DNA of 64,000 bases from the IMG/VR virus record IMGVR_UViG_3300047480_000504. One strand, given 5' to 3'. This stretch comes from a virus. Its lineage: Duplodnaviria > Heunggongvirae > Uroviricota > Caudoviricetes. The notes beneath the pieces were generated by a model. It had not been told where the DNA came from. It searched no databases and saw nothing but the letters and a program-made list of their open reading frames with translations. Position numbers and translations under genes: made by a program. This document shows, in pieces, positions 1-64,000 of the stretch. Every line of letters starts with the position of its first letter. Position 1 is the first letter of the stretch.

Positions 1-650
1 GCTTGCCATTGCTAACTGTAGCAAGTGGCACAACACATACTCTAAGACTAGAGCGTCAAGATGGCGGGCCGATTACTATTCGCGACATTCAAGGTTCGTT
101 CCTAAGTGACGTAGGTGTAATGAGTGGTCAAACTGGCCGCTATGCATTAGGCTTAAACATCGAACAAGGTCTACGTTCAAGCACAACCACTGTGGTTCCT
201 AACTTAGAAAGCCGCGAAGCATTGTATGCATTGGTAGGTGATCAAGCTCACGTATTAGATGACGGCAACGGCGAATGGGCACTGTTCTTATTCAATGGTA
301 CCAATTGGATCAAGATTGGTGGAGAACGAAGCGTTGCAGTTGATGCACGAACAATCAAGCAAGTAATTGACTTACCAGGCACTACTACAACCATTGGTAC
401 GGTAAGTGAAGATCGTCGTATCTTAAACGTGTCAGTAACTGTACTTGATGATATTACAAACGCAGGTGACTTTAGTATTCGTGTTGGTAACAATGTAGTT
501 TGGAGCTACAGCGCACACGGTGCAAACTCAATTGGTACATACTCAGTAGAAAGCAGTTTAATCACAACAGAGCGTTCTGATGTTGTAGTAGATTTAGCAA
601 CAGGACAACAACTTGGCGGAACAGTTAAAGTAGAGGTATCGTATGTCTAG
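1..650 (+). CDS. tail-fibre-like structural protein (5' end outside window)
   Basis: The frame is open from the window edge with no start codon inside. The product is beta-rich and sits next to fibre-repeat genes. A C-proximal LFLFNGTNW block resembles the C-terminal domain of the 18589/19340/19749 paralogs. Confidence 0.5.
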   Translation, partial: LPLLTVASGTTHTLRLERQDGGPITIRDIQGSFLSDVGVMSGQTGRYALGLNIEQGLRSSTTTVVPNLESREALYALVGDQAHVLDDGNGEWALFLFNGTNWIKIGGERSVAVDARTIKQVIDLPGTTTTIGTVSEDRRILNVSVTVLDDITNAGDFSIRVGNNVVWSYSAHGANSIGTYSVESSLITTERSDVVVDLATGQQLGGTVKVEVSYV

Positions 651-1257
651 ACCTAATCGTCGGCTATTACTAGATACCGTCTCTATTGGTCGGTATGCAA
701 GCGAAAGTACTGTTATTGACAATTACTCAGTTGCCATTGGGAGGAAAGCTGGTCAATACAACATGGGAGATTATGCGATTGCCATTGGAGAACATGCAGG
801 CGAAAGTAATCAAGGAATTGGTGCGATTGCCATTGGGAGAAAAGCTGGCCAAACAAGTCAGTTTGCTCGCAGTATTGTATTAAGCACAAGCGACATAGAA
901 ATTAAAGCCAACCACCAGGGTCTTTATATTGATCCTATTAGAAAGTTTAACAATAACCAGACCAGTAACATACTCTGCTACGAGCATGACACAAAAGAGG
1001 TATTGTTAGGATTTCCGAAATTACCAGTTTATGCATCAGACGATGAAGTAATTCTAGCATTTACTACTGCTGGTAAATCATTAAGTGACAATGATACTGG
1101 CACACTGTATCTAAACTCTACTGTAAAAAAAGTTAAAGTTTGGATTGGTAATGAATTTACTGAATTAGCTACATTGGCAACAGTAGCTACCCAATTAAAA
1201 GAGACGACAAATGACATTGAAATGCAGACTGGTCGTCTAATAAAGAGTCAGCCATGA
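643..1257 (+). CDS. tail fibre protein with tandem (S/A)IAIGxxAG repeats
   Basis: ATG at 643 overlaps the upstream stop. Three AIGRKAGQ / AIGEHAGE / AIGRKAGQ repeats are typical of phage fibre proteins. Confidence 0.55.
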   Translation: MSRPNRRLLLDTVSIGRYASESTVIDNYSVAIGRKAGQYNMGDYAIAIGEHAGESNQGIGAIAIGRKAGQTSQFARSIVLSTSDIEIKANHQGLYIDPIRKFNNNQTSNILCYEHDTKEVLLGFPKLPVYASDDEVILAFTTAGKSLSDNDTGTLYLNSTVKKVKVWIGNEFTELATLATVATQLKETTNDIEMQTGRLIKSQP

Positions 1258-1631
1258 AAACGTTTAATAACACAGCCGGAACTACCTCAAGTGATTTTGC
1301 TCTAGGTCAGGGTACTGGCAACGAAGTTCGTCAATTTGTACTAAGTCGCACAGACGCAGGTATTGCAACAGATAGAAGTAACAATAGCATTGAGATCAAC
1401 GGCGTAGAATTTTACGATGCTCGAGTACTTGCCAAAAGTGCAGGCGGCATTATTGCCAAGCAACTCCGCGGCATCATTAACGGAACAACAGTTACTCGTA
1501 TTGAGGATGTGTTTCAGGAAGATATTGTTGCTGATGTTGCACTAACATCCAACGGAACAACACTAAGCGTAAATTGTACAGGTACAGGAAACTTTACAAT
1601 TTACATAACACTAACAAGGGTAGCTGAATAA
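1254..1631 (+). CDS. tail-fibre-associated protein
   Basis: ATGA overlap with the upstream gene. It sits between two fibre genes. No specific motif recognised. Confidence 0.4.
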   Translation: MKTFNNTAGTTSSDFALGQGTGNEVRQFVLSRTDAGIATDRSNNSIEINGVEFYDARVLAKSAGGIIAKQLRGIINGTTVTRIEDVFQEDIVADVALTSNGTTLSVNCTGTGNFTIYITLTRVAE

Positions 1632-2365
1632 TGGCACACGAATACGTTAAGATATCCGAACTAGAACCAACCTCTAGCTTTGGTACCACAGATCAATTTG
1701 TAATTGTACAAAATGAAGAAACTGTAAAAATTGCAGGGGCAGCATTGGCTGAAAGTATTGCTACGTTAACAAACTTAGCAACACGATCATATGTTGATGC
1801 AGTTGTTGATTCGGCTCCTGGTACGCTTGACACGCTAAGAGAATTGGCCACTGCATTAAATGATGATGCCAACTTTGGTGCAAACATCACTGCACTGATC
1901 AATGAGAAGTTGCCTGCTGCCAATTTTGGTTTGGAGTTTTGGAATCAGCTTGCTACTGTAAACACTTACCATATCAGCGAAGGCAGTAACTTGTACTGGA
2001 CACAGGACAGATTTGATAGTGCGTTTGCATCCAAGAATACATATCACTTGGCAGAAGGCAGTAACTTGTACTTTACTGCTCAACGTGTGCTTGATGTTGT
2101 AACTCCGCTATTAGAAGAATTCTCCCCTGTTATTGGCGACAATCCAACATTTGCTTCTGTTACCGCTACACAATTAAATGTACAAAACGTGGCCTTTACT
2201 GGCACTGGTGCTGTTAACATTACCAGTGGTAATGACCTAAACTTTACAGCGGCTGGCGATATTACATTCAATGGCGAGTTAGCCATTACTAAAACTCAAC
2301 TAAAATCTATTGTTGCGGCATCTGCTGATTTTGCTGATTTCAAAGCCCGCATCGCGTCTCTTTAA
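1631..2365 (+). CDS. tail fibre protein with Phage_fiber_2-type repeats
   Basis: Two copies of NTYH(I/L)(S/A)EGSNLY(W/F)T, which is the T4 gp37/gp38-type fibre repeat. TAATG overlap with the upstream gene. Confidence 0.6.
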   Translation: MAHEYVKISELEPTSSFGTTDQFVIVQNEETVKIAGAALAESIATLTNLATRSYVDAVVDSAPGTLDTLRELATALNDDANFGANITALINEKLPAANFGLEFWNQLATVNTYHISEGSNLYWTQDRFDSAFASKNTYHLAEGSNLYFTAQRVLDVVTPLLEEFSPVIGDNPTFASVTATQLNVQNVAFTGTGAVNITSGNDLNFTAAGDITFNGELAITKTQLKSIVAASADFADFKARIASL

Positions 2366-2375
2366 GGAATAACAA

Positions 2376-3896
2376 ATGGAATACATTGTAACAGTAGCCG
2401 ACCCTACAGTATGGGACACACTATGGGACGAACTAACAGTTGACGGGCTAGGAGATAACTTTATTCCTGACCGTGCAGTGCCTGTACTCAATGAACGTCC
2501 ATTCAATGACTTCTCGGCGCATTTTGAATTAACCAATGAAGAAGCAGAACAGCTACGTCAAGATCCGCGAGTGGCCGCAGTAGAATTACAAGCTGATCAA
2601 CAGCCAGGTGTTGAAAAACGCTTTTATGGTCAACGAGTCGGCAACTACGATCGCAATCCATATTCAACAACAGCCTCAATGAAAAACTGGGGGTTGATCC
2701 GTTGCGCCCATAAAGATAATCCTTATGGAACACAAACAAGTCTTAATACTAGCTTTGACTATAACTTAGATGGTAGCGGTGTAGATATTATTTTACTTGA
2801 TTCTGGCATCGAAGCTGACCATCCTGAGTTTGCTGTTAACCCAGATGGCACTGGTGGCAGTCGTGTAGTTGATTTTGATTGGGCTAGTCTAGGTGTCCCG
2901 GGTGTGTATCCATCTGCTTCGTATGGTGGCTACTTAGGTGACAGTGACGGACACGGTTCAAACTGTGCAAGTATTGCGGCTGGCAACACATGCGGCTGGG
3001 CTCCGGGTGCTAAAATTTACTCTATTAGAATTTTTGCCGGTACAAGTATTCGCACAGGACAATACCTAAGTGCTATCAACTCAGACGTTGCGTTTGACTT
3101 GGTACGTGCGTTCCACTTAAAGAAACAGGCAGAGGGCAACACACGTCCAACGGTATGTTCTAACTCATGGGGTTATTACTCAAACTATTCGGGCATGAGC
3201 TCAACTACATATCGAGGTCAAACATATTCAACAAGTTACTATAACAGTGCTTATGGGCAAGTGGCATCTGTGCATGGCGCACGAGTAACATACGTTGATA
3301 CTGCTGTTGAAAACTGCGGCGCGGCTGGTGTTATCCTTGTCGGCGCGGCTGGCAACTATCGCCATAAAATTGATGTGCCCGGTGGCATTGACTATAACAA
3401 CTACTGGTCTGGTTGGTGGGGTCAAACTTTCTATCACCGCGGCTCAAGTCCAACAGCAACACCTTGTATGATTACAGTAGGTGCAACTGATAGCGTATTA
3501 ACAAATCCACCAATTGAACGCAAGGCATACTTTAGCGAAACTGGCCCACGAGTTGACGTGTATGCACCAGGCACAATGATCATGGGTGCGTATGCTAATG
3601 AGCCATATCAGACTTATGCTGTTCCGGATCCTCGACGAGCAGGCTACTATCTTAATAAAATTTCAGGCACAAGTCAAGCTACTCCTCAAGTGTCTGGCTA
3701 TATTGCATGTTTATTACAGCTACGCCCAACGTTGACTGTCAACGACATAAAGAAGTTTATTGCAGAAACAAGCAATAAAAACAAATTGGCCGAAGGTGTA
3801 TTAAGCTGGACTAACTTGTACAGTTTGCAAGGTGGTGCCAATAATTATCTGTACACGCCTTTTACTAGTCCCAGTCGCGGTAGTATAACCAGTTAA
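2376..3896 (+). CDS. subtilisin-like serine protease (peptidase S8)
   Basis: Catalytic triad motifs are in order: DSGIEADHPEF (Asp), HGSNCASIAAG (His), NSWG (oxyanion Asn) and GTSQATPQVSGY (Ser). RBS AAGGAATAACAAATG. Confidence 0.75.
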   Translation: MEYIVTVADPTVWDTLWDELTVDGLGDNFIPDRAVPVLNERPFNDFSAHFELTNEEAEQLRQDPRVAAVELQADQQPGVEKRFYGQRVGNYDRNPYSTTASMKNWGLIRCAHKDNPYGTQTSLNTSFDYNLDGSGVDIILLDSGIEADHPEFAVNPDGTGGSRVVDFDWASLGVPGVYPSASYGGYLGDSDGHGSNCASIAAGNTCGWAPGAKIYSIRIFAGTSIRTGQYLSAINSDVAFDLVRAFHLKKQAEGNTRPTVCSNSWGYYSNYSGMSSTTYRGQTYSTSYYNSAYGQVASVHGARVTYVDTAVENCGAAGVILVGAAGNYRHKIDVPGGIDYNNYWSGWWGQTFYHRGSSPTATPCMITVGATDSVLTNPPIERKAYFSETGPRVDVYAPGTMIMGAYANEPYQTYAVPDPRRAGYYLNKISGTSQATPQVSGYIACLLQLRPTLTVNDIKKFIAETSNKNKLAEGVLSWTNLYSLQGGANNYLYTPFTSPSRGSITS

Positions 3897-3900
3897 TACT

Positions 3901-4743
3901 ATGACACCTTACCAAAAACGATATGGTGGTCAAGTTCCAGATTCTGGAGTCGAGCCAAATGAGTTTATTCGTAATGTACTTGGGCGAAGTTCTCAACGAA
4001 AATTCAACGGCCAGCCTCTTGAGCCAGGTGTATTAGAACTACTAGTAGCGGCTGCTCAAAGTGCCCCATCAAGTGGCATGCTTCAAACTTGGAGTGTAAT
4101 TGCACTTACAACACCTGAAGAAAAGGCCAAACTTTTTGCAAAGAATTACTATTCGCCAAACAATATTCAGATAATCGGGGGCATCGATAGTCACAATGTA
4201 ACTGCAATCAACACTTCAGCAGTGGTGTTAATTTGGCTCGCCGACTTATCTAGATTAGAAATTGCACTTGATGACATCGAAGTAGATGATCGCACACGAT
4301 CACAGCCTACCTTTGCCGAATATCATTTAAAAGCAATTATTGATGCAACTATTGCCGCACAAACCTTGTGTCTGGCCGCAGAGTCCATGGGCATCGAAGG
4401 TACATACTGTGGAGCAATACGACAATTGCACATTGGATTTTTTGAAACTGAGTTTAACTTGCCCAAACTTACCTTTCCTGTTTTTGGTACTATACACGGC
4501 TATTGCGATACAGCAACCAATCTTGTAAAACCGAGACTACCTGCTGAACTAGTATTGCATCGTGGTTCTTATAACAAAATGCAATCAGCGGCAGAGTTTG
4601 AAAAATATAACGAAGTACATATTCGAAACACATCAAGAAATGTTTCAAGTTATCAATCTCGGGTAGTTGAACGATTAAAACCAACTTACACTAAAGAACG
4701 AACGGGCTATTCATTACGACATATGGGATTTGACTTCAAATAA
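3901..4743 (+). CDS. nitroreductase-family flavoprotein (NfsA-like)
   Basis: N-terminal RSSQRKFNGQPLEPGVLELLVAAAQSAPSSGMLQTWSV matches the NfsA / nitroreductase FMN-binding N-terminus. Confidence 0.55.
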   Translation: MTPYQKRYGGQVPDSGVEPNEFIRNVLGRSSQRKFNGQPLEPGVLELLVAAAQSAPSSGMLQTWSVIALTTPEEKAKLFAKNYYSPNNIQIIGGIDSHNVTAINTSAVVLIWLADLSRLEIALDDIEVDDRTRSQPTFAEYHLKAIIDATIAAQTLCLAAESMGIEGTYCGAIRQLHIGFFETEFNLPKLTFPVFGTIHGYCDTATNLVKPRLPAELVLHRGSYNKMQSAAEFEKYNEVHIRNTSRNVSSYQSRVVERLKPTYTKERTGYSLRHMGFDFK

Positions 4744-4751
4744 GGAACAAC

Positions 4752-5117
4752 ATGGAAACACAAGAACCAAAACACTTTATTCGCTTTTGCGTAGAGCGAG
4801 AATTAACTGACGATGAATTTGAAGACATGGCTGAAATTGTTGACGAAGAAATCGGTGACTTGGTTGCGTCAGACGAAGTATTTGAACACCCGGGTCCGGA
4901 CGGTACTATTTGCTATATGTTCCAACTTGTACGAGACATTGAAATGGCCGACGGTGATATCATCAGCTACGAAATTTCAACAGCCTGGACTGAAGCACTA
5001 GAATGGGAATTGGAAGCCAGCCACTCTGACCTGGATTTAGACGTTGCTGATGACGCAACACCTGAGCAAGTTGAAGAAGCCGCTGTCAATTACTTTCGCA
5101 ATATCCTAAAGGGATAA
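4752..5117 (+). CDS. hypothetical acidic protein
   Basis: ORF with an RBS (AAGGAACAACATG). The product is very acidic. Confidence 0.4.
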   Translation: METQEPKHFIRFCVERELTDDEFEDMAEIVDEEIGDLVASDEVFEHPGPDGTICYMFQLVRDIEMADGDIISYEISTAWTEALEWELEASHSDLDLDVADDATPEQVEEAAVNYFRNILKG

Positions 5118-5575
5118 TGAAATATACGCCGGCATCCTTGCGCTTGCTAGGCTACACTCGTCGTGGCACACACTGGCAGGACTTTGTAACCAAAACTATG
5201 GCAACATGGTATCGGTTTAGTCCTGACCATTCAGTTAGCCATTTTGCATGGGTAAACAATCAACACCATCGTAATACACAAGGTACCACACACGGCGGGG
5301 CATTGATGACATACATGGACTACTGCATGGGTGCTCATATATGGGACTTGAGTGGCGGTAAGTCTGCTTACACAATAGAGCTAAACAACAGGTTTATTCG
5401 CCCAGCACGTATTACCCGTTGGCTCTTTGCGGAAGTTAGGCACGTTATAACAGGAGAAGTAATCGAACTAGCAGGAACTGTTAGAGCCAATGATCCTACT
5501 GGCATGCTAGTCCTAGAAAGTTTTGGGCGTTTTACTTTGCCAAAACCATTAAAAATCATTGACGACGACGAATAA
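5117..5575 (+). CDS. hotdog-fold thioesterase (PaaI/4HBT-like)
   Basis: HGGALMTYMDYCMG followed by TIELNNRFIRPAR and DPTGMLVLESFGRFTLP matches the PaaI-type thioesterase core. TAATG overlap with the upstream gene. Confidence 0.5.
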   Translation: MKYTPASLRLLGYTRRGTHWQDFVTKTMATWYRFSPDHSVSHFAWVNNQHHRNTQGTTHGGALMTYMDYCMGAHIWDLSGGKSAYTIELNNRFIRPARITRWLFAEVRHVITGEVIELAGTVRANDPTGMLVLESFGRFTLPKPLKIIDDDE

Positions 5576-5624
5576 GTTTGCTATAATTGTCACATACGCT
5601 AAAGCAACTTAACAAAGGAAACAA

Positions 5625-6203
5625 ATGAAAATTAATTTACGCAAGGCCAGTGTGGTCCAACAAACAATCACAGACGAAATCAAGCGTCTGGGCACTGAGA
5701 GCACCACTCTCAAAGTAAGTCTGTTTGAAACAGACATCCAAGCTCGACTTGATGAGCAAATGGAAAAGGTTCGTGAGAACCACGCACATGCAGGGCGATT
5801 GATGCATGCCAACCGCTTCTTGCGAGCCATTGTAGCTAAAAAGAACGCCGAAGTTGGTATCACTGACTACTTGGCAGAAGAAGCCATGTTGGCATCTGCC
5901 GAAGCACGAGTAAAGTCGTTCAGCGAAGCTACCGTGCGCCAAGACTTGGAAGCCCTTAAGGCTGAAATTGAAAGCCGTAAGGCCTCTAGTGCCAACGAAC
6001 GAGCCAGCATTTACGGTGTGCAATACACTGTGGATGTAAATGTGGTTCCGGTTGCGGCCCTTGCTGAAGCCAAGAAAGAGCTTGAAAGCATCCGCAAGCG
6101 TCGACGCAAGATCAAGGACGAGATGGTTAGCATCAACGTTCGAACAGAGTTTGAAGTACCTGAACAGGTAGCACTTGTGCTAACCGAGCTCGGGCTAGAC
6201 TAA
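5625..6203 (+). CDS. hypothetical coiled-coil protein
   Basis: ORF with an RBS (AAAGGAAACAAATG). Charged, helical composition. Confidence 0.4.
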   Translation: MKINLRKASVVQQTITDEIKRLGTESTTLKVSLFETDIQARLDEQMEKVRENHAHAGRLMHANRFLRAIVAKKNAEVGITDYLAEEAMLASAEARVKSFSEATVRQDLEALKAEIESRKASSANERASIYGVQYTVDVNVVPVAALAEAKKELESIRKRRRKIKDEMVSINVRTEFEVPEQVALVLTELGLD

Positions 6204-6427
6204 GTCTGCCACACTTGGTCCAGGGGACTAAAACGAAAATACGTTTCGCATTATGCGAAATAACAATACTGAATTAGTCTTGAAAACTAACTCAACCAGC
6301 TTTGCTTAGGTATTACAATATATCTTGATGTTTGATGATATACCTAAGCAAAAAGCGTATGTTTGATTCTAGATATTTGACTTTTGCTGTTTGACTATTT
6401 TCGTTCCCCTGCTTCGTGGCACTTTTT

Positions 6428-6586
6428 ATGAAGAAATTTTGGCGATTGTGGGCCAAGGCCCTTGGAGAAAAAGCAGGCAATACTGATCAAGAATCAGATC
6501 GTATTGCTTGCATTCGTACGTGTATTGTGTTATCATACATCATTACAAACTGTTTTATTGTCGCTGGCGTGGTCCGGCATTGGTAG
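6428..6586 (+). CDS. small (52 aa) protein with hydrophobic C-terminus
   Basis: ATG at 6428 to TAG at 6584-6586. The C-terminal segment IVLSYIITNCFIVAGVV looks like a TM helix. It lies inside the long intergenic region. Confidence 0.3.
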   Translation: MKKFWRLWAKALGEKAGNTDQESDRIACIRTCIVLSYIITNCFIVAGVVRHW

Positions 6587-6615
6587 TTGACATCGTCGCA
6601 ATATAGTGTTATAAT
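6587..6615 (+). promoter_or_regulatory. sigma70-type promoter
   Basis: -35 TTGACA at 6587-6592, a 17-nt spacer, and -10 TATAAT at 6610-6615, upstream of the ATG at 6646. Confidence 0.6.
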
Positions 6616-6645
6616 ATGCTATATCAACCAACATAGGAGTTTACA

Positions 6646-7089
6646 ATGGCTACAAAATCTAAACAACCAAGACAACCTTTTGGGGGACTGGCGTGGGCAC
6701 CACATGGCAACTTTCTTGGTGCTGGATCATTCAGTAGCCAACAACCAAAACCAAAACCAAAAAAGAAAACTACTCCTAAAAATGTAGTCAGTGTTGAGCC
6801 TAACGAGCACCACCAGGATATGATGTGCCGTCCAATTAATCAAGGTGACTATGTCTTGGCTGTACAAAACAATAGACCTTTTCCCTTTAAGGTAGTAAAA
6901 TTAAATGAAACAACGATAACTATTGTTCCTGCTATCAAAACTGGTGACCTCAGTCGTAAATCTCTTATTGCTGTTAGAGCTACCGGTGGATCAATTCCTG
7001 CTTATAAAAATTATAGGCGCGAAGGTTGGAATGTGTATGTTATTCCAAAAGAAGAAATTTTTATGTATCACTTAATGGGTAATGTATGA
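6646..7089 (+). CDS. hypothetical protein
   Basis: RBS ATAGGAGTTTACAATG. Lys/Pro-rich N-terminus (QQPKPKPKKK). Confidence 0.4.
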   Translation: MATKSKQPRQPFGGLAWAPHGNFLGAGSFSSQQPKPKPKKKTTPKNVVSVEPNEHHQDMMCRPINQGDYVLAVQNNRPFPFKVVKLNETTITIVPAIKTGDLSRKSLIAVRATGGSIPAYKNYRREGWNVYVIPKEEIFMYHLMGNV

Positions 7090-8102
7090 CTGGTCGAGTA
7101 GGTTTTTGTTGTAAGTATGTTGCACCGCATCCTAAAAAGATCTTTGAATCTGTAGATGGATTTAATACTGGTACAACTACTATCAGTTGGCTCAAACGAC
7201 AGTCACGCGATGTTGCAGAACAACGTCTATGGGACTTGTCTGTTCAAAACATTGAAGCAACTCGACGACTTGTAGAAAAAGTAGGAGAACAAAATGAACA
7301 GCTCCGTATGGTCCGTCTTGGCAGTGATATCTTACCTGCTTATACCCATGCTGATTGGTCTGCTTTTTATAAGCGAGCGGATGTGCTTGGATTACTTGAA
7401 CGAGGATTCGCGCAAATCGGCGAAGTGGCTCGCAATAAACAAGTACGCCTTTCTTTTCATCCTGGCCAGTTCACTGTTCTTGCTTCTGAGAATCCTGGCA
7501 TTGTTAATAACTCAATAGAGGAATTTGAATATCATGCGGATATGGCTCGCTGGATGGGATACGGAAAGTCGTTCCAGGACTTTAAGATTAATGTACATAT
7601 CTCCGGAAAACGTGGGCCAGCAGGCATTAGGGAGGCTTATCAACGTCTTAGCGTAGAAGCCCGCAATTGCATTACTATTGAAAATGAAGAAAACTCGTGG
7701 GGTCTAGATGATTGTTTATCCATTGCTGATATTGTTCCTATTGTGCTTGACGTACATCATAATTGGATACGTGAAGGGGTATACATTGACCCAAACAGTA
7801 ACAGCGTTAAACGAGTGGTGGATAGTTGGCGGGGTGTACGGCCTGCTATGCACTATAGCGTCAGCCGCGAAGATTATCTAGTAGGACACGATACTACAGT
7901 ATTGCCTGACATGGCCAGTTTGTTAGCGCAAGGCTACAAAAAGCAAAAGCTACGAGCCCATTCAGATTTTTACTGGAATTCAGCTGTAAATGATTGGGCC
8001 GCAGGCTTTAGTAAAGACTTTGATATTCAATGCGAGGCCAAATGTAAAAACTTGGCCAGTCTTGAATTTTCAAAAATTATAAATCAAGAAACTTGCGTGT
8101 AA
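7086..8102 (+). CDS. uvdE: UV-damage endonuclease (UvdE/UvsE family)
   Basis: Motifs RLSFHPGQFTVLASENP, INVHISG, ITIENEE and VLDVHHNW are colinear with B. subtilis UvsE (TSFHPNQFTLF, INIHIGG, MTLENDD, VFDFHH). Confidence 0.7.
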   Translation: MTGRVGFCCKYVAPHPKKIFESVDGFNTGTTTISWLKRQSRDVAEQRLWDLSVQNIEATRRLVEKVGEQNEQLRMVRLGSDILPAYTHADWSAFYKRADVLGLLERGFAQIGEVARNKQVRLSFHPGQFTVLASENPGIVNNSIEEFEYHADMARWMGYGKSFQDFKINVHISGKRGPAGIREAYQRLSVEARNCITIENEENSWGLDDCLSIADIVPIVLDVHHNWIREGVYIDPNSNSVKRVVDSWRGVRPAMHYSVSREDYLVGHDTTVLPDMASLLAQGYKKQKLRAHSDFYWNSAVNDWAAGFSKDFDIQCEAKCKNLASLEFSKIINQETCV

Positions 8103-8343
8103 CAATGCCATTGGCTTGGTTATACGCTTCGCGCAGTTGACGATGCTCAATTACAACTGGATCTGATTCAAATTGTAAACGAGTCGCGTCATCAGCAAAC
8201 GTAATGCTACTGCTTTGGCTTGAACCATTTTCTGATTTATTAAACTGAATCTTGTCGCCGTATGTGTCTATTAAGTGGGCAATATACGATTCTGGCACAC
8301 TGTAAAATCCAGCGCCATTTGGATCTTCTTGAACTAATCTCAT
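8077..8343 (-). CDS. hypothetical protein
   Basis: Minus-strand ORF with a good SD (AGGAAACAAAATG) in an otherwise gene-free gap. It is convergent with uvdE. Confidence 0.35.
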   Translation of the reverse strand: MRLVQEDPNGAGFYSVPESYIAHLIDTYGDKIQFNKSENGSSQSSSITFADDATRLQFESDPVVIEHRQLREAYNQANGIVTRKFLDL

Positions 8344-8466
8344 TTTGTTTCCTTTGGGTTTGACTGGTTAACCAGCATAACATATTTATACCATTTGGCA
8401 ACTTACACAATATTAGTGAGCTGATACTAATCTCCTTAAAAACCGTTAAAACGGGTTACATTGATG

Positions 8467-8495
8467 TTGCACCGCAACATATATAATGTTATACT
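8467..8495 (+). promoter_or_regulatory. sigma70-type promoter
   Basis: -35 TTGCAC at 8467-8472, a 17-nt spacer, and -10 TATACT at 8490-8495. An overlapping TATAAT lies at 8482-8487. Confidence 0.4.
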
Positions 8496-8582
8496 AGTGA
8501 AAACACTGATAGTGTTTCTACTAGTGGTAGTGCTCATTAGAGGCTACCAAACAACTCGCTTAACATTAAAGGAGAAATAAGC

Positions 8583-8807
8583 ATGTTCACAGAAATCACA
8601 AAAACTTTCGAATCAAACCAAAAATTGGCCAAGGAATTGGTTGCACAATTGACAAGTGCATCAACTGAATTCACCAAGACAGTAGTAGACGTTAACACAC
8701 GTTTAGCAGAGTCTTTCAAAACACAAGCCGCAGAAGCTTACAAGAACTTAGAAGCATTTAAAGTTCCTGGTTTTGACGCATACACTGCAAAGTCAAGCAA
8801 GAAGTAA
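8583..8807 (+). CDS. hypothetical protein
   Basis: Strong RBS AAAGGAGAAATAAGCATG. Confidence 0.45.
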   Translation: MFTEITKTFESNQKLAKELVAQLTSASTEFTKTVVDVNTRLAESFKTQAAEAYKNLEAFKVPGFDAYTAKSSKK

Positions 8808-8810
8808 TAT

Positions 8811-8971
8811 ATGTGGGCTAGAATTAAACAATTCTTTGCCTCCATGTTCCACCAGCCCTCTATGGACTGGTGGGATGAGCAATATCTAAACGCCGCACAA
8901 AATGCCGCTGATTTAGAACACCGTCAAAGACAGCTCTTACAAGGGCTAGCAAGAACAAGGGGTTATCGATG
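8811..8971 (+). CDS. small hypothetical protein (53 aa)
   Basis: ATG at 8811 to TGA at 8969-8971. ATGA overlap with a further 29-aa ORF at 8969-9059. Confidence 0.25.
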
Positions 8972-9061
8972 AAATCATTTTTCTTATCAATTTACGAAGC
9001 TATTGTGGCAGTTAAAGCGCACAAGGCCAAGCGATACGTCAACCGTTTAGGCAGTTAAATC

Positions 9062-9610
9062 ATGCCAGCTGTTCGCAGAGTTTTAGTCAGCGAATATCCA
9101 AAATATCGCAAACATTTAAAATCACTTGACGCAGACAGCAAGTACCTGCGTTTTGGTTATCCCATACGTGATGAAATGATTGATCAGCTATGCGATCAAT
9201 TTGAAGCAGATTCGTCTAAGAATATACTATTCTGCGTAGAAAACGACGAACTAGATTTTGTAGCAGTGGGACACATTGCACTACAAGATGAAATGGAATT
9301 GGCGTTTAGCGTATTAAAAGAATACCAAGGGCAAGGACTTGGCAATCAATTATTCAAGCGTGTTATACAGTGGTGCCGCACTCATAACCGACTAAAAGGC
9401 AATATGGTTTGTTTAAGTAGCAACAAGGTTATACGTCACTTGTGCTCTAAATATGGCATACACATGGTAAACGATCAAGGCGAAACCCTTGCAAGTATTG
9501 AACTAGATCATCCTGATATTACCACTTACTTTACAGAAGCCGCAGACAGTAATCTAGCAGTTATGGACTACATGGGCAAGCGGTTTATACATAAACTTAA
9601 ACAACGTTAA
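9062..9610 (+). CDS. GNAT-family N-acetyltransferase
   Basis: Acetyl-CoA motif A: VLKEYQGQGLGNQLFKRVIQWC (Q/RxxGxG/A). Confidence 0.55.
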   Translation: MPAVRRVLVSEYPKYRKHLKSLDADSKYLRFGYPIRDEMIDQLCDQFEADSSKNILFCVENDELDFVAVGHIALQDEMELAFSVLKEYQGQGLGNQLFKRVIQWCRTHNRLKGNMVCLSSNKVIRHLCSKYGIHMVNDQGETLASIELDHPDITTYFTEAADSNLAVMDYMGKRFIHKLKQR

Positions 9611-9645
9611 TCAAAGCCTTCGCTAAATATAGTGAGGGCTTTTTC

Positions 9646-9840
9646 ATGAAGATTAGAGAATTAACTGAAGCGTCGGGATATATTGCTAAAAATGCTAAGG
9701 AAGCGGCAGATCCACGATACAGTGCCAGTTTAACAGTTGATGTTAAAATGGACACAATGCGTAAGCAATTAAACGCATTCTTTCCTACATCTGCACCACA
9801 GGATGGCCAAGTACAAATTAAAGAGAGCAAAACAAAATGA
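9646..9840 (+). CDS. small protein with MKIREL N-terminal leader
   Basis: RBS GAGGGCTTTTTCATG. Its N-terminus belongs to the MK[LI]RE[LV] leader family. Confidence 0.4.
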   Translation: MKIRELTEASGYIAKNAKEAADPRYSASLTVDVKMDTMRKQLNAFFPTSAPQDGQVQIKESKTK

Positions 9841-10241
9841 GCAAACAATTAAACGAAGGTATGGGAAGTGTCAACGTAGAAGAACAATATGATGTTAGCC
9901 GTATCCAACAGTTGGCTGGTATCGCCAATGCTTCTACCGTAGCAGGTACTCCTGTTGCTGAAGATATTAATGACAATATCAGTTCCGAAGAAGCACAACA
10001 GCTCGCTGGTCAATTGGAAACACTTGTTCATTCGCTAGGCACTACATTAGAAGATATTGAACACCTGATCCGTACCAAACTCCCAAGAGAATATCGCTCA
10101 ATGGAACATTATACATTGGCACACATTAAGGCCGCAGTAGGTGGACATGGTTATGCTGAAAACCGCATGTCAAAAAGCCTGTGGAGCCTGGTAGAGGATT
10201 TAATTGAATACGCTGAAGGCGGCGACGAAGATACGCTATGA
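9837..10241 (+). CDS. hypothetical protein
   Basis: ATGA overlap with the upstream gene. Confidence 0.45.
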   Translation: MSKQLNEGMGSVNVEEQYDVSRIQQLAGIANASTVAGTPVAEDINDNISSEEAQQLAGQLETLVHSLGTTLEDIEHLIRTKLPREYRSMEHYTLAHIKAAVGGHGYAENRMSKSLWSLVEDLIEYAEGGDEDTL

Positions 10242-10498
10242 AACAGTATCGTGTAACTGCTAGCATGTTTAATCCTAAAGGAAACAATCCTGGGGTTCCT
10301 GATGCGTATGTTGATCCTGCTGATTTAAAAGCCGCTGGAGTTTATACTACAGTTGCACAACCTGTTTCTGCACCAAGCCCGCAATTGCCTAACTTGGGCC
10401 GGTATCAAGCAGATCACAATGTGAAGCCGGGCACAGACGCTTGGTTTAAATTATGGTTCAGCCGCCCAACACTAACTGGGGAAAAGCCACATGAATGA
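10238..10498 (+). CDS. hypothetical protein
   Basis: ATGA overlap with the upstream gene. Confidence 0.4.
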   Translation: MKQYRVTASMFNPKGNNPGVPDAYVDPADLKAAGVYTTVAQPVSAPSPQLPNLGRYQADHNVKPGTDAWFKLWFSRPTLTGEKPHE

Positions 10499-10606
10499 CG
10501 AAGACTTAGAGCCGCTACAAGAACCTGTTCCTAGTCCAGATATCTATCCAGTGTATCCCCAAGATGACGGATACGATACACCTAAAAATCCTTACAGCCA
10601 ACACTG

Positions 10607-11245
10607 ATGTTAAAGTTGTGCGAAAATCAATTTGACCCAAATGGTTATTGGCATAAGCCCATTGCCAAATTGACCTTTATCCCAACAACAGAAGACATTG
10701 ACTTGTTTGATCAAAATGGCTACGATTTAACACACATCGAACAACACTATGCCAGTAGTAATGAAGCAGACTTTGCCGCTCATAGAAAGCATATAGTTGC
10801 ACTTAAAAAGCCTTGGTTTGTACAAGATAAGTCTTACATAGAAGGTGCTGTATTAAATCACAGTTTGCTATTTGAACGCAAGGCTTACGCCGGCCCAGCT
10901 CTTGAACAATTACAATACTGGTCGCAAAAACTTCCATTGCTACACAAAATTATTGCTATGCGTCCAAAGTGGGGACTAGACTTTTCTATGGACTATGCTG
11001 ATCGTGAAGGCAATGCACTTGAACTGTTACACTGGGAATGGGACAGTTTCAACTACGATGAAATACAAAACGTCAAGAGTCAAGTAGAACCTATACTACT
11101 AAACATAGATTGGGCAGACGCGGCACGGGGATTGCTTGCTCGTAAAAATGAATGGTTTGGACTTGATTTCTTTGCACAAAGCGATTGGAAGTGTAAATAC
11201 TTTGGTATAATTAAAGAACGTTTCAAAATGGTAATTTGGAACTAA
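10607..11245 (+). CDS. hypothetical protein
   Basis: TGATG overlap with a 38-aa ORF upstream. No motif recognised. Confidence 0.45.
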   Translation: MLKLCENQFDPNGYWHKPIAKLTFIPTTEDIDLFDQNGYDLTHIEQHYASSNEADFAAHRKHIVALKKPWFVQDKSYIEGAVLNHSLLFERKAYAGPALEQLQYWSQKLPLLHKIIAMRPKWGLDFSMDYADREGNALELLHWEWDSFNYDEIQNVKSQVEPILLNIDWADAARGLLARKNEWFGLDFFAQSDWKCKYFGIIKERFKMVIWN

Positions 11246-11293
11246 AGAACCCACCTTAATAGATGAATTTAAACCCACCTTGCTAAATAGCTG

Positions 11294-11911
11294 ATGTACT
11301 ACATTTACAAATATATTGATCCAAGGACAAATTTACCGTTCTACATAGGGAAAGGTAAAGACACTCGCAAGTACGATCACATTCGTACTAAACAATCAAG
11401 ACTTGAAAATCCCAGTAAAGCTAACATTATCAAAGACATATTAGAAGCAGGATTATCTCCTATCATTGAAGAAATCGAAAGCAACATTATTAACGAAAAT
11501 ATTGCGTATGAAAGAGAAGATCACTATATATTGCAGTATGGCAGGATTGGAATTGACGAAAACGGAATCTTAGCCAACAGAACATTACATGGCAAACCAC
11601 CTACACCAGTCTGGGATGATATACGTAAGAAAAAACATAGCGAATTTAATGCTGGTTATTGGACCGTTGAACAACGATTAAAACATAGCACTCACGCAAG
11701 CATAAACGCTGTTAAAGGTGGATTAGCATCCATTGGCACAGTTTCTGTAATTGACTTAAATAACAAAACGAAAAGAATTCCGAAAGAAGTTTACCTATTA
11801 GTTGATAGAAGTAAGCCAGTTACAGAGCAAGAATTTGTCTCAACTGCCTCTAAAGAAGGCAAGAGGAGACTTACCCTCCCCACCTTAGGGCCGTTTGACG
11901 TAAACGGTTGA
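11294..11911 (+). CDS. GIY-YIG homing endonuclease
   Basis: N-terminal YIYKYIDPRTNLPFYIGKGKDTRKYDH is a canonical GIY-YIG motif with the conserved Arg. The gene is free-standing between unrelated genes, typical of T4-like homing endonucleases. Confidence 0.7.
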   Translation: MYYIYKYIDPRTNLPFYIGKGKDTRKYDHIRTKQSRLENPSKANIIKDILEAGLSPIIEEIESNIINENIAYEREDHYILQYGRIGIDENGILANRTLHGKPPTPVWDDIRKKKHSEFNAGYWTVEQRLKHSTHASINAVKGGLASIGTVSVIDLNNKTKRIPKEVYLLVDRSKPVTEQEFVSTASKEGKRRLTLPTLGPFDVNG

Positions 11912-12042
11912 GTGATGAAGCGTAAGCTAGATTCACTAGGCGTCCGCGCAATTGAACTGCACCGCGTAGTGTGCGCCGTATAAAGTAAGCGGCACTAATA
12001 ATATTAGGCTACTCTTGCCTTTTTAGGTGCATAAATATTTGT

Positions 12043-12882
12043 ATGAAAATACACAATATACACGAATCCTGGTGCACAGAATATCACACTTCATACGACG
12101 AGTTTATGGACGAGTCTTCGTCAGTATGGCGAGATAGGCTTGTCAATCGAGGCTTGATTATTCTCAAAGGTTTTGGCCCCGACTTAACTGACAAACAGTT
12201 TCACAATATCGCTAGCAAGTTTGGTACATTATGGACTGTTGAAGATTACCGTCATGGTTCAGGTAAATTTGATGTTACATTAAACAAAGAAAACTTAGCT
12301 ACGCCTACTAGCTATTTTAAAACAACAAACAATCATTGGCGCGACACTGAGATGTTTTATCATGCAGATATGGCACACATTGGAGAAAAGAGTTTCCCAG
12401 CTCGATCTCTATACATGGTACGTACTGCAAATGACAACAGCGGTCAAACTGAATGGTTAAATTTAGAAGTTGCATACGATCAATTTACAGAAGAAGAACG
12501 TGCATATTACAGCGATGTTAAGATTTTCCAACACTTTATGTACGCACCTGGAACCGGCATTACTGAGTATCCATTCTTAAAAACTAATCCATACTCAGGA
12601 CGAGTTAGTCCTAGAATGAACTGCTACGGTAAGGGCAAGACTTGGATTCATCATGTCACAAAAGGTGGCGAGGAAGTTATCCAGTTCCGCGAGTTTATGG
12701 AAAAGATCTTTAGACTATGCAAAAGCAAGCCCAATTCATTATACAAGCATAAATGGGAAAATGGCGACATGTTGATTTACGATAACTGGAATAGTGTACA
12801 TCGCCGTGATGTTGTAACGTTTCAACCTGGTGAGCCAGATCGACTGTTAAAGCGACTATCTTTCAACATTTTTAAGGCTTGA
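12043..12882 (+). CDS. TauD/TfdA-like Fe(II)/2-oxoglutarate dioxygenase
   Basis: YHADMAH (HxD) followed by YDNWNSVHRRD (distal His/Arg) matches the facial-triad spacing of TauD-family enzymes. Confidence 0.45.
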   Translation: MKIHNIHESWCTEYHTSYDEFMDESSSVWRDRLVNRGLIILKGFGPDLTDKQFHNIASKFGTLWTVEDYRHGSGKFDVTLNKENLATPTSYFKTTNNHWRDTEMFYHADMAHIGEKSFPARSLYMVRTANDNSGQTEWLNLEVAYDQFTEEERAYYSDVKIFQHFMYAPGTGITEYPFLKTNPYSGRVSPRMNCYGKGKTWIHHVTKGGEEVIQFREFMEKIFRLCKSKPNSLYKHKWENGDMLIYDNWNSVHRRDVVTFQPGEPDRLLKRLSFNIFKA

Positions 12883-12907
12883 CAAGTGCCCAAAAAGGTG
12901 CTATACT
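12879..12907 (+). promoter_or_regulatory. sigma70-type promoter
   Basis: -35 TTGACA at 12879-12884, a 17-nt spacer, and -10 TATACT at 12902-12907. Confidence 0.55.
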
Positions 12908-12938
12908 ATGGCTATCAACGTAACACTCAAGGTTCAAA

Positions 12939-13328
12939 ATGAGTATGCATTTAGAAGGTCCATGGCTTAGTACCACTGGCAAGCGCAAGGGTAAGAAAAA
13001 GTTTGCATCTGCAGAGCAAGCAAGAAAAGCTCGTGAGCTAGATGCTGAATGGAAAGAGCTTCAAAAGCGTTGGGGTGTCGAAGCAGAAGATAAAAAGCGC
13101 AAACGTGCTCTTGCCGCAGAGCCTTATGTTGCCCCAAAACAAATGCACCGCGGAGCCAATGAGCCACGTATTCCAAGTTTGAATAGCGGACTTGGTGTTG
13201 CAACAGTCGCACCTCCTAAGGTATATACTGGTACAAAAGTAAAAGGTATTGCAACAATGCATAAATCAAATGCTGTTCCGGTATTCAGTGACGAACAAGC
13301 TGTTGATATTTCACGGATGCGTCGATAA
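12939..13328 (+). CDS. hypothetical basic protein
   Basis: Lys/Arg-rich (KRKGKKK, KKRKR). Possibly nucleic-acid binding. Confidence 0.4.
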   Translation: MSMHLEGPWLSTTGKRKGKKKFASAEQARKARELDAEWKELQKRWGVEAEDKKRKRALAAEPYVAPKQMHRGANEPRIPSLNSGLGVATVAPPKVYTGTKVKGIATMHKSNAVPVFSDEQAVDISRMRR

Positions 13329-13469
13329 TGCGTGACATGGTAATTCGTGAATGTCATCGTTTAGCAGAATTACTAGGCGAGGAACTTGATTCAAATTGGA
13401 ATAATATCAGTAATCGAGAGTTATTGATAATCTACGGTGATTTACGAATTGATTTAGAAACTGAGGAGT

Positions 13470-13763
13470 ATGACAATGAAGACTAAACTTGTAATTGGTA
13501 TTATTGCATTATTGGCATTAAGTGGTTGTGCCACTCGAACTGGAACTGCTATTGTAGCAGGTACTGCTGGTATGGTTATTGGTAATGCAATGGCCCAACC
13601 TAGAACGGTAGTTGTTTATGATGCTCCAGTTATTCATTATAATTGCACTCATTTTTATACTCGCAGTGAAAGAGTAGCATGCGAGCGTGGGGTGCGACAG
13701 CGTTATTATGAAGAACAACGCCGCAGAGATAATGATGCTTATAGACAAGGTTATGGCCGATAA
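13470..13763 (+). CDS. small lipoprotein
   Basis: Signal peptide plus lipobox LALSGC. ATGA overlap with a 50-aa upstream ORF (13328-13478). Confidence 0.5.
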   Translation: MTMKTKLVIGIIALLALSGCATRTGTAIVAGTAGMVIGNAMAQPRTVVVYDAPVIHYNCTHFYTRSERVACERGVRQRYYEEQRRRDNDAYRQGYGR

Positions 13764-13884
13764 TCATTGATTATCGATAATATAGGGCAATTTAATTGTA
13801 GCTAAAATACAACAAAAGTATACAAAAAATAGCTGGTTTTAGCCCAAAAAACCCAAAAATCTGGCTCAAAATGCTTAAAAACGG

Positions 13885-13913
13885 TTGACTTCTGGTCCAG
13901 ATCGCCGTATAAT
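13885..13913 (+). promoter_or_regulatory. sigma70-type promoter (perfect consensus)
   Basis: TTGACT at 13885-13890, a 17-nt spacer, and TATAAT at 13908-13913. The ATG at 13920 lies about 7 nt downstream, implying a leaderless or near-leaderless mRNA. Confidence 0.65.
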
Positions 13914-13919
13914 ACATAC

Positions 13920-14252
13920 ATGAACAGCAAAAACACTCCAACACAACGCAAGCGCCGTACAGATCGTAACCATGCAATTTACGAACTGTTTTGCGAAGTT
14001 ACTAGTGAAAGCTACATTGGTATCACTGTAGTTGATGGTACCGCATTGGGTTCTGTGCGTGGACGTTTTAACCGTCACCTGAGCCGTGCTAACACTGAAA
14101 GCAAGAACTGGAATCTGTGTACAGCACTTCGCGCATATGGCCGTGAAGGCTTCACTCCGTACTTGCTGGAAGTGGTGCGCGGCAAGACAGCGGCTCATGC
14201 TCGTGAACGTGAATTGATTGCAGAATTGCAACCAGCTCTTAACACACTGTAA
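13920..14252 (+). CDS. small GIY-YIG domain nuclease
   Basis: NHAIYELFCEVTSESYIGIT followed by GRFNRH matches a short GIY-YIG module (110 aa). Confidence 0.45.
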   Translation: MNSKNTPTQRKRRTDRNHAIYELFCEVTSESYIGITVVDGTALGSVRGRFNRHLSRANTESKNWNLCTALRAYGREGFTPYLLEVVRGKTAAHARERELIAELQPALNTL

Positions 14253-14400
14253 GGAAAACATTATGCAACGAGAAATTGGTTTTTGCGAAGGCTATCGTAT
14301 GATGCGCTCAGTAGGTGCAGATCAGCTGAGCTCGGTGTTTATGGCCTTTGTTTGGGTCATGCGGGGCGATAAAATCACAGTCGACGAATAAGGAGATACT

Positions 14401-14619
14401 ATGAGTCAAGATTATGCAATGTACACCGAAGCTGGCAATGATGCAGTTGATGCTATTGTCAGGACTGCTCGAATCCTCAAGCTAGACTGGCCCAAAGTTT
14501 ATAATGAACTTGCCAGCTTAGCCGAACGTTTCCCCGAAGATTTTGGTGAAGCAACTGACACCGCAGTTCGCGAATGTGTTTACGATGCTTGCGGCTTTAA
14601 CTCTCCCTTTTACATTTAA
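14401..14619 (+). CDS. hypothetical protein
   Basis: RBS AAGGAGATACTATG. Confidence 0.4.
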   Translation: MSQDYAMYTEAGNDAVDAIVRTARILKLDWPKVYNELASLAERFPEDFGEATDTAVRECVYDACGFNSPFYI

Positions 14620-14629
14620 GGCGTTGACA

Positions 14630-14803
14630 ATGAATCTTTTTAAAAAGATCAAAGACTTTTTCAATCAACCAGATCCAATGGATTTGATTGAAGAAAGATT
14701 CTATCAACGACTTGAGGATATGAAACAGCATCCAGAAAAGTATCAGCATATTCTCAAAAGAGATTCTAATGGATCAAAAATCCCGCCCGTGTCATTGTTT
14801 TGA
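14630..14803 (+). CDS. hypothetical small protein
   Basis: ATG at 14630 follows the upstream stop. The longer listed ORF (14543) would overlap the upstream gene by 77 nt. Confidence 0.35.
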   Translation: MNLFKKIKDFFNQPDPMDLIEERFYQRLEDMKQHPEKYQHILKRDSNGSKIPPVSLF

Positions 14804-14818
14804 AGGTTGAATAACAGC

Positions 14819-14980
14819 ATGATCCGCGAATACCGCGTTGTAAATGCCACGCATGATGCGTTCCATCAAATGGTCCAGGAGCTACTGGCAGATGGGTGGC
14901 AACCTCAGGGCGGAGTTGCCATTGTGCGTGAGTATTTGACTCAACCCACTACCTACTACTTTCAAGCATTTGTACGCTGA
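14819..14980 (+). CDS. small DUF1737-like protein (53 aa)
   Basis: MIREYRVVNATHDAFHQMVQELLADGWQPQGG resembles the YxVVxxxxxxxFxxxVxxxLxxGWQPxGG pattern of small phage proteins. It is below the ORF-track length cut-off. Confidence 0.3.
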   Translation: MIREYRVVNATHDAFHQMVQELLADGWQPQGGVAIVREYLTQPTTYYFQAFVR

Positions 14981-15046
14981 TTGTTGTAAAAATAACAATA
15001 GTACTGTCCAAAATTGTAAATGTTTGTAGACAATTGTTGTAAAAAT
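14980..15046. promoter_or_regulatory. direct-repeat operator-like element
   Basis: ATTGTTGTAAAAAT occurs at 14980-14993 and again at 15033-15046, with a partial copy at 15011-15022. Each contains TTGT...ACAA dyad symmetry. The element sits upstream of the LuxR-family gene. Confidence 0.4.
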
Positions 15047-15189
15047 TGTTACAATCAACTCAGTACTAAATTTTGTGCATGGGGCATCAAAGTTAGTACT
15101 AGCGGTTTATACTACTGAAGTGCTTGTTAGTACATGAGCAGGTCTAAATGTGTTATTGGCCGCGTTAAGTACTATTGGAGGGCACTTAA

Positions 15190-15879
15190 ATGAAACGGAC
15201 AATTTATTTTGACAGCACAAATAAACAATTTAGCGTAGATGCGTTAATTGCAATCGGGGAAGTCACCAATGGCTCAATCAACATTGTTGATTCTTGGCCG
15301 GGACTTATGAGTTTACTTTGTCAAGAGTTATGTATTGATACAGATTCTGCAAATGATATCATATTGGTAATTTTTGACAAAGATGCACTGCTATTCCCAG
15401 GTACTACTATAAATGAAATCGTTGATGCACTAACAACAATTTCCACTGTAGCAGGATCAAAAAAAGTTAGTGTAGGTATTTTAGTAAACGATAAATGTGA
15501 ACAAAAGTTCATTCAGGATTTAAAGAAAAGTAATATAAGCGGCATTGTTCCAAACTACAAGAGTTTCGGCAATGCCGATTTCTTTGACTCATTAAATGTA
15601 CTTCTATCGGGCGCAACACATTGGCCCGAGGAATATATTGTACCTAAAGTTAAAGTATCTACACGAGCCACAGTGGAATACGGTATTCGACTTACTAATC
15701 GTCAACGAGAAATTATGGCGTTAGTTTCGAATCGAGGACTAAGCAATAAAAAAATAGCTCAGATTTTAAACATCAGCGAAAGTACTGTAAAAGTACACAT
15801 CAGTTCTATTTTACGAGCATATGGAGTCCGCAACAGAACACAGTTGGCATTGTCAGGACAAAAAGGATTGCGAGCGTAG
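15190..15879 (+). CDS. LuxR/FixJ-family transcriptional regulator with atypical receiver-like N-domain (CsgD-like architecture)
   Basis: C-terminal LTNRQREIMALVSNRGLSNKKIAQILNISESTVKVHISSILRAYGVRNRTQ is a LuxR-type HTH. The 160-aa N-domain has no obvious phospho-acceptor context. Confidence 0.65.
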   Translation: MKRTIYFDSTNKQFSVDALIAIGEVTNGSINIVDSWPGLMSLLCQELCIDTDSANDIILVIFDKDALLFPGTTINEIVDALTTISTVAGSKKVSVGILVNDKCEQKFIQDLKKSNISGIVPNYKSFGNADFFDSLNVLLSGATHWPEEYIVPKVKVSTRATVEYGIRLTNRQREIMALVSNRGLSNKKIAQILNISESTVKVHISSILRAYGVRNRTQLALSGQKGLRA

Positions 15880-15896
15880 GCAACACTTTATCATTT

Positions 15897-15934
15897 ATAA
15901 CCTATAGTTGTAATGGCTATAGGTTATCTTTTGG
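15897..15934 (+). terminator. rho-independent terminator-like hairpin
   Basis: 11-bp perfect stem ATAACCTATAG / CTATAGGTTAT with a 9-nt loop, followed by CTTTTGG. Confidence 0.4.
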
Positions 15935-16093
15935 CCGTACTTTATACCACTGACGCACACTATACTACTTTTGCCGCGGGGCAATAGCCTGTTTTTCCTT
16001 TAACTAATTTTGTACAGCAACAGAAATCGAATCTGCTGTTGAACAATCCTAGGCGCTCATACAGCCTAGAATTTTACTTTAAAGGAAAATAAA

Positions 16094-16648
16094 ATGGCTG
16101 ATATGCTAACAACTGATCCCTTCTTCGCTTTGACAAACCAGGTAGCTGGTGTACGTGAAAAGGTTTCTGATTCAATTTTTGAAAACTACAAACTACAAGT
16201 CGCTCAAACAAACGACATTAACAATCGTGCTATGCAAGTTGCGCTACACGACTCTACAGAACTAGCAAACATCAAGCAAGAAATTGCCAACAGTACGCTA
16301 CAAACAATGTTGGCCGCGGCTCGTACAGATGCCGCAATCGGTGCCACAAGTGCCGCTCAACAACGTTTGATTATGGAACAAGCCGAAGCTACTCGTCGTT
16401 TAGTTGTAGACCTGAACACACAAAACTTGAACACAGCATTGATCAACACCAACACAGCATTGACTGGTTTGGGCGTTCAATTCGGTGGCTTGGGTCTTGC
16501 TTACGGTGGTGCAGTTTCTGCTTACCAAAGTGCTAACCAATTAAGCGCAGTAAACGCATTACAAAGCGCAATTTCTAGCCAGGGTCTAGTTAACACAGGT
16601 ACTATGACAGGTACTACACAAACTTCTACACCTACTAGCATCAATTAA
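16094..16648 (+). CDS. hypothetical Ala/Gln/Thr-rich protein
   Basis: RBS AAAGGAAAATAAAATG. Confidence 0.45.
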   Translation: MADMLTTDPFFALTNQVAGVREKVSDSIFENYKLQVAQTNDINNRAMQVALHDSTELANIKQEIANSTLQTMLAAARTDAAIGATSAAQQRLIMEQAEATRRLVVDLNTQNLNTALINTNTALTGLGVQFGGLGLAYGGAVSAYQSANQLSAVNALQSAISSQGLVNTGTMTGTTQTSTPTSIN

Positions 16649-16664
16649 TTAGGAGGATACTATT

Positions 16665-16880
16665 ATGTATAGATCCGGTATTGTTGGTCTGGGCTTTGGG
16701 GCACGAAGAGGTTACTTGGGCGCTGGCATTGGCTATCCATACGGCGTCCTAGGTGGCTACGGTTATCCCGGTTATGGCTATGGTTTTGGTTACGGTTATC
16801 CCGGCTACGGTTTGGGATTTGGTTATCCAGGTTATGGCTATGGTGGCTACTACGGTGGCATCTCAGGCGGCTTGTTATAA
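16665..16880 (+). CDS. Gly/Tyr-rich low-complexity protein
   Basis: RBS AGGAGGATACTATTATG. Two thirds of the protein is GYGYPGYGYGFGYGYPGYGLGFGYPGYGYGGYYGG. Confidence 0.45.
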   Translation: MYRSGIVGLGFGARRGYLGAGIGYPYGVLGGYGYPGYGYGFGYGYPGYGLGFGYPGYGYGGYYGGISGGLL

Positions 16881-16888
16881 AATGAGCT

Positions 16889-16921
16889 AATGGGTTGGCT
16901 CACAAGGTCAACCCATTTTTT
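16889..16921 (+). terminator. rho-independent terminator
   Basis: Stem AATGGGTTG / CAACCCATT with an 11-nt loop, followed by TTTTTT at 16916-16921. Confidence 0.55.
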
Positions 16922-16932
16922 AAGGAGTAAAA

Positions 16933-17112
16933 ATGTTTTCAGGTTATTATTATCCATACTATAGAAGTTTTGTTTATCCAATGCCAATGCCCATGCCATG
17001 GAGCTACAACACTAGCAATGTCATTGGCAGTGCTATCTCTAATCAAGACTTTGTAAACACAGGAACCGCCATTGGAGTAAACCAAATTTCAACTCCTACG
17101 GTTATATGGTGA
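16933..17112 (+). CDS. small Tyr/Pro/Met-rich protein (59 aa)
   Basis: RBS TAAGGAGTAAAAATG. Sequence YYYPYYRSFVYPMPMPMPW. It is just below the ORF-track cut-off. Confidence 0.3.
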   Translation: MFSGYYYPYYRSFVYPMPMPMPWSYNTSNVIGSAISNQDFVNTGTAIGVNQISTPTVIW

Positions 17113-17116
17113 TCAG

Positions 17117-17785
17117 ATGTACACAGTAACACATACTATCACAAAAGAACAATATGTTAATGGCAAGCTGGTTAAGCCGATGGCAAGCGAATCGTTGCCA
17201 ACAGTTGTCATTAACGAAAAAACTATGACGTTTCGCATGGACAATCGTACGCTATGGACACGTTATAGCTTAGGCATGATCAACTTTTCAGTTGCATTGT
17301 ACGGCAACATGGGCAGTGAAAATGTTTTAGAAAATTTAAAAAAAGCGGCGGCAGCATGTGGCAACTACTTTACACCATACTATGGTTTCAATGCCGCAAA
17401 AAAGATCAGCAGCCTGCTGGTTGTTATTGCAGTCAATGGCAGTAAAGTTGCCGAAGCACTAGAAGCCAACAGAGACATTGCGGCGTATGAAACTATTTGG
17501 GATAAGCAGATCAATGAACTTGCAACATATCTAAATGAACTCAATCCCAGTTACTGGCCAAAGGATACGCTTGACGAAATGTTTATCAACTTAACAGCAC
17601 TGTGGGTTGACGACTTTAGAGCCAGGTTAGACAAAGACTTTGTAGGCGATTCAATTGCACTTGATAATATTGTCAAGGTCGCTGTCTCAGGTATTCCCAA
17701 TCATATCAACAAAGGTTATACCAGTATTGCTGATACTATTAGCCGAGGCATCATTGCACAGTCACCATTGGAATTTGCGAACTAA
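17117..17785 (+). CDS. hypothetical protein
   Basis: ATGA-type overlap with the upstream mini-ORF. Confidence 0.45.
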   Translation: MYTVTHTITKEQYVNGKLVKPMASESLPTVVINEKTMTFRMDNRTLWTRYSLGMINFSVALYGNMGSENVLENLKKAAAACGNYFTPYYGFNAAKKISSLLVVIAVNGSKVAEALEANRDIAAYETIWDKQINELATYLNELNPSYWPKDTLDEMFINLTALWVDDFRARLDKDFVGDSIALDNIVKVAVSGIPNHINKGYTSIADTISRGIIAQSPLEFAN

Positions 17786-17789
17786 TATT

Positions 17790-18032
17790 ATGGCAGTAAT
17801 AAGCTCAAGCAAAGATGTAGAATTAACTGACTTAGAAACGCATGTTGCGTTATGTGCTCAGCGCCGTATAGCAACTGACTTGCGAATTGAACGATTAGAA
17901 AACAAACTTGCACTAGCAGATGAACGCAACGAACGTGTTCGTAATATTCTACTAGGCGGGTTTATTTCATTGGCTGCTGGTATTGCTGGTACAATATTTG
18001 CCGTACTATTAAAACACGGATTGCTATCATGA
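17790..18032 (+). CDS. small protein with C-terminal TM helix
   Basis: ATG at 17790, just after the upstream stop. Coiled-coil region followed by GGFISLAAGIAGTIFAVLL. Confidence 0.35.
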   Translation: MAVISSSKDVELTDLETHVALCAQRRIATDLRIERLENKLALADERNERVRNILLGGFISLAAGIAGTIFAVLLKHGLLS

Positions 18033-18580
18033 CTAATGAACAATTAGCAGAACAGCAACGTTTGTCAGAAATATTAAAGCTGGCTCGTATGCAACTTAAC
18101 GAAGAATACATGAAACAGCATTCCATTGCACACACTGCTTGGATCACTGGCGCACGAACAGCATGGACTACTACTGGTACATTGCTTCCATTCACTACTA
18201 AATTTGTCTATCCCACAGAAGAGGAAGTTGTTGCTCGTGGTGTTAAAATTTACAACAGATTAACACAAAAGCCTGTTGCACCTATTGCGGCACCAGCACC
18301 TGCAACTATACCAGTTATAACAGCAGAGCCAATTGATGTGGTTGAAACTGTTGAAGCTAAAGTAACAACTGAACTGTTACAAGCTGGTGGTGACTTTGTT
18401 ATTGCTGAAGTACCAGAAGAAACTGTACCTGTAGAAGAACCAAATGACGAAGTAACAGACGTAGTAGCAAAAGAAGATTTACCAGTTGAGGAAGAGCCGC
18501 AGCCATCGATAACTGATTCACTATTAGAAAACAAATTTAAAAGCCTGTTCACCAAGTGGGGCGGCAAGGGAACGTTTTAA
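18029..18580 (+). CDS. acidic Pro/Glu/Val/Ala-rich protein
   Basis: ATGA overlap with the upstream gene. Low-complexity acidic C-terminal half. Confidence 0.4.
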   Translation: MTNEQLAEQQRLSEILKLARMQLNEEYMKQHSIAHTAWITGARTAWTTTGTLLPFTTKFVYPTEEEVVARGVKIYNRLTQKPVAPIAAPAPATIPVITAEPIDVVETVEAKVTTELLQAGGDFVIAEVPEETVPVEEPNDEVTDVVAKEDLPVEEEPQPSITDSLLENKFKSLFTKWGGKGTF

Positions 18581-18588
18581 GGAACTAT

Positions 18589-19056
18589 ATGATATTCAAT
18601 AATTTAGGATTTTTAGTCCGGCCGCCAGTACGCAGAAGAGGTTACCCTGTTCGCAGATACCGTCCAATCATTCAGCAATTTGGTGGTAGTGGTCAAGACT
18701 TCTTTATCAACGGAGGCATGGGACCTCCGGGACCTCCTGGGCCACCGGGCCCGCCAGGGCCTCCGGGCAATCCTAGTCCAGTGGCTGTCACTACTGTTAC
18801 AACAACACCATACAATGTGTTGTTTACAGATTATATGTTAGCAGTTGATGTTGGTACGCCTGCTAGCATCGTATTACCAATTTCACCCATTGGGACAGTA
18901 TTTGTGGTCAAGGACATTGACGGCGATGCTGCCACAAACCCAATTACTGTAGCAGGTTTAGGATCAACCATCGATGGTTCGCCTACTGCTACAATCAATA
19001 CCAACTATGGTAGTTTGACTTTTATATTCAACGGAACAGAATGGAGCATAGTATAA
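18589..19056 (+). CDS. collagen-like repeat protein with C-terminal knob domain
   Basis: RBS AAGGAACTATATG. G-P-P x5 collagen triplets (GPPGPPGPPGPPGPPGNP) are followed by a beta-rich domain shared with 19340..19744 and 19749..20213. Confidence 0.55.
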   Translation: MIFNNLGFLVRPPVRRRGYPVRRYRPIIQQFGGSGQDFFINGGMGPPGPPGPPGPPGPPGNPSPVAVTTVTTTPYNVLFTDYMLAVDVGTPASIVLPISPIGTVFVVKDIDGDAATNPITVAGLGSTIDGSPTATINTNYGSLTFIFNGTEWSIV

Positions 19057-19283
19057 TGGCCTACATAAGACAAAATGTTTATCCCGACGGAGACTTGATC
19101 CCAAGCAATTTACCTGACAGTTATATGCCAGCCGCATATGGGGCACCAGCAGGGCAGAACTGCTTTACATGTGCCCACTTTAGATTGACTACTTCAGAAC
19201 GTCACTGCACTAAGTGGGATGCTCCTGTAAAACCTAAATGGTGGTGCCGGGCATGGACTACTATTTGGCCAACAAAGATATAG
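19056..19283 (+). CDS. small Cys/Trp-rich protein
   Basis: TAATG overlap with the upstream gene. Contains CFTCAHF ... HCTKW ... WWCRAW. Confidence 0.35.
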   Translation: MAYIRQNVYPDGDLIPSNLPDSYMPAAYGAPAGQNCFTCAHFRLTTSERHCTKWDAPVKPKWWCRAWTTIWPTKI

Positions 19284-19339
19284 GCCATTGGTAATAGTGT
19301 AAAGATTACGCTAACCAAAATTATTTAAAGGAGACTTAA

Positions 19340-19744
19340 ATGTCATATACAAATAACCCAACATCAATACTCGCTGGAGCAGGTATTACAGTTACACCAA
19401 CAACAGGCACTGGTGCTAACATTGTTACTATTAGTTCTAGCGGTGTTAGTCCAGTTGCCGTTCGTGTTGCAGTTGCTACACCTATTGCAGTCAGTGCAAC
19501 AACTGACGAAGTAATCAGTGTACAAGTACCAGGGCCAGTTGCTGTAGCGGTAAACTTGCCAGCAGGTGTTGCAGGACAAGTTTTTACTATCAAAGACGGC
19601 TTGGGTCTTGCTACTGTATTAACACCAATTACCATCAACCCAGCTGGTGCTGACACTATTGACGGCGCAGCCAGTGCTACAATCAACGCTCCATTTGGTT
19701 CATTGACATTAGTCTTTGATGGCGCACAGTGGATCTTAGTCTAA
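19340..19744 (+). CDS. fibrous/structural protein, knob-domain paralog
   Basis: RBS AAAGGAGACTTAAATG. C-terminal VFTIKDGLG...ITINPAGADTIDGAASATINAPFGSLTLVFDGAQWILV is colinear with the C-terminus of 18589..19056. Confidence 0.5.
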   Translation: MSYTNNPTSILAGAGITVTPTTGTGANIVTISSSGVSPVAVRVAVATPIAVSATTDEVISVQVPGPVAVAVNLPAGVAGQVFTIKDGLGLATVLTPITINPAGADTIDGAASATINAPFGSLTLVFDGAQWILV

Positions 19745-19748
19745 TACT

Positions 19749-20213
19749 ATGGCTTATACCAGACCGCCTGTTCAGCCAGGACGAGCACTAAGAAGAAATC
19801 CGCCTATACCAGCTGAAACTACGGCTGGTGTACTTGATTTTAAACTTGACGCTGATATTGCTACTACTGAATACCTGGGTGTAGTGCAGGTTGGCAGTGG
19901 ATTGTCTATTACACCTGCAGGTGTATTGTCTGCTACCAACAGCGGGAATGATTTTATCAATGTAAAGCTCACCAGCACAGACTACACTGCAACTGCCACT
20001 GATTACTATATTGGTGCTACTAAAAAGGACATAGAAATAACTTTGCCGTTGGGACAACTAGGTAAAGTTTATGTTGTTAAAAATCAAGTCTCAGGCAATA
20101 TCAAAGTCAAAACTTCAGGTAGCCAAAAGATAGATACTTCTTCAGATAAAACACTAGGCACCGATGTCAGTGTTATAGTTGTATTTGACGGTACACGATG
20201 GAACGTCATTTAA
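19749..20213 (+). CDS. fibrous/structural protein, knob-domain paralog
   Basis: C-terminal VYVVKNQVSGNIKV...IDTSSDKTLGTDVSVIVVFDGTRWNVI is the same domain. Confidence 0.5.
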   Translation: MAYTRPPVQPGRALRRNPPIPAETTAGVLDFKLDADIATTEYLGVVQVGSGLSITPAGVLSATNSGNDFINVKLTSTDYTATATDYYIGATKKDIEITLPLGQLGKVYVVKNQVSGNIKVKTSGSQKIDTSSDKTLGTDVSVIVVFDGTRWNVI

Positions 20214-20225
20214 TAAGGAAAAATC

Positions 20226-20873
20226 ATGTATAAAAAAATTACACATACGATCGTTGAAGAGCACTTCGATCACCCAATGGGAGTTGGTATTGCGGCTAAC
20301 GTAGGTAAGCCAAAATTTGCTCGTAGTACCCTTGCTGAAATTATGCCAAGCAGTCAGTTTAAAGCGTTTGTAGACAACTACTGCATGGAGCTCGAGGACA
20401 AACTGGTCAATTTGGCAAATGCAACATTTGACCAAACTTTAGATTTCCAAGCGGCAATTGCCAATGCAATGGATTATGAAGTGCTAGGCAATACTCTTGG
20501 CAAGTACTATGACATCGAATTCCAAGAACGTTTTAATCAACAAATTGGAAATCTAATTATGCAGTTCTTGTTCTATTGGAGAAATTCTATTCGCAAGTTT
20601 GATAACAAATCAACAGCCGATAGAATTAAACAAAATAATTGGGCTCTTTCGCAAGTTGCAAATCAGTACAACAACTACTGGGACAGAGATATTCTAAGAT
20701 TGTTGTTAGATGACTTTTCTAACGAATTGATCAATTTGGGCAACGCTAAGTTAGCTAAAAACAAAGCCAACGAAACTGCCGCATTAGACAAACTTGCAGC
20801 CGCTGGTTCAAAATTATCAAACTATATGTCCAATGGCGTGCTTCAACAGTTTCCTGAATTGTTTACTGCCTGA
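20226..20873 (+). CDS. hypothetical protein
   Basis: RBS AAGGAAAAATCATG. Confidence 0.45.
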   Translation: MYKKITHTIVEEHFDHPMGVGIAANVGKPKFARSTLAEIMPSSQFKAFVDNYCMELEDKLVNLANATFDQTLDFQAAIANAMDYEVLGNTLGKYYDIEFQERFNQQIGNLIMQFLFYWRNSIRKFDNKSTADRIKQNNWALSQVANQYNNYWDRDILRLLLDDFSNELINLGNAKLAKNKANETAALDKLAAAGSKLSNYMSNGVLQQFPELFTA

Positions 20874-21547
20874 TGCCCACAAGGCAAGTTGATCTAAGAG
20901 AATGGGCCAGTCCCGTTGAGGAGCAATGGCAACTGGGTAGTTGCACTGCACAGGCAGTAGTTGGTGCTTACGAACTGCTGACTCGCATGCACTACCCAGA
21001 TCAGTTAGTTGATCTAAGCAGATTGTTTTTGTACTACAATGCTCGACGACTCACCGGAGATATCGATGAGGACATAGGTGCTTATATTTCAACTGCCATT
21101 GACGCAGTCAAAACCTACGGCCTGTGCCGCGAAGATTTATGGCCTTACGATCCTGACAAGTTTGATGTAGAGCCCGGGTATATTTGCTATCGTGATGCTC
21201 GAAAGAGAACAATAAACAAAGTGTATGAAATAACTTCACATGAAGAAATTGTCGATATGCTTGATCGTCGGCACCCTGTAGTAGTCGGTGTTGCAGTATA
21301 TTCAGACTTTAACCGAATCAACAACCAATCCACAATATTAAAGATGCCCACTGCAACCGAAGAGCCCATTGGAAGCCATGCCATGTGCATAGTTGGGTAC
21401 GATGATTCAAAACAACAGTTCCTACTACGAAATAGTTTTGGGGACGATTGGGGCGAAGGCGGGTACTTTTGGATTCCGTACGAGTACGCAGATGCAAATT
21501 TTTCAGATATGTGGACGTTTGATGTACTGCTAAAAAGTAGCATTTAG
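20873..21547 (+). CDS. papain-like cysteine peptidase (C1 family)
   Basis: QWQLGSCTAQAVVGAYE (Gln oxyanion plus catalytic Cys), GSHAMCIVGYDD (His) and NSFGDDWGEGGYFWI (Asn-Ser-Trp). Confidence 0.65.
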   Translation: MPTRQVDLREWASPVEEQWQLGSCTAQAVVGAYELLTRMHYPDQLVDLSRLFLYYNARRLTGDIDEDIGAYISTAIDAVKTYGLCREDLWPYDPDKFDVEPGYICYRDARKRTINKVYEITSHEEIVDMLDRRHPVVVGVAVYSDFNRINNQSTILKMPTATEEPIGSHAMCIVGYDDSKQQFLLRNSFGDDWGEGGYFWIPYEYADANFSDMWTFDVLLKSSI

Positions 21548-21616
21548 TATTACCTTTTTGTTGCAAAAATACAACACTTTTTCACCACTTTTTTGAAGAT
21601 TTTTACCAAAAAAAGG

Positions 21617-21645
21617 TTGACCATTTGGCCCCGGACCTGTATAAT
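21617..21645 (+). promoter_or_regulatory. sigma70-type promoter (perfect consensus)
   Basis: TTGACC at 21617-21622, a 17-nt spacer, and TATAAT at 21640-21645. Confidence 0.6.
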
Positions 21646-21677
21646 ATACACATAGCAAAGCAAAACAGGAGTTGATT

Positions 21678-21953
21678 ATGGATATGATAGAAGCAACCAA
21701 ACTTATTCAAGAACAAGCAACTGCAAACGGCCGGCCGTTTGCTGAAGAACTGATTTATATTTCCGAGACTCTGAAAGCACCATCTGACATTTACGATGCG
21801 TTCATTGTGTACCAAAATGTTGTAAACATTTATTTTAGTTATGGTGCTAGAAAAGCACGAATCGAGCAGTTTGCCCGCGATTTCAAGTGGTTGTCCCAGG
21901 ATTTCAAAGATCAAATGTACAATGACACCTTCGTAGACGCCAAGACTTATTAA
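21678..21953 (+). CDS. hypothetical protein
   Basis: RBS ACAGGAGTTGATTATG. Confidence 0.4.
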   Translation: MDMIEATKLIQEQATANGRPFAEELIYISETLKAPSDIYDAFIVYQNVVNIYFSYGARKARIEQFARDFKWLSQDFKDQMYNDTFVDAKTY

Positions 21954-22012
21954 TTGACTGAAATTGGTTTTGGTAGTATAATAACACATACAGCAACAAA
22001 CAGGAGCCGAAG

Positions 22013-22297
22013 ATGAAACAAGATCACACCATGTACATCTACAAAGCAGACAAGCGTACCAAAAGCGGTGAGCGTCTTGTTAGCACTACAGTTTGGCGCA
22101 ATCGTGATGCGGCAGAAATGAAACGTGAAGTTCGTGAACTGCAATACGAGCTGTATCCTACACGCCTGGGCTTTCGCATTGAATTCTTTCCTACAATGAA
22201 AACTGTTAAGAACTTGATGACCGGCAAAGACGTGCAAATTGACCGTGACACTCCGTGGGCTTGCAACCCTGCTAGCGAAACTTACTGGAGCATGTAA
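22013..22297 (+). CDS. hypothetical protein
   Basis: RBS CAGGAGCCGAAGATG. Confidence 0.4.
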   Translation: MKQDHTMYIYKADKRTKSGERLVSTTVWRNRDAAEMKREVRELQYELYPTRLGFRIEFFPTMKTVKNLMTGKDVQIDRDTPWACNPASETYWSM

Positions 22298-22299
22298 TT

Positions 22300-22530
22300 G
22301 TGAACGAACGATTTAAAGAATTTGAACTAGAGGCCATTGCCTATGCTGACAGTAAAGTGCCAGCCAACGACCGATATAACGACATTTACCACAGTATCGT
22401 CCGTGGTAAGTTCGCCGAGTTGATTGTTCGGGAATGTGTTACTATTTGTAATGATACAAACGATGCCAGTTATTTGAACGGTGTGATTGCTGGTAGAAAG
22501 ATTAAACAACATTTCGGAGTTGAAGAATGA
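22300..22530 (+). CDS. hypothetical protein
   Basis: GTG start immediately after the upstream stop. Confidence 0.35.
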   Translation: MNERFKEFELEAIAYADSKVPANDRYNDIYHSIVRGKFAELIVRECVTICNDTNDASYLNGVIAGRKIKQHFGVEE

Positions 22531-22703
22531 TACGAATAATTTTCTTTTGGTTGATACTATTTGCCCTGTTCTTTTTTGGCATAAAATTTCTTAGAAGTTT
22601 GTCCGGAAGTGAAGCCTGGGCATTGACAAAGCTGGTAAGCTATGCTATACTATGTTCACTGCTAACAACAGCATTTTTGGTTCTTATTGTAATTCTTTTT
22701 TAA
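22527..22703 (+). CDS. small two-TM membrane protein (58 aa)
   Basis: ATGA overlap with the upstream gene. Two hydrophobic segments (IFFWLILFALFFFGI and LCSLLTTAFLVLIVILF). It contains the promoter for the next gene. Confidence 0.3.
   Translation: MIRIIFFWLILFALFFFGIKFLRSLSGSEAWALTKLVSYAILCSLLTTAFLVLIVILF
22623..22651 (+). promoter_or_regulatory. sigma70-type promoter
   Basis: TTGACA at 22623-22628, a 17-nt spacer, and TATACT at 22646-22651. Confidence 0.55.
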
Positions 22704-22712
22704 AGGTGTATC

Positions 22713-23507
22713 ATGAAACGTGTTTTGACTCTCTCTATTCTGGCCGCGGCAGTTCTTGCTACTGGTTGTACTCGTATTGAAACTGGTGAAGTTGGCGTTC
22801 GCGTCGGCTTTGACAAACAAGTTCAAAGCGGCGAACTGCTTCCGGGTTCTTTCAATCAAACCTTGGTTGGTAGTGTGCTGACATTCCCTATTAAGGATGT
22901 CAACGTGACCTTGGATAACATGACTCCAGTGGCCAGTGACAACTCCACCATGAAAGACTTTGATGCTGTGGTTGTTTACAACATCAATCCGCAAAGCGTT
23001 GCTGAACTGTACTCAACCAAGAACAAGAGCTTTCACGCTGAGTTCAAAGGCGACACTTATGTGATGTACAACTACATTGTTCAAACTGCACGTAACGCTA
23101 TCTACAAAGCCGCACGCAAGCACGAAGCCTTGGACATGGCTGACAAGCGCAGTGAAATGGAAAAGGCTATCCAAGACGAGATTGTTCGTAACTTGGCAGA
23201 AGAAAAACTGGATGGTAGTATTGTTATCAGTCAAGTGATGATTCGTAACGTTGTACCTAGCGACACAGTAGTTGAAAGTGCCAACGCCTTGGTTCGTAGC
23301 AAAAACGAACTCAAGCAGAAAGAAGTTGAAGTCAAGACTGCTGAAGCTGAATCGCGTCGTATGGCAGCTCTGGCCAACAACTCGGGTAGCTCAATTGCAT
23401 TCATGCAAGCACAGGCCATGTTGAACATCTCAGAAGGTATCAAAGCTGGCAAGGTGCAGACCATTGTTGTGCCCTCTAACTTCAACGCACTCATGATGCC
23501 CAAGTAA
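22713..23507 (+). CDS. SPFH/band-7 domain lipoprotein
   Basis: Signal peptide plus lipobox LATGC. RIETGEVGVRVGFDKQ ... FPIKDVNVTLDN ... VVVYNI resembles the HflC/QmcA core. Confidence 0.55.
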   Translation: MKRVLTLSILAAAVLATGCTRIETGEVGVRVGFDKQVQSGELLPGSFNQTLVGSVLTFPIKDVNVTLDNMTPVASDNSTMKDFDAVVVYNINPQSVAELYSTKNKSFHAEFKGDTYVMYNYIVQTARNAIYKAARKHEALDMADKRSEMEKAIQDEIVRNLAEEKLDGSIVISQVMIRNVVPSDTVVESANALVRSKNELKQKEVEVKTAEAESRRMAALANNSGSSIAFMQAQAMLNISEGIKAGKVQTIVVPSNFNALMMPK

Positions 23508-23508
23508 T

Positions 23509-23772
23509 ATGAAACAGCGCGGATTTACCCTTATTGAATTGATGATTGTTGTTGTAATGGTAGGCATTGTGGCAACACTAATTGCAGGTGTTGCAGGCTT
23601 TGCTTCAGGCAACAGTTCAGTTAGTTACGGAGTCAATGGCATGACTGAAAGTCGTTGTATCGAAAACTACAAGTTCATCATCGATCAAAAGGGTAATAGC
23701 CGCCAAATCCTTGACGAGTTCGGTAAAGGTGTACGTTGCGAACGAGCAAGTGTGCCCGGAGGTATGCAATGA
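23509..23772 (+). CDS. type IV pilin / pseudopilin-like protein
   Basis: Class-III prepilin signal MKQRGFTLIELMIVVVMVGIVATLIAG (G at -1, F at +1, E at +5). Confidence 0.5.
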   Translation: MKQRGFTLIELMIVVVMVGIVATLIAGVAGFASGNSSVSYGVNGMTESRCIENYKFIIDQKGNSRQILDEFGKGVRCERASVPGGMQ

Positions 23773-24035
23773 CCGTGGTTAAGAAGCCTATCAAAAGTGT
23801 GACACCAACTGAGCTACACTATGACTTAATGGGACGAGAGTTCAAAGAAGGCCAGTATGTAGCAGTTGCCGACAATGGTTTATACATTGCTCAAGTTCTT
23901 CGCTTTACTCCCAAGATGGTGGAAGTAGAAAAGGTTGGAGGCAAGTACCGAAGCAAGCGACTCAAGTATGCTAGCGACATGGTTATCCTGGATGGCCCTG
24001 ATGTGTTTATGTGGGTGCTGACCAATGGACTTTAA
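23769..24035 (+). CDS. hypothetical protein
   Basis: ATGA overlap with the upstream gene. Confidence 0.4.
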   Translation: MTVVKKPIKSVTPTELHYDLMGREFKEGQYVAVADNGLYIAQVLRFTPKMVEVEKVGGKYRSKRLKYASDMVILDGPDVFMWVLTNGL

Positions 24036-24276
24036 AACCATGACCAAAGAAGAAGCATATGACTTCTTGGTTCGTGCTGGTATTGTTCGCCCCAAGGAGC
24101 GAGCATTAGAAGGTCAAGAGAAAGAGGAGATGATGCTTATACTAAAGCTTCTGACTCCCACCGACAGTTCAAACAATCAGCGTTTCTGGACTGACCATTA
24201 CCAATACGGCGACAACAAGTATTCAGTGACATATTTTGATGAAAATGAATATGAAATCACTGAAATCAAACCCTAA
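24025..24276 (+). CDS. hypothetical protein
   Basis: ORF present, but the start is uncertain (24025 or 24040). Confidence 0.35.
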   Translation: MDFKTMTKEEAYDFLVRAGIVRPKERALEGQEKEEMMLILKLLTPTDSSNNQRFWTDHYQYGDNKYSVTYFDENEYEITEIKP

Positions 24277-24308
24277 CTCATAATTACATATAGTTTTAAG
24301 GAAACCAC

Positions 24309-24509
24309 ATGGCAGACATTATCGATGACGCACAAGAAGCAATGGAAGCTCAGGAAGAGCTTCGCAGAGCAACAGCAAAAGAATTCAAGCCTATTCGAAC
24401 AGGCTTTTGTATTGAGTGTGAAGAACCAACAGAGTTCACATTCTGTTGCGTTGACTGTAGAGACACTCATGAAAAACGTGAGCGAATGAAAAGTATCAAC
24501 GGAAAATAA
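24309..24509 (+). CDS. C4 zinc-finger protein (TraR/DksA-like)
   Basis: CIEC ... 10 residues ... CCVDC. Confidence 0.45.
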   Translation: MADIIDDAQEAMEAQEELRRATAKEFKPIRTGFCIECEEPTEFTFCCVDCRDTHEKRERMKSINGK

Positions 24510-24545
24510 TCAAGATGGGTAGTTACCGTATCAGCTAAATATCTG

Positions 24546-25769
24546 ATGCGTTTACGTGAACTATTATCAGAAGTTAAAATCGACAATCACAAAGGTGCTG
24601 GTGCAGTTCCTTATAACCAAGACGTAGACTACTTTGGCCTACAGGTTATGATGAAGCCCAGCACATTCCTACGACTGGCTGCACCGCTGGGTCAAGAGCA
24701 CAGTGCCGAACTAGAAAAATACATTGCCGACGGTGGTGCAATTGGTGCTCCGTTTTTAGAAATTAAAATCCCGCCAGAATGGGATGACGGTGACTTCTCT
24801 AAGCCTGCACAAGTTGCAGGTCACGAAGGTCGCAATCGTATGACAGCTATTCAAAAGCTGGAAGGTGATACACCTATTGAAGTGCATATCTTCCCTCGTG
24901 GTGGATACCGTGCTCGAGACATTACTCCAGAGTTTAGGTCTGCAATTGCTCGTGGCTTACAAGCTGAAAAGGCTACAAACATTATTGCAGGTCCGTTATT
25001 TGAAGATGACTTAGAAGAAGGTTGGCGAGATACACTTACTAACCTGGCCATTGCAGGTGGTGTTGCCGCAGGTGGCATGGGCGGTATGATGGCCAAGCAA
25101 GGAGCCGAAAACTACTTCAAAGAGCCCACTGCCGTAGTTGCACAGGCCCCACAATCTAAGCAAGCAGAAGCACCAAAGACATTTGCACAAGCCAAGTCAG
25201 CTCCAAGTGCGCCAGCCGCTGTCAAAGCCGAACCAAAAGCTGCCGCTAAAAAGATTGATGTTAAACCAATTACTGGAAATCCTCTTGAAAGCGTATTGTT
25301 ACAAGTTGCAAAATCATCTGGCCTACAAGGTACAGAACTTGCGGCATTTATGGCCCAGTGTGCTCACGAAACCCTGGACTTCAAGCGTCTAACAGAATTT
25401 GGTGGCAGCTTGGACTTCCGCAAATATGATCCAAAATATGCTCCAGGAAAAGCCAAGGCTCTGGGCAACAAGCATGTAGGCGATGGTGCAAGATATAAGG
25501 GTCGTGGATTCATTCAAATTACAGGACGTTGGAATTACAAGCAGGCCGGACAAGAATTAGGCTTACCACTGGAAAAACATCCCGAGCTACTTGAAAAGCC
25601 AGAAATTGCTGCCAAGGTATCAGTTTGGTTCTGGAAGCATCGTGTGCAACCAAACGTAGATAACTTTAAAGATACTACCAGTGTTACAAAACAAGTGAAC
25701 CCGGGCCTGCGTGGACTAGAACAGCGTAAGGATAACTTTGCTGATTACATGCAAGTTGCCATGAGATAA
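24546..25769 (+). CDS. two-domain protein: N-terminal domain with MRLRELL leader, Ala/Pro linker, C-terminal GH19 lysozyme-like domain
   Basis: C-terminal region MAQCAHETLDF ... YKGRGFIQITGRWNY ... VWFW matches the GH19 (chitinase-like phage lysin) catalytic region. The linker is AAVKAEPKAAAKK. Confidence 0.65.
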   Translation: MRLRELLSEVKIDNHKGAGAVPYNQDVDYFGLQVMMKPSTFLRLAAPLGQEHSAELEKYIADGGAIGAPFLEIKIPPEWDDGDFSKPAQVAGHEGRNRMTAIQKLEGDTPIEVHIFPRGGYRARDITPEFRSAIARGLQAEKATNIIAGPLFEDDLEEGWRDTLTNLAIAGGVAAGGMGGMMAKQGAENYFKEPTAVVAQAPQSKQAEAPKTFAQAKSAPSAPAAVKAEPKAAAKKIDVKPITGNPLESVLLQVAKSSGLQGTELAAFMAQCAHETLDFKRLTEFGGSLDFRKYDPKYAPGKAKALGNKHVGDGARYKGRGFIQITGRWNYKQAGQELGLPLEKHPELLEKPEIAAKVSVWFWKHRVQPNVDNFKDTTSVTKQVNPGLRGLEQRKDNFADYMQVAMR

Positions 25770-25826
25770 TGTCTTTTTGAACTGCCACAAGTTCAGCCAA
25801 AAAACTAAATATAATACACGGTTTAG

Positions 25827-26123
25827 ATGATTCTAGCCATTAATAAAGGAAAAGAAATGTTATCATTTTTAAAGAAGCTATTTGGATTTGGCCCTGCGCC
25901 AGTTGCAGAAGCACCATACAAAGTAGAAGCTCCAGCACCAGTTATCGTAACTGATGCAACTGAGTCTGTAGCAGTTCCAGTTGCGGCAGCTGATGAAGCT
26001 CCTATCGAAATTGTTCCAGTTGCAGAAGCAGTTGCCCCAGTAGTTGCAGCCAAGAAGCCACGTGCTAAAAAGCCGGCCGCTGAAAAGAAGCCACGTGCTA
26101 AAAAAGCTCCTAAGGCCAAATAA
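25827..26123 (+). CDS. histone H1/AlgP-like basic-tail protein
   Basis: Ala/Pro/Val-rich, ending KKPRAKKPAAEKKPRAKKAPKAK. Confidence 0.4.
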   Translation: MILAINKGKEMLSFLKKLFGFGPAPVAEAPYKVEAPAPVIVTDATESVAVPVAAADEAPIEIVPVAEAVAPVVAAKKPRAKKPAAEKKPRAKKAPKAK

Positions 26124-26938
26124 TGTTCTTGTCTGATATTACTCCACGAGTTACTGTATATGAATCCCTGCGTCAAGTAAACGGACGTTGGGCCCGTGTT
26201 AACACGGAAACAAATACAGTCGTGGAGTTTTATCACGGTGACAACACTGTTATCGTTGAAGGCGGTAATGTTTTCAAGAGTGCAGAAGGCGAAGAACTAA
26301 CACAGCGTATTAACCAAGCTGATGTAGAACCAACTATCCGCTTTCTTGAAAAAATTACAGGCATTCCACACTTTGAACATGCACTAGGTACTACTGGCAA
26401 GACTCCAACAAGCGGAGACTTAGATATTGGTATGCCGCCTGGTGTTACCAAAGAGGAATTGGTTGCCAAGCTAAGTGCCTGGTGTTCACAGCATGGCGAA
26501 GATTCAAAAGCATTTATTAGAAAGTCTGGTATTAGCGTACACTTTAAAACACCAATTGGTGGTAGTCCCGAGCGTGGTTATGTACAAACTGACTTTATGT
26601 TTGTTCCTAACCTAGACTTTGCAAAATTTGCAATGGCTGCTGATCCACACAGCAAGTACCGCGGTGCCCACAAACAAATTCTACTAAGTAGCATTGCTAA
26701 AGTAAAAGGCTTTACATGGAATCCAACCACTGGTTTAATTGATCGTGCAACAAAGAAGTTAGTTGACAACGGCGACGACCCAGATTACATTGCTACACTG
26801 CTATTTGGTCATGGCTTTGATCGTACTAGTTTAACCAGTGTAGAAGCAGTTCTTAAAGCACTAGAAAATAATCCTGAGCGTGAAGCGTTATTAGCAGATG
26901 CTAGAGAAACTTTAGGCCGCGAAGGAGTTGAAATTTAA
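26123..26938 (+). CDS. hypothetical protein
   Basis: ATAATG overlap with the upstream gene. Confidence 0.45.
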   Translation: MFLSDITPRVTVYESLRQVNGRWARVNTETNTVVEFYHGDNTVIVEGGNVFKSAEGEELTQRINQADVEPTIRFLEKITGIPHFEHALGTTGKTPTSGDLDIGMPPGVTKEELVAKLSAWCSQHGEDSKAFIRKSGISVHFKTPIGGSPERGYVQTDFMFVPNLDFAKFAMAADPHSKYRGAHKQILLSSIAKVKGFTWNPTTGLIDRATKKLVDNGDDPDYIATLLFGHGFDRTSLTSVEAVLKALENNPEREALLADARETLGREGVEI

Positions 26939-26939
26939 A

Positions 26940-28436
26940 ATGTTATTACGTCAATTATTAACTGAAGCACAAACTTTAGACCCAAGCGCAATTAAAAAAC
27001 GAGAAGGTCGATTTGAGCAATTTTTGCAATACATCAAAGACAAAAATCCTTTCTACACTGTAGACGGCGAGGCAGTTGTTATTGCACAAAGCGAAATCAA
27101 ACGTCTACAAACTCTAAATGACACTGGCGAGTTTTCAGGACAAGTTATGTTAAAAGATGCTGATGGAAAAAATTGGCCGTTGAGCAAGTTCTTAAAGACT
27201 CCTCCTTTTGGCCAAGCAGTTGTCCCTGGCGGCGATGGCAGCGAAGGTGACAGTGAAAACGCAGGTAAAGAAGCACTAATAGTAAAACCCAAACAAATTG
27301 GTATCACTGACAAAAACTTTAAAGCAACTGACTTGGGCAAAATGATTGTTTCTAATTCTGCGTTAAAGTCTACAGAATACGGAAAAGTAGTTATTGAAAT
27401 GGCCAATCAGATCATGAGAGGCCAGCCTGCTGTTATACCCGAACAGTTCAGACGCAACAAGGCAATACGAGCAGCTATCATTGATTATGCTGGCGAGTAT
27501 CTAGGCGTGTTGGCGTTAATTTACGGGCAATCTGAATTTCCAAAGCAAGCCGAGTTCTTAAAGTGGTTAGGTGGAAGTTTAACTGATTTAACTTTGAATT
27601 TTCCCGGCAAAACCAATAACCCATTGGCTGATAGCTTTGCAACTGTAACTAACCCAGAATCACAGCGCCAGATTAATATTTCTAGCAAAGGTCAAAAAGG
27701 TGGGGCGGCCCCTAGCATTGGTGCATCAATTACAGTACCCAACGAAATGCGAGGTAAAAAGAAATTCCAATTTGCAATCGACTTTATTGACCTACTTCAG
27801 AACAAGTCTTTACCAAAACCAGCCAGTGTAAGTCAGATATTTCAGGCCATGAATCTACTACACTCAAATAAGCCAAACTTGATTCCTGACGAATTTAAAA
27901 AATATGTTCCTTGGAAGCCAAGTATTATGGACGAAGTCATGAGTAGTATCCGTGGCAAGACACCAATGGCCAAATATCAAGAAATTATCAGCAAGGAAGA
28001 AGGCAACGGAACCGACGGCGGCAAGTTGGCATACGCAGCCAAGAAAGCTGTAATCAATGCATTCAACAGTGGGGAAGTTCCTGAATTTCAGGCCGCAATC
28101 TTAGAAATTTTAGATATGAACTTTGTTCAGCAGTATGCAGATATTGAAAGTCTAAGAACTGGCGTAGTTAAATTCTACACCCAATGGCCTGCCAAGTTAG
28201 ATGGTGTTGTCACAGTTGAAACCAAATCAGGTGCAACAGACCCTACCAAAGGAGCATTTAGCTTTAAACTAAAGCCGCCAGGATCAAAAGCTGATCCAAT
28301 GCCCGACTTGGACCCAGATGATAACGTAGTCGCTAAGCCTAGCTCAATCTCAACAAATCGCCAAACAGTCAAGAAGATTGTGCCCAAGGACAAGCCTGCT
28401 ATGACTACAACCAGCACTACACGTCAACTAAAGTAA
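26940..28436 (+). CDS. hypothetical large protein with MLLRQLLTE leader
   Basis: ATG at 26940 immediately after the upstream TAA. 499 aa. Confidence 0.5.
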   Translation: MLLRQLLTEAQTLDPSAIKKREGRFEQFLQYIKDKNPFYTVDGEAVVIAQSEIKRLQTLNDTGEFSGQVMLKDADGKNWPLSKFLKTPPFGQAVVPGGDGSEGDSENAGKEALIVKPKQIGITDKNFKATDLGKMIVSNSALKSTEYGKVVIEMANQIMRGQPAVIPEQFRRNKAIRAAIIDYAGEYLGVLALIYGQSEFPKQAEFLKWLGGSLTDLTLNFPGKTNNPLADSFATVTNPESQRQINISSKGQKGGAAPSIGASITVPNEMRGKKKFQFAIDFIDLLQNKSLPKPASVSQIFQAMNLLHSNKPNLIPDEFKKYVPWKPSIMDEVMSSIRGKTPMAKYQEIISKEEGNGTDGGKLAYAAKKAVINAFNSGEVPEFQAAILEILDMNFVQQYADIESLRTGVVKFYTQWPAKLDGVVTVETKSGATDPTKGAFSFKLKPPGSKADPMPDLDPDDNVVAKPSSISTNRQTVKKIVPKDKPAMTTTSTTRQLK

Positions 28437-28475
28437 AATTAAGTAGCACTTTATTAATCTAGCGCAAACTTTTAA

Positions 28476-28511
28476 ATACTAAAGTAGGGAATTTAGGCCC
28501 CACTTTAGTAT
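28476..28511 (+). promoter_or_regulatory. hairpin abutting the csgF-like start codon
   Basis: 10-bp arms ATACTAAAGT (28476-28485) and ACTTTAGTAT (28502-28511) with a 16-nt loop. The right arm ends one nt before the ATG at 28512. Confidence 0.35.
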
Positions 28512-28991
28512 ATGAAAAAGATAACTTTAGCACTAGTTTCAAGCGTGGCATTAAGTGCAGGTGCCGCCGAACTACAACACAATTTTAATAGCCCAGCCTT
28601 TAGCGGTTTGGGCTATTCGTCGCATGTCTTAACTCTAAAGCAGTTAGAAGATCAACAAAAAGACAAAAACAAACAAGCCGCAGAAGCATTAAAAGCGGCC
28701 GCTGAGCGTGAGGCTGCAAATACACCACAGGCACGTTTTAAAGCCAGCATGGAAACTCGCATTTACAGTGAGTTGGCCAAGCGTATTAGCGATAGCTTGT
28801 TTGGTTCAAGTCCAAGCGCACCAACTTGCACACCTACCAGCAGTGGCGGCCCATGTGGTGACATTGACATTGGCGGACAAAACATTACTTGGACGATCCA
28901 AGGTACAAACATAATTGTTAGAATCGCTGAAATTGCAAATCCAAACAATTACACAGAATTAACAATGCCTTATGCGGCATTTAACATCTAA
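28512..28991 (+). CDS. CsgF-like curli assembly protein
   Basis: Signal peptide. The mature N-terminus ELQHNFNSPAFSGLGY matches the CsgF N-terminal FxFxNPxFGG motif. It is positioned directly upstream of the CsgG-like gene. Confidence 0.5.
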   Translation: MKKITLALVSSVALSAGAAELQHNFNSPAFSGLGYSSHVLTLKQLEDQQKDKNKQAAEALKAAAEREAANTPQARFKASMETRIYSELAKRISDSLFGSSPSAPTCTPTSSGGPCGDIDIGGQNITWTIQGTNIIVRIAEIANPNNYTELTMPYAAFNI

Positions 28992-29000
28992 GGAACAACT

Positions 29001-29858
29001 ATGAAAAGAACAACGTTATCCTTAGCAATATCAGCGGTACTTGTGCTGTCGGGTTGTGCTACAGGTTCTGCGATACGAGAAAAAGTCACTGGCAATCAAT
29101 TTGATGCACCAGTGGTTGAACAAAATGTATTTTTAAAAGATCAGTCGGCCAAGTTAATGCCGCCTGCAACTGGCCCAATCCCAGTGGCTGTTTATGGCTT
29201 TCAAGATAAAACTGGTCAGCGTAAAAGCATTCCTAACATTGCCAGCTTATCAAGTGCAGTTACACAAGGTGCAGAAAGCTACTTGATCAAAGCATTACAA
29301 GATGTTGGACAAGCTCGTTGGTTTACAGTATTAGAACGTGTTGGCTTAGAGAACTTAATCAAAGAGCGCCAAATGATTCGTCAAGCTCGCGAACAGTACC
29401 AAGGCAAAGATGCCAAGCCATTAACACCAATGATGTTTGCAGGTATTATTGTTGAAGGCGGTATTGTTGGTTATGACAGCAACACATTAACAGGCGGATC
29501 CGGTGTTCGTTTATTAGGCATTGGGGCAAGCACACAATATCAAAGCGATACTGTTACAGTTAATTTAAGAACAGTAAGCGTTTCTACAGGCGAAGTGCTA
29601 ACAAGCGTTACAGTGACCAAAACTGTATTAAGCTACATGGACAAATTTGGTGTGTTAAAATTTGTTGACAGCGGAACACAAAGTGTTGAAGCTGAAACTG
29701 GCGCTAGTATTAATGAAAGCATCAATAAAGCAGTTAATTTGGCTGTTCAGGCTGCTGTAGTCAATACTATTCACGAAGGTGCTCGTAAGGGGCACTGGAG
29801 TTTTAAGGAAGATAAGCCGGCGGCTGAAGAAGTAAAAGGCGGGGCAACTGCACAATAA
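29001..29858 (+). CDS. csgG: CsgG-family curli secretion channel lipoprotein
   Basis: Lipobox LVLSGC. Colinear with E. coli CsgG across the whole length: VAVYGFQDKTGQ vs VSVYNIQDETGQ, WFTVLERVGLENLIKERQMIRQA vs WFIPLERQGLQNLLNERKIIRAA, IIVEGGIVGYDSN..GGSGVRLLGIGASTQYQ vs IMVEGSIIGYESN..GGVGARYFGIGADTQYQ, LRTVSVSTGEVLTSV..KTVLSY vs LRVVNVSTGEILSSV..KTILSY. Confidence 0.8.
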   Translation: MKRTTLSLAISAVLVLSGCATGSAIREKVTGNQFDAPVVEQNVFLKDQSAKLMPPATGPIPVAVYGFQDKTGQRKSIPNIASLSSAVTQGAESYLIKALQDVGQARWFTVLERVGLENLIKERQMIRQAREQYQGKDAKPLTPMMFAGIIVEGGIVGYDSNTLTGGSGVRLLGIGASTQYQSDTVTVNLRTVSVSTGEVLTSVTVTKTVLSYMDKFGVLKFVDSGTQSVEAETGASINESINKAVNLAVQAAVVNTIHEGARKGHWSFKEDKPAAEEVKGGATAQ

Positions 29859-29952
29859 GTTTAAGAAAAACTGTGCATGGATCTTGCTTGTACAGTATGT
29901 AGGTCTTGGAAAAACTTACACTCTCTGGCAAGATCATAGAGAGTTAATTAAC

Positions 29953-29964
29953 GGGATATATCCC
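29953..29964. promoter_or_regulatory. 12-bp perfect palindrome GGGATATATCCC
   Basis: Lies between csgG-like and the curlin-repeat gene, 40 nt upstream of the ATG at 30006. Hairpins at 29877-29931 precede it. Confidence 0.35.
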
Positions 29965-30005
29965 AAGGAGCTAGGCAGAGAAAAGTAATCTGTTTAGGTT
30001 TTAAA

Positions 30006-30803
30006 ATGAATAGAAGTATAACAAAAGTTTGTTTGCTTACAGCGGCATTAATGGCTACTGGCACTGCATGGTCCCAAGCCGCAACTGGCCCAAACAAAGT
30101 ATACATTGAACAAATTGGCAATAGCAACACTGTTACCATTCAACAAGTTGGCGGAACAAACAACGTAGGTGGTATTGCGTTGAGTACACCTACTAGTGTT
30201 AGCGCAAGTGGCATCACAACACTAAGTCCTGCGGCACCAAGTTCGTCTAACTATGCTACAATTACAGGTAGTAGCAACACGGTTGCACTTACACAAACTG
30301 GTAACGGCAACAGTGCTCAGTATGACTTGCAAGGCAACAACAACGTTTACACTAGTACAGTAACTGGCCACAGTAACCAAACTAGTCTAACAATTGGCGA
30401 TGTTAACAATGCATCAAACTTGCGTAATACTGTTACTGAAACTATCACAGGTGACAGCAACTTGATTATTCAGCAATTGGTGGGCAGTGATATCACTAGC
30501 ACTACTGCAATCACTGGCAACTCAAACCAAATTACCAAAGAGTTAAAAAGCTCAAACGGTACAAGTGATATTGACATTAGTGGTAACAGCAACGTGTTGA
30601 ACATTCAACAAGTGGATGCGGCTGGTGCTAATGGTCACTACTTAAAGCAAGTTATTGCTGGTAGCTTTAACAGTATCACAACTCAACAACAAGGTACAAA
30701 CGATACCACAGTTGATATCCGCGCAACCGGCAGCAACAACACAATTACTGTAAGAACCAGCAGTAGTAGTATTGTTACTCCAGGTACAGCTATTGCGAGA
30801 TAA
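30006..30803 (+). CDS. curlin-repeat amyloid subunit-like protein
   Basis: Signal peptide followed by at least 7 imperfect repeats of the curlin type (e.g. VYIEQIGNSNTVTIQQVGGTNNV, VALTQTGNGNSAQYDLQGNNNV, LNIQQVDAAGANGHY). Composition is Gln/Asn/Gly/Ser/Thr. Confidence 0.6.
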   Translation: MNRSITKVCLLTAALMATGTAWSQAATGPNKVYIEQIGNSNTVTIQQVGGTNNVGGIALSTPTSVSASGITTLSPAAPSSSNYATITGSSNTVALTQTGNGNSAQYDLQGNNNVYTSTVTGHSNQTSLTIGDVNNASNLRNTVTETITGDSNLIIQQLVGSDITSTTAITGNSNQITKELKSSNGTSDIDISGNSNVLNIQQVDAAGANGHYLKQVIAGSFNSITTQQQGTNDTTVDIRATGSNNTITVRTSSSSIVTPGTAIAR

Positions 30804-30806
30804 TCA

Positions 30807-31913
30807 ATGTGGAAGGCGCTGTTTGCCACACTTCTAATCGCAAGCAATACTACCACTTTTGCCAGTGGTAGTATTGGTGTTGTGTCCGACAATAAAGGAA
30901 CACAATGTGAAGTACAACGTGGCAAAACAAAATCATCAGGCATAAAAGGTGCTAGCATTGAAAGCATGGATACCTACCTCACACAAGCCTGTGCCTCAAA
31001 CATTACATTTAAAGACGACACCAAAGTAAAGGTTACAGAAAACTCCAAGTTGGTAATCGATGACTTTGTGTTTGATCCAAAAAATTCAGATGCTGGCAAA
31101 CTAGCAATGAAAGTGACAATGGGCACTGTTCGTTATGCCAGCGGACAAATTGCTAAAAATAATCCACAACAGGTTGCAGTTAAAACACCAACTGCCAACA
31201 TTGCTGTTCGTGGTACAGACTTTTCAATGACTGTAGATGAAACAGGTCAAAGTTTAATTGTTCTATTGCCAAGTTGCAAAGAAGAAAGCGAACAAAAGAA
31301 ATATGAGTTAGAGGAAAATCGTTGCAGAGTTGGACAGATATCTGTATCTAATAGTGCTGGCACAGTGGTATTAGATAAGGCATTTGAAGCCACATACATT
31401 ACCAGTGCAGACATACGTCCAACTGCACCAACAGTTATTCATACTGTTGAAAGTAAGATCAACAACAATTTAATTATCGTACGTCCGCACGAAGTAGAAC
31501 GTGCTATCCGCGACAACACTGGTCGTACCAAACGCGAAGAATTAGAAGCTGAAATTGAAGCCGAGGCCGCCCGTCGTTTAGCGCAACGTGTTCGAGAGTC
31601 CAACGAAGAACTTGAACGTGCAAGATTATTAGCAATAGCAGAAGCTGCCGGTAAAACTGGTTGTAATGCAAGTACTAATATTTGCGTTACTTGGGCTAAT
31701 CCTGATGCACAGGAAATACAAAGCCGTGGCAAGGGCATAGCATTTAGAAGCAACGAAGATCATTATGCTGAAGTAAAGACACAAGGCTACAGTAGCAATA
31801 CTGCAATTACCATTGTACATAACGATGCCAGTGCCAGTGAACTAATTGGTGCAGGTGGCGGCGGGGGCAATACTGTTTATATCAAGCAGAACCTTGGGGT
31901 GCTACGCAGATGA
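30807..31913 (+). CDS. secreted FecR-domain-like protein with C-terminal curlin-like half-repeat
   Basis: Signal peptide. GTVRYASGQIAK ... ANIAVRGTDFSMTV has a FecR-like fold signature. Coiled-coil segment. The C-terminus is GAGGGGGNTVYIKQNLG. Confidence 0.4.
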   Translation: MWKALFATLLIASNTTTFASGSIGVVSDNKGTQCEVQRGKTKSSGIKGASIESMDTYLTQACASNITFKDDTKVKVTENSKLVIDDFVFDPKNSDAGKLAMKVTMGTVRYASGQIAKNNPQQVAVKTPTANIAVRGTDFSMTVDETGQSLIVLLPSCKEESEQKKYELEENRCRVGQISVSNSAGTVVLDKAFEATYITSADIRPTAPTVIHTVESKINNNLIIVRPHEVERAIRDNTGRTKREELEAEIEAEAARRLAQRVRESNEELERARLLAIAEAAGKTGCNASTNICVTWANPDAQEIQSRGKGIAFRSNEDHYAEVKTQGYSSNTAITIVHNDASASELIGAGGGGGNTVYIKQNLGVLRR

Positions 31914-32086
31914 TGTTTGAAAGCGAATTGCGTCACATGTACCAGGCCTGGCAGCAAGGACAAGACAATTACATACTTGATTCACACCGTTTTGTTGAAT
32001 GGGCAGCGGCATGGAACAAGGCATCAACAGATGTAATGCTAAAAGAGCTACAGCGTTATTCTTGGTTTAAAAGGTTAGAGGCATGA
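31910..32086 (+). CDS. small hypothetical protein (58 aa)
   Basis: ATGA overlaps at both ends (31910-31913 and 32083-32086). Below the ORF-track cut-off. Confidence 0.3.
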   Translation: MMFESELRHMYQAWQQGQDNYILDSHRFVEWAAAWNKASTDVMLKELQRYSWFKRLEA

Positions 32087-32646
32087 AAAAGATATTTTTA
32101 TTATTGTTGTTATTGTGTTTAAATGCGTTTGCCCAAACAAATAACAGCCGAGTTTACATTGACCAAATTGGAAATATGAGTAGCATAGCTGTAAACCAGT
32201 CTGGAACAAAGAACAACTACGCTGAATATATCAGCAGTGGATCATTGAACACTATAGCAATCACTCAAACTAGCAATTCTCTTACTGTGTCAAACTACGC
32301 AGTTGTAACAGTGCCTAGCGACAATAATACAGTAAATGTTATTCAGCAAAGCATTGGCGGAGACAAAGTAATCTTTGCCACCGTTAATAATGGCGGTAAT
32401 AGTTTACTAATTCAACAAAAGGATTCGGGAAGTCACTGGGCTGATATTACCCTTTCTGGCGGTAGTAAAAACGTTGATGTTACTCAGCAAGGCAGTGCCA
32501 GTCACATGGCTCGTATCAATCTAAGTGGTTTGGCACAAGATTTAAGCATAACTCAAAGTGGTAGCACTCAACAATACTATTCAATCACTAGCAATTGTGC
32601 TACAGCAGGTGGTTGTGCTAAGATCACTGTCAATCAAGGACAGTAA
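32083..32646 (+). CDS. curlin-repeat amyloid subunit-like protein (second paralog)
   Basis: Signal peptide MKKIFLLLLLLCLNAFA. Repeats VYIDQIGNMSSIAVNQSGTKNNYAEY, IAITQTSNSLTVSNYA, VNVIQQSIGGDKV, LLIQQKDSGSHWADI, VDVTQQGSASHMARI and LSITQSGSTQQY. Confidence 0.55.
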   Translation: MKKIFLLLLLLCLNAFAQTNNSRVYIDQIGNMSSIAVNQSGTKNNYAEYISSGSLNTIAITQTSNSLTVSNYAVVTVPSDNNTVNVIQQSIGGDKVIFATVNNGGNSLLIQQKDSGSHWADITLSGGSKNVDVTQQGSASHMARINLSGLAQDLSITQSGSTQQYYSITSNCATAGGCAKITVNQGQ

Positions 32647-32673
32647 GACTTAAAATAGTATAAATACGTTACT

Positions 32674-34683
32674 ATGAAATTACGTGACGTCAACCCCCAA
32701 CAACCAGTTTTAGCCGAACAACAGCTAGACGAAATTAACATGAGCCCATCTAGCTTAAAGCAGTTGGCCAGCCAAATCACAGCCCGCGCAGGTATGGAAT
32801 TTGAAATGATCGTTCCAAATGCCGAAAATAACGAAGGCGGCGATATGGAACCTGACTATGATCAAGATCAGCGTACTCGTAGCTTTGGGGACATTGAAGA
32901 ATTCTTTAACGATGGGGATTACAACGGTTCGCGTCAAGTGCGTGAATTAATAGCGGCACTACAAGAACGCTATTACGAGTGGGAAAGCGAAAAGATTGAC
33001 GAAGATTGGGCGTCAGACGGGGAAGACTATTTGCGTGATTGGATCCACAATAACGAATGGATCGAAGAAGATAAAATTCGCGAGCATTTAGAATCACAAG
33101 GTCTTGACGAAGAAGAAATTGATGCGGCCATGTCAGCTGGCAACAGTGCTCCACGTTATAGTAAACTGGATGTACAACAGGCCGCACGCGAATCAGATGA
33201 AAATTACGATCGCTACATGGAAGCTAAAAGTGCCGCAGATGAAGAATTTGATGAATTAGTAACGTCTGAGTGGGAAAGTCGTGGTAGCATGTATGACTCT
33301 GCACTGGACGAGTATCGCGAAGAAAATCAAGGCAATGCTGATGAAGAAGACTTTTTATCGTCTGAGGGTTTACGATACATGAGTGATGTTGCCAATGAGT
33401 TCAGTGGTGATATTACATGGCCCTATTGGACAACACCGTACGGTGGCGAAGTTAGTGCAGAAGAAGTTGCCAAGGACTTTGCTGAAGCAATTGGACGTAG
33501 TGTAAAAGCCAGTGGCTCTTATCACTCAGGTGGCGTACAGCGTCCCAATGCCGAAAACTTGCACTACATTGTAGAACCAGACGGTAGCTTAGAGGCTGAT
33601 GACAGCGGAGATGGAGGCTTGGAGTTTGTTAGCCCGGCACTGCCTATTGCTGAACTATTAAGTGACTTAGACAAAGTTGCCAAGTGGGCCAGCAGTTATG
33701 GCTGCTACACAAACAACTCAACTGGTTTGCACATCAACGTCAGCGTTGAAGGCTGGTCGGGCGATGTTGGCAAGTTAGACTATGTCAAGTTGGCATTGTT
33801 GTTAGGCGACAATTATATCTTAGACAAGTTTGGTCGTGCTGGCAATACCTATTGCAAAAGTGCCATGAACGAAATCAAATCTCGTGTAAGTCAACGTCCC
33901 GAAGATGCAGGTGTGCTACTGCAAAAGATGAAAAGTGGCCTAGACAGTTTGGCCAGTAAAGCAATCCACTCTGGTGTTACAAGCAAATACACAAGTATCA
34001 ATACTAAAAATGGTTACATTGAATTCCGTAGTCCTGGTGGCGACTGGTTAGGAGCGTATGCCGCTGATCCTGGTTCTATTACCAATACCTTGCTACGATT
34101 TGTTGTAGCATTAGATGCCGCAGTGGACCCAGAGAAGTACAAACAAGAGTACTTGAAAAAGTTATACGCAATCTTACAACCCAAGACACACAACGACACC
34201 ATGGCCTACTTTGCACAGTATGCCGCAGGACAAATGCCCAAGGCTGCATTAAAGAGTTTTATTCGTCAAGCACAGTTAGAGCGTCAAGGTAAAAAGCCTG
34301 AGCCCGAGCAAAAAGAACCAAATTACTATATTTCTGATCGCGACACTGGTCAAGTTTATCACAAGTATTATGCAGCCAACAACAACGATGCATTTGAATA
34401 CCTACAGCGTTGGAAAGCACAAAGCTCGGCCCATGCCGGTGGCGATCACTTACAGTATGGCAAGATAATGCCGGGACAAGAACCTGGACAAACTACACCT
34501 AGATCTAGCGGTGGCGAGTGGACTGGCCAGTGGCTAATTAAAGACGGCAGTGATAGAGTGTTACACTCGTTTGGTGGTATAGGAAATAATCAAAGTGATG
34601 CAAATAGATTTGCTATCCAATGGCTAACTAGAAACGGATATGGACACGGTACTGAAGTCAGTGTAGTTCCAGAAATGAGATAA
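32674..34683 (+). CDS. large acidic protein with MKLRDV leader
   Basis: 669 aa with a very acidic N-terminal third. Confidence 0.5.
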   Translation: MKLRDVNPQQPVLAEQQLDEINMSPSSLKQLASQITARAGMEFEMIVPNAENNEGGDMEPDYDQDQRTRSFGDIEEFFNDGDYNGSRQVRELIAALQERYYEWESEKIDEDWASDGEDYLRDWIHNNEWIEEDKIREHLESQGLDEEEIDAAMSAGNSAPRYSKLDVQQAARESDENYDRYMEAKSAADEEFDELVTSEWESRGSMYDSALDEYREENQGNADEEDFLSSEGLRYMSDVANEFSGDITWPYWTTPYGGEVSAEEVAKDFAEAIGRSVKASGSYHSGGVQRPNAENLHYIVEPDGSLEADDSGDGGLEFVSPALPIAELLSDLDKVAKWASSYGCYTNNSTGLHINVSVEGWSGDVGKLDYVKLALLLGDNYILDKFGRAGNTYCKSAMNEIKSRVSQRPEDAGVLLQKMKSGLDSLASKAIHSGVTSKYTSINTKNGYIEFRSPGGDWLGAYAADPGSITNTLLRFVVALDAAVDPEKYKQEYLKKLYAILQPKTHNDTMAYFAQYAAGQMPKAALKSFIRQAQLERQGKKPEPEQKEPNYYISDRDTGQVYHKYYAANNNDAFEYLQRWKAQSSAHAGGDHLQYGKIMPGQEPGQTTPRSSGGEWTGQWLIKDGSDRVLHSFGGIGNNQSDANRFAIQWLTRNGYGHGTEVSVVPEMR

Positions 34684-34684
34684 T

Positions 34685-35530
34685 ATGAAAATACAAGACG
34701 TCACAGAAGGCTACGGCCGATACTATTGTTCCACAGATAAAAAGTGGAAGACTCGTAAAGGTCCCAAGCAGACTAGAAAAGTAGCTGAAGGCTCATTTAA
34801 AGATGCTAGTCCGATGACTAAAGATACAGTAAAAACAGATCGTATCCGCAGCCTTAAGAATCTTATCTCTATTGCCAAAGAACAAGGACGACAACTGCGA
34901 GTTCAAGAACTTGAGTTAGAACTAAAGAAGTTGCAAGGTGTGGCGGAAGAAAAGCAACGTTTAGATGCCAAGTGCTGGGATGGTTATAAAAAAGACGGCA
35001 CTAAGATGAAAGGCGACACAAGAGTCAACAACTGCGTCAAAGAAGACTCGCTAGAAGAGTACGGCGATACAGCGCAAGGTCAAAAGATGTTGACCAAGGT
35101 ACAGAAACGTGCTGTAGATAGAGTAGTATCTAAGAAGGCAGATACAGACCCCAAGTATGCCAAGAAGAATTCAGACTCTGCCAAACGTGCCTGGGAAAGA
35201 ATGGCAGACTTAGAAGAAACTTACGACGGTGACGAGTTTTTTGAAGCCTACGGTGAGTTATGGTATAACGAAGATGAACAGCTAGATGAAGCTGAATACC
35301 AAGGCCGCTCAGTACCACTTGGCAAGCCCATGCAAGGCGATGTTAAAAAGTTCAAAGTGTACGTAAAAGATCCGTCAACTGGTAATGTTAAAAAAGTAAA
35401 CTTTGGCGATCCTGATATGAAGATTCGTAAGAGTAATCCAGCGGCTCGTCGTAGCTTCCGTGCTAGACACAACTGCGACAATCCAGGTCCACGTACAAAG
35501 GCACGTTACTGGTCTTGCCGCAAGTGGTAA
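34685..35530 (+). CDS. basic protein with MKIQDV leader
   Basis: ATAATATG junction. Lys-rich. Confidence 0.45.
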   Translation: MKIQDVTEGYGRYYCSTDKKWKTRKGPKQTRKVAEGSFKDASPMTKDTVKTDRIRSLKNLISIAKEQGRQLRVQELELELKKLQGVAEEKQRLDAKCWDGYKKDGTKMKGDTRVNNCVKEDSLEEYGDTAQGQKMLTKVQKRAVDRVVSKKADTDPKYAKKNSDSAKRAWERMADLEETYDGDEFFEAYGELWYNEDEQLDEAEYQGRSVPLGKPMQGDVKKFKVYVKDPSTGNVKKVNFGDPDMKIRKSNPAARRSFRARHNCDNPGPRTKARYWSCRKW

Positions 35531-35531
35531 T

Positions 35532-35948
35532 ATGCTGATACGTGAACTGTTTGAACCAAACAAACCGTGGCAATGGAGCTTCCGTGGCAGCGAGGAAGCA
35601 GTTGCAGTGTTTCATGTTGGCGAAATTCCTTACATGTTTCATGCTTACGGTACTGATGGCGTATGGGAAGTTGAATTTAAACGCCACGGAAGTAAACTTG
35701 ATCGTGCCAATAAGTTTGGCTTGACTGGTACTGGCAACTCAGCCGAAGTCATGAGCACAGTAGTTGACATCATGCGAGAGTTTTTAACCAAGTACAAAGA
35801 TCAAATTGAAACACTAACGTTCTCAGCCAAGGAAGACTCGCGACAAGGGTTGTATGCACGAATGGTCAAACGACTATTACCCTCATGGACCATGCATCAA
35901 TCTGGTGAAGAATTTGTATTGGCAGCTCCAAACGATCCTGTCCAATAA
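35532..35948 (+). CDS. hypothetical protein with MLIREL leader
   Basis: ATG at 35532, two nt after the upstream TAA. In frame with the listed 35460 ORF. Confidence 0.4.
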   Translation: MLIRELFEPNKPWQWSFRGSEEAVAVFHVGEIPYMFHAYGTDGVWEVEFKRHGSKLDRANKFGLTGTGNSAEVMSTVVDIMREFLTKYKDQIETLTFSAKEDSRQGLYARMVKRLLPSWTMHQSGEEFVLAAPNDPVQ

Positions 35949-36591
35949 CGTCATCTTCGAAGACTGGACCTGGTCTTGCAGTCGTAAGTAACACACATTA
36001 ATCAAGCGCAACAAAAGGTTAGCAGGCCGGTCAATATTCTGCTGGGTAAGCATCTAAGTGTGTGCCGATGCCCAATTCTGTGAGTGCGCCACGGACTTGT
36101 ATTCACTACCCGTCTTCGTACGGATGCCTTAAAACGGTGCCCCTTTGGGCTTCACGTTTGAATACCAGTATACAGGTTGAGTGCAGTGTAAACTGACTTA
36201 GATCCAATACGTTCATAGCAACACATGACACCGAGGTTGCTTTAAAAATCGTAGCAGGTAGGGTAAGGTACATAGCCCAGAAACGTGGAATCCCAAACAC
36301 CTGTTGTCTCAGTGTGGCGATACTACTCAGCAAACAACCACTCACGACGCCCGTTATCAGGGTGTCGTATGAGCTCACAATCTAGCAAAACTTTCATCTT
36401 GTAATCAAATTTTTCGTGTTAACCAAAAACACAATAAGAATAATTTTAACCCGCAAAAATATGGATGCACCGTAAAAATTATATGCCGCAAAATTATGGT
36501 TAACACGAAGACTATGACTTCGTCTATGGTCCTTAATGAATAGCTGTGATTGGACCGGGTCCTTTGTTTGACTTGACTTTCAGACAAAAGT
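35949..36591. ncRNA. candidate non-coding / structured RNA region (unassigned)
   Basis: About 640 bp with no credible ORF on either strand, in an otherwise gap-free genome. Locally GC-richer with multiple short stems. No tRNA T-loop motif was found. Confidence 0.2.
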
Positions 36592-38643
36592 ATGCTAAAT
36601 TATAGTATGAAAAACTTTATTCCTGGACCATGGAGTATTGCCTGGGTAGCTGTTACGGCAGTTGTACTTGTTGCATTAAAAATCTCCAACCCCAAGCCTG
36701 TTGAAAGCATTCAACTCAAAGGCTTTGACACATTACTTGCTACAGATACACCAGTTGATTCTGATCGTGTTGTTATCGTTGACATTGGCGAAGCCAGTAT
36801 CGAACGCTTGGGCCAATGGCCTTGGCCGCGCAAGGATCTAGCACGAGCCATTGATCGCATTCAAGAACTAGGTGCATCAGCAGTTGTTGTTCCTGTTATC
36901 ATGAGTGAAGCAGATCGACTAGGCGGTGACAAGGACTTAGTTAATACACTGGCACATACAAACAGTGTTATTGCACAAGCACCTACTACACAAAATAAAA
37001 AGCCTGACGCTGTTCGTCGTGGTGTTGCTGTTATTGGTGGTGATCCGCTAGAGTGGACTTACACATGGCCCGGCGCACTGAGTCCTTACAAGCCCCTGGC
37101 TGATGCAGCCGCTGGTGTTGGTACCAGTGTTGTTGCTCCTGAAGTAGACGGTGTTGTTAGACGCATGCCACTTATCGTAGGCGTAGGCGATCAAATATAT
37201 CCCAGCTTGCCAATCGAAGCACTTCGTGTTGCTACAGGACAAACCAGCTATCAAGTCAAAATGAGTTCAGCTGGTATTGAAAAAGTTCGTATTGCTGGAC
37301 AACCTGTTGTCACAACAGACGAACGAGCTAGAGTTTGGCTACGATGGAACAAGAACTTCACACGCTATGAATTATCTGAGCTGTCTAAGAAAAAAGTAGA
37401 TCTTCGAGGCAAAGTGGTAGTGCTGGGTCTAGCAGTAGAAGGCCTAGGTGGTATTATTGCTACACCACGTAGTGAAGCCTGGGCACACGATATTCAAGCA
37501 CAAACTGTGCAGACTTTGCTTGACGGTGATAGTCCTGTACGTCCTGCATTTGCCAATACTATTGAATTGATAACAATTGTGTTGATAGCGTTTCTACTAA
37601 TTTTCGCAATGCCTAGATTGCCGTTTTGGGCAGTAGGCACAGCATTACTTGCAACAGTGGGTGGTGTAGTGTGGGGTAGCTTCTTTGCTTGGACTAATTA
37701 CCTACAGCTATGGGACATTTACTTTTTAACTATCAGTGCAGTTGTATTATATGGTCATGCCTTGTTTGCTAGATTTGTAATTGAGTTCAAACAAAAGCAA
37801 CAAATCAAGAAACAGTTTGGTACGTACCTAAGTCCAGCACTGGTTGCCAAGCTACAAAAGAATCCCGAGATGTTGCAGTTGGGCGGTGACGAACGTGAAT
37901 TGAGTATTATGTTTACAGACGTTCGTGGCTTTACTACGATCTCTGAACACTATGGTCGAGATGTACAAGGACTTACTAAAATTATGAACCGTTATATGAC
38001 TGCAATGACTAAAAAGATCATTGACAATAACGGCACGTTAGACAAGTACATTGGCGATGCCCAAATGGCATTTTGGAACGCACCCGTTGACGAAGAACGT
38101 CATGCACACATGGCTGTTAAAACAGCATTAGAAATGATGGAGAGTTTGGATGAGTTTAATCGAGAAGTTACGGCAGAAGGTATCCCGCCTTTTGGTATGG
38201 GTCTTGGGATTAATAGTGCAGTTGTTGTGGTCGGTAACATGGGATCTGATCAGCGTTTTGACTATACTTGCCTGGGCGATGGCGTCAATCTTGCGTCCCG
38301 ACTTGAGGGACAAAGTAAGCCTTATGGCGTACGAATTATATTGGGACAGCGAACTGCTGAACTTGTTAAGGATGAATACCCGACGATAGAATTGGATTGT
38401 ATTGCAGTTAAAGGCAAGAATGTAGGTGTTAAAATCTACACGCTAGGCGCAACCAATACAACACTACACGACACATATCTAACTGCATACTATCGCGGTG
38501 ACTGGGACCGTGCCAAGAAACAATGCGAAAAGCTGATCAAGTTAGATAACGAACTACGACAGTACTATGAAAACATGTTAGAGCGCATGAATGAAGGCTT
38601 GCCTGCTAATTGGGATGGCACATACCGTGCCACAAGTAAATAA
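36592..38643 (+). CDS. CHASE2 sensor-domain class III adenylate/guanylate cyclase
   Basis: N-terminal TM helix, a CHASE2 region (GQWPWPRKDLARAIDRIQELGASAV) and three TM helices. Cyclase core motifs: MFTDVRGFTTISE, YIGDAQMAFWNAP and LGLGINSAVVVVGNMGS. Confidence 0.8.
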   Translation: MLNYSMKNFIPGPWSIAWVAVTAVVLVALKISNPKPVESIQLKGFDTLLATDTPVDSDRVVIVDIGEASIERLGQWPWPRKDLARAIDRIQELGASAVVVPVIMSEADRLGGDKDLVNTLAHTNSVIAQAPTTQNKKPDAVRRGVAVIGGDPLEWTYTWPGALSPYKPLADAAAGVGTSVVAPEVDGVVRRMPLIVGVGDQIYPSLPIEALRVATGQTSYQVKMSSAGIEKVRIAGQPVVTTDERARVWLRWNKNFTRYELSELSKKKVDLRGKVVVLGLAVEGLGGIIATPRSEAWAHDIQAQTVQTLLDGDSPVRPAFANTIELITIVLIAFLLIFAMPRLPFWAVGTALLATVGGVVWGSFFAWTNYLQLWDIYFLTISAVVLYGHALFARFVIEFKQKQQIKKQFGTYLSPALVAKLQKNPEMLQLGGDERELSIMFTDVRGFTTISEHYGRDVQGLTKIMNRYMTAMTKKIIDNNGTLDKYIGDAQMAFWNAPVDEERHAHMAVKTALEMMESLDEFNREVTAEGIPPFGMGLGINSAVVVVGNMGSDQRFDYTCLGDGVNLASRLEGQSKPYGVRIILGQRTAELVKDEYPTIELDCIAVKGKNVGVKIYTLGATNTTLHDTYLTAYYRGDWDRAKKQCEKLIKLDNELRQYYENMLERMNEGLPANWDGTYRATSK

Positions 38644-38646
38644 CTG

Positions 38647-39357
38647 ATGACACAACAATTATACTTTGATTTTTCTCAACCAGCACTTGGGCATCCAGAA
38701 TTTTTCTACCCGCTTGATCTAAGACTAGATCCTGAGGAAAAAGAAAACTTTATTAAAACAGCACTAGTGCCGCACAGAGACAAAATAGAAGGGTCAGGCT
38801 ATGGATTATCAAACGTAGGCAATGCTGACGCAAGTTTTCCTAAAACCATTGCCGCTACCAACGAGTTTTTAAAGCCGTTAGGAGTTGTGTGCCGTAAGCT
38901 AACATTATTTCTAAGTGCCAAAAGTCAAACAAGTTGGGTTGTACATTGTGACGGTGTACGGGCGCCAACAGGTCCAGCAATGCTCGAGGCAAGATTAAGT
39001 TATTATGAAATTGCCGAGGAGCCTGGGGCAATACGTTGGTGGAAGCAGTTGCCAAATAAAGGCATTGAAGTTTTTCCAGCCAACAAAGAATTAGGTACTC
39101 AGGAGAGAATTAGTTGCTTTGCAGATTGCGCTGAACAACTCAAAGACGATAAGATTACCTGGGATGATATTCCTCCCCCAGATTTTAGTACAGTGTCGTC
39201 TGCACCAAGTGCTATATTAAGAACTAATAGATTTCATCATGTTATACAAGGTCCTGGATTACGTGTTACAGTTAGTTGTCAATTGGTATTTCCCGACGGT
39301 AGTCCAGAAGGTGTGTGGGAACACATCGAACACAATATTCACAAATTAGGAATTTAA
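38647..39357 (+). CDS. hypothetical protein
   Basis: Starts 4 nt after the cyclase stop, so it is probably co-transcribed. Confidence 0.45.
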   Translation: MTQQLYFDFSQPALGHPEFFYPLDLRLDPEEKENFIKTALVPHRDKIEGSGYGLSNVGNADASFPKTIAATNEFLKPLGVVCRKLTLFLSAKSQTSWVVHCDGVRAPTGPAMLEARLSYYEIAEEPGAIRWWKQLPNKGIEVFPANKELGTQERISCFADCAEQLKDDKITWDDIPPPDFSTVSSAPSAILRTNRFHHVIQGPGLRVTVSCQLVFPDGSPEGVWEHIEHNIHKLGI

Positions 39358-39358
39358 G

Positions 39359-39742
39359 TTGTTATATTTTGCATATGGTATGAATACCAACAATAATGCT
39401 ATGTCCAAGACTAGCAAGCGTTTAGGCCCAGCAGTGCTATTAGATTACAAGTGGGAAATGCTACAGTTTGCCAATGTATTTGAAATGAGGGGTGTCACTT
39501 CAATTGGTATTCTATGGGAAATTGATGAAAATGAATTAAAAGAGTTGGATATGCGCGAAGGTTATCCAACATTTTATAATCGAGTTATTGCAGAAGTAGA
39601 ACACAACGGAGAGCTGGTTCAAGCCTGGGTATATTATATGACCCCAGAATATAGAACAAAACTAGCCAATGAAAAACCGAGTCAACAATATTATGACTCG
39701 GTTGTTGAGGGCTTCGCGCAAGACGGAATTGTTATTTCTTAA
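39359..39742 (+). CDS. gamma-glutamylcyclotransferase (AIG2/GGCT-like)
   Basis: N-terminal LYFAYGMNTN (the YFAYGSNM motif) plus a catalytic Glu context EGYP. TTG start. Confidence 0.55.
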   Translation: MLYFAYGMNTNNNAMSKTSKRLGPAVLLDYKWEMLQFANVFEMRGVTSIGILWEIDENELKELDMREGYPTFYNRVIAEVEHNGELVQAWVYYMTPEYRTKLANEKPSQQYYDSVVEGFAQDGIVIS

Positions 39743-40061
39743 CTGGTTTGTCAATGTTGACAGCATCGCGGAACTTTTCATCAGCTTCGCGATCTACTTT
39801 TTGCTGTTCAACCACACGCTCACCGTCAATAATCTTGCCACGCAAGTGTAGTACAACATCTACCTTTTGATTCAAGCGAATCAAATCGTTGTCAAGCATA
39901 CGCACACGATCGATCAAGGCAATAAGTGTATTACTGGCAGCGCCTAGTACTGGCTTGATATCCTGTGTTGCCCATTGCCATACGTAGAAAATCAGGTATC
40001 CCATGCCACCTGCGGCCACAATCGGAAAGCCGTATTTGTTGATTAGTGTTGCAATATCCAT
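39732..40061 (-). CDS. membrane protein, paralog A (N-terminal TM plus coiled coil)
   Basis: FPIVAAGGMGYLIFYVW TM segment, then IDRVRMLDNDLIRLNQKVDVVL. Paralogous to 40261..40542. Confidence 0.45.
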   Translation of the reverse strand: MDIATLINKYGFPIVAAGGMGYLIFYVWQWATQDIKPVLGAASNTLIALIDRVRMLDNDLIRLNQKVDVVLHLRGKIIDGERVVEQQKVDREADEKFRDAVNIDKPVKK

Positions 40062-40261
40062 TATTCTTTCCCTGCCAATTCTGCGCCACCGTCACGTACA
40101 AATGCTGTAAGTGGATCCACTTTGACCAACATTGCACGTCCATTGATGTTAGTGACCCTAAAATAATCACCAGCTTTCCAACCTAAACGATCGATGTTTA
40201 GCTCTTCGTCTAAAATAATTCTATCTGGGTGAAGATCCCAGTTGTAGTCAAAATGCAACAT
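40061..40261 (-). CDS. small hypothetical protein
   Basis: ATGA overlaps on both sides within the minus-strand trio. Confidence 0.35.
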   Translation of the reverse strand: MLHFDYNWDLHPDRIILDEELNIDRLGWKAGDYFRVTNINGRAMLVKVDPLTAFVRDGGAELAGKE

Positions 40262-40542
40262 TAATCGCGCCTCGCATCATTTTTACCGTCTGCTCGAGCA
40301 ATACGTGATGTATCTGGCTTTAAGCCTAATGCATTTGATACAACAGCATCAATGCGTATAACATCGTGATTCATTGTTTTAACACGGTTATCAAGAGCTT
40401 CAATGATACCTTTAAGGCCCGACACACTTGAAGTAACGCCTGCTAAAATGAACTTTAGTGTCAAAAACACAAAGTACCCTGCGGCAATAGCGGCTGCAAT
40501 TGGGAAGCCTACTTCTGCTACTAATTTGAAAAACTCACCCAT
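40261..40542 (-). CDS. membrane protein, paralog B
   Basis: FPIAAAIAAGYFVFLTL TM segment, then LDNRVKTMNHDVIRIDAVV. RBS AGGATTGCCAAGATG on the minus strand. Confidence 0.45.
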   Translation of the reverse strand: MGEFFKLVAEVGFPIAAAIAAGYFVFLTLKFILAGVTSSVSGLKGIIEALDNRVKTMNHDVIRIDAVVSNALGLKPDTSRIARADGKNDARRD

Positions 40543-40654
40543 CTTGGCAATCCTTTATCTATAGTTGTATTTATTAAAACGGACCAAAAACAGGACCACT
40601 TTTGTGTTTGGTAAATAGAGCGAAGGTTAATGTGCAAAAACAATAAATATATCT

Positions 40655-41530
40655 ATGAAACTACGTGAATTAATTGTAATGGAGGATGGGGAAGCCGCGG
40701 TGGCAACCACGTCTAGCGACATCGCTACAGTGGCTTATCCTCTATTTGTACGTGGTAAAAGCAAAAAAGAAAAACGCAAGAACGCTAGAGCCGCAGTAGG
40801 CCAAAAGTACGTACCGGGTCCTAAAGGAATTGGTCAAGGTGTATTTGAAAACGTAGAAGAAGCACACGTATTAAATCACGATAACGTTATCTATAGACTA
40901 GACCGTGACAACCCCATGAGCGATACTGAAGTACTAGTACTAGGTGGTGCTGGTCGTTATAGCTTAAAAGCACTCCGTGATAAAGCACGTAGAGAAGCGG
41001 CGGCATTGGCACAAGATCTCAGTATTGAACATGGCGGTGCATTTAGACGCAGTGCTGAAAACATTAAGCAATTAACAAACACAATCAATACTATTGTTGC
41101 GGCCTACAATGAGCTAGCAAGATTAAGACGCAAGGGTGGTCGTGGTAGCCGTGGTATTACGGATGAAGATGCTAACTTTATTCGCGAATGTATTCGTGTA
41201 GTAGAGCAAGCCACACAGAATTATAGATTAATGGAAGGTCTTACGCAGGAGCCCGATCCTGCAGGATATGCCAAAGACACACTAACAACACCCAAGTATA
41301 CCATTGTAGTAAATACACCTGGTGACTTAGATTGGTACAAGGTTGGTACGTATTGGAACAATAAAGTCATTGATCCCCATGAATTTGGGCAAGACGACAG
41401 CGACACTGTGTTAGTAGCACAAGGCGTAGAAGAATATAAAGAAATGTTGGCCAAAATTAAACAAATGGGCCTGACATACAAAACAATTGGCGGCACGACT
41501 GATCAGCCAGAAATTCACGATAAACCATAA
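40655..41530 (+). CDS. hypothetical protein with MKLRELI leader
   Basis: N-terminal leader family member. Confidence 0.45.
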   Translation: MKLRELIVMEDGEAAVATTSSDIATVAYPLFVRGKSKKEKRKNARAAVGQKYVPGPKGIGQGVFENVEEAHVLNHDNVIYRLDRDNPMSDTEVLVLGGAGRYSLKALRDKARREAAALAQDLSIEHGGAFRRSAENIKQLTNTINTIVAAYNELARLRRKGGRGSRGITDEDANFIRECIRVVEQATQNYRLMEGLTQEPDPAGYAKDTLTTPKYTIVVNTPGDLDWYKVGTYWNNKVIDPHEFGQDDSDTVLVAQGVEEYKEMLAKIKQMGLTYKTIGGTTDQPEIHDKP

Positions 41531-41541
41531 AAGGGACAAAA

Positions 41542-44415
41542 ATGATTCGCATTAGACTAATCAACGAAGGCCGTGTAGTTAAACAAATTACCAGCCGCTT
41601 ACACGAAGGTGTTGTACTTGAGCAAATTAAAAAGTACAAGGATCCGTACGACACTGTTCAAATCGTCGAAGGCGAATTGAGTGAAGGTGCAAAAGATATG
41701 TTGCATCACGTTGCTAAAAAGATTGTACCAGCCGCGCTGGCCGCAGGTATGGCAATGAGTGGCGCAAGTAATGCACAAGCACAAGGCGGGGCAAATCCAC
41801 ATTATCCAGGTTTGAATCATTCAGTTGGCCAACAGTTGTCTGACATTTTTAGCCCTAACTATAAAGAATTAAGACGCCAGCGTGACCACCAACGCTCCAC
41901 TGAACGTCAAGTATGGGACGCAGAACAAAACGAAATTCGTAAGCAACGAGTAAATGCCGCTCGAGCTGCCGCAGGTGGCGGCAACCAACCGGTAATTTAC
42001 GATCAAAGTCGATTAAGCCAAGATGGTAAGTCTTATATCATTTACGGCATTGACAACAAAGTACGCCGTATCCCAGTTGCAGGTACAGAATATATGCACG
42101 GTGACAGCCAACGCTTGCCACACTATATTACAAGTGGTGGCAATGTGTTGTATGTTCGTCACCCACATGCAGTGACCGAAAGTGTAGCGGAGGGCACAGA
42201 TCCAAATAAACAATCACACGCAGAAGCATTCAAAAGCGAAACTGACACTATGAAGCCAGATACTAAAAAGTATGTGGGTAGAAAAGGTGGCAAGGAAGTT
42301 CATGCTAAAAAAGATGCACAGGGCAATGTCAAGTTCTATCACAGAGATGGTATCAAAGGTCCATTAAAAGCAGTAAATGAAGGTGTAGCTGAAGGCTATA
42401 CAGTAACTCGTGGCATTGATCGTGAACGTTATCAAGAGCGTCCAGGCTTAGAAGGCCCATTCTCTACTCGCAGTGGTAAGGTTGTGTATTACGATCCCCA
42501 AGAAGGCAAGTATTACGATCCCGAAACTGACTTTTACATTGGCCACGAAGATTACGCCAAGATGGACGAGGATGCACCAGCTCTAGTAAAAGGTGCCGCA
42601 GGACTGGCATTAGGCGGCTTAGCTGCCGCAGGTGCTCCTGCTATTGTTGCTATCTTGGGCCCATTGTTAGGTATCCCAATGGCTGCATACGGTGCTTATA
42701 GTGCCGCTAAGTTAGGCATGAAGGGTGTAGAAAAGCTATGGGACATGGCTTCAGATAAATTAGGCGGCGATGATAAAGTTGCACAATACACTAATGCCAA
42801 GTTGGCCACACTGCCACCAGAGCAGGCTAAAGCAGGTGCGGCAGTAGTTAAAAAGATTGGCGAAAGCAAGCAAGGCGTAGTCGAAAGCGATCCAAATGCT
42901 ACAGTAGGTACTATTCCTTCAACAGGTACAAGTGGTGGTACAGGTCGCACACAATTTGCCCCAACAGGTAAAACAACTAACGCTAAGTTTAACAAGAACG
43001 GCCAAATTGAATTAGACACAGAACAAGAAGACGACGGCAGTGTCAACTTAGATCCAGATGCAGTAAAACAATTACAACAAGCTGGCGTAAAAATTAAAGA
43101 GACTGATGATGACGGCAGAGATAAATTCTATTATCAACGCAACAACATCTGGAGAGTCATGGACGGTGACGATCTAGTTGACGAATACAAAGCCCAACGT
43201 AACGAAATTGTTGGCGCTAAAAAGTTGCTGGCTCGATATGACGATGAAGGTTATGATGTAGACCGTGTAATTAGCCCAATGGGATTTGTTACATACTTGT
43301 ATGGCAAACCAGTGGATGAAGCTACAATAAGCGAAAGTGACAGTCCAGTGGCTAGTGCTATTGCTCGTCGTATTATGAGTCAGCGTCTTGACCTGCTACA
43401 AAAATATGGTCCCGTAAAAGTAACAGCCGCCATTGACGAAGTTGCTGACTTTGTAGGTGATGTAGAAGAAATTGGTAGTAGCGATGTAAGCGGTTGGGTC
43501 AAGCACGTTGAACAAATGTTACGTGACAATCCAACAGCGGCATTTGGCGAAGCGTCTGACACATTAGAAGGTATCCTAAGCAAGTACAGTGCTGACTATG
43601 CCAAGTTCAAAGCAGGTGGCGACATTGATGAAAACCAAGACTTCTTTGACGCATTGTACGCATACTATTCTGAATCGGGTGAAATGCCATACGGCGTACA
43701 AAAAGCCCGCGATGGCGATCCGTATGAGTGGATTACACAACGTTTAGATCACGAATCCGGTGTATCACCAGTTATTGAAGCAGATGGTGACGAAGCAAGT
43801 GCAGATCAAAACATTATTATGCAAATCCGCAAAGCAAGTGATTACGAAAAGCCAACTAAGATCGAACTAGCCGACGGTACTGAAAGCGTTATTGCTCCAA
43901 ACATTGCCAAGCAATTATTGGCCAAGTTTGATAAAATGAAGCCGGAGAGCAAGGAGCTATTGCAAAATACACTAAACACAGAAGAAGGCTTTAAAGAAAT
44001 CATTGCTTATTTTGGTGGTGGTGTACGTGAACAAGCGGCTGCTCGTGTTGGCAATATCATGCAAAGTGCAATGGCCGAAGCAGGTTATGGACGCTATGAT
44101 CGTCGCGATGCTTACCAACGTGATTATGATAGCAGTGTAGCAGGGATGGGCAAGCGACAATCGTATGCTTATCAAATGGACGGTGGCGCCAATGATGAAG
44201 GTTGGGACAAGCCAGAACAAGAACGAGCCTACTATAAAAAGTCACCGGTCCCAGCTAAAAAAGGCTATTACTTCTACAATGTACCAGCTGATCAAACTGC
44301 TAAAGCAGAAGAACTTGGCTTGTTCAAAACAAAAAGCGGCAAATGGTACAGTCCATTTGAAAACACACGTGCCAACATGTTCTTTGGCGCAGGCAGATAT
44401 TGGGAGCCAAAATAA
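41542..44415 (+). CDS. very large (957 aa) protein with central Gly/Ala-rich hydrophobic segment
   Basis: RBS AAAGGGACAAAAATG. Central segment GAAGLALGGLAAAGAPAIVAILGPLLGIPMAAYGAY looks membrane-active. Confidence 0.55.
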   Translation: MIRIRLINEGRVVKQITSRLHEGVVLEQIKKYKDPYDTVQIVEGELSEGAKDMLHHVAKKIVPAALAAGMAMSGASNAQAQGGANPHYPGLNHSVGQQLSDIFSPNYKELRRQRDHQRSTERQVWDAEQNEIRKQRVNAARAAAGGGNQPVIYDQSRLSQDGKSYIIYGIDNKVRRIPVAGTEYMHGDSQRLPHYITSGGNVLYVRHPHAVTESVAEGTDPNKQSHAEAFKSETDTMKPDTKKYVGRKGGKEVHAKKDAQGNVKFYHRDGIKGPLKAVNEGVAEGYTVTRGIDRERYQERPGLEGPFSTRSGKVVYYDPQEGKYYDPETDFYIGHEDYAKMDEDAPALVKGAAGLALGGLAAAGAPAIVAILGPLLGIPMAAYGAYSAAKLGMKGVEKLWDMASDKLGGDDKVAQYTNAKLATLPPEQAKAGAAVVKKIGESKQGVVESDPNATVGTIPSTGTSGGTGRTQFAPTGKTTNAKFNKNGQIELDTEQEDDGSVNLDPDAVKQLQQAGVKIKETDDDGRDKFYYQRNNIWRVMDGDDLVDEYKAQRNEIVGAKKLLARYDDEGYDVDRVISPMGFVTYLYGKPVDEATISESDSPVASAIARRIMSQRLDLLQKYGPVKVTAAIDEVADFVGDVEEIGSSDVSGWVKHVEQMLRDNPTAAFGEASDTLEGILSKYSADYAKFKAGGDIDENQDFFDALYAYYSESGEMPYGVQKARDGDPYEWITQRLDHESGVSPVIEADGDEASADQNIIMQIRKASDYEKPTKIELADGTESVIAPNIAKQLLAKFDKMKPESKELLQNTLNTEEGFKEIIAYFGGGVREQAAARVGNIMQSAMAEAGYGRYDRRDAYQRDYDSSVAGMGKRQSYAYQMDGGANDEGWDKPEQERAYYKKSPVPAKKGYYFYNVPADQTAKAEELGLFKTKSGKWYSPFENTRANMFFGAGRYWEPK

Positions 44416-45269
44416 TGAAATTCACAGACTTAGGCGATAAAGGACCAGAATTCAAACTGCAAAGTGTAGCAGAAGGCGGATTTAAAAATAAATTTGCAGA
44501 ATTCTCTGGCTATGGCAACTACATGCGAAGCCGTGCTCCTAATGTATTCAAGCATTTTGGTCTACAGGTTATTAGCAAAGAATATACCGAAGACGAGGAC
44601 ATCCAAACCTATACAGTACAAGGCGACAGAGACTCGATTGACCAGGCCCGCGCTTATTTGGAGCGCAGTGATCAATTTGGCGGGGTTATCTACAAGCAAG
44701 GTGTAGGCGAAGGCTTTAAGAACACATACAACGTAGGCGATCGCATAGATGGACCACTTGGTACTGGCACTATTGTTGCTGTATCTCCAAACATCAATAT
44801 GGATGGCAAAATCAAAGTCAAACTAGACGATCCAGCTCGTGCAGGTGAAGATGGCAAAGAACGTGACACATTTGTTCTTAATACAACACAAGTAAAGCAT
44901 ATTGCCGACGAAGCCAGTTTAGCACAAATGCGTGACTACTTTAATCAAGCTGACACTGATTCAGTACAAGTAGATCGCAATTATGATGCGCCAGGCCGGA
45001 AACAGAATCCCGCAGGTGTGCCACCAGAGATTCAAGCCTTGGTGAATAAAATGTACCACGCTGGTAAAATCAGCCCGCAAGAGTTTGAAGTACTAAGAAA
45101 GTTTCAGCAGAAGACTAAAATCAATGTAGGTATTCGCGAAGCTGATAAAAATCCTTATGCAATTGGCATGGCACAAGCAATGAAAAGCACCGGTGACCGA
45201 CCACCACTAAAGAAAAGCACTATTAACAAGGCGCACGAAATCGCCCGTGCTATTAAAAAAGATCAATAA
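44415..45269 (+). CDS. hypothetical protein
   Basis: TAATG overlap with the upstream gene. Confidence 0.45.
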   Translation: MKFTDLGDKGPEFKLQSVAEGGFKNKFAEFSGYGNYMRSRAPNVFKHFGLQVISKEYTEDEDIQTYTVQGDRDSIDQARAYLERSDQFGGVIYKQGVGEGFKNTYNVGDRIDGPLGTGTIVAVSPNINMDGKIKVKLDDPARAGEDGKERDTFVLNTTQVKHIADEASLAQMRDYFNQADTDSVQVDRNYDAPGRKQNPAGVPPEIQALVNKMYHAGKISPQEFEVLRKFQQKTKINVGIREADKNPYAIGMAQAMKSTGDRPPLKKSTINKAHEIARAIKKDQ

Positions 45270-45281
45270 CAGGAGATTGAT

Positions 45282-45917
45282 ATGATTGAATTAACAATTG
45301 ATATCTTAGAAGCATGCTTGCCCGAAGCCAAGCGAAGTAACTTAGAAAAGTTTGTAGAAGGTTTAAACGAAACGTTTGAACACTTTGAAATTGACACGCC
45401 AAAGCGTATGGCCATGTTTATTGCACAAACTGCTCACGAGTCTGGCAACTTTGCCGCAACCCAAGAAAACTTAAACTACAGTGCCAAGGGCTTAACTGGT
45501 ACATTTAAAAAGTATTTCCCTACAGAAGAGTCAGCTGTACCATATTCTCGCAAGCCCGAAAAGATTGCCAACAAGGTATATGGCGGACGTATGGGCAATG
45601 GTCCAGAAAGTTCTGGTGACGGTTATAAGTATCGTGGTCGTGGCGTTATTCAATTAACTGGCAAAGACAACTACACTGCCTGCGGTAAAGCATTAGATTT
45701 AGATTTATTAACTGATCCAGATTGTGTAGCTGAAAACCCAGTTGCAGTATTAAGTGCAGGTTGGTTCTGGAACACACGCCGATTAAATGATTGGGCCGAC
45801 AAAGGTGATATCACTACGGTTACTAAAAAGATCAACGGTGGTACAATTGGTTTAGCCGATCGTAAAAAGCATTATGAGCATATTTTAGAAGTACTCGAAG
45901 AGCTAGACAGCAAATAA
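45282..45917 (+). CDS. GH19-family lysozyme-like endolysin
   Basis: RBS AACAGGAGATTGATATG. MFIAQTAHESGNF ... YKYRGRGVIQLTGKDNY ... AGWFW. Confidence 0.65.
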   Translation: MIELTIDILEACLPEAKRSNLEKFVEGLNETFEHFEIDTPKRMAMFIAQTAHESGNFAATQENLNYSAKGLTGTFKKYFPTEESAVPYSRKPEKIANKVYGGRMGNGPESSGDGYKYRGRGVIQLTGKDNYTACGKALDLDLLTDPDCVAENPVAVLSAGWFWNTRRLNDWADKGDITTVTKKINGGTIGLADRKKHYEHILEVLEELDSK

Positions 45918-45983
45918 ATAAACTCGACACGGCCCTAATCGCTTGCTTATTATGAGAAGTGCATTGGGGTTTTTCTTGACCAT

Positions 45984-47276
45984 TTGCTTTATAAGTATCA
46001 CATGCGAGAAATGATATGGTACTGTGATCACAAAAATGACAATCCTTTTGAATTGCACAGCTACCTACAGCAGTTCATTACTAATAACACTGACAACATA
46101 GATCATTTTACAGTACAACCTGCGATTGATTTAACTATACTGCCTGAATTTGAATCTGCAATAACAGTAAAAACATTTCCCGATTATAAAATCAATTCAA
46201 ATGGTGTTGTGGTAATTGGACTGCACGGTGGCTGGGACAAAATTAAACTCAAACTAATCACAGAATGGTTCATGTCAGACTCTAATAGATCACGTGCCTG
46301 GCAAGATGACTCTTGTCGTATCGTACTTGATTACAGCATGGAGGGCTTTGGCGAAGAAGCGTTTGGAGACTTGTATAATTGGAGCAGGGAGCATGGTCTC
46401 GAAGATAGACTTGTTTATGTAAGCGGTGACTTAAACATACAAGACAACTATAGAACTTGGTGCGCACACTATCGTGTTCGACCTGCAATGACAGTTTCAT
46501 ATTACGGATACTTTGCAGTATGGGCCAGCAGGCAACTACGAGCTACCCAACAAACAACAAGACGTCGTCGTTATATGAGTTTAAATCGACGTCCGCATTA
46601 TCATCGCATTATGATGATGACTATACTAGAACGCCGGGGCTTAATCGAACATGGTACTATTAGCATGCCCCGAGACTTTGAGGAACCTGATATTGGATGG
46701 GCAAAAGACCAATGGGATTTACGCAGACTATGGGACGAGTTAAAAGATTTACAAATTGGCTTTTTAGATCGTTATGAAAGTGCATTTCAATCCATGTATA
46801 ACAAACTGCCGCTAATAGCCGATAGAACAGACTTTGAAACCAATCATGCACTGGACTTTAACACAGACTTGTACAGTGAACACCCGGTCAACTTGGTTAC
46901 AGAAACTTTATGCTTTACCACCAGTGCATTTGCATCAGAGAAAATCTGGAAGCCAATGGCAGCAGGACAGATATTTTTAGTACTAAGTGGTCCTTACTAT
47001 CTGCGTGGTTTAAAGCGCATTGGCTTTCGTACGTTTGCTCCGTACATTAACGAAGAATACGATGAAGAACCAGAACCAATTGCTCGGGCTAATCTGGTAG
47101 CTCGCGAGTTAAAACGTCTGATAAGTATGACTGACGAGGAATTTGATGCAATGCTGGCCCAATGCCAGACAGTAATTGAACATAATCAACAATTGGTTAC
47201 AGATCAAATTAAAATGAAAGCAACAGTTGCTCGTGACATAGTACGCACATTAGAAGGTAAACGTGGAACCAATTAA
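45984..47276 (+). CDS. putative glycosyltransferase-like protein (GT paralog 1)
   Basis: C-terminal block TETLCFTTSAFASEKIWKPMAAGQIFLVLSGPYYLRGLKRIGFRTFAPYINEEYD is shared with 48726 (C-terminus) and 51068. Its EK/G motif spacing is GT10-like. Confidence 0.35.
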   Translation: MLYKYHMREMIWYCDHKNDNPFELHSYLQQFITNNTDNIDHFTVQPAIDLTILPEFESAITVKTFPDYKINSNGVVVIGLHGGWDKIKLKLITEWFMSDSNRSRAWQDDSCRIVLDYSMEGFGEEAFGDLYNWSREHGLEDRLVYVSGDLNIQDNYRTWCAHYRVRPAMTVSYYGYFAVWASRQLRATQQTTRRRRYMSLNRRPHYHRIMMMTILERRGLIEHGTISMPRDFEEPDIGWAKDQWDLRRLWDELKDLQIGFLDRYESAFQSMYNKLPLIADRTDFETNHALDFNTDLYSEHPVNLVTETLCFTTSAFASEKIWKPMAAGQIFLVLSGPYYLRGLKRIGFRTFAPYINEEYDEEPEPIARANLVARELKRLISMTDEEFDAMLAQCQTVIEHNQQLVTDQIKMKATVARDIVRTLEGKRGTN

Positions 47277-48723
47277 AATTCATTTAAATCGAGTAAAGCA
47301 ACAATTGGACGCTGTCAGCAGTAGCTATTGCGTGGCCAAATGGCAGCAAGTAACTATTCATCTTGCAACGGGACAAACACATTCGTGTCACCACCCAGCA
47401 ACACATCATATTCCTGTAGAGGAAATTGCAGTAAATCCTAGTGCGCTACACAACACTAAATTCAAAAAACAACAACGTAAGAAGATGCTGGAAGGCGAAC
47501 GTCCTCCAGAATGTGACTACTGCTGGAAGGCAGAAGATAGTCCAGGACACCACTTCTCGGACCGTGTGCATAAAAGTGCTGACCCATTATGGGGACAACC
47601 ATTTTTAAAGCTGTCGTCACAAATGCCTTGGGACGCTGATGTTACCCCTGCTTATGTAGAAGTATCGTTTTCTAATGTATGTAACTTTGGTTGTGCATAT
47701 TGTTCGCCAGACATTAGTTCTACAATCATGCAAGAAGCCAAACGGTACGGTCCCGTTAAACTTGACGGTGGACGACTTGATCGTGACATTATCAAGCTAG
47801 AACAACAAGGCCGCATGCCAATTCCTAATAGGGAACACAATCCGTACATTGAAGCATTTTGGAAGTGGTGGCCTACGCTGTATCCCAAGCTAAAAGTATT
47901 CCGCATCACTGGTGGGGAACCCCTGCTGGCCAAGGACACATTTAAAGTACTTGACTGGATCATTGAGCATCCAAATCCAGAACTTGACCTGGCTATTAAC
48001 AGTAACTTGGGTGTAGATGAAAAGCTATTAAATGAGTTTTTAGAAAAAGCCAATTATATTCAAGAAAACAATTTGGTAAAGAGTTTAAAGATCTTTACAA
48101 GTTGCGACACCTGGGGCAAACAAGCTGAATATATTCGTACGGGCTTAAACTATAAACAATGGTATCGCACATTGTGGGACATTACACTACGCTATCCAGC
48201 ACTGAGTATTACAGTAATGGTCACATTCAACTTGTTAAGTATTCCACGCTTTGAATCATTCTTGCGTGATATGTTGGCATTACGTCAAGCGCCAAGTGTT
48301 AGCATCAACAACTCGGGCACCCGAGGAGTTGGATTGGACTTTCCGTACCTGCGCCATCCACGTTATCTAAGTTCGCTATTAGCAGATCCTTACATGCTAG
48401 TATTACTAGATCGCTCTATTCAGTTTATGCGTCACAATACTGCAACATATCAATACGTTGATTATCACGATGGCTTTTATCCACATGAAGTAGAAAACTT
48501 GCAACGTGTGTACAACATTGCATCAGCAGAGTGGCAAGGCAGTTTAGACAATCAGGTAAGTAGACGTGACTTTTATTTGTATATCGTTGAACACGATCGC
48601 CGTAATAACACCAACTTTAAAACAGTGTTTCCAGAAATTGGTTATTTCTACGATCAATGTAAGCGAGAATACGAAGAATCGCAGGCTGTACGAGAAGCAG
48701 TTGAAAATAAAGACAAAGAATAA
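47263..48723 (+). CDS. radical SAM enzyme
   Basis: CNFGCAYC (CxxxCxxC) within VSFSNVCNFGCAYCSPD. GTG start. Confidence 0.65.
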   Translation: MEPIKIHLNRVKQQLDAVSSSYCVAKWQQVTIHLATGQTHSCHHPATHHIPVEEIAVNPSALHNTKFKKQQRKKMLEGERPPECDYCWKAEDSPGHHFSDRVHKSADPLWGQPFLKLSSQMPWDADVTPAYVEVSFSNVCNFGCAYCSPDISSTIMQEAKRYGPVKLDGGRLDRDIIKLEQQGRMPIPNREHNPYIEAFWKWWPTLYPKLKVFRITGGEPLLAKDTFKVLDWIIEHPNPELDLAINSNLGVDEKLLNEFLEKANYIQENNLVKSLKIFTSCDTWGKQAEYIRTGLNYKQWYRTLWDITLRYPALSITVMVTFNLLSIPRFESFLRDMLALRQAPSVSINNSGTRGVGLDFPYLRHPRYLSSLLADPYMLVLLDRSIQFMRHNTATYQYVDYHDGFYPHEVENLQRVYNIASAEWQGSLDNQVSRRDFYLYIVEHDRRNNTNFKTVFPEIGYFYDQCKREYEESQAVREAVENKDKE

Positions 48724-48725
48724 TT

Positions 48726-51071
48726 ATGAAACGTGTGGCAATGATTGGATTAGGTAAGCTAGGCTTGCCATGTGCAGAAGTAATGGCCGAACATTACGAA
48801 GTATGCGGATATGATATCAACACAGTTGATCCCACTATGACTGTGGCTATTAAAAGCTCCATTGAAGAAGCTGTTAAAGGCGCTGACATTATCTTTGTTG
48901 CAGTACCTACACCGCACAATCCACAATACGGTGGCGAAACTCCTATCTCCAACATGACACCATGTGACTTTGATTATGGTCCTGTTATTCGAGTATTTGA
49001 ACAAATCAATCCACACGTTACACAAGATCAATTGGTAGTGTTGATCAGTACAGTACTACCCGGCACTGTACGTGATCAACTGATTGGTTATCTGACCAAT
49101 GCACGTTTCATTTACAATCCATATCTTATTGCCATGGGATCTGTCAAATGGGACATGGTTAATCCAGAGTGTTTGATCATTGGTACAGAAGATGGTAGTA
49201 CCACTGGTGATGCACAAGAGCTAATTGAATTTTACAAGCCCTTAATGAAGAACGAGCCCCGTGTTAATGTGGGTACATGGGACGAAGCAGAAGCTATCAA
49301 GATCTTTTACAATACATTTATTTCAGCCAAGATTGGTCTTGTTAACATGATTCAAGACGTTGCTGAAAAGAATGGCAACATCAACGTAGATGTGGTAACA
49401 GATGCGCTTAAAGCTGCCACACAACGTATCACTGGACCACGCTATTTGACAGCAGGCTTGGGTGATGCAGGTGCTTGCCATCCCCGCGACAACATTGCCC
49501 TGCGTTGGTTAAGTGGCAAGTTAGATCTGGGCTATGACATGTTCCATGCTATCATGAGTGCTCGTGACAGTCAGGCACAGGCCATGGCCAGTAAGTTAGT
49601 ACGACTTGCACAAGAAAACAATCTTCCTGTTGTTATTCACGGAAAGGCATACAAGCCGTATGTTCCTTATACAATTGGCAGCTATAGCTTATTAGTAGGA
49701 CACTTTGTTGAGCATTCTGGCGTAGAGTTATTTTACGTTGACCCGTTAACCGGAGATGATACTGCGCCAGAAAGTCCAGCTGTAGTGTTAATGGCACACA
49801 ATCCAGCTATTACGTATGCAGGAACTGGCGTTGAAGTAAAAGCAGATGAGTTTTATTATGATATTGCGCCAGGTAGCATCTTAGTTGACCCATGGCGCAC
49901 AATTAAAGAGTTTCCAGGTTGCAAGGTAGTACATTACGGCAATCCTAAATTTAGTTTACCAACGCTTAATGGCCGTATTTTAAATCCAGTTAACAGTTGT
50001 GATATCTTTGTTGAATTGTATTCACAGTTTAAATTTACTTCTAAGCGTGAAGAGCCAATGACATACTTTGCACTAGCACCAATCGAAGCAGTTAACAAAG
50101 ACAGTACGGCACAACAATATATTAAATTATTGCACACTCGTATTGGTGAATTTAAACCCAATGACCGCATTGTGTTTATTACACCGCACGAAGGTATGAT
50201 TGCACATGCGTTTATGTGGCAAGATAGGTTAAACAAATTTTGGCCTGAATTGACCAAAGACCAATGGTATTATGCCAATGAGTTACAAAGTCCCAACCAA
50301 GCACTTGCGGTATTACAAAAAACAAAAGATGATATTAACTTGTTAAATTTTGTTTCAATCAATAATTGGGTAGATAGAAATATTGTAGTTAATCACGCTT
50401 ACGAAAACAAAACTGCAAACTTTTTAAGTTACAATCGTGTTATCAAAGCACATCGTTGTCATTTGGTAGGCGAAATGCGACTACATAATTTAATTGATGG
50501 CAATATGGTTAGCTTTGTCCCAAGCGGCGAACTGTACCCAGGGGTAGTTAAAACTGCAACTGAAGTTGCTGAAAACTCACTGTACTTGCACCCCGACGTA
50601 AAAGCAAGAATCTTACCTGTATTAGATAAGCCATTGACCATTGACGAATACGATGTAACACAAAATGGTCCGCAAGTAAGCAATCATTATGAGCAAGCAT
50701 TGCTAAGTGTAATTGCCGAAACCACTTACGAAAACGGTGATGTGTTTATCAGCGAAAAGACATTCCGTGCTATTGCACACGGGCATCCGTTTATTATTGT
50801 AGGACCAGCCGAGTCTTTGCGTGTATTACGAAGCATGGGATTTGAAACATTCGACGGCGTCATTGACGAGTCTTACGATCAAGAATATGACGCAAATACT
50901 CGCATGTGGAAGATTATCACAGAATTAAATCGCATCAACTCATTGCCAGATCAAGAACGTTTTGACTTGTTCCATAAGTTAATGAACATTGCCAACCGCA
51001 ACAAAGAAAAGTTTGATTCTACCCCGTCATATAACAACGGCACATTTTGGAAATTTGTCAGCGAAATATGA
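48726..51071 (+). CDS. nucleotide-sugar dehydrogenase-like N-terminal domain fused to a glycosyltransferase-like C-terminal domain (GT paralog 2)
   Basis: N-terminus VAMIGLGKLGLPCAE...GYDIN (Rossmann) and GDAGACHPRDN (the GGxCxPKD-like catalytic Cys). C-terminal block FISEKTFRAIAHGHPFIIVGPAESLRVLRSMGFETFDGVIDESYD. Confidence 0.5.
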   Translation: MKRVAMIGLGKLGLPCAEVMAEHYEVCGYDINTVDPTMTVAIKSSIEEAVKGADIIFVAVPTPHNPQYGGETPISNMTPCDFDYGPVIRVFEQINPHVTQDQLVVLISTVLPGTVRDQLIGYLTNARFIYNPYLIAMGSVKWDMVNPECLIIGTEDGSTTGDAQELIEFYKPLMKNEPRVNVGTWDEAEAIKIFYNTFISAKIGLVNMIQDVAEKNGNINVDVVTDALKAATQRITGPRYLTAGLGDAGACHPRDNIALRWLSGKLDLGYDMFHAIMSARDSQAQAMASKLVRLAQENNLPVVIHGKAYKPYVPYTIGSYSLLVGHFVEHSGVELFYVDPLTGDDTAPESPAVVLMAHNPAITYAGTGVEVKADEFYYDIAPGSILVDPWRTIKEFPGCKVVHYGNPKFSLPTLNGRILNPVNSCDIFVELYSQFKFTSKREEPMTYFALAPIEAVNKDSTAQQYIKLLHTRIGEFKPNDRIVFITPHEGMIAHAFMWQDRLNKFWPELTKDQWYYANELQSPNQALAVLQKTKDDINLLNFVSINNWVDRNIVVNHAYENKTANFLSYNRVIKAHRCHLVGEMRLHNLIDGNMVSFVPSGELYPGVVKTATEVAENSLYLHPDVKARILPVLDKPLTIDEYDVTQNGPQVSNHYEQALLSVIAETTYENGDVFISEKTFRAIAHGHPFIIVGPAESLRVLRSMGFETFDGVIDESYDQEYDANTRMWKIITELNRINSLPDQERFDLFHKLMNIANRNKEKFDSTPSYNNGTFWKFVSEI

Positions 51072-52198
51072 TACAATTTGTTAGTACAGAAAACTATCAG
51101 TTTCCGTATGAGAACGTACTCAACGAATTTCCAGATTTGAATATTATATTGTGTTTATTACGCCATGAAGCTACTGATGATTTTAGAAAAGATCTATACG
51201 AGTCTGTGGTTAAACGATTGGCGGGAGTTACTGCAATAGATCGCTTGATCATTGACGATATAACCGAAGCTGTTAACCTTGACAAGGTCGACGAAGTTTT
51301 TGATCATGTTGTTGATAGATTGGGTGTCCCACGTCAAAATATAATATTCATAAATGGCGGCGAGGAGCGTAGAAACTATGTTGTCCCGTACCCAACATTT
51401 TATCATGTAGACTCTTTAAGACTAGAAGGCTATAGCAAGGAAACAGTAGTACCTTGGCACGCTCGTACAAACTTGTTAATTAGTTTGTGCCGCAGGCCAA
51501 ATTGGTTCAGGGTAGCGTTAACTGAAGAACTAATTAAACGCAATTTATTAGAACATTCAATCGTAAGCTGTGGGTCCGATAAAGCGGCAATTGACGACGG
51601 CTGGATTGATTTATTTGTAACGCCCGAACTACAGCATTATTTTCCATTGACAGTTGACGGCTTTATTTCTCGAGAAGATGAATATACTTCAAATGGAACA
51701 GAGTTTACAAACGCATACGTTAACATTGTGTCAGAAACAAGTCATGACGTTCGACCCAATGTAGCCATAATGGTTCATGATTGGGTAATACGAACAAAGC
51801 AAGCCACTGGCTATCAATGCCCCGATGGTTTACATCACTGGGAACGACTGTTTGTAACTGAAAAAACAATTAAGCCTTTTGCAATGAGGCAAATCCCAAT
51901 TTTTAATACTGTCAAGCATCATGTTAAATTTTTACGTACATTGGGCTTGGATTTATTTGACGATGTAATTGATCAAAGTTATGATAACATTGACGATCCT
52001 TTACAAAGAGTGCAGGCTGTTGCAGTGCAGGCTGAAATAGCATACAAACGTGGTTTTGAATATTTTCGAAACATACCAAATATAGAAGCACGATTGGAGC
52101 ATAACGTTGAGTGTATTCGTCGCCAACGAAAAGTAAAAATGCATGAAGCAGAACAACAACTTAGGGAATTTTTAAATCATGGGAATGGTACCATATAA
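51068..52198 (+). CDS. putative glycosyltransferase-like protein (GT paralog 3)
   Basis: ATGA overlap with the upstream gene. Block VTEKTIKPFAMRQIPIFNTVKHHVKFLRTLGLDLFDDVIDQSYD. Confidence 0.35.
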   Translation: MIQFVSTENYQFPYENVLNEFPDLNIILCLLRHEATDDFRKDLYESVVKRLAGVTAIDRLIIDDITEAVNLDKVDEVFDHVVDRLGVPRQNIIFINGGEERRNYVVPYPTFYHVDSLRLEGYSKETVVPWHARTNLLISLCRRPNWFRVALTEELIKRNLLEHSIVSCGSDKAAIDDGWIDLFVTPELQHYFPLTVDGFISREDEYTSNGTEFTNAYVNIVSETSHDVRPNVAIMVHDWVIRTKQATGYQCPDGLHHWERLFVTEKTIKPFAMRQIPIFNTVKHHVKFLRTLGLDLFDDVIDQSYDNIDDPLQRVQAVAVQAEIAYKRGFEYFRNIPNIEARLEHNVECIRRQRKVKMHEAEQQLREFLNHGNGTI

Positions 52199-52796
52199 AA
52201 TATTAGACAATCGCTTTCGTGAATTGCAAGTAGACACTTCAAAATGTGTTGTAGAAATTGGAAGCGAACGCGGCGAAGGAAGCACGGCTTACTTTAGAGA
52301 CTGGGTATCAGTTCATGGTGTAGATTTCCACACTGTGGACGTTACAGATGATGCACTACAACATTTTACCAAGCATTATGGCGGTGCAGGTGATATCAAA
52401 TTTCATATTACTGAAACAGGACACGCATGGTGTCGCGATGTATTGCCAACTTTGGGCAAGCAAATTTCTGTGCTGTATCTAGACAACTTTGATTGGATTG
52501 ACCCTGTTAATTTACAGTACCAATGGCTACACGATCAAATTGCGGCTTACGCGGCCCATGGCGTTGTTATGAATAATGAAAACAGCCAAGAAGAACATAG
52601 ACTACAAACGCTATATTGCTTGCCGCACATGGCGCCACGAAGTATCATTATCATAGACGACTCGTGGCCCGACACTACTAGTCCAACAGGATGGGGAGGT
52701 AAGTGCGGTACTGCTATTCCAATGATGTTAGACGCTGGATATCAAATACTAATAGATGAAGGAAAAATGGTGTTATATAGAGGTTTAGAGCTTTAA
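52179..52796 (+). CDS. class I SAM-dependent methyltransferase-like protein
   Basis: Motif I-like VVEIGSERGEGSTAYF. Confidence 0.4.
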   Translation: MGMVPYKILDNRFRELQVDTSKCVVEIGSERGEGSTAYFRDWVSVHGVDFHTVDVTDDALQHFTKHYGGAGDIKFHITETGHAWCRDVLPTLGKQISVLYLDNFDWIDPVNLQYQWLHDQIAAYAAHGVVMNNENSQEEHRLQTLYCLPHMAPRSIIIIDDSWPDTTSPTGWGGKCGTAIPMMLDAGYQILIDEGKMVLYRGLEL

Positions 52797-52810
52797 GAGA
52801 ATAGGTATCA

Positions 52811-53422
52811 TTAAATTATATTCAAATGGTAACCAAACTTTATGCTGTAACGTAGCTCGTTAGAATAGTTGCCGCCGCTGTGCCAACTAAAAGGATTATT
52901 AGCCGAATACCATCCTTGCCCAAATGCACAAGGCATCATGATTGGGGAATTGCCAGAATGATCACTGTAAAAAGTAGTACTTTTTTCTTCTATCACATTG
53001 TGATTAAAGAATACCATCCCAGCAGTAACGGTTTGGCGGCAATCTAAGTGTATACCGGTATCAAATCCTGGTAAGTCTTTGCATAACTCGCAATAGGGTG
53101 AAGTATTTGATTTCAATTGATCATACGTATATCCGCCCCACTCAGACTTAAAAAATGGATGTTGCCATAAGCGTTCTAATAGAGTGCTTTGTTGCTCTTG
53201 TATATTTTTACAAAACTCAGATAGTACAGGCAAATGATTAAATTCACTACATGTTTGTCTCAGATAGAATTTGGTCTTACTATCTGCACTAACAATAATA
53301 CTCTTCCAATCTACTTGTTCAAATTCCAGACGGTCTGGTATGTCAAGACTTAGTTGATACAGTAATGGACGTGGCTCTGACAGTAAGGTAAACATACGGC
53401 TTTCTAATCCCAAATAAATCAA
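52811..53422 (-). CDS. hypothetical protein (minus strand)
   Basis: ORF convergent with the methyltransferase gene and co-oriented with the NMO-like gene. Confidence 0.4.
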   Translation of the reverse strand: MIYLGLESRMFTLLSEPRPLLYQLSLDIPDRLEFEQVDWKSIIVSADSKTKFYLRQTCSEFNHLPVLSEFCKNIQEQQSTLLERLWQHPFFKSEWGGYTYDQLKSNTSPYCELCKDLPGFDTGIHLDCRQTVTAGMVFFNHNVIEEKSTTFYSDHSGNSPIMMPCAFGQGWYSANNPFSWHSGGNYSNELRYSIKFGYHLNII

Positions 53423-53520
53423 CTTCTCTACTACTTTTGTATAGGTAGCTGAAAGTATTATGAACTATTTATAGATTTAGATAGCTTTAAGAGCCTGGCT
53501 TAAAGTCAGCCGGATAAATT

Positions 53521-54444
53521 TTAAAGGTCTTTAACTAAACGTTGAACAATTTCTTCGCAAGTGAGAATTTCATTTGCGTGTTCAATGCCTTTGCCAATGA
53601 ATACGTGCCCGCTTTCTGGATTTTGTATTCCTACCATTAGCCCACGTGTGTTATTTTGATTGTCTACTGGTGTATGACTAAAAATAATAGCGTTTTGGCT
53701 GTCGCTATCGGTTTTACCATTTTCTAAACGTTTAACATCACTGCCACTTGATGCAACTAGCTTGAGTTTTGTTTCTGTGGAAATTTTACTTTCAACAGAC
53801 ACTGCAAACATAGTACCAATGCCCACACCAAACGCACCGCGATCCATGTAGTATTTTAACTGCTCGCTTGTTCCTACTCCGCCTGATGTAATAACTCGGT
53901 GTGTTTTGTTTTTTGTTGTAAAACGTTCAAATAGCTGTTCTAATGTTTCACCAGTTAGATTACCACGACCAGCACCGTCAGGTCCTTTAAGGATAATACC
54001 GTCGGCCCCAACCAACGTATCTCCAGGTAGTAGAGTCTTGGTAAACACCATTGTTCCATTTTTCCTAAGTTGAGAAATTATTTTTGGCAAAGTGACCCTG
54101 CGTCTATTAACAGAATCTGGATGCTGATCTTCTAAAATGATTTCAACGGCTTTGACTTGATAAGTTAGCAATAATTCTAATAGGCCCGGCAGGTCTAATA
54201 GGTTGCCAACGTCAGTGCTTAGTAAAATAGAAGTATCACCTACAGCATTTTTATATCCGTCAATATCGCGTTTGAGTGCATCTACCCCAATGACGCCAAC
54301 TCCGGTAAAGTAATTAAAGATGCTTAGGCTTGGCAAGCAACCTGCTTTACGCACTGCTACTGCTAAATTTAAATCTGATACTTTGTTCATTGCCATACAA
54401 GCAATAGGATACTTGGTATTGAAAAATTCGGTAAATGTTTGCAT
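53521..54444 (-). CDS. nitronate monooxygenase / NPD-family FMN TIM-barrel oxidoreductase-like
   Basis: Start trimmed to MQTFTEF. YPIACMAMNKVSDLNLAVAVRKAGCLPSL (PIIQAPMAGVS...AGGLG-like) and ITSGGVGTSEQLKYYMDRGAFGVGIGTMF. Confidence 0.5.
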   Translation of the reverse strand: MQTFTEFFNTKYPIACMAMNKVSDLNLAVAVRKAGCLPSLSIFNYFTGVGVIGVDALKRDIDGYKNAVGDTSILLSTDVGNLLDLPGLLELLLTYQVKAVEIILEDQHPDSVNRRRVTLPKIISQLRKNGTMVFTKTLLPGDTLVGADGIILKGPDGAGRGNLTGETLEQLFERFTTKNKTHRVITSGGVGTSEQLKYYMDRGAFGVGIGTMFAVSVESKISTETKLKLVASSGSDVKRLENGKTDSDSQNAIIFSHTPVDNQNNTRGLMVGIQNPESGHVFIGKGIEHANEILTCEEIVQRLVKDL

Positions 54445-54494
54445 ACAGTACTTATTATGAAAACTCACAGGTGTATGTGCCAATAAATATCTAC

Positions 54495-55253
54495 ATGAAA
54501 ATAGTAATTGCAACCGGTGGTTTTGATCCTGTTCATTCAGGACACATAAAATATTTACAAGAGGCTCGCGAGTATGGCGACAAGTTAGTTGTTGGCCTAA
54601 ACTCTGATGCTTGGCTTGAACGCAAAAAGGGACGTCCATTTATGCCCTTTGCTGAACGACAAGCTGTACTAGAAGGATTACGCTGTGTTGATGAAGTTGT
54701 GGCGTTTGATGACAGCGACGGTAGTGCAGTTAAGCTATTAGAAAGTTTCCAATCAAGTTACTCATACGCTGAAATTATCTTTGTAAATGGTGGAGATCGT
54801 ACTGCGGCAAACATCCCCGAAATGTCAGTCAAGAACGTACTGTTTAAGTTTGGTGTAGGTGGCGACAACAAAGTCAATTCCAGTTCCTGGATCTTAGAAG
54901 AATGGCGAGCACCTAAAACAGAACGACCATGGGGTTACTATCGTGTACTACATGAAGTACCGGGAATGAAAGTTAAAGAGCTTACAGTCAATCCAGGCAA
55001 AAGTTTGAGTATGCAACGTCATCAACACCGTTCTGAATATTGGATTGTAAGCGAAGGTAGGGCTAATGTTAATAGTATGATGGCCGGAGGATACGCCTTA
55101 CCAAGTAGAGAACTGTCACGCCATGAGGAATACAAAGTCCCAGTTGGGGAATGGCACCAACTTACTAATCCTTATAGTGAGCCAGTTAGGATCATTGAGA
55201 TCCAGTACGGATCAAGTTGCGTAGAAGAAGATATTGAGCGTAAAGACACTTGA
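54495..55253 (+). CDS. cytidylyltransferase (nucleotidyltransferase) fused to a cupin domain
   Basis: MKIVIATGGFDPVHSGHIKYL has the (T/H)xGH nucleotidyltransferase signature. The C-terminus VNPGKSLSMQRHQHRSEYWIVSEGRANV is cupin-like. Confidence 0.6.
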   Translation: MKIVIATGGFDPVHSGHIKYLQEAREYGDKLVVGLNSDAWLERKKGRPFMPFAERQAVLEGLRCVDEVVAFDDSDGSAVKLLESFQSSYSYAEIIFVNGGDRTAANIPEMSVKNVLFKFGVGGDNKVNSSSWILEEWRAPKTERPWGYYRVLHEVPGMKVKELTVNPGKSLSMQRHQHRSEYWIVSEGRANVNSMMAGGYALPSRELSRHEEYKVPVGEWHQLTNPYSEPVRIIEIQYGSSCVEEDIERKDT

Positions 55254-55278
55254 CTTCCTGCTACAGCTCGTGTATACT
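55250..55278 (+). promoter_or_regulatory. sigma70-type promoter
   Basis: TTGACT at 55250-55255, a 17-nt spacer, and TATACT at 55273-55278. Confidence 0.55.
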
Positions 55279-55312
55279 TACTAGGTAAGCCTTTAACTAA
55301 CCGGAGATATAC

Positions 55313-55564
55313 ATGAGCTTTTCACCTGAACAAATTGCAAAACTGAAACGAGTGATCCAAGAGGGAGTCCAAGTCAAACGTGAGATTGATGACCTTAATG
55401 TGGGCCTTAAGGAAACTGTAGCGGCTATTGCTGAAGAAATGGAAATCAAAGCCGCAGTACTAAACAAAGCTATTACCAAAGCATTCAAGGGCGACTTTGA
55501 CAAGGACCAATCGGACCTGGAAGCTGTTGAGGAAATCCTTGACGTAACTGGTAACAAAGTATAA
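55313..55564 (+). CDS. hypothetical protein
   Basis: RBS CCGGAGATATACATG. Confidence 0.45.
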   Translation: MSFSPEQIAKLKRVIQEGVQVKREIDDLNVGLKETVAAIAEEMEIKAAVLNKAITKAFKGDFDKDQSDLEAVEEILDVTGNKV

Positions 55565-55854
55565 TGCTGAGCCTACTTTCAAGTGTAGGCAATTATATTC
55601 GAAATGACTGGCAAGAAAATCCAGTGCGCTGTGTGCTGGAAATTCTTGCTTGGTTCTTAAGCATTGGCTGTAGCTTCACTATGATGCTAACAGTTCCTAC
55701 ACCACCGTTCCTAATATTGTATCCGCTGTTTATTTTACAATGTGGTATCTTTGCTTGGGCGGCACGTACTCGTGGTAGCGTTGGTATGCTAGCCAACTAC
55801 CTACTACTAGTCACCATTGATACTATTGCATTGGTAAAAATGTGGATGCAGTAA
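55564..55854 (+). CDS. small membrane protein
   Basis: ATAATG overlap with the upstream gene. Three hydrophobic segments. Confidence 0.4.
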   Translation: MLSLLSSVGNYIRNDWQENPVRCVLEILAWFLSIGCSFTMMLTVPTPPFLILYPLFILQCGIFAWAARTRGSVGMLANYLLLVTIDTIALVKMWMQ

Positions 55855-56142
55855 ATGGAACAGCACGTTTCAGTTCATCATTGGCGCTATGAAGATGGTT
55901 GGCACAATGTGCCTGCTGTCTTACGTAAGAAAGGTGACGTTGCCCGAGAGTTTATTAAAGAAATCGTAGGATGGCATTGCTGGGTTTATTGCAACAACCA
56001 CTATGAATTCATTGAATGGATGATGGAACATTGTCCCCAAGCCGATTGTACTCCACGATTTAACTCCGGCGACCCAATGATCACTGTACATATTAAAGAC
56101 AAAGACGAGGCGGCATACTTTATGCTGAACTTTAATGTCTAA
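55855..56142 (+). CDS. WS-array family member (divergent C-terminus)
   Basis: FIEWMMEHC mid-motif, with C-terminal DKDEAAYFMLNFNV. Confidence 0.45.
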   Translation: MEQHVSVHHWRYEDGWHNVPAVLRKKGDVAREFIKEIVGWHCWVYCNNHYEFIEWMMEHCPQADCTPRFNSGDPMITVHIKDKDEAAYFMLNFNV

Positions 56143-56413
56143 GTGGTTAAACTATAACTTGTATCTTGGCGATGCAGTCGAAGAAGAAGTTTACGAGTGG
56201 CTAGCTGAAAACATCGCTCCTGTGCTAATGACAACTCAAGCCGAATACGATTACTTTAAAATGTATCACGGCGATCACGATTTGTGGATCATGCACTCAG
56301 CAGACGTAAGTGATGTAAGCAGTAGTTCTTGGGATACTATAACGCAAATTAGCTTTAAGAATAAAGAAGATGCGCTACTGGCCAAGCTACGATTTGGAGG
56401 CTCAATCCAATGA
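56135..56413 (+). CDS. WS-array family member (divergent)
   Basis: VYEWLAENIAPV mid-motif, with C-terminal NKEDALLAKLRFGG. Confidence 0.45.
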   Translation: MSKWLNYNLYLGDAVEEEVYEWLAENIAPVLMTTQAEYDYFKMYHGDHDLWIMHSADVSDVSSSSWDTITQISFKNKEDALLAKLRFGGSIQ

Positions 56414-56655
56414 GCTGGTTAGTACCAAAGTACACATTAAAAAAGGGATGGGGCCATACAGTCCGCCTGGTTGATCCTTATGCTGACTCAAATGAATTTG
56501 GTAGTATAGTCGATTACGAAGCAGTGGACCGTATCCTGGAATGGTCCACTGAAAACTCGTGCGGGACCAGAATTGGATACGACATGTGGAAATTTAGGTC
56601 GCAAGAAGAAGCAGAAGAGTTTATAATGGTGTTTACGTTAAGATACGGAAAGTAG
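56410..56655 (+). CDS. WS-array family member (divergent)
   Basis: ILEWSTENSCG mid-motif, with C-terminal SQEEAEEFIMVFTLRYGK. ATGA overlap. Confidence 0.45.
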   Translation: MSWLVPKYTLKKGWGHTVRLVDPYADSNEFGSIVDYEAVDRILEWSTENSCGTRIGYDMWKFRSQEEAEEFIMVFTLRYGK

Positions 56656-56656
56656 T

Positions 56657-56851
56657 ATGAGAGTTCTAAACAAACGCCATTGGCCCATCCAGTTTGATTT
56701 GCCCGTCAAGGACATGCACACAACTGATGATCGTATCATTTGGCTAAGGGAAAACTTTTCCAATGATGTGTGGCGTTTTAACGAACATAATTCTACATTT
56801 TGTTTTGCCAACAAAGATGATGCTGTAATGTTTAAGCTGGCCTGCTCATGA
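56657..56851 (+). CDS. WS-array family member
   Basis: IIWLRENFSND mid-motif, with C-terminal NKDDAVMFKLACS-stop. Confidence 0.5.
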   Translation: MRVLNKRHWPIQFDLPVKDMHTTDDRIIWLRENFSNDVWRFNEHNSTFCFANKDDAVMFKLACS

Positions 56852-57036
56852 CAACTTACGTGACATTGCCATTTAGGCCGTATCGAGAACCACTTGACTG
56901 GGCTAAAGAAAATTGCCCCAGTTATATCAGCAATGATGTACACATGGACGGATATAACAGCTACGACAATACTCGAATTGACTACTTCTTTGGCAACGAA
57001 GAAGATGCTATGTTGTTTAGGTTAGCGTGGTCATGA
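56848..57036 (+). CDS. WS-array family member
   Basis: LDWAKENCPSY mid-motif, with C-terminal NEEDAMLFRLAWS-stop. ATGA overlap. Confidence 0.5.
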   Translation: MTTYVTLPFRPYREPLDWAKENCPSYISNDVHMDGYNSYDNTRIDYFFGNEEDAMLFRLAWS

Positions 57037-57308
57037 GTTATAACGGCGCCGCAAAGTTTTTACCAGATAATTGGAGTCCTGTGGAATACACTATTATTAC
57101 AGATGGATGCGATTGCTATTCATGGCGTGAAGTTTATGCCTGGTGGCCAGTTAAAACCATCTACGGAGAACGTGTGTGGGGTGAACGAGTTTTTAAACGT
57201 AAGGTCTGGATAGCTTGGGGATCTATGTTTCATATGGAACCACATGTACAGTATGCAACTGCTTTTGATTTGATTACATATGACCCTAATAAATGCTATA
57301 ACATCTAA
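57033..57308 (+). CDS. small protein, second paralog family (WPVKTxxGERxWG)
   Basis: YAWWPVKTIYGERVWGERVFKR is shared with 61495..61707. ATGA overlap. Confidence 0.45.
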   Translation: MSYNGAAKFLPDNWSPVEYTIITDGCDCYSWREVYAWWPVKTIYGERVWGERVFKRKVWIAWGSMFHMEPHVQYATAFDLITYDPNKCYNI

Positions 57309-57714
57309 GTATCGTACTTGGCAAGAAAATCGTTTCTTAAAGAAGCATGGATGTGAGACTCGTGAGCAATATGATTATCGCTATGATCCAGACCGTGTGC
57401 CCTGTGCTACACAAATAAGAAACTATTACCAGGGCTATCAGCATGTACATTGTTTTGAGAACCGAGAAAACTTTGTTTACAAAACCATTTACGATTATGG
57501 CCCTGGTGGCTACAGAGACGGCTTTGATGAAATTTACGAATGGTGCGAAGAAAACTTGTTAGGCAAATGGCGCTATGATATGCTTCGTGTCATGAAGTGG
57601 CCAAGCACCGGTAATCAATGGGAAATAAACGAACTGGGTGGTGGAGACCATTGGTTCTTTGCTTTTCAAAACGACGAAGACTATTTTATTTTTAAACTGC
57701 AATGGGGTCAATGA
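57280..57714 (+). CDS. WS-array family member
   Basis: IYEWCEENLLGKWRYD mid-motif, with C-terminal QNDEDYFIFKLQWGQ-stop. Confidence 0.45.
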   Translation: MTLINAITSKYRTWQENRFLKKHGCETREQYDYRYDPDRVPCATQIRNYYQGYQHVHCFENRENFVYKTIYDYGPGGYRDGFDEIYEWCEENLLGKWRYDMLRVMKWPSTGNQWEINELGGGDHWFFAFQNDEDYFIFKLQWGQ

Positions 57715-58154
57715 TGAACACCACTTATTTTACAGATGAAGAACTGATCAACTACACCATCAAGTTCAGCAATGATCCTGAGAAGATTCGACTTGCAACT
57801 GCAATGGAACGTATTCGTGGTGCCATTTGGGATGACTTGGTAGATGTTGGCATCAACGAAACCTATTGCACGTTTACATCTGAATGGGGCTCTGAAATGC
57901 ATGTGGGTCGTTATATCTCTCACTTACGTGAAGAAATTGATATCCGCGACGAAGAATTACAACAACTACGAGACGAAGTTAAAGAGCTACGGGCACGTAC
58001 CATTATGGACTTTATCCAAGAGGTCAATCAAGAGCTCGAAACTGCCAAGTACCTTGTTAAAGAAGCAGAGGCAGCACGTGATCGAGAACATCAAGCCCGC
58101 CGCAAAGCCGAACGTGAACTTGAAATGTGGGACGTATTGACACACGGCAAGTGA
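57711..58154 (+). CDS. coiled-coil protein interrupting the array
   Basis: ATGA overlap. Charged, heptad-rich C-terminal half. No WS motif. Confidence 0.45.
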   Translation: MMNTTYFTDEELINYTIKFSNDPEKIRLATAMERIRGAIWDDLVDVGINETYCTFTSEWGSEMHVGRYISHLREEIDIRDEELQQLRDEVKELRARTIMDFIQEVNQELETAKYLVKEAEAARDREHQARRKAERELEMWDVLTHGK

Positions 58155-58411
58155 TGACACAGCGACATATCGTACAAGAGCCAGGTAGGCACCACGGTGC
58201 TCGCTATCACACACTGAAACCAGAAGGGTATACCCCTAACTGGGAAAATCAAACCTGGCTTGAAATGGTAGAGTGGTCAGTAGAGCAGTATGGGGTCGCC
58301 GGTGATGTATGGGGCGAACCAGGTGTTTGCCATCGTTGGTACGTGAATAACGCAAAGTTTTGGTTTCGTGATGAAGAAGATGCTGTAATGTTTATATTGA
58401 GGTGGTCATAA
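58154..58411 (+). CDS. WS-array family member
   Basis: TGATG overlap. EMVEWSVEQYG mid-motif, with C-terminal RDEEDAVMFILRWS-stop. Confidence 0.5.
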   Translation: MTQRHIVQEPGRHHGARYHTLKPEGYTPNWENQTWLEMVEWSVEQYGVAGDVWGEPGVCHRWYVNNAKFWFRDEEDAVMFILRWS

Positions 58412-58653
58412 TGAACGTGGAAAATTTAAGATCAATGGCATGGCGTTGGGGCATCGAAGTGGCACCTACTATAACATCTTGTCCGCCTGAAGCCAGATTC
58501 ATTACAGGTGATCAATCAACTGATGGGAAGCTTCACTACTTTGAACAAGACAGCGGGCTACAGTTGACCTTGTCGGCAGATTCTACAATGATTACAGATT
58601 ACCAGGTAGTTGACAAAGAAAAGTTTGTAATGTTTATATTGAGGTGGTCATGA
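58411..58653 (+). CDS. WS-array family member
   Basis: TAATG overlap. C-terminus KFVMFILRWS-stop. The last 25 nt are identical to the end of the upstream gene. Confidence 0.45.
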   Translation: MNVENLRSMAWRWGIEVAPTITSCPPEARFITGDQSTDGKLHYFEQDSGLQLTLSADSTMITDYQVVDKEKFVMFILRWS

Positions 58654-58961
58654 TAACAGATGAAATGAAACAACGTATTATGAATACCAATCTTTGCAAA
58701 GAGATCATAATGATGCCAAGCAAAATACGTGGTGCCTTGGGCACAGGTTTTACTATGCATTATGACGACTGGTTCTTTCCAGGGTATAATAAAACGTACT
58801 GGCCTTATCAGCACACTCCGTCAAGGTTGATTCCGGTCCGTGACCTAGAACGCTGGTGCTGGGATAATATCTCGCATGGCTGCTACTGGCGAAACTATCA
58901 AACGCACTTTGCATTCAAACGCAAAGAAGATGCAGCCTTGTTTATGTTGACCTGGTCATGA
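58650..58961 (+). CDS. WS-array family member
   Basis: ATGA overlap. LERWCWDNISHG mid-motif, with C-terminal KRKEDAALFMLTWS-stop. Confidence 0.5.
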   Translation: MITDEMKQRIMNTNLCKEIIMMPSKIRGALGTGFTMHYDDWFFPGYNKTYWPYQHTPSRLIPVRDLERWCWDNISHGCYWRNYQTHFAFKRKEDAALFMLTWS

Positions 58962-59158
58962 AATATTATAACAAGAAAAAGATTGAAAGAAGTCTATGGA
59001 CTCGCGTCACAGTATCTTCTAATGACTACAACAAAGAAAGATTTTTATGGTGCCAGCGTCAAGAAAGTACTGGAAGGTTTTACAGATACTACGGAAACTT
59101 CAGCTGGTGGTTTGAACATAAAGAAGATGCCGCACTTTTTATATTGACTTGGTCATGA
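58958..59158 (+). CDS. WS-array family member
   Basis: ATGA overlap. C-terminus EHKEDAALFILTWS-stop. Confidence 0.5.
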   Translation: MKYYNKKKIERSLWTRVTVSSNDYNKERFLWCQRQESTGRFYRYYGNFSWWFEHKEDAALFILTWS

Positions 59159-59418
59159 AAGATAATATTCACGAATTCATTGATGCGTGGAAAGTGTACG
59201 ATCACCAGCACAAAGGTGATGTTGACTGGAATAGTCGTTTTCGATGTGGCGGCTATTATTCTGCCAACGTTAGTAGAGACAGCATAATGCACAAATGGAA
59301 TCAAATGCACAAGTGGTGCGAAGAACACATTGGCCAGCAAAGGTATGCCTGGACAGGTTCGACCTTTTGGTTTGAAACCAAAGATGACATGGCATTTTTT
59401 ATATTGACCTGGTCATGA
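59155..59418 (+). CDS. WS-array family member
   Basis: ATGA overlap. MHKWCEEHIGQQRYAW mid-motif, with C-terminal ETKDDMAFFILTWS-stop. Confidence 0.5.
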   Translation: MKDNIHEFIDAWKVYDHQHKGDVDWNSRFRCGGYYSANVSRDSIMHKWNQMHKWCEEHIGQQRYAWTGSTFWFETKDDMAFFILTWS

Positions 59419-59669
59419 CAGTAACTTATACTACAAACGATGCATGGCCGGGAGTAAAGTTTCCAGTGTTGCACAAAGTCACGTATGCTAAAACTGTAGA
59501 TAATATGCAAGCACAGTATCAACGAAGTTATAAAGATTGCTTAGTAGATGAATGGCTCAAGACAAACTGTCGTAGCCCCTACTACCGCAGTCCAGGATAT
59601 CTCACTGAAAAGTTTATACAATTTGAATGCAATGAGGAGGCAGCGTTGTTTGCGCTGACATGGGCATGA
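59415..59669 (+). CDS. WS-array family member
   Basis: ATGA overlap. C-terminus CNEEAALFALTWA-stop. Confidence 0.5.
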   Translation: MTVTYTTNDAWPGVKFPVLHKVTYAKTVDNMQAQYQRSYKDCLVDEWLKTNCRSPYYRSPGYLTEKFIQFECNEEAALFALTWA

Positions 59670-60046
59670 AGACAGACGATGTTATTAGAATGATTGAAGA
59701 GATGAAAGCTGGATTAGCAAAGCACCAGCCTGTACTGGCCGCGCCCGACATGCACGGACACTGTACAGTGGATGCAGGCGTATTCTACGCACCTCGCTTT
59801 CCAAAAACTCTTGCGGCTCTTGGCAGGCTACCTGTGAACAAACATAAATTCAGCCGTGCCAAATGGTATGTGGCAGAGTATGATTGGGTCCATTACGGAG
59901 AAGTCCTGGCATGGTGTAAGGAACAGTTTGGACCACATCCTGCTCGACCTGATGCATGGTCGCGTTGGTGGGACAGGTACGAAGGCAAGATATTCTTACG
60001 TGATCCAGAAGATTACATTATGTTCAAGCTACGGTGGGGCGAATGA
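59666..60046 (+). CDS. WS-array family member
   Basis: ATGA overlap. VLAWCKEQFGPH mid-motif, with C-terminal RDPEDYIMFKLRWGE-stop. Confidence 0.5.
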   Translation: MKTDDVIRMIEEMKAGLAKHQPVLAAPDMHGHCTVDAGVFYAPRFPKTLAALGRLPVNKHKFSRAKWYVAEYDWVHYGEVLAWCKEQFGPHPARPDAWSRWWDRYEGKIFLRDPEDYIMFKLRWGE

Positions 60047-60399
60047 GCAAGTTAGAAATAAGAAAGCTGTTCACACTACCCAATGGTATTCATTTTCCTT
60101 GTGGACTAAACTTTAGAGAAAAACTTTGGTGGAGATTCATGCCCGGGGTGATCATCAATGTGCGGTGGCCCAAGGGTTGGGTGACTCTATATGAAGACTC
60201 TGACGGATCAAAAGTGTCTGCCGAATCAGCAGATCCAAACGACCATTACAGGCCCTGGATGGAAGCCAATGTGGGTAGACAAAAATGGGACTGGGACTGG
60301 GGCATGGCGGACCGAGACGCAACGGACAACCGTCTTACAATAAAGATTAGGCAAAAGCACCAAGACTGTGCTATAATTGCAAAACTAATGTGGAGCTGA
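60043..60399 (+). CDS. WS-array family member (divergent)
   Basis: ATGA overlap. C-terminus HQDCAIIAKLMWS-stop. Confidence 0.45.
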   Translation: MSKLEIRKLFTLPNGIHFPCGLNFREKLWWRFMPGVIINVRWPKGWVTLYEDSDGSKVSAESADPNDHYRPWMEANVGRQKWDWDWGMADRDATDNRLTIKIRQKHQDCAIIAKLMWS

Positions 60400-60401
60400 C
60401 T

Positions 60402-60767
60402 ATGAATGAAACACTGATCCTGATTACCTTGCTTTTTACCAAGCATTTTGTAGTAGATTTTCCACTACAAAAACCATACCAGTATCTAAACAAAGGCACT
60501 TATGGGCACCCAGGAGGCATCCTACATTCGGGCCTGCATGGTATTTTTACTGCACTTTGCTTTTGGTGGTGGGCACCTATGGCATGTTTGGCATTAGGCG
60601 TGATTGACATGGTTATACATTATCACATTGATTGGGCCAAGATGAACATCAACAAAAAGTACGGTTGGGGTGCAAACACACACGAAGAATTTTGGTGGTT
60701 GTTGGGCTTGGATCAATTCCTGCACGCCTTAACCTACGTTGCTCTTGTGGCCTTGGTGACAGTATGA
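60402..60767 (+). CDS. small multi-TM membrane protein (DUF3307-like)
   Basis: Three or four hydrophobic helices with an HYHIDW motif. Confidence 0.4.
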   Translation: MNETLILITLLFTKHFVVDFPLQKPYQYLNKGTYGHPGGILHSGLHGIFTALCFWWWAPMACLALGVIDMVIHYHIDWAKMNINKKYGWGANTHEEFWWLLGLDQFLHALTYVALVALVTV

Positions 60768-61096
60768 TGCCCGCAGTTGATTTTTTTAAAACTGGTGGCT
60801 TCCGTCCCGGCGAAGTTATTGTTTATGCAGGCGGCTTTGGTGTAGGCAAGAGCAAGTATTACGCCATGGCTGATTCAGCAAAACCTGTAGCAGAAGTCAT
60901 TGACCAAGCCACTGTTGATGGAGCAACATGGTACACTGTTAGTTGCCGCAAGGATGTATCCGTATGGGTACGCGAACACGGGATTGAAAACAAAGAGTGG
61001 TACGAGCATATCGACGGTAAGTGGATGGTGCATAAAAACGTGTTTGACATGCACGAAGAACTGTACGCATATCTTAAACTATCATGGGGTGAATAA
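60764..61096 (+). CDS. WS-array family member (divergent)
   Basis: ATGA overlap. C-terminus HEELYAYLKLSWGE-stop. Confidence 0.45.
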   Translation: MMPAVDFFKTGGFRPGEVIVYAGGFGVGKSKYYAMADSAKPVAEVIDQATVDGATWYTVSCRKDVSVWVREHGIENKEWYEHIDGKWMVHKNVFDMHEELYAYLKLSWGE

Positions 61097-61263
61097 TGAC
61101 CTGGCGAGCAATGAACTGCAACGAAAACTGTAAAAAAGAGTACTCGGAAGAGTACGATGCATACTACTGCGAAACTTGCAATGCATGGTTAGAAGATACC
61201 TGCGATGATGCCAACTGTGAGTATTGCACAAAGCGACCAGAATACCCTGTCACACATGGCTGA
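61096..61263 (+). CDS. small Cys-rich zinc-ribbon-like protein (55 aa)
   Basis: TAATG overlap. Cysteine pattern CNENC ... CETC ... CDDANC ... EYC. Confidence 0.3.
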   Translation: MTWRAMNCNENCKKEYSEEYDAYYCETCNAWLEDTCDDANCEYCTKRPEYPVTHG

Positions 61264-61492
61264 AGTTAAAATATTTGCAGAAAACGCCAAAGGACAGAAG
61301 CTAGTAGGCGATAGCCGCTATGTTATGACCGATCAAGAGCTGTACGACGATATTGTCACATGGTGCCATGAGAACAACATTAAGGCCAGGACCGTAAACA
61401 CCGAAGCATGGAGTCAAATGATTTTTAAGTCTCTGCTATGGCGTATCGACAACATTAATGATCGCGCATTGTTTGCATTAAGGTGGTCATAA
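61256..61492 (+). CDS. WS-array family member
   Basis: Overlaps the upstream stop (ATGGCTGA). IVTWCHENNIKART mid-motif, with C-terminal NDRALFALRWS-stop. Confidence 0.5.
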   Translation: MAEVKIFAENAKGQKLVGDSRYVMTDQELYDDIVTWCHENNIKARTVNTEAWSQMIFKSLLWRIDNINDRALFALRWS

Positions 61493-61494
61493 AG

Positions 61495-61707
61495 ATGAAT
61501 ATAGGACCACATGATACATTTATCGCCAGGAAGATAGAAATAAGTCCTTGGCGGCTTTGGTTTGCATGGTACCCTGTTAAAACCACTAACGGTGAACGAG
61601 CATGGGGTAGAAAAATATATCGACGTTGCATCAACACTTATGTTGATTACGATGATTGGCGGCATTATGAATACGCAGATATGTTTGACGTATTAGGTGA
61701 TGAGTAA
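61495..61707 (+). CDS. small protein, second paralog family (WPVKTxxGERxWG)
   Basis: FAWYPVKTTNGERAWGRKIYRR. Confidence 0.45.
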   Translation: MNIGPHDTFIARKIEISPWRLWFAWYPVKTTNGERAWGRKIYRRCINTYVDYDDWRHYEYADMFDVLGDE

Positions 61708-61952
61708 TGGAATATTTTTGGAGCGACGGTGGCAACAACGACCCTTACTTTAGTCATAGGATTAAGGTACCAAAGTGTACAGCAGACATGTATGACTGGT
61801 GTGCCGAGTTTGACGATGAGGGCAAATACTTTCGCCGTTGGCATGTTCAATGGCAAGCAAATCGTCCCCAACGAGATTATGACGTTGTGCAATTTGAATG
61901 GCGGGAAGCCGCAAATATGTTTTTGCTAACCTGGGGCGGACAATACCTATGA
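61707..61952 (+). CDS. WS-array family member
   Basis: TAATG overlap. MYDWCAEFDDEGKYFRRW mid-motif, with C-terminal WREAANMFLLTWGGQYL-stop. Confidence 0.5.
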   Translation: MEYFWSDGGNNDPYFSHRIKVPKCTADMYDWCAEFDDEGKYFRRWHVQWQANRPQRDYDVVQFEWREAANMFLLTWGGQYL

Positions 61953-62278
61953 ACAAAACTGCAATGCAAGTAATGCAAGATGCCCATGAGGCAAGGTTAA
62001 AGCATCACGATGCAAAAATAAAGAGATTGGAAGAAAAGTATGCCGAAGAGGCTGCAAAGATCTTACAAGAAGAAATTGACTGGGAACTTATCGCTGACAT
62101 GATGGTTGCAGTTGGTTGGACAAAGGTCGAACTTCCAAAGTTCTTTGCTTCTGGCATTACACTTGATATGAACAATTGGCTACACAATGAATGCAAGCAT
62201 CATTGGAAGCATCGTGCTAATACATGGGTCTTTGAAAACAAAAACGAAGCGGCCCTTTTTAAACTAACTTGGAGTTGA
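61949..62278 (+). CDS. WS-array family member
   Basis: ATGA overlap. WLHNECKHHWKHRANTW mid-motif, with C-terminal ENKNEAALFKLTWS-stop. Confidence 0.5.
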   Translation: MNKTAMQVMQDAHEARLKHHDAKIKRLEEKYAEEAAKILQEEIDWELIADMMVAVGWTKVELPKFFASGITLDMNNWLHNECKHHWKHRANTWVFENKNEAALFKLTWS

Positions 62279-62279
62279 T

Positions 62280-62501
62280 ATGTACGACGAATTTACCTGG
62301 GACAATGCCAAAGACGATCCTATGTGCGTTGAGATTAAACATCATGGGCGTACTGTAATGAGATTTGCCATTGGCGAAGCAATGGAAGGCGCCGGACGTA
62401 AGCGTGTGATGGCTCATGTACGAGAATGTGATCACTCACCGTGGCTCAAAGAATGGCACCAACAGGCTCAAGACGAAATGCTTGACAATCTCAAACAATA
62501 G
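62280..62501 (+). CDS. hypothetical protein
   Basis: Starts 2 nt after the last WS gene. Contains the promoter for the next gene in its 3' end. Confidence 0.4.
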   Translation: MYDEFTWDNAKDDPMCVEIKHHGRTVMRFAIGEAMEGAGRKRVMAHVRECDHSPWLKEWHQQAQDEMLDNLKQ

Positions 62502-62510
62502 TGCTATACT
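62482..62510 (+). promoter_or_regulatory. sigma70-type promoter
   Basis: TTGACA at 62482-62487, a 17-nt spacer, and TATACT at 62505-62510. Confidence 0.55.
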
Positions 62511-62515
62511 GATAT

Positions 62516-62911
62516 ATGACTGAAGAAATCAAAAAACAAGAAGTAATGGATGCATTACATGAGTCGGGCAGACAATTTGCCAAGTTAGCCGACGACTGGC
62601 AACAAATGGCAAACTCATATTACTCAAGCCTTGAACCAGAAGAACAACTATGGGCCTTTTGTGCAGTAGTTGAAAAGTTATGCAAAGGCGAACTCGACGA
62701 GAATCGTAGCTACAGGGGCATCTTATACGATACATTTGGTTGGGGTCCGGAAGCGTATGCAGTTGCACAACATGCTGGCTTTTTAGGGCTACACAATTCC
62801 ATCTACCGTTTTGAAGACCTTGAGCATGTGTTGGCCAATACCCTAAAAGAACTTGAAATTGAAGTAGAACCGGACAAGTTGTCCCAAGCCTTGGCAAGAC
62901 ACTTCTATTAA
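62516..62911 (+). CDS. hypothetical protein
   Basis: ORF directly upstream of the DNA polymerase gene. Not RegA-like. Confidence 0.45.
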   Translation: MTEEIKKQEVMDALHESGRQFAKLADDWQQMANSYYSSLEPEEQLWAFCAVVEKLCKGELDENRSYRGILYDTFGWGPEAYAVAQHAGFLGLHNSIYRFEDLEHVLANTLKELEIEVEPDKLSQALARHFY

Positions 62912-62928
62912 AGAGAAATACATAATAC

Positions 62929-64000
62929 ATGTTTATTGACGCACTACATGACAAAAAGAAAGAAATCATCCACGTTGTAGAACGTGTAGATGGTAAGAGG
63001 GTACTCAAACAGTATCCTGCCAAGTACATATTTTACTACCCAGACAGCAAGGGCAAGTTTACTAACATTGCCGGCGATCGTGTTAGCAGAGTTATCCTTG
63101 GCAATGCCGCGGCATTTGATAAAGAACGCAGAATCTATAGCAACAGAAAACTATGCGAAAGCGATTACAAGCCGCTTAACCGTTGCTTAGAAGAAGTGTA
63201 TGGCGGCCAGGATGCGCCTAACCTTCACGTTGCCTTTTTCGACATTGAGGTATCTTACGACAAGGTAAAGGGCTTTGCTCCACCTGAAGATCCATTCAAC
63301 TACATTACAGCCATCACTACATACTTGACATGGATGGATGTTAATATTACTCTATGTCTAAAGCCCGACAGCATGAGTATTGAAGTTGCTAAAGAAATTT
63401 GTGCCAAGTTTGACAACACCATCTTATGCAACAGCGAAAAGGAAATGCTCGACATGTGGCTCGAGCTAATTGAAGACGCTGACGTACTAAGTGGTTGGAA
63501 CTCAGAAGGCTTCGATATTCCGTACACTACTAACCGCATTACTCGTGTGTTAGGCAAAGACCAAACTCGACGCATTTGCTTGTGGGATCAATATCCCAAA
63601 CGCCGCGAGTATGAAAAGTATGGCAAGACATTAGAAACATATGACCCTATCGGGCGTGTTCACCTTGACTATCTTGAATTGTATCGCAAGTACAACTATC
63701 ACGAACTGCCAAGCTATCGACTGGACTACGTAGGTGAAATTGAACTTGGAGAGAACAAGATCCACTACGAAGGTACGTTGGATCAACTATACAATAACGA
63801 CTTTGAAAAGTTTATTGCTTACAACAGACAAGACGTTGTATTGCTTAAGAAACTAGACGACAAGTTAAAGTTTATTGAACTTACCAATCTGATTAGTCAT
63901 GCAAACACTGTCACGCTTCGTGGCACGTTAGGTGCAGTTGCCGTGACTGATCAAGCCGTTATCAACGAAGCCCACCGCCTTAACATGGTGGTACCAGATC
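62929..64000 (+). CDS. 43: T4 gp43-type family-B DNA polymerase (N-terminal exonuclease part, 3' truncated at window end)
   Basis: The frame is open from the ATG at 62929 to the window end. LHVAFFDIEVSYDK (Exo I DxE), GWNSEGFDIPYTTNRITRVLG (Exo II) and YNRQDVVLLKKLD (Exo II Y...D) are colinear with the T4 gp43 N-terminus. It is absent from the ORF track because no stop lies within the window. Confidence 0.75.
   Translation, partial: MFIDALHDKKKEIIHVVERVDGKRVLKQYPAKYIFYYPDSKGKFTNIAGDRVSRVILGNAAAFDKERRIYSNRKLCESDYKPLNRCLEEVYGGQDAPNLHVAFFDIEVSYDKVKGFAPPEDPFNYITAITTYLTWMDVNITLCLKPDSMSIEVAKEICAKFDNTILCNSEKEMLDMWLELIEDADVLSGWNSEGFDIPYTTNRITRVLGKDQTRRICLWDQYPKRREYEKYGKTLETYDPIGRVHLDYLELYRKYNYHELPSYRLDYVGEIELGENKIHYEGTLDQLYNNDFEKFIAYNRQDVVLLKKLDDKLKFIELTNLISHANTVTLRGTLGAVAVTDQAVINEAHRLNMVVPD

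What the first reader, a model, noticed from the sequence alone, without database searches (positions are those of the whole stretch)
55855..62278. Tandem, translationally coupled array of about 18 paralogous small genes ending in ...EDAxxFxLxWS-stop
Seen in sequence: over 6.4 kb, 18 of 23 consecutive small ORFs (60-145 aa) share a bipartite signature.
- A mid-protein W-[CLS]-x-E-[NEQ] motif, for example IYEWCEENL, VLAWCKEQF, MHKWCEEHI and IVTWCHENN.
- A C-terminal F-x-F-x(2)-[KR]-[ED]-D-A-x-x-F-x-L-x-W-S terminus. Examples: KEDAALFILTWS (58958-59158), EEDAMLFRLAWS (56848-57036), DEEDAVMFILRWS (58154-58411) and NKNEAALFKLTWS (61949-62278).
- In almost every case the TGG-TCA-TGA (W-S-stop) end overlaps the next ATG (TCATGA). 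This gives an unbroken chain of coupled genes behind a single consensus promoter at 55250-55278.
- The array is interrupted by a second small paralog pair with WPVKTxxGERxWG (57033-57308 and 61495-61707), a coiled-coil protein, a DUF3307-like membrane protein and a Cys-rich mini-protein.

The motif matches no family I can name.

Inference: a rapidly diversifying, gene-duplication-driven family. T4-like hyperplastic regions are known hotspots for host-takeover and anti-defence genes. The conserved termini could be an interaction handle (for a common host target) carried on variable specificity cores.
Basis: seen in the sequence. Interest (0 to 1): 0.82.

Follow-up and report, generated by a model that had tools for sequence, protein, structure and literature searches.

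The report
Phage array of small paralogous genes
An uncultured giant bacteriophage carries, just upstream of its DNA polymerase gene, a chain of 18 overlapping small genes from one large protein family that no database has named; what the proteins do is unknown.

Summary
Between 55855 and 62278, 18 of 23 consecutive + strand genes share one C-terminal domain. A profile built almost entirely from distant metagenomic relatives recovers 17 of them and nothing else in the 64 kb.

The window comes from an uncultured jumbo phage. A 332 kb relative exists, and its polymerase is 47% identical to that of Agrobacterium phage Atu_ph07. The array lies between a DsbA-like gene and family-B DNA polymerase.

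AlphaFold gives a compact beta-alpha-beta-beta-alpha fold (pLDDT 95 and 82).

The family has at least 1,732 clusters at 50% identity in metagenomes. It has no Pfam, PHROGs, NCBIfam, PADLOC or PDB match and no tblastn match at E<=1e-3 in 50,697 GenBank phages. It forms multi-copy arrays in four unrelated phage contigs.

Orthologs are under purifying selection (dN/dS 0.03-0.3). Paralogs are old (15-40% identity). Arrays differ between relatives by whole-cassette gain, loss and reordering. One indel aligned at base level breaks exactly at the shared TGGTCATGA stop/start junction.

Function is inferred only: probably early, co-translated binding proteins aimed at host or defence targets.

The parts
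55250..55278 (+). Sigma-70-like promoter candidate (TTGACT-17-TATACT) in the 59-nt gap ahead of the chain
   Evidence: The pattern TTGAC-N18-TATA[AC]T occurs 12 times in the window against 1.6 expected, 11 of them on the + strand. An exact match sits at the same position in relatives L001, L005, L010, L011, L012 and L013. Activity was not tested.
55313..55564 (+). First gene of the chain: DsbA-like small DNA-binding or transcription regulator. Conserved flank, not a family member.
   Evidence: phrog_12534 E 7.5e-21, phrog_639 'transcriptional regulator' E 1.4e-9, Pfam Phage_DsbA weak. 46% identical to the 'DNA binding protein' that lies two genes upstream of PolB in Sinorhizobium phage Phosso. 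91-100% identical in relatives.
55564..55854 (+). 96-aa hydrophobic protein. Conserved flank, not a family member.
   Evidence: No family hit.
55855..56142 (+). Family member 1 (95 aa; ...KDKDEAAYFMLNFNV)
   Evidence: Independent HMM E 1.9e-7. Orthologs in all relatives, 70-84% identical.
56135..56413 (+). Family member 2 (92 aa)
   Evidence: E 2.2e-9.
56410..56655 (+). Family member 3 (81 aa; divergent tail ...EEAEEFIMVFTLRYGK)
   Evidence: E 8.4e-4. Motifs visible by eye.
56657..56851 (+). Family member 4 (64 aa)
   Evidence: E 9.5e-17.
56848..57036 (+). Family member 5 (62 aa)
   Evidence: E 3.3e-11.
57033..57308 (+). WPVKT-motif protein, copy 1. A different small family.
   Evidence: BLASTP E 1e-11 to copy 2. 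A relative lies in the unrelated array L022.
57280..57714 (+). Family member 6 (144 aa, long N-terminal extension)
   Evidence: E 4.1e-8. Orthologs P0018 and others.
57702..58154 (+). 150-aa acidic coiled-coil protein. Not a family member.
   Evidence: Only weak coiled-coil Pfam hits. Present only in L012, L007 and L001.
58154..58411 (+). Family member 7 (85 aa)
   Evidence: E 1.8e-15.
58411..58653 (+). Family member 8 (80 aa). Weak: the tail is conserved and the body is divergent.
   Evidence: E 7.9e-3. Its last 26 nt are 92% identical to the end of the preceding gene. An ortholog occurs only in L012.
58650..58961 (+). Family member 9 (103 aa). Absent from closest relative L012.
   Evidence: E 6.8e-15. 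Part of the 505-nt two-cassette indel.
58958..59158 (+). Family member 10 (66 aa, minimal domain). Unique to this window among 15 loci.
   Evidence: AlphaFold pLDDT 82, beta-alpha-beta-beta-alpha. Part of the indel.
59155..59418 (+). Family member 11 (87 aa)
   Evidence: E 2e-17.
59415..59669 (+). Family member 12 (84 aa). The most widely conserved subfamily.
   Evidence: 107 database clusters at 90% identity. Present in all 14 related loci. AlphaFold pLDDT 95.3, pTM 0.81.
59660..60046 (+). Family member 13 (128 aa, 'KFSRAKWY' subfamily)
   Evidence: E 1.3e-15. 34% identical over its full length to P0220.
60043..60399 (+). Family member 14 (118 aa, divergent)
   Evidence: E 2.8e-6.
60402..60767 (+). 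DUF3307 membrane protein. Not a family member.
   Evidence: PF11750 E 1.4e-8, 35.2 bits against a cut-off of 23. phrog_2470 E 4e-19.
60764..61096 (+). Family member 15 (110 aa). Probable member.
   Evidence: Found only by the clade-iterated HMM (E 1.8e-12). Missed by the independent HMM. Motifs visible by eye.
61096..61263 (+). 55-aa protein with 7 Cys, zinc-ribbon-like. Not a family member.
61205..61492 (+). Family member 16 (95 aa). The start is ambiguous: 61205 or 61256.
   Evidence: E 5.2e-11. Ortholog P0100.
61495..61707 (+). WPVKT-motif protein, copy 2
61707..61952 (+). Family member 17 (81 aa)
   Evidence: E 1.7e-7.
61949..62278 (+). Family member 18 (109 aa, N-terminal helical extension)
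   Evidence: E 7.3e-13.
62280..62501 (+). 73-aa conserved flank gene. Last gene of the chain.
62482..62510 (+). Second promoter candidate (TTGACA-17-TATACT with TG). Marks the start of the next unit.
   Evidence: 11 of 12 consensus positions. Exact match at the same position in L005, L006, L008, L011, L012 and L013.
62516..62911 (+). 131-aa conserved flank gene
   Evidence: 75-88% identical in all relatives but L007 (51%).
62929..64000 (+). N-terminal part of family-B DNA polymerase. Runs off the window.
   Evidence: 93% identical over 357 aa to PolB of the 332 kb relative. That PolB carries DNA_pol_B_exo1 and DNA_pol_B domains.

Best explanation
SHOWN.
- The locus is an expansion of one previously unnamed small-protein domain. 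The domain is about 50 residues with beta-alpha-beta-beta-alpha topology and always lies at the C-terminus.
- It belongs to an uncultured jumbo phage of the T4 superfamily.
- Eighteen members plus five unrelated small genes fill the gap between a conserved DsbA-like gene and the DNA polymerase gene.
- The genes are tiled with overlapping stop and start codons.
- Conserved promoter-like sites lie only in front of the chain and after it.
- Relatives carry the same array with different sets and orders of cassettes.
- At least one cassette indel has its breakpoints exactly on the shared TGGTCATGA junction.

INFERRED (expression). The chain is read as one early or middle polycistronic message. Translation passes from gene to gene by termination and re-initiation.

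INFERRED (protein). The conserved residues build the hydrophobic core and helix caps of a sturdy scaffold. The surfaces and N-terminal extensions differ between paralogs. Each paralog is therefore most likely a small binding protein with its own partner.

INFERRED (evolution). The conserved 3' coding ends and junctions double as recombination joints. Whole genes can then be swapped in frame between co-infecting phages.

INFERRED (function, least certain). The partners are host or host-defence proteins. The array would then be a toolbox for host takeover or counter-defence.
For: - Family reality and limits.
- Coding and under selection: dN/dS 0.03-0.3 for nearly all genes against up to seven relatives. 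HMM hits fall only on the + strand.
- Fold: pLDDT 95.3 and pTM 0.81 for the 84-aa member; pLDDT 82 for the 66-aa minimal member.
- Variable surfaces: pI 4.4-9.6 and net charge -9 to +5.
- Protein-level rather than DNA-level constraint: the invariant Leu is encoded by four different codons. No tandem DNA repeat. No Rfam match.
- Position: the DsbA-like gene and PolB are separated by one gene in phage Phosso but by about 25 here.
- Operon-like layout: 20 of 26 junctions overlap. Terminator-like and promoter-like sites inside the region are at chance level. The bracketing promoter motif is conserved in relatives.
- Cassette turnover: identity matrix and cassette-order map of 10 loci, with about 30 distinct family clusters.
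- Mosaicism: dS against the closest relative L012 ranges from 0.03 to 1.6 from gene to gene.
- Junction breakpoints: identity to L012 is 98-99% up to ...TTGAGG. A 505-nt stretch holding two cassettes follows in the window only, and alignment resumes at TGGTCATGA at about 85% identity. In L011 a different pair of cassettes is joined at the same junction sequence.
- Generality: 1,732 cluster representatives at E<=1e-3. Arrays of 6-16 members occur in four unrelated phage contigs. In 104 of 149 representatives exactly one residue follows the conserved Trp.
- Phage-only distribution of the best-conserved subfamily: no relative in 185,579 bacterial and archaeal species genomes.
Against: - No experiment or expression data exist for any member.
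- No similarity to any known anti-defence, takeover or defence protein.
- Orthologs evolve under purifying selection, not the positive selection expected in an arms race.
- About nine members are kept in nearly all relatives. That would also fit a housekeeping role in the phage's own replication or gene expression.
- The promoter and coupling model rests on consensus matches and gene spacing only.
- The window has an extra internal promoter-like site at 59404-59432.
- The junction-recombination claim rests on one base-level alignment, one further junction sequence and gene-order maps. It is not a population-level analysis.
Confidence: 0.5

Rival explanations
1. Constant-module ('handle') model. 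The conserved C-terminal domain is the working part. It docks all paralogs onto one common partner, such as a host hub protein or a phage replication or transcription factor. The variable N-terminal parts bring different activities or locations to that partner.
For: - The same domain is found behind very different N-terminal parts: membrane helices (P0175, P0260), a coiled coil (61949-62278), extra beta strands (59415-59669), a capsid-protein fragment (P0220) and a second copy of itself (P0121, P0127 and others).
- Trp, Leu and Phe positions are invariant or nearly so across 135 distant members.
- The array lies next to the replication genes.
Against: - The minimal members (62-66 aa) are little more than the domain itself, so nothing would remain to act as cargo.
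- The conserved positions are mostly aromatic or aliphatic or sit at helix ends, as expected for a folding core.
- Surface charge varies widely.
Confidence: 0.2
2. Nucleic-acid-binding regulators. The domain is a stripped-down KH-like module. The paralogs would bind RNA or single-stranded DNA to tune phage or host translation, RNA decay or replication.
Against: - There is one helix where KH has two joined by the GXXG loop, and no GXXG motif is present.
- Twelve of the 18 members have net negative charge, with pI down to 4.4.
Confidence: 0.12
3. Immunity-type proteins. Like the tandem arrays of immunity genes in polymorphic-toxin loci, each paralog would neutralise one toxin. The toxins could be host abortive-infection effectors or toxins of competing phages (superinfection exclusion).
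For: Small alpha+beta proteins in tandem arrays of divergent paralogs with presence/absence variation are typical of immunity gene arrays (general knowledge, not tested here). The variation itself is shown.
Against: - No hit to any Pfam immunity family at E<=1 for ten members, or at E<=0.01 for 135 distant members.
- No toxin-like gene lies in or beside any of the arrays examined.
- No copy of the best-conserved subfamily was found in bacterial genomes.
Confidence: 0.08
4. The repeats are a DNA- or RNA-level element, or the ORFs are chance products. The apparent protein motif would then be a by-product.
For: Gene 3' ends form direct DNA repeat families of 26-55 nt, mostly at 60-85% identity.
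Against: - dN/dS is far below 1 in almost every gene.
- Synonymous codons vary at invariant residues.
- AlphaFold models are confident.
- Thousands of protein-level relatives exist with unrelated DNA.
- No Rfam hit and no tandem DNA repeat.
Confidence: 0.01

Closest known systems
Hyperplastic regions of T4-type phages shuffled through PeSL cassettes (Arbiol et al. 2010, PMC2839356; Comeau et al. 2014, PMC4122927)
   Same: A plastic block of small, mostly unknown, non-core genes lies between conserved core genes of a T4-superfamily phage. Close relatives differ by insertion, deletion and replacement of whole genes. Recombination takes place at short repeated sequences that flank the genes.
   Different: In PeSL regions the repeated joints are non-coding promoter-plus-terminator cassettes and the genes are unrelated ORFans (PMC2839356 abstract). 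Here there is no intergenic space. The joint is the conserved coding 3' end plus the overlapping stop/start (TGGTCATGA), and most genes belong to one family.
Lineage-specific expansions of small domains in jumbo phages, such as the ~35 zinc-ribbon copies in Bacillus phage G (Iyer et al. 2021, PMC7824862)
   Same: Many paralogs of one small domain occur in a single jumbo phage genome, with function guessed only from context. Atu_ph07, the cultured relative by polymerase, belongs to that paper's group 2.2.
   Different: The domain is different and unnamed. The copies are contiguous and translationally coupled. The same expansion recurs in several unrelated phage lineages. The paper does not mention this family in the passages searched.
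Type I KH domains and the related secretin N-domain fold
   Different: No GXXG loop. One helix where KH has two. 4-9% identity. The scores are equalled by unrelated small alpha/beta folds. No evidence of common descent.
T4 internal proteins IPI-IPIII (from my own knowledge, not tested here)
   Same: A set of small, variable phage proteins share a short conserved part and sit in a plastic locus. At least IPI acts against a host restriction system.
   Different: There the conserved part is a roughly 10-residue N-terminal capsid-targeting peptide that is cleaved off. Here it is a folded C-terminal domain of about 50 residues.
Single distant members in cultured phages Atu_ph07 (AUZ95037.1) and Phosso (XYS97406.1, XYS97803.1)
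   Same: Same domain by HMM: E 3e-6 to 9e-13 in locus-sized searches. For Atu_ph07, Foldseek independently lists a 102-aa Atu_ph07 protein, probably the same one (A0A2L0UZT1, probability 0.80).
   Different: The members are scattered and annotated 'hypothetical'. There are two to four per 40-80 kb scanned, not a dense coupled array.

Membership tests
The family itself (unnamed; C-terminal W-x-x-E-N ... F-x-F-x-x-E-D-A-x-x-F-x-L-x-W-x domain) | Significant match to a profile built from distant members | tested here: met
   17 of 18 window members score E<0.01 with the HMM of alignment A4, which holds 134 metagenomic sequences and one window sequence. There are no hits outside 55855-62278.
The family itself (unnamed) | The domain lies at the extreme C-terminus, with the stop one to three codons after the conserved Trp | tested here: met
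   In 104 of 149 representatives exactly one residue follows the Trp. Eleven window members end one residue after that position (W-S, W-A or C-S), three end W-G-E or W-G-Q and four have other tails.
Any Pfam-A, PHROGs, NCBIfam or PADLOC family | Profile match at or near the curated threshold | tested here: not met
   No family hit for window members or for 135 distant members. The only exception is a Gp23 match in the N-terminal part of two of them.
KH domain, type I | beta-alpha-alpha-beta-beta-alpha topology with a GXXG loop between the first two helices | tested here: not met
   The models show beta-alpha-beta-beta-alpha with a single helix. No GXXG is conserved in the alignment.
PeSL-type mobile regulatory cassettes of T4-type hyperplastic regions | A strong sigma-70-like promoter plus a terminator stem-loop between the shuffled genes | tested here: not met
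   Junctions overlap or leave at most 14 nt. Promoter-like and terminator-like sites in the region are at shuffle level: 26 against 23, and 11 against 7.6.
Hyperplastic region in the broad sense (plastic block between conserved core genes) | Conserved flanks with variable gene content among close relatives | tested here: met
   The flanks are 91-100% (DsbA-like) and 93% (PolB) identical. The interior differs by whole genes.
Lineage-specific expansion of a domain in a jumbo phage | Many paralogs of one domain in one genome of more than 200 kb | tested here: met
   18 paralogs lie in 6.4 kb. The relative's contig is 332 kb. The window's own genome size is not known.
Polymorphic-toxin immunity gene arrays | A neighbouring toxin gene and a match to an immunity family | tested here: not met
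   No such Pfam hit. No toxin domain among the neighbours.
Known anti-defence proteins | Homology to a characterised inhibitor, or an experimental phenotype | not testable with these tools
   No dedicated anti-defence library was available. Pfam (2025 copy) gave no hit.
DUF3307 (gene 60402-60767 only) | Pfam PF11750 above the gathering score | tested here: met
   35.2 bits against a cut-off of 23, E 1.4e-8.

The most novel reading that the evidence does not exclude
The array is a recombinase-free gene-cassette system. A conserved folded C-terminal module ends in a fixed Trp-x-stop/ATG junction. That junction serves both as translational coupler and as an in-frame recombination joint. Large uncultured phages could then trade and stack members of one huge scaffold family. 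Each member would disarm a different host immune or housekeeping protein, making the array a phage counter-defence island built from a single fold.
Probability: 0.2. Interest if true: 0.8.

Novelty: new variant of a known kind. Interest (0 to 1): 0.55.

Why it matters
The finding defines a large phage protein family of at least 1,732 clusters at 50% identity. The family is missing from Pfam, PHROGs, NCBIfam and the PDB and gave no tblastn match at E<=1e-3 in deposited phage genomes, yet it has a confidently predicted fold. It could be added to annotation resources at once.

The family repeatedly expands into coupled arrays in the early-looking regions of big uncultured phages. That makes it a well-defined candidate pool for host-manipulating or counter-defence proteins. 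The members are short enough (60-145 aa) to synthesise and screen.

The exact junction breakpoints show a simple way for phages to shuffle whole genes without disturbing reading frames or translational coupling. This differs from the promoter/terminator cassettes described for T4-type phages.

Tried and rejected
Searches that found nothing.
- DNA megablast of the locus against GenBank phages: no match.
- tblastn of two members against phages: no match.
- tblastn of the family consensus: only phage Phosso, at E 0.02.
- tblastn of 40 concatenated diverse members: no match at E<=1e-3. Concatenation lowers sensitivity.
- PDB by sequence profile: nothing.
- Foldseek against viral structures: no hit at E<=0.001, only weak small phage proteins including two from Atu_ph07.
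- tRNA scan, Rfam and tandem-repeat finder: nothing relevant.
- Scan of 185,579 species genomes with the 84-aa subfamily: 47 pattern matches, none confirmed.
- Literature searches for the assembly accession and for tandem small-protein families in jumbo phages: nothing on this family.

Calls that could not run.
- The AFDB fold library was not available.
- The search for related loci with the broad alignments failed for lack of conserved stretches.

Ideas considered and dropped.
- KH-domain membership: no GXXG loop.
- A DNA-level repeat element: codon variation and dN/dS argue against it.
- Recent tandem duplication: paralogs are 15-40% identical and no DNA repeats exist.
- A capsid-protein-like N-terminus in window gene 59660-60046. 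Its relative P0220 has one, but the window protein's N-terminus is not significantly similar to gp23 (z -0.5) and only marginally similar to P0220's N-terminus (z 3.4, 19 of 2,000 shuffles).
- P0129 (589 aa, 10 matched stretches): an ankyrin-like repeat protein that matches only the first helix, so a false positive.

Full report
1. WHAT IS IN THE SEQUENCE

The + strand from 55313 to 62911 carries 27 small genes in an almost unbroken chain. Twenty of the 26 junctions overlap: ten are ATGA-type, five are -1 overlaps (TAATG or TGATG) and five are longer. The widest gap is 14 nt.

Within 55855-62278 there are 23 genes. All quoted peptides and coordinates are correct. Six start codons needed small corrections.

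The five interspersed genes are also as described:
- A WPVKT pair, BLASTP E 1e-11.
- A coiled-coil protein.
- A DUF3307 membrane protein, 35.2 bits against a cut-off of 23.
- A 55-aa protein with 7 Cys.

2. IS IT MORE THAN CHANCE?

- An HMM of 12 core members hits only ORFs of this interval among the 1,097 six-frame ORFs of the window, at E 1e-13 to 1e-23.
- An HMM made from 134 distant metagenomic proteins plus one window sequence recovers 17 of the 18 at E<0.01 and nothing elsewhere.
- The 18th member (60764-61096) appears only after iteration on clade relatives, so it is probable rather than certain.
- The genes are real. dN/dS against orthologs in up to seven related contigs is 0.03-0.3 for almost all genes. 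HMM hits are never on the minus strand.
- Conservation is at the protein level. The invariant Leu uses four different codons. There is no DNA tandem repeat and no Rfam match.

3. WHERE THE WINDOW COMES FROM

No GenBank phage matches at the DNA level.

A protein search found that the 84-aa member (59415-59669) has 107 database clusters at 90% identity. One lies on a 332 kb NCBI contig (GCA_902729845.1) whose locus is syntenic with the window. The shared order is:
- UDP-glucose dehydrogenase.
- NMO-family oxidoreductase.
- A sugar nucleotidyltransferase/isomerase.
- The DsbA-like gene.
- The array.
- Family-B DNA polymerase.

The window's last 357 codons are 93% identical to that polymerase. The polymerase is 47% identical to those of Sinorhizobium phage Phosso and Agrobacterium phage Atu_ph07, and about 43% identical to those of the CBB-like and other large enterobacterial jumbo phages listed (350-385 kb genomes). 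Iyer et al. place Atu_ph07 in the gp23-type group 2.2 of jumbo phages (PMC7824862).

In Phosso the DsbA-like gene (46% identical) is separated from the polymerase by a single small gene. The array is therefore an expansion in a gap between conserved core genes.

4. THE PROTEIN

AlphaFold2 with a 134-sequence alignment models the 84-aa member at pLDDT 95.3 and pTM 0.81. The model has three N-terminal strands, a helix (39-51), two strands and a helix (73-83).

The 66-aa minimal member, modelled with 134 distant relatives, gives strand-helix-strand-strand-helix at pLDDT 82.

The W-x-x-E-N motif is the first helix. F-x-F is the last strand. E-D-A-x-x-F-x-L-x-W is the last helix. The conserved positions are aromatic or aliphatic, or lie at helix ends. 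This is the pattern of a folding core.

pI ranges from 4.4 to 9.6.

PDB sequence profiles, Pfam, PHROGs, NCBIfam and PADLOC give no hit.

5. HOW BIG THE FAMILY IS

An exhaustive profile search of 1.84 billion cluster representatives returns 1,732 proteins at E<=1e-3.
- The 150 best are 43-181 aa, apart from one 589-aa false positive (P0129), and the domain is almost always at the C-terminal end.
- In 104 of 149 exactly one residue follows the conserved Trp.
- That last residue is Ser, Gly, Ala, Leu, Thr or Val. All of these can end in A and so form the ATGA overlap.
- A few proteins are two-domain fusions.

Four hits from unrelated contigs were looked up, and all four sit in multi-copy strings:

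| Contig | Size | GC | Members found |
|---|---|---|---|
| L017 | 128 kb | 34% | 16 in 20 kb scanned |
| L020 | 57 kb | 37% | 9 in 20 kb scanned |
| L022 | 2.5 kb | 39% | 6 |
| L023 | 211 kb (T4-like) | 36% | 11 in 20 kb scanned |

Cultured phages barely have the family.
- Consensus tblastn finds only Phosso at E 0.02.
- Forty concatenated members find nothing at E<=1e-3.
- HMM scans find four scattered members in 82 kb of Phosso and two in 43 kb of Atu_ph07.
- Foldseek independently lists a 102-aa Atu_ph07 protein, probably one of those two.
- The 84-aa subfamily has no relative in 185,579 bacterial and archaeal species genomes.

6. HOW THE ARRAY EVOLVES

Fourteen related loci all carry the array on the same strand between the same flanks, with 6-18 members in the loci that span most of the array.

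A cassette-order map of ten loci shows constant flanks (A, B ... Z, AA) and about 30 distinct family clusters inside. There are whole-gene presence/absence differences and some reordering.
- Nine or so members are nearly universal.
- 58958-59158 is unique to this window among these loci. It has 59-70% identical relatives elsewhere.
- Paralogs are 15-40% identical. The expansion is therefore old, not a fresh duplication.
- Against the closest relative L012, dS jumps from 0.03 to 1.6 between neighbouring genes. This indicates mosaic recombination.

A base-level alignment with L012 shows the breakpoints.
- Identity is 98-99% up to ...TTTATATTGAGG.
- A 505-nt stretch follows that is present only in the window. 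It holds exactly two cassettes.
- Alignment resumes at TGGTCATGA, at about 85% identity.
- Both breakpoints, and the shift in divergence, therefore sit on the shared Trp-Ser-stop/Met junction.

In L011 a different pair of cassettes is joined at the same sequence. Across eight loci 78 of 110 family gene ends overlap the next start.

The nearest described mechanism is PeSL-mediated modular shuffling in T4-type hyperplastic regions (PMC2839356). There the joints are intergenic promoter-terminator cassettes, which are absent here.

7. EXPRESSION (INFERRED)

The pattern TTGAC-N18-TATA[AC]T occurs 12 times in the window against 1.6 expected, 11 of them on the + strand.

One copy lies in the gap before the DsbA-like gene (55250-55278). 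One lies before the 131-aa gene that precedes the polymerase (62482-62510). Exact matches sit at these two positions in several relatives, and none lies inside their arrays.

The window has one extra internal match (59404-59432). It is formed by the Leu-Thr codons of one gene and the Thr-Tyr-Thr codons of the next, and L012 does not conserve it.

Together with the overlaps, this fits one polycistronic, translationally coupled unit. Nothing has been measured.

8. FUNCTION (INFERRED, LEAST CERTAIN)

The features that point to small binding proteins with different partners are:
- A sturdy small scaffold with variable surfaces and N-terminal additions.
- An early-looking operon next to the replication genes.
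- A phage-only distribution.
- Recurrent expansion.
- Cassette exchange.

Host or defence proteins are the most likely targets. I give this about 0.5.

Points against it: there is no similarity to any known inhibitor, orthologs are under purifying selection, and a conserved core set of members could serve the phage's own processes.

The rivals are:
- A constant docking module carrying variable N-terminal parts (0.2).
- KH-like nucleic-acid binding (0.12).
- Immunity-type proteins (0.08).
- A non-coding artefact (0.01, refuted).

9. VERDICT

This is a new, large, unnamed family forming coupled cassette arrays. It is a new variant of the known theme of plastic regions and lineage-specific expansions in large phages. 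It is of moderate interest until a function is shown.

Noticed in passing
P0220 (130 aa) and P0259; L023:6618-7052 and L024:6739-7052: Some family members in other phages carry an N-terminal fragment homologous to the gp23-type major capsid protein. The evidence is P0220 residues 14-63 against Pfam Gp23 positions 4-53 (E 6.6e-10), tblastn hits to capsid genes in 1,700 phage records, and an alignment to residues 74-140 of phage JSE gp23 (z 14.9). Separate 42-52 aa ORFs with the same match lie in a T4-like contig. From memory, this capsid region overlaps the Gol peptide sensed by the Lit defence protease, so a decoy role is conceivable. Window gene 59660-60046 is of the same subfamily, but its N-terminus is not significantly capsid-like.
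   Followed up: partly
window 57033-57308 and 61495-61707; L022:730-1053: The WPVKT / W-x-W-[YR]-P-V motif proteins form a second small family that travels with the arrays. A relative sits inside an unrelated array on contig L022 (jackhmmer E 4e-26). PHROGs gives only weak hits to families of unknown function.
   Followed up: partly
window, 12 sites (e.g. 12879, 22623, 55250, 62482): A sigma-70-like pattern TTGAC-N18-TATA[AC]T is about sevenfold enriched (12 against 1.6 expected), and 11 of 12 copies are on the + strand. This suggests the phage uses host-type promoters across this 64 kb, where nearly all long ORFs are on the + strand.
   Followed up: partly
window 59404-59432: An exact match to that promoter pattern is created by coding sequence. 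The Leu-Thr codons (TTGACC) of one family gene give the -35 box, and the Thr-Tyr-Thr codons (ACTTATACT) of the next give the -10 box. The closest relative has CTGACC instead. Probably chance.
   Followed up: partly
window 58411-58653: This weak member has a divergent body and no clear W-x-x-E-N helix. Its last 26 nt are 92% identical to the end of the preceding gene, and it occurs only in the closest relative. It may be a chimera made by junction recombination.
   Followed up: partly
window 36592-38643: A 683-aa phage-encoded protein carries a CHASE2 sensor domain (E 3.7e-42) and an adenylate/guanylate cyclase domain (E 3.2e-19). This is a membrane-sensor nucleotide cyclase in a phage genome.
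   Followed up: no
window 2376-3896, 32674-34683, 47263-48723, 48726-51071, 53521-54639 (-), 54435-55253: Other notable genes are a subtilase, an amidoligase-domain protein and a weak radical-SAM match. Just upstream of the array lie a 781-aa UDP-glucose dehydrogenase fusion, an NMO-family oxidoreductase on the opposite strand and a cytidylyltransferase/mannose-6-phosphate isomerase fusion. Together they look like a sugar or nucleotide-sugar modification cluster.
   Followed up: no
L001:6524-7318: In the 332 kb relative a 264-aa MOSC-domain gene is inserted inside the array, between family members. The window has no such gene.
   Followed up: no
P0121, P0127, P0128, P0148, P0223, P0237: These are two-domain proteins made of two family domains in tandem. 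In some the second unit still begins with Met a few residues after the first unit's Trp, as expected if the stop codon of an overlapping junction was lost.
   Followed up: no
window 61096-61263 / 61205-61492: The Cys-rich gene and the next family gene overlap by 59 nt if the upstream ATG is used. An alternative start at 61256 would give an 8-nt overlap. The N-terminal extension is conserved in ortholog P0100, so the true start is unresolved.
   Followed up: no
P0129 (589 aa): An ankyrin-like repeat protein with ten 'KWLHENRSEGC' repeats matched the first-helix part of the profile. It is a false positive and a caution for anyone building a short profile of this family.
   Followed up: yes
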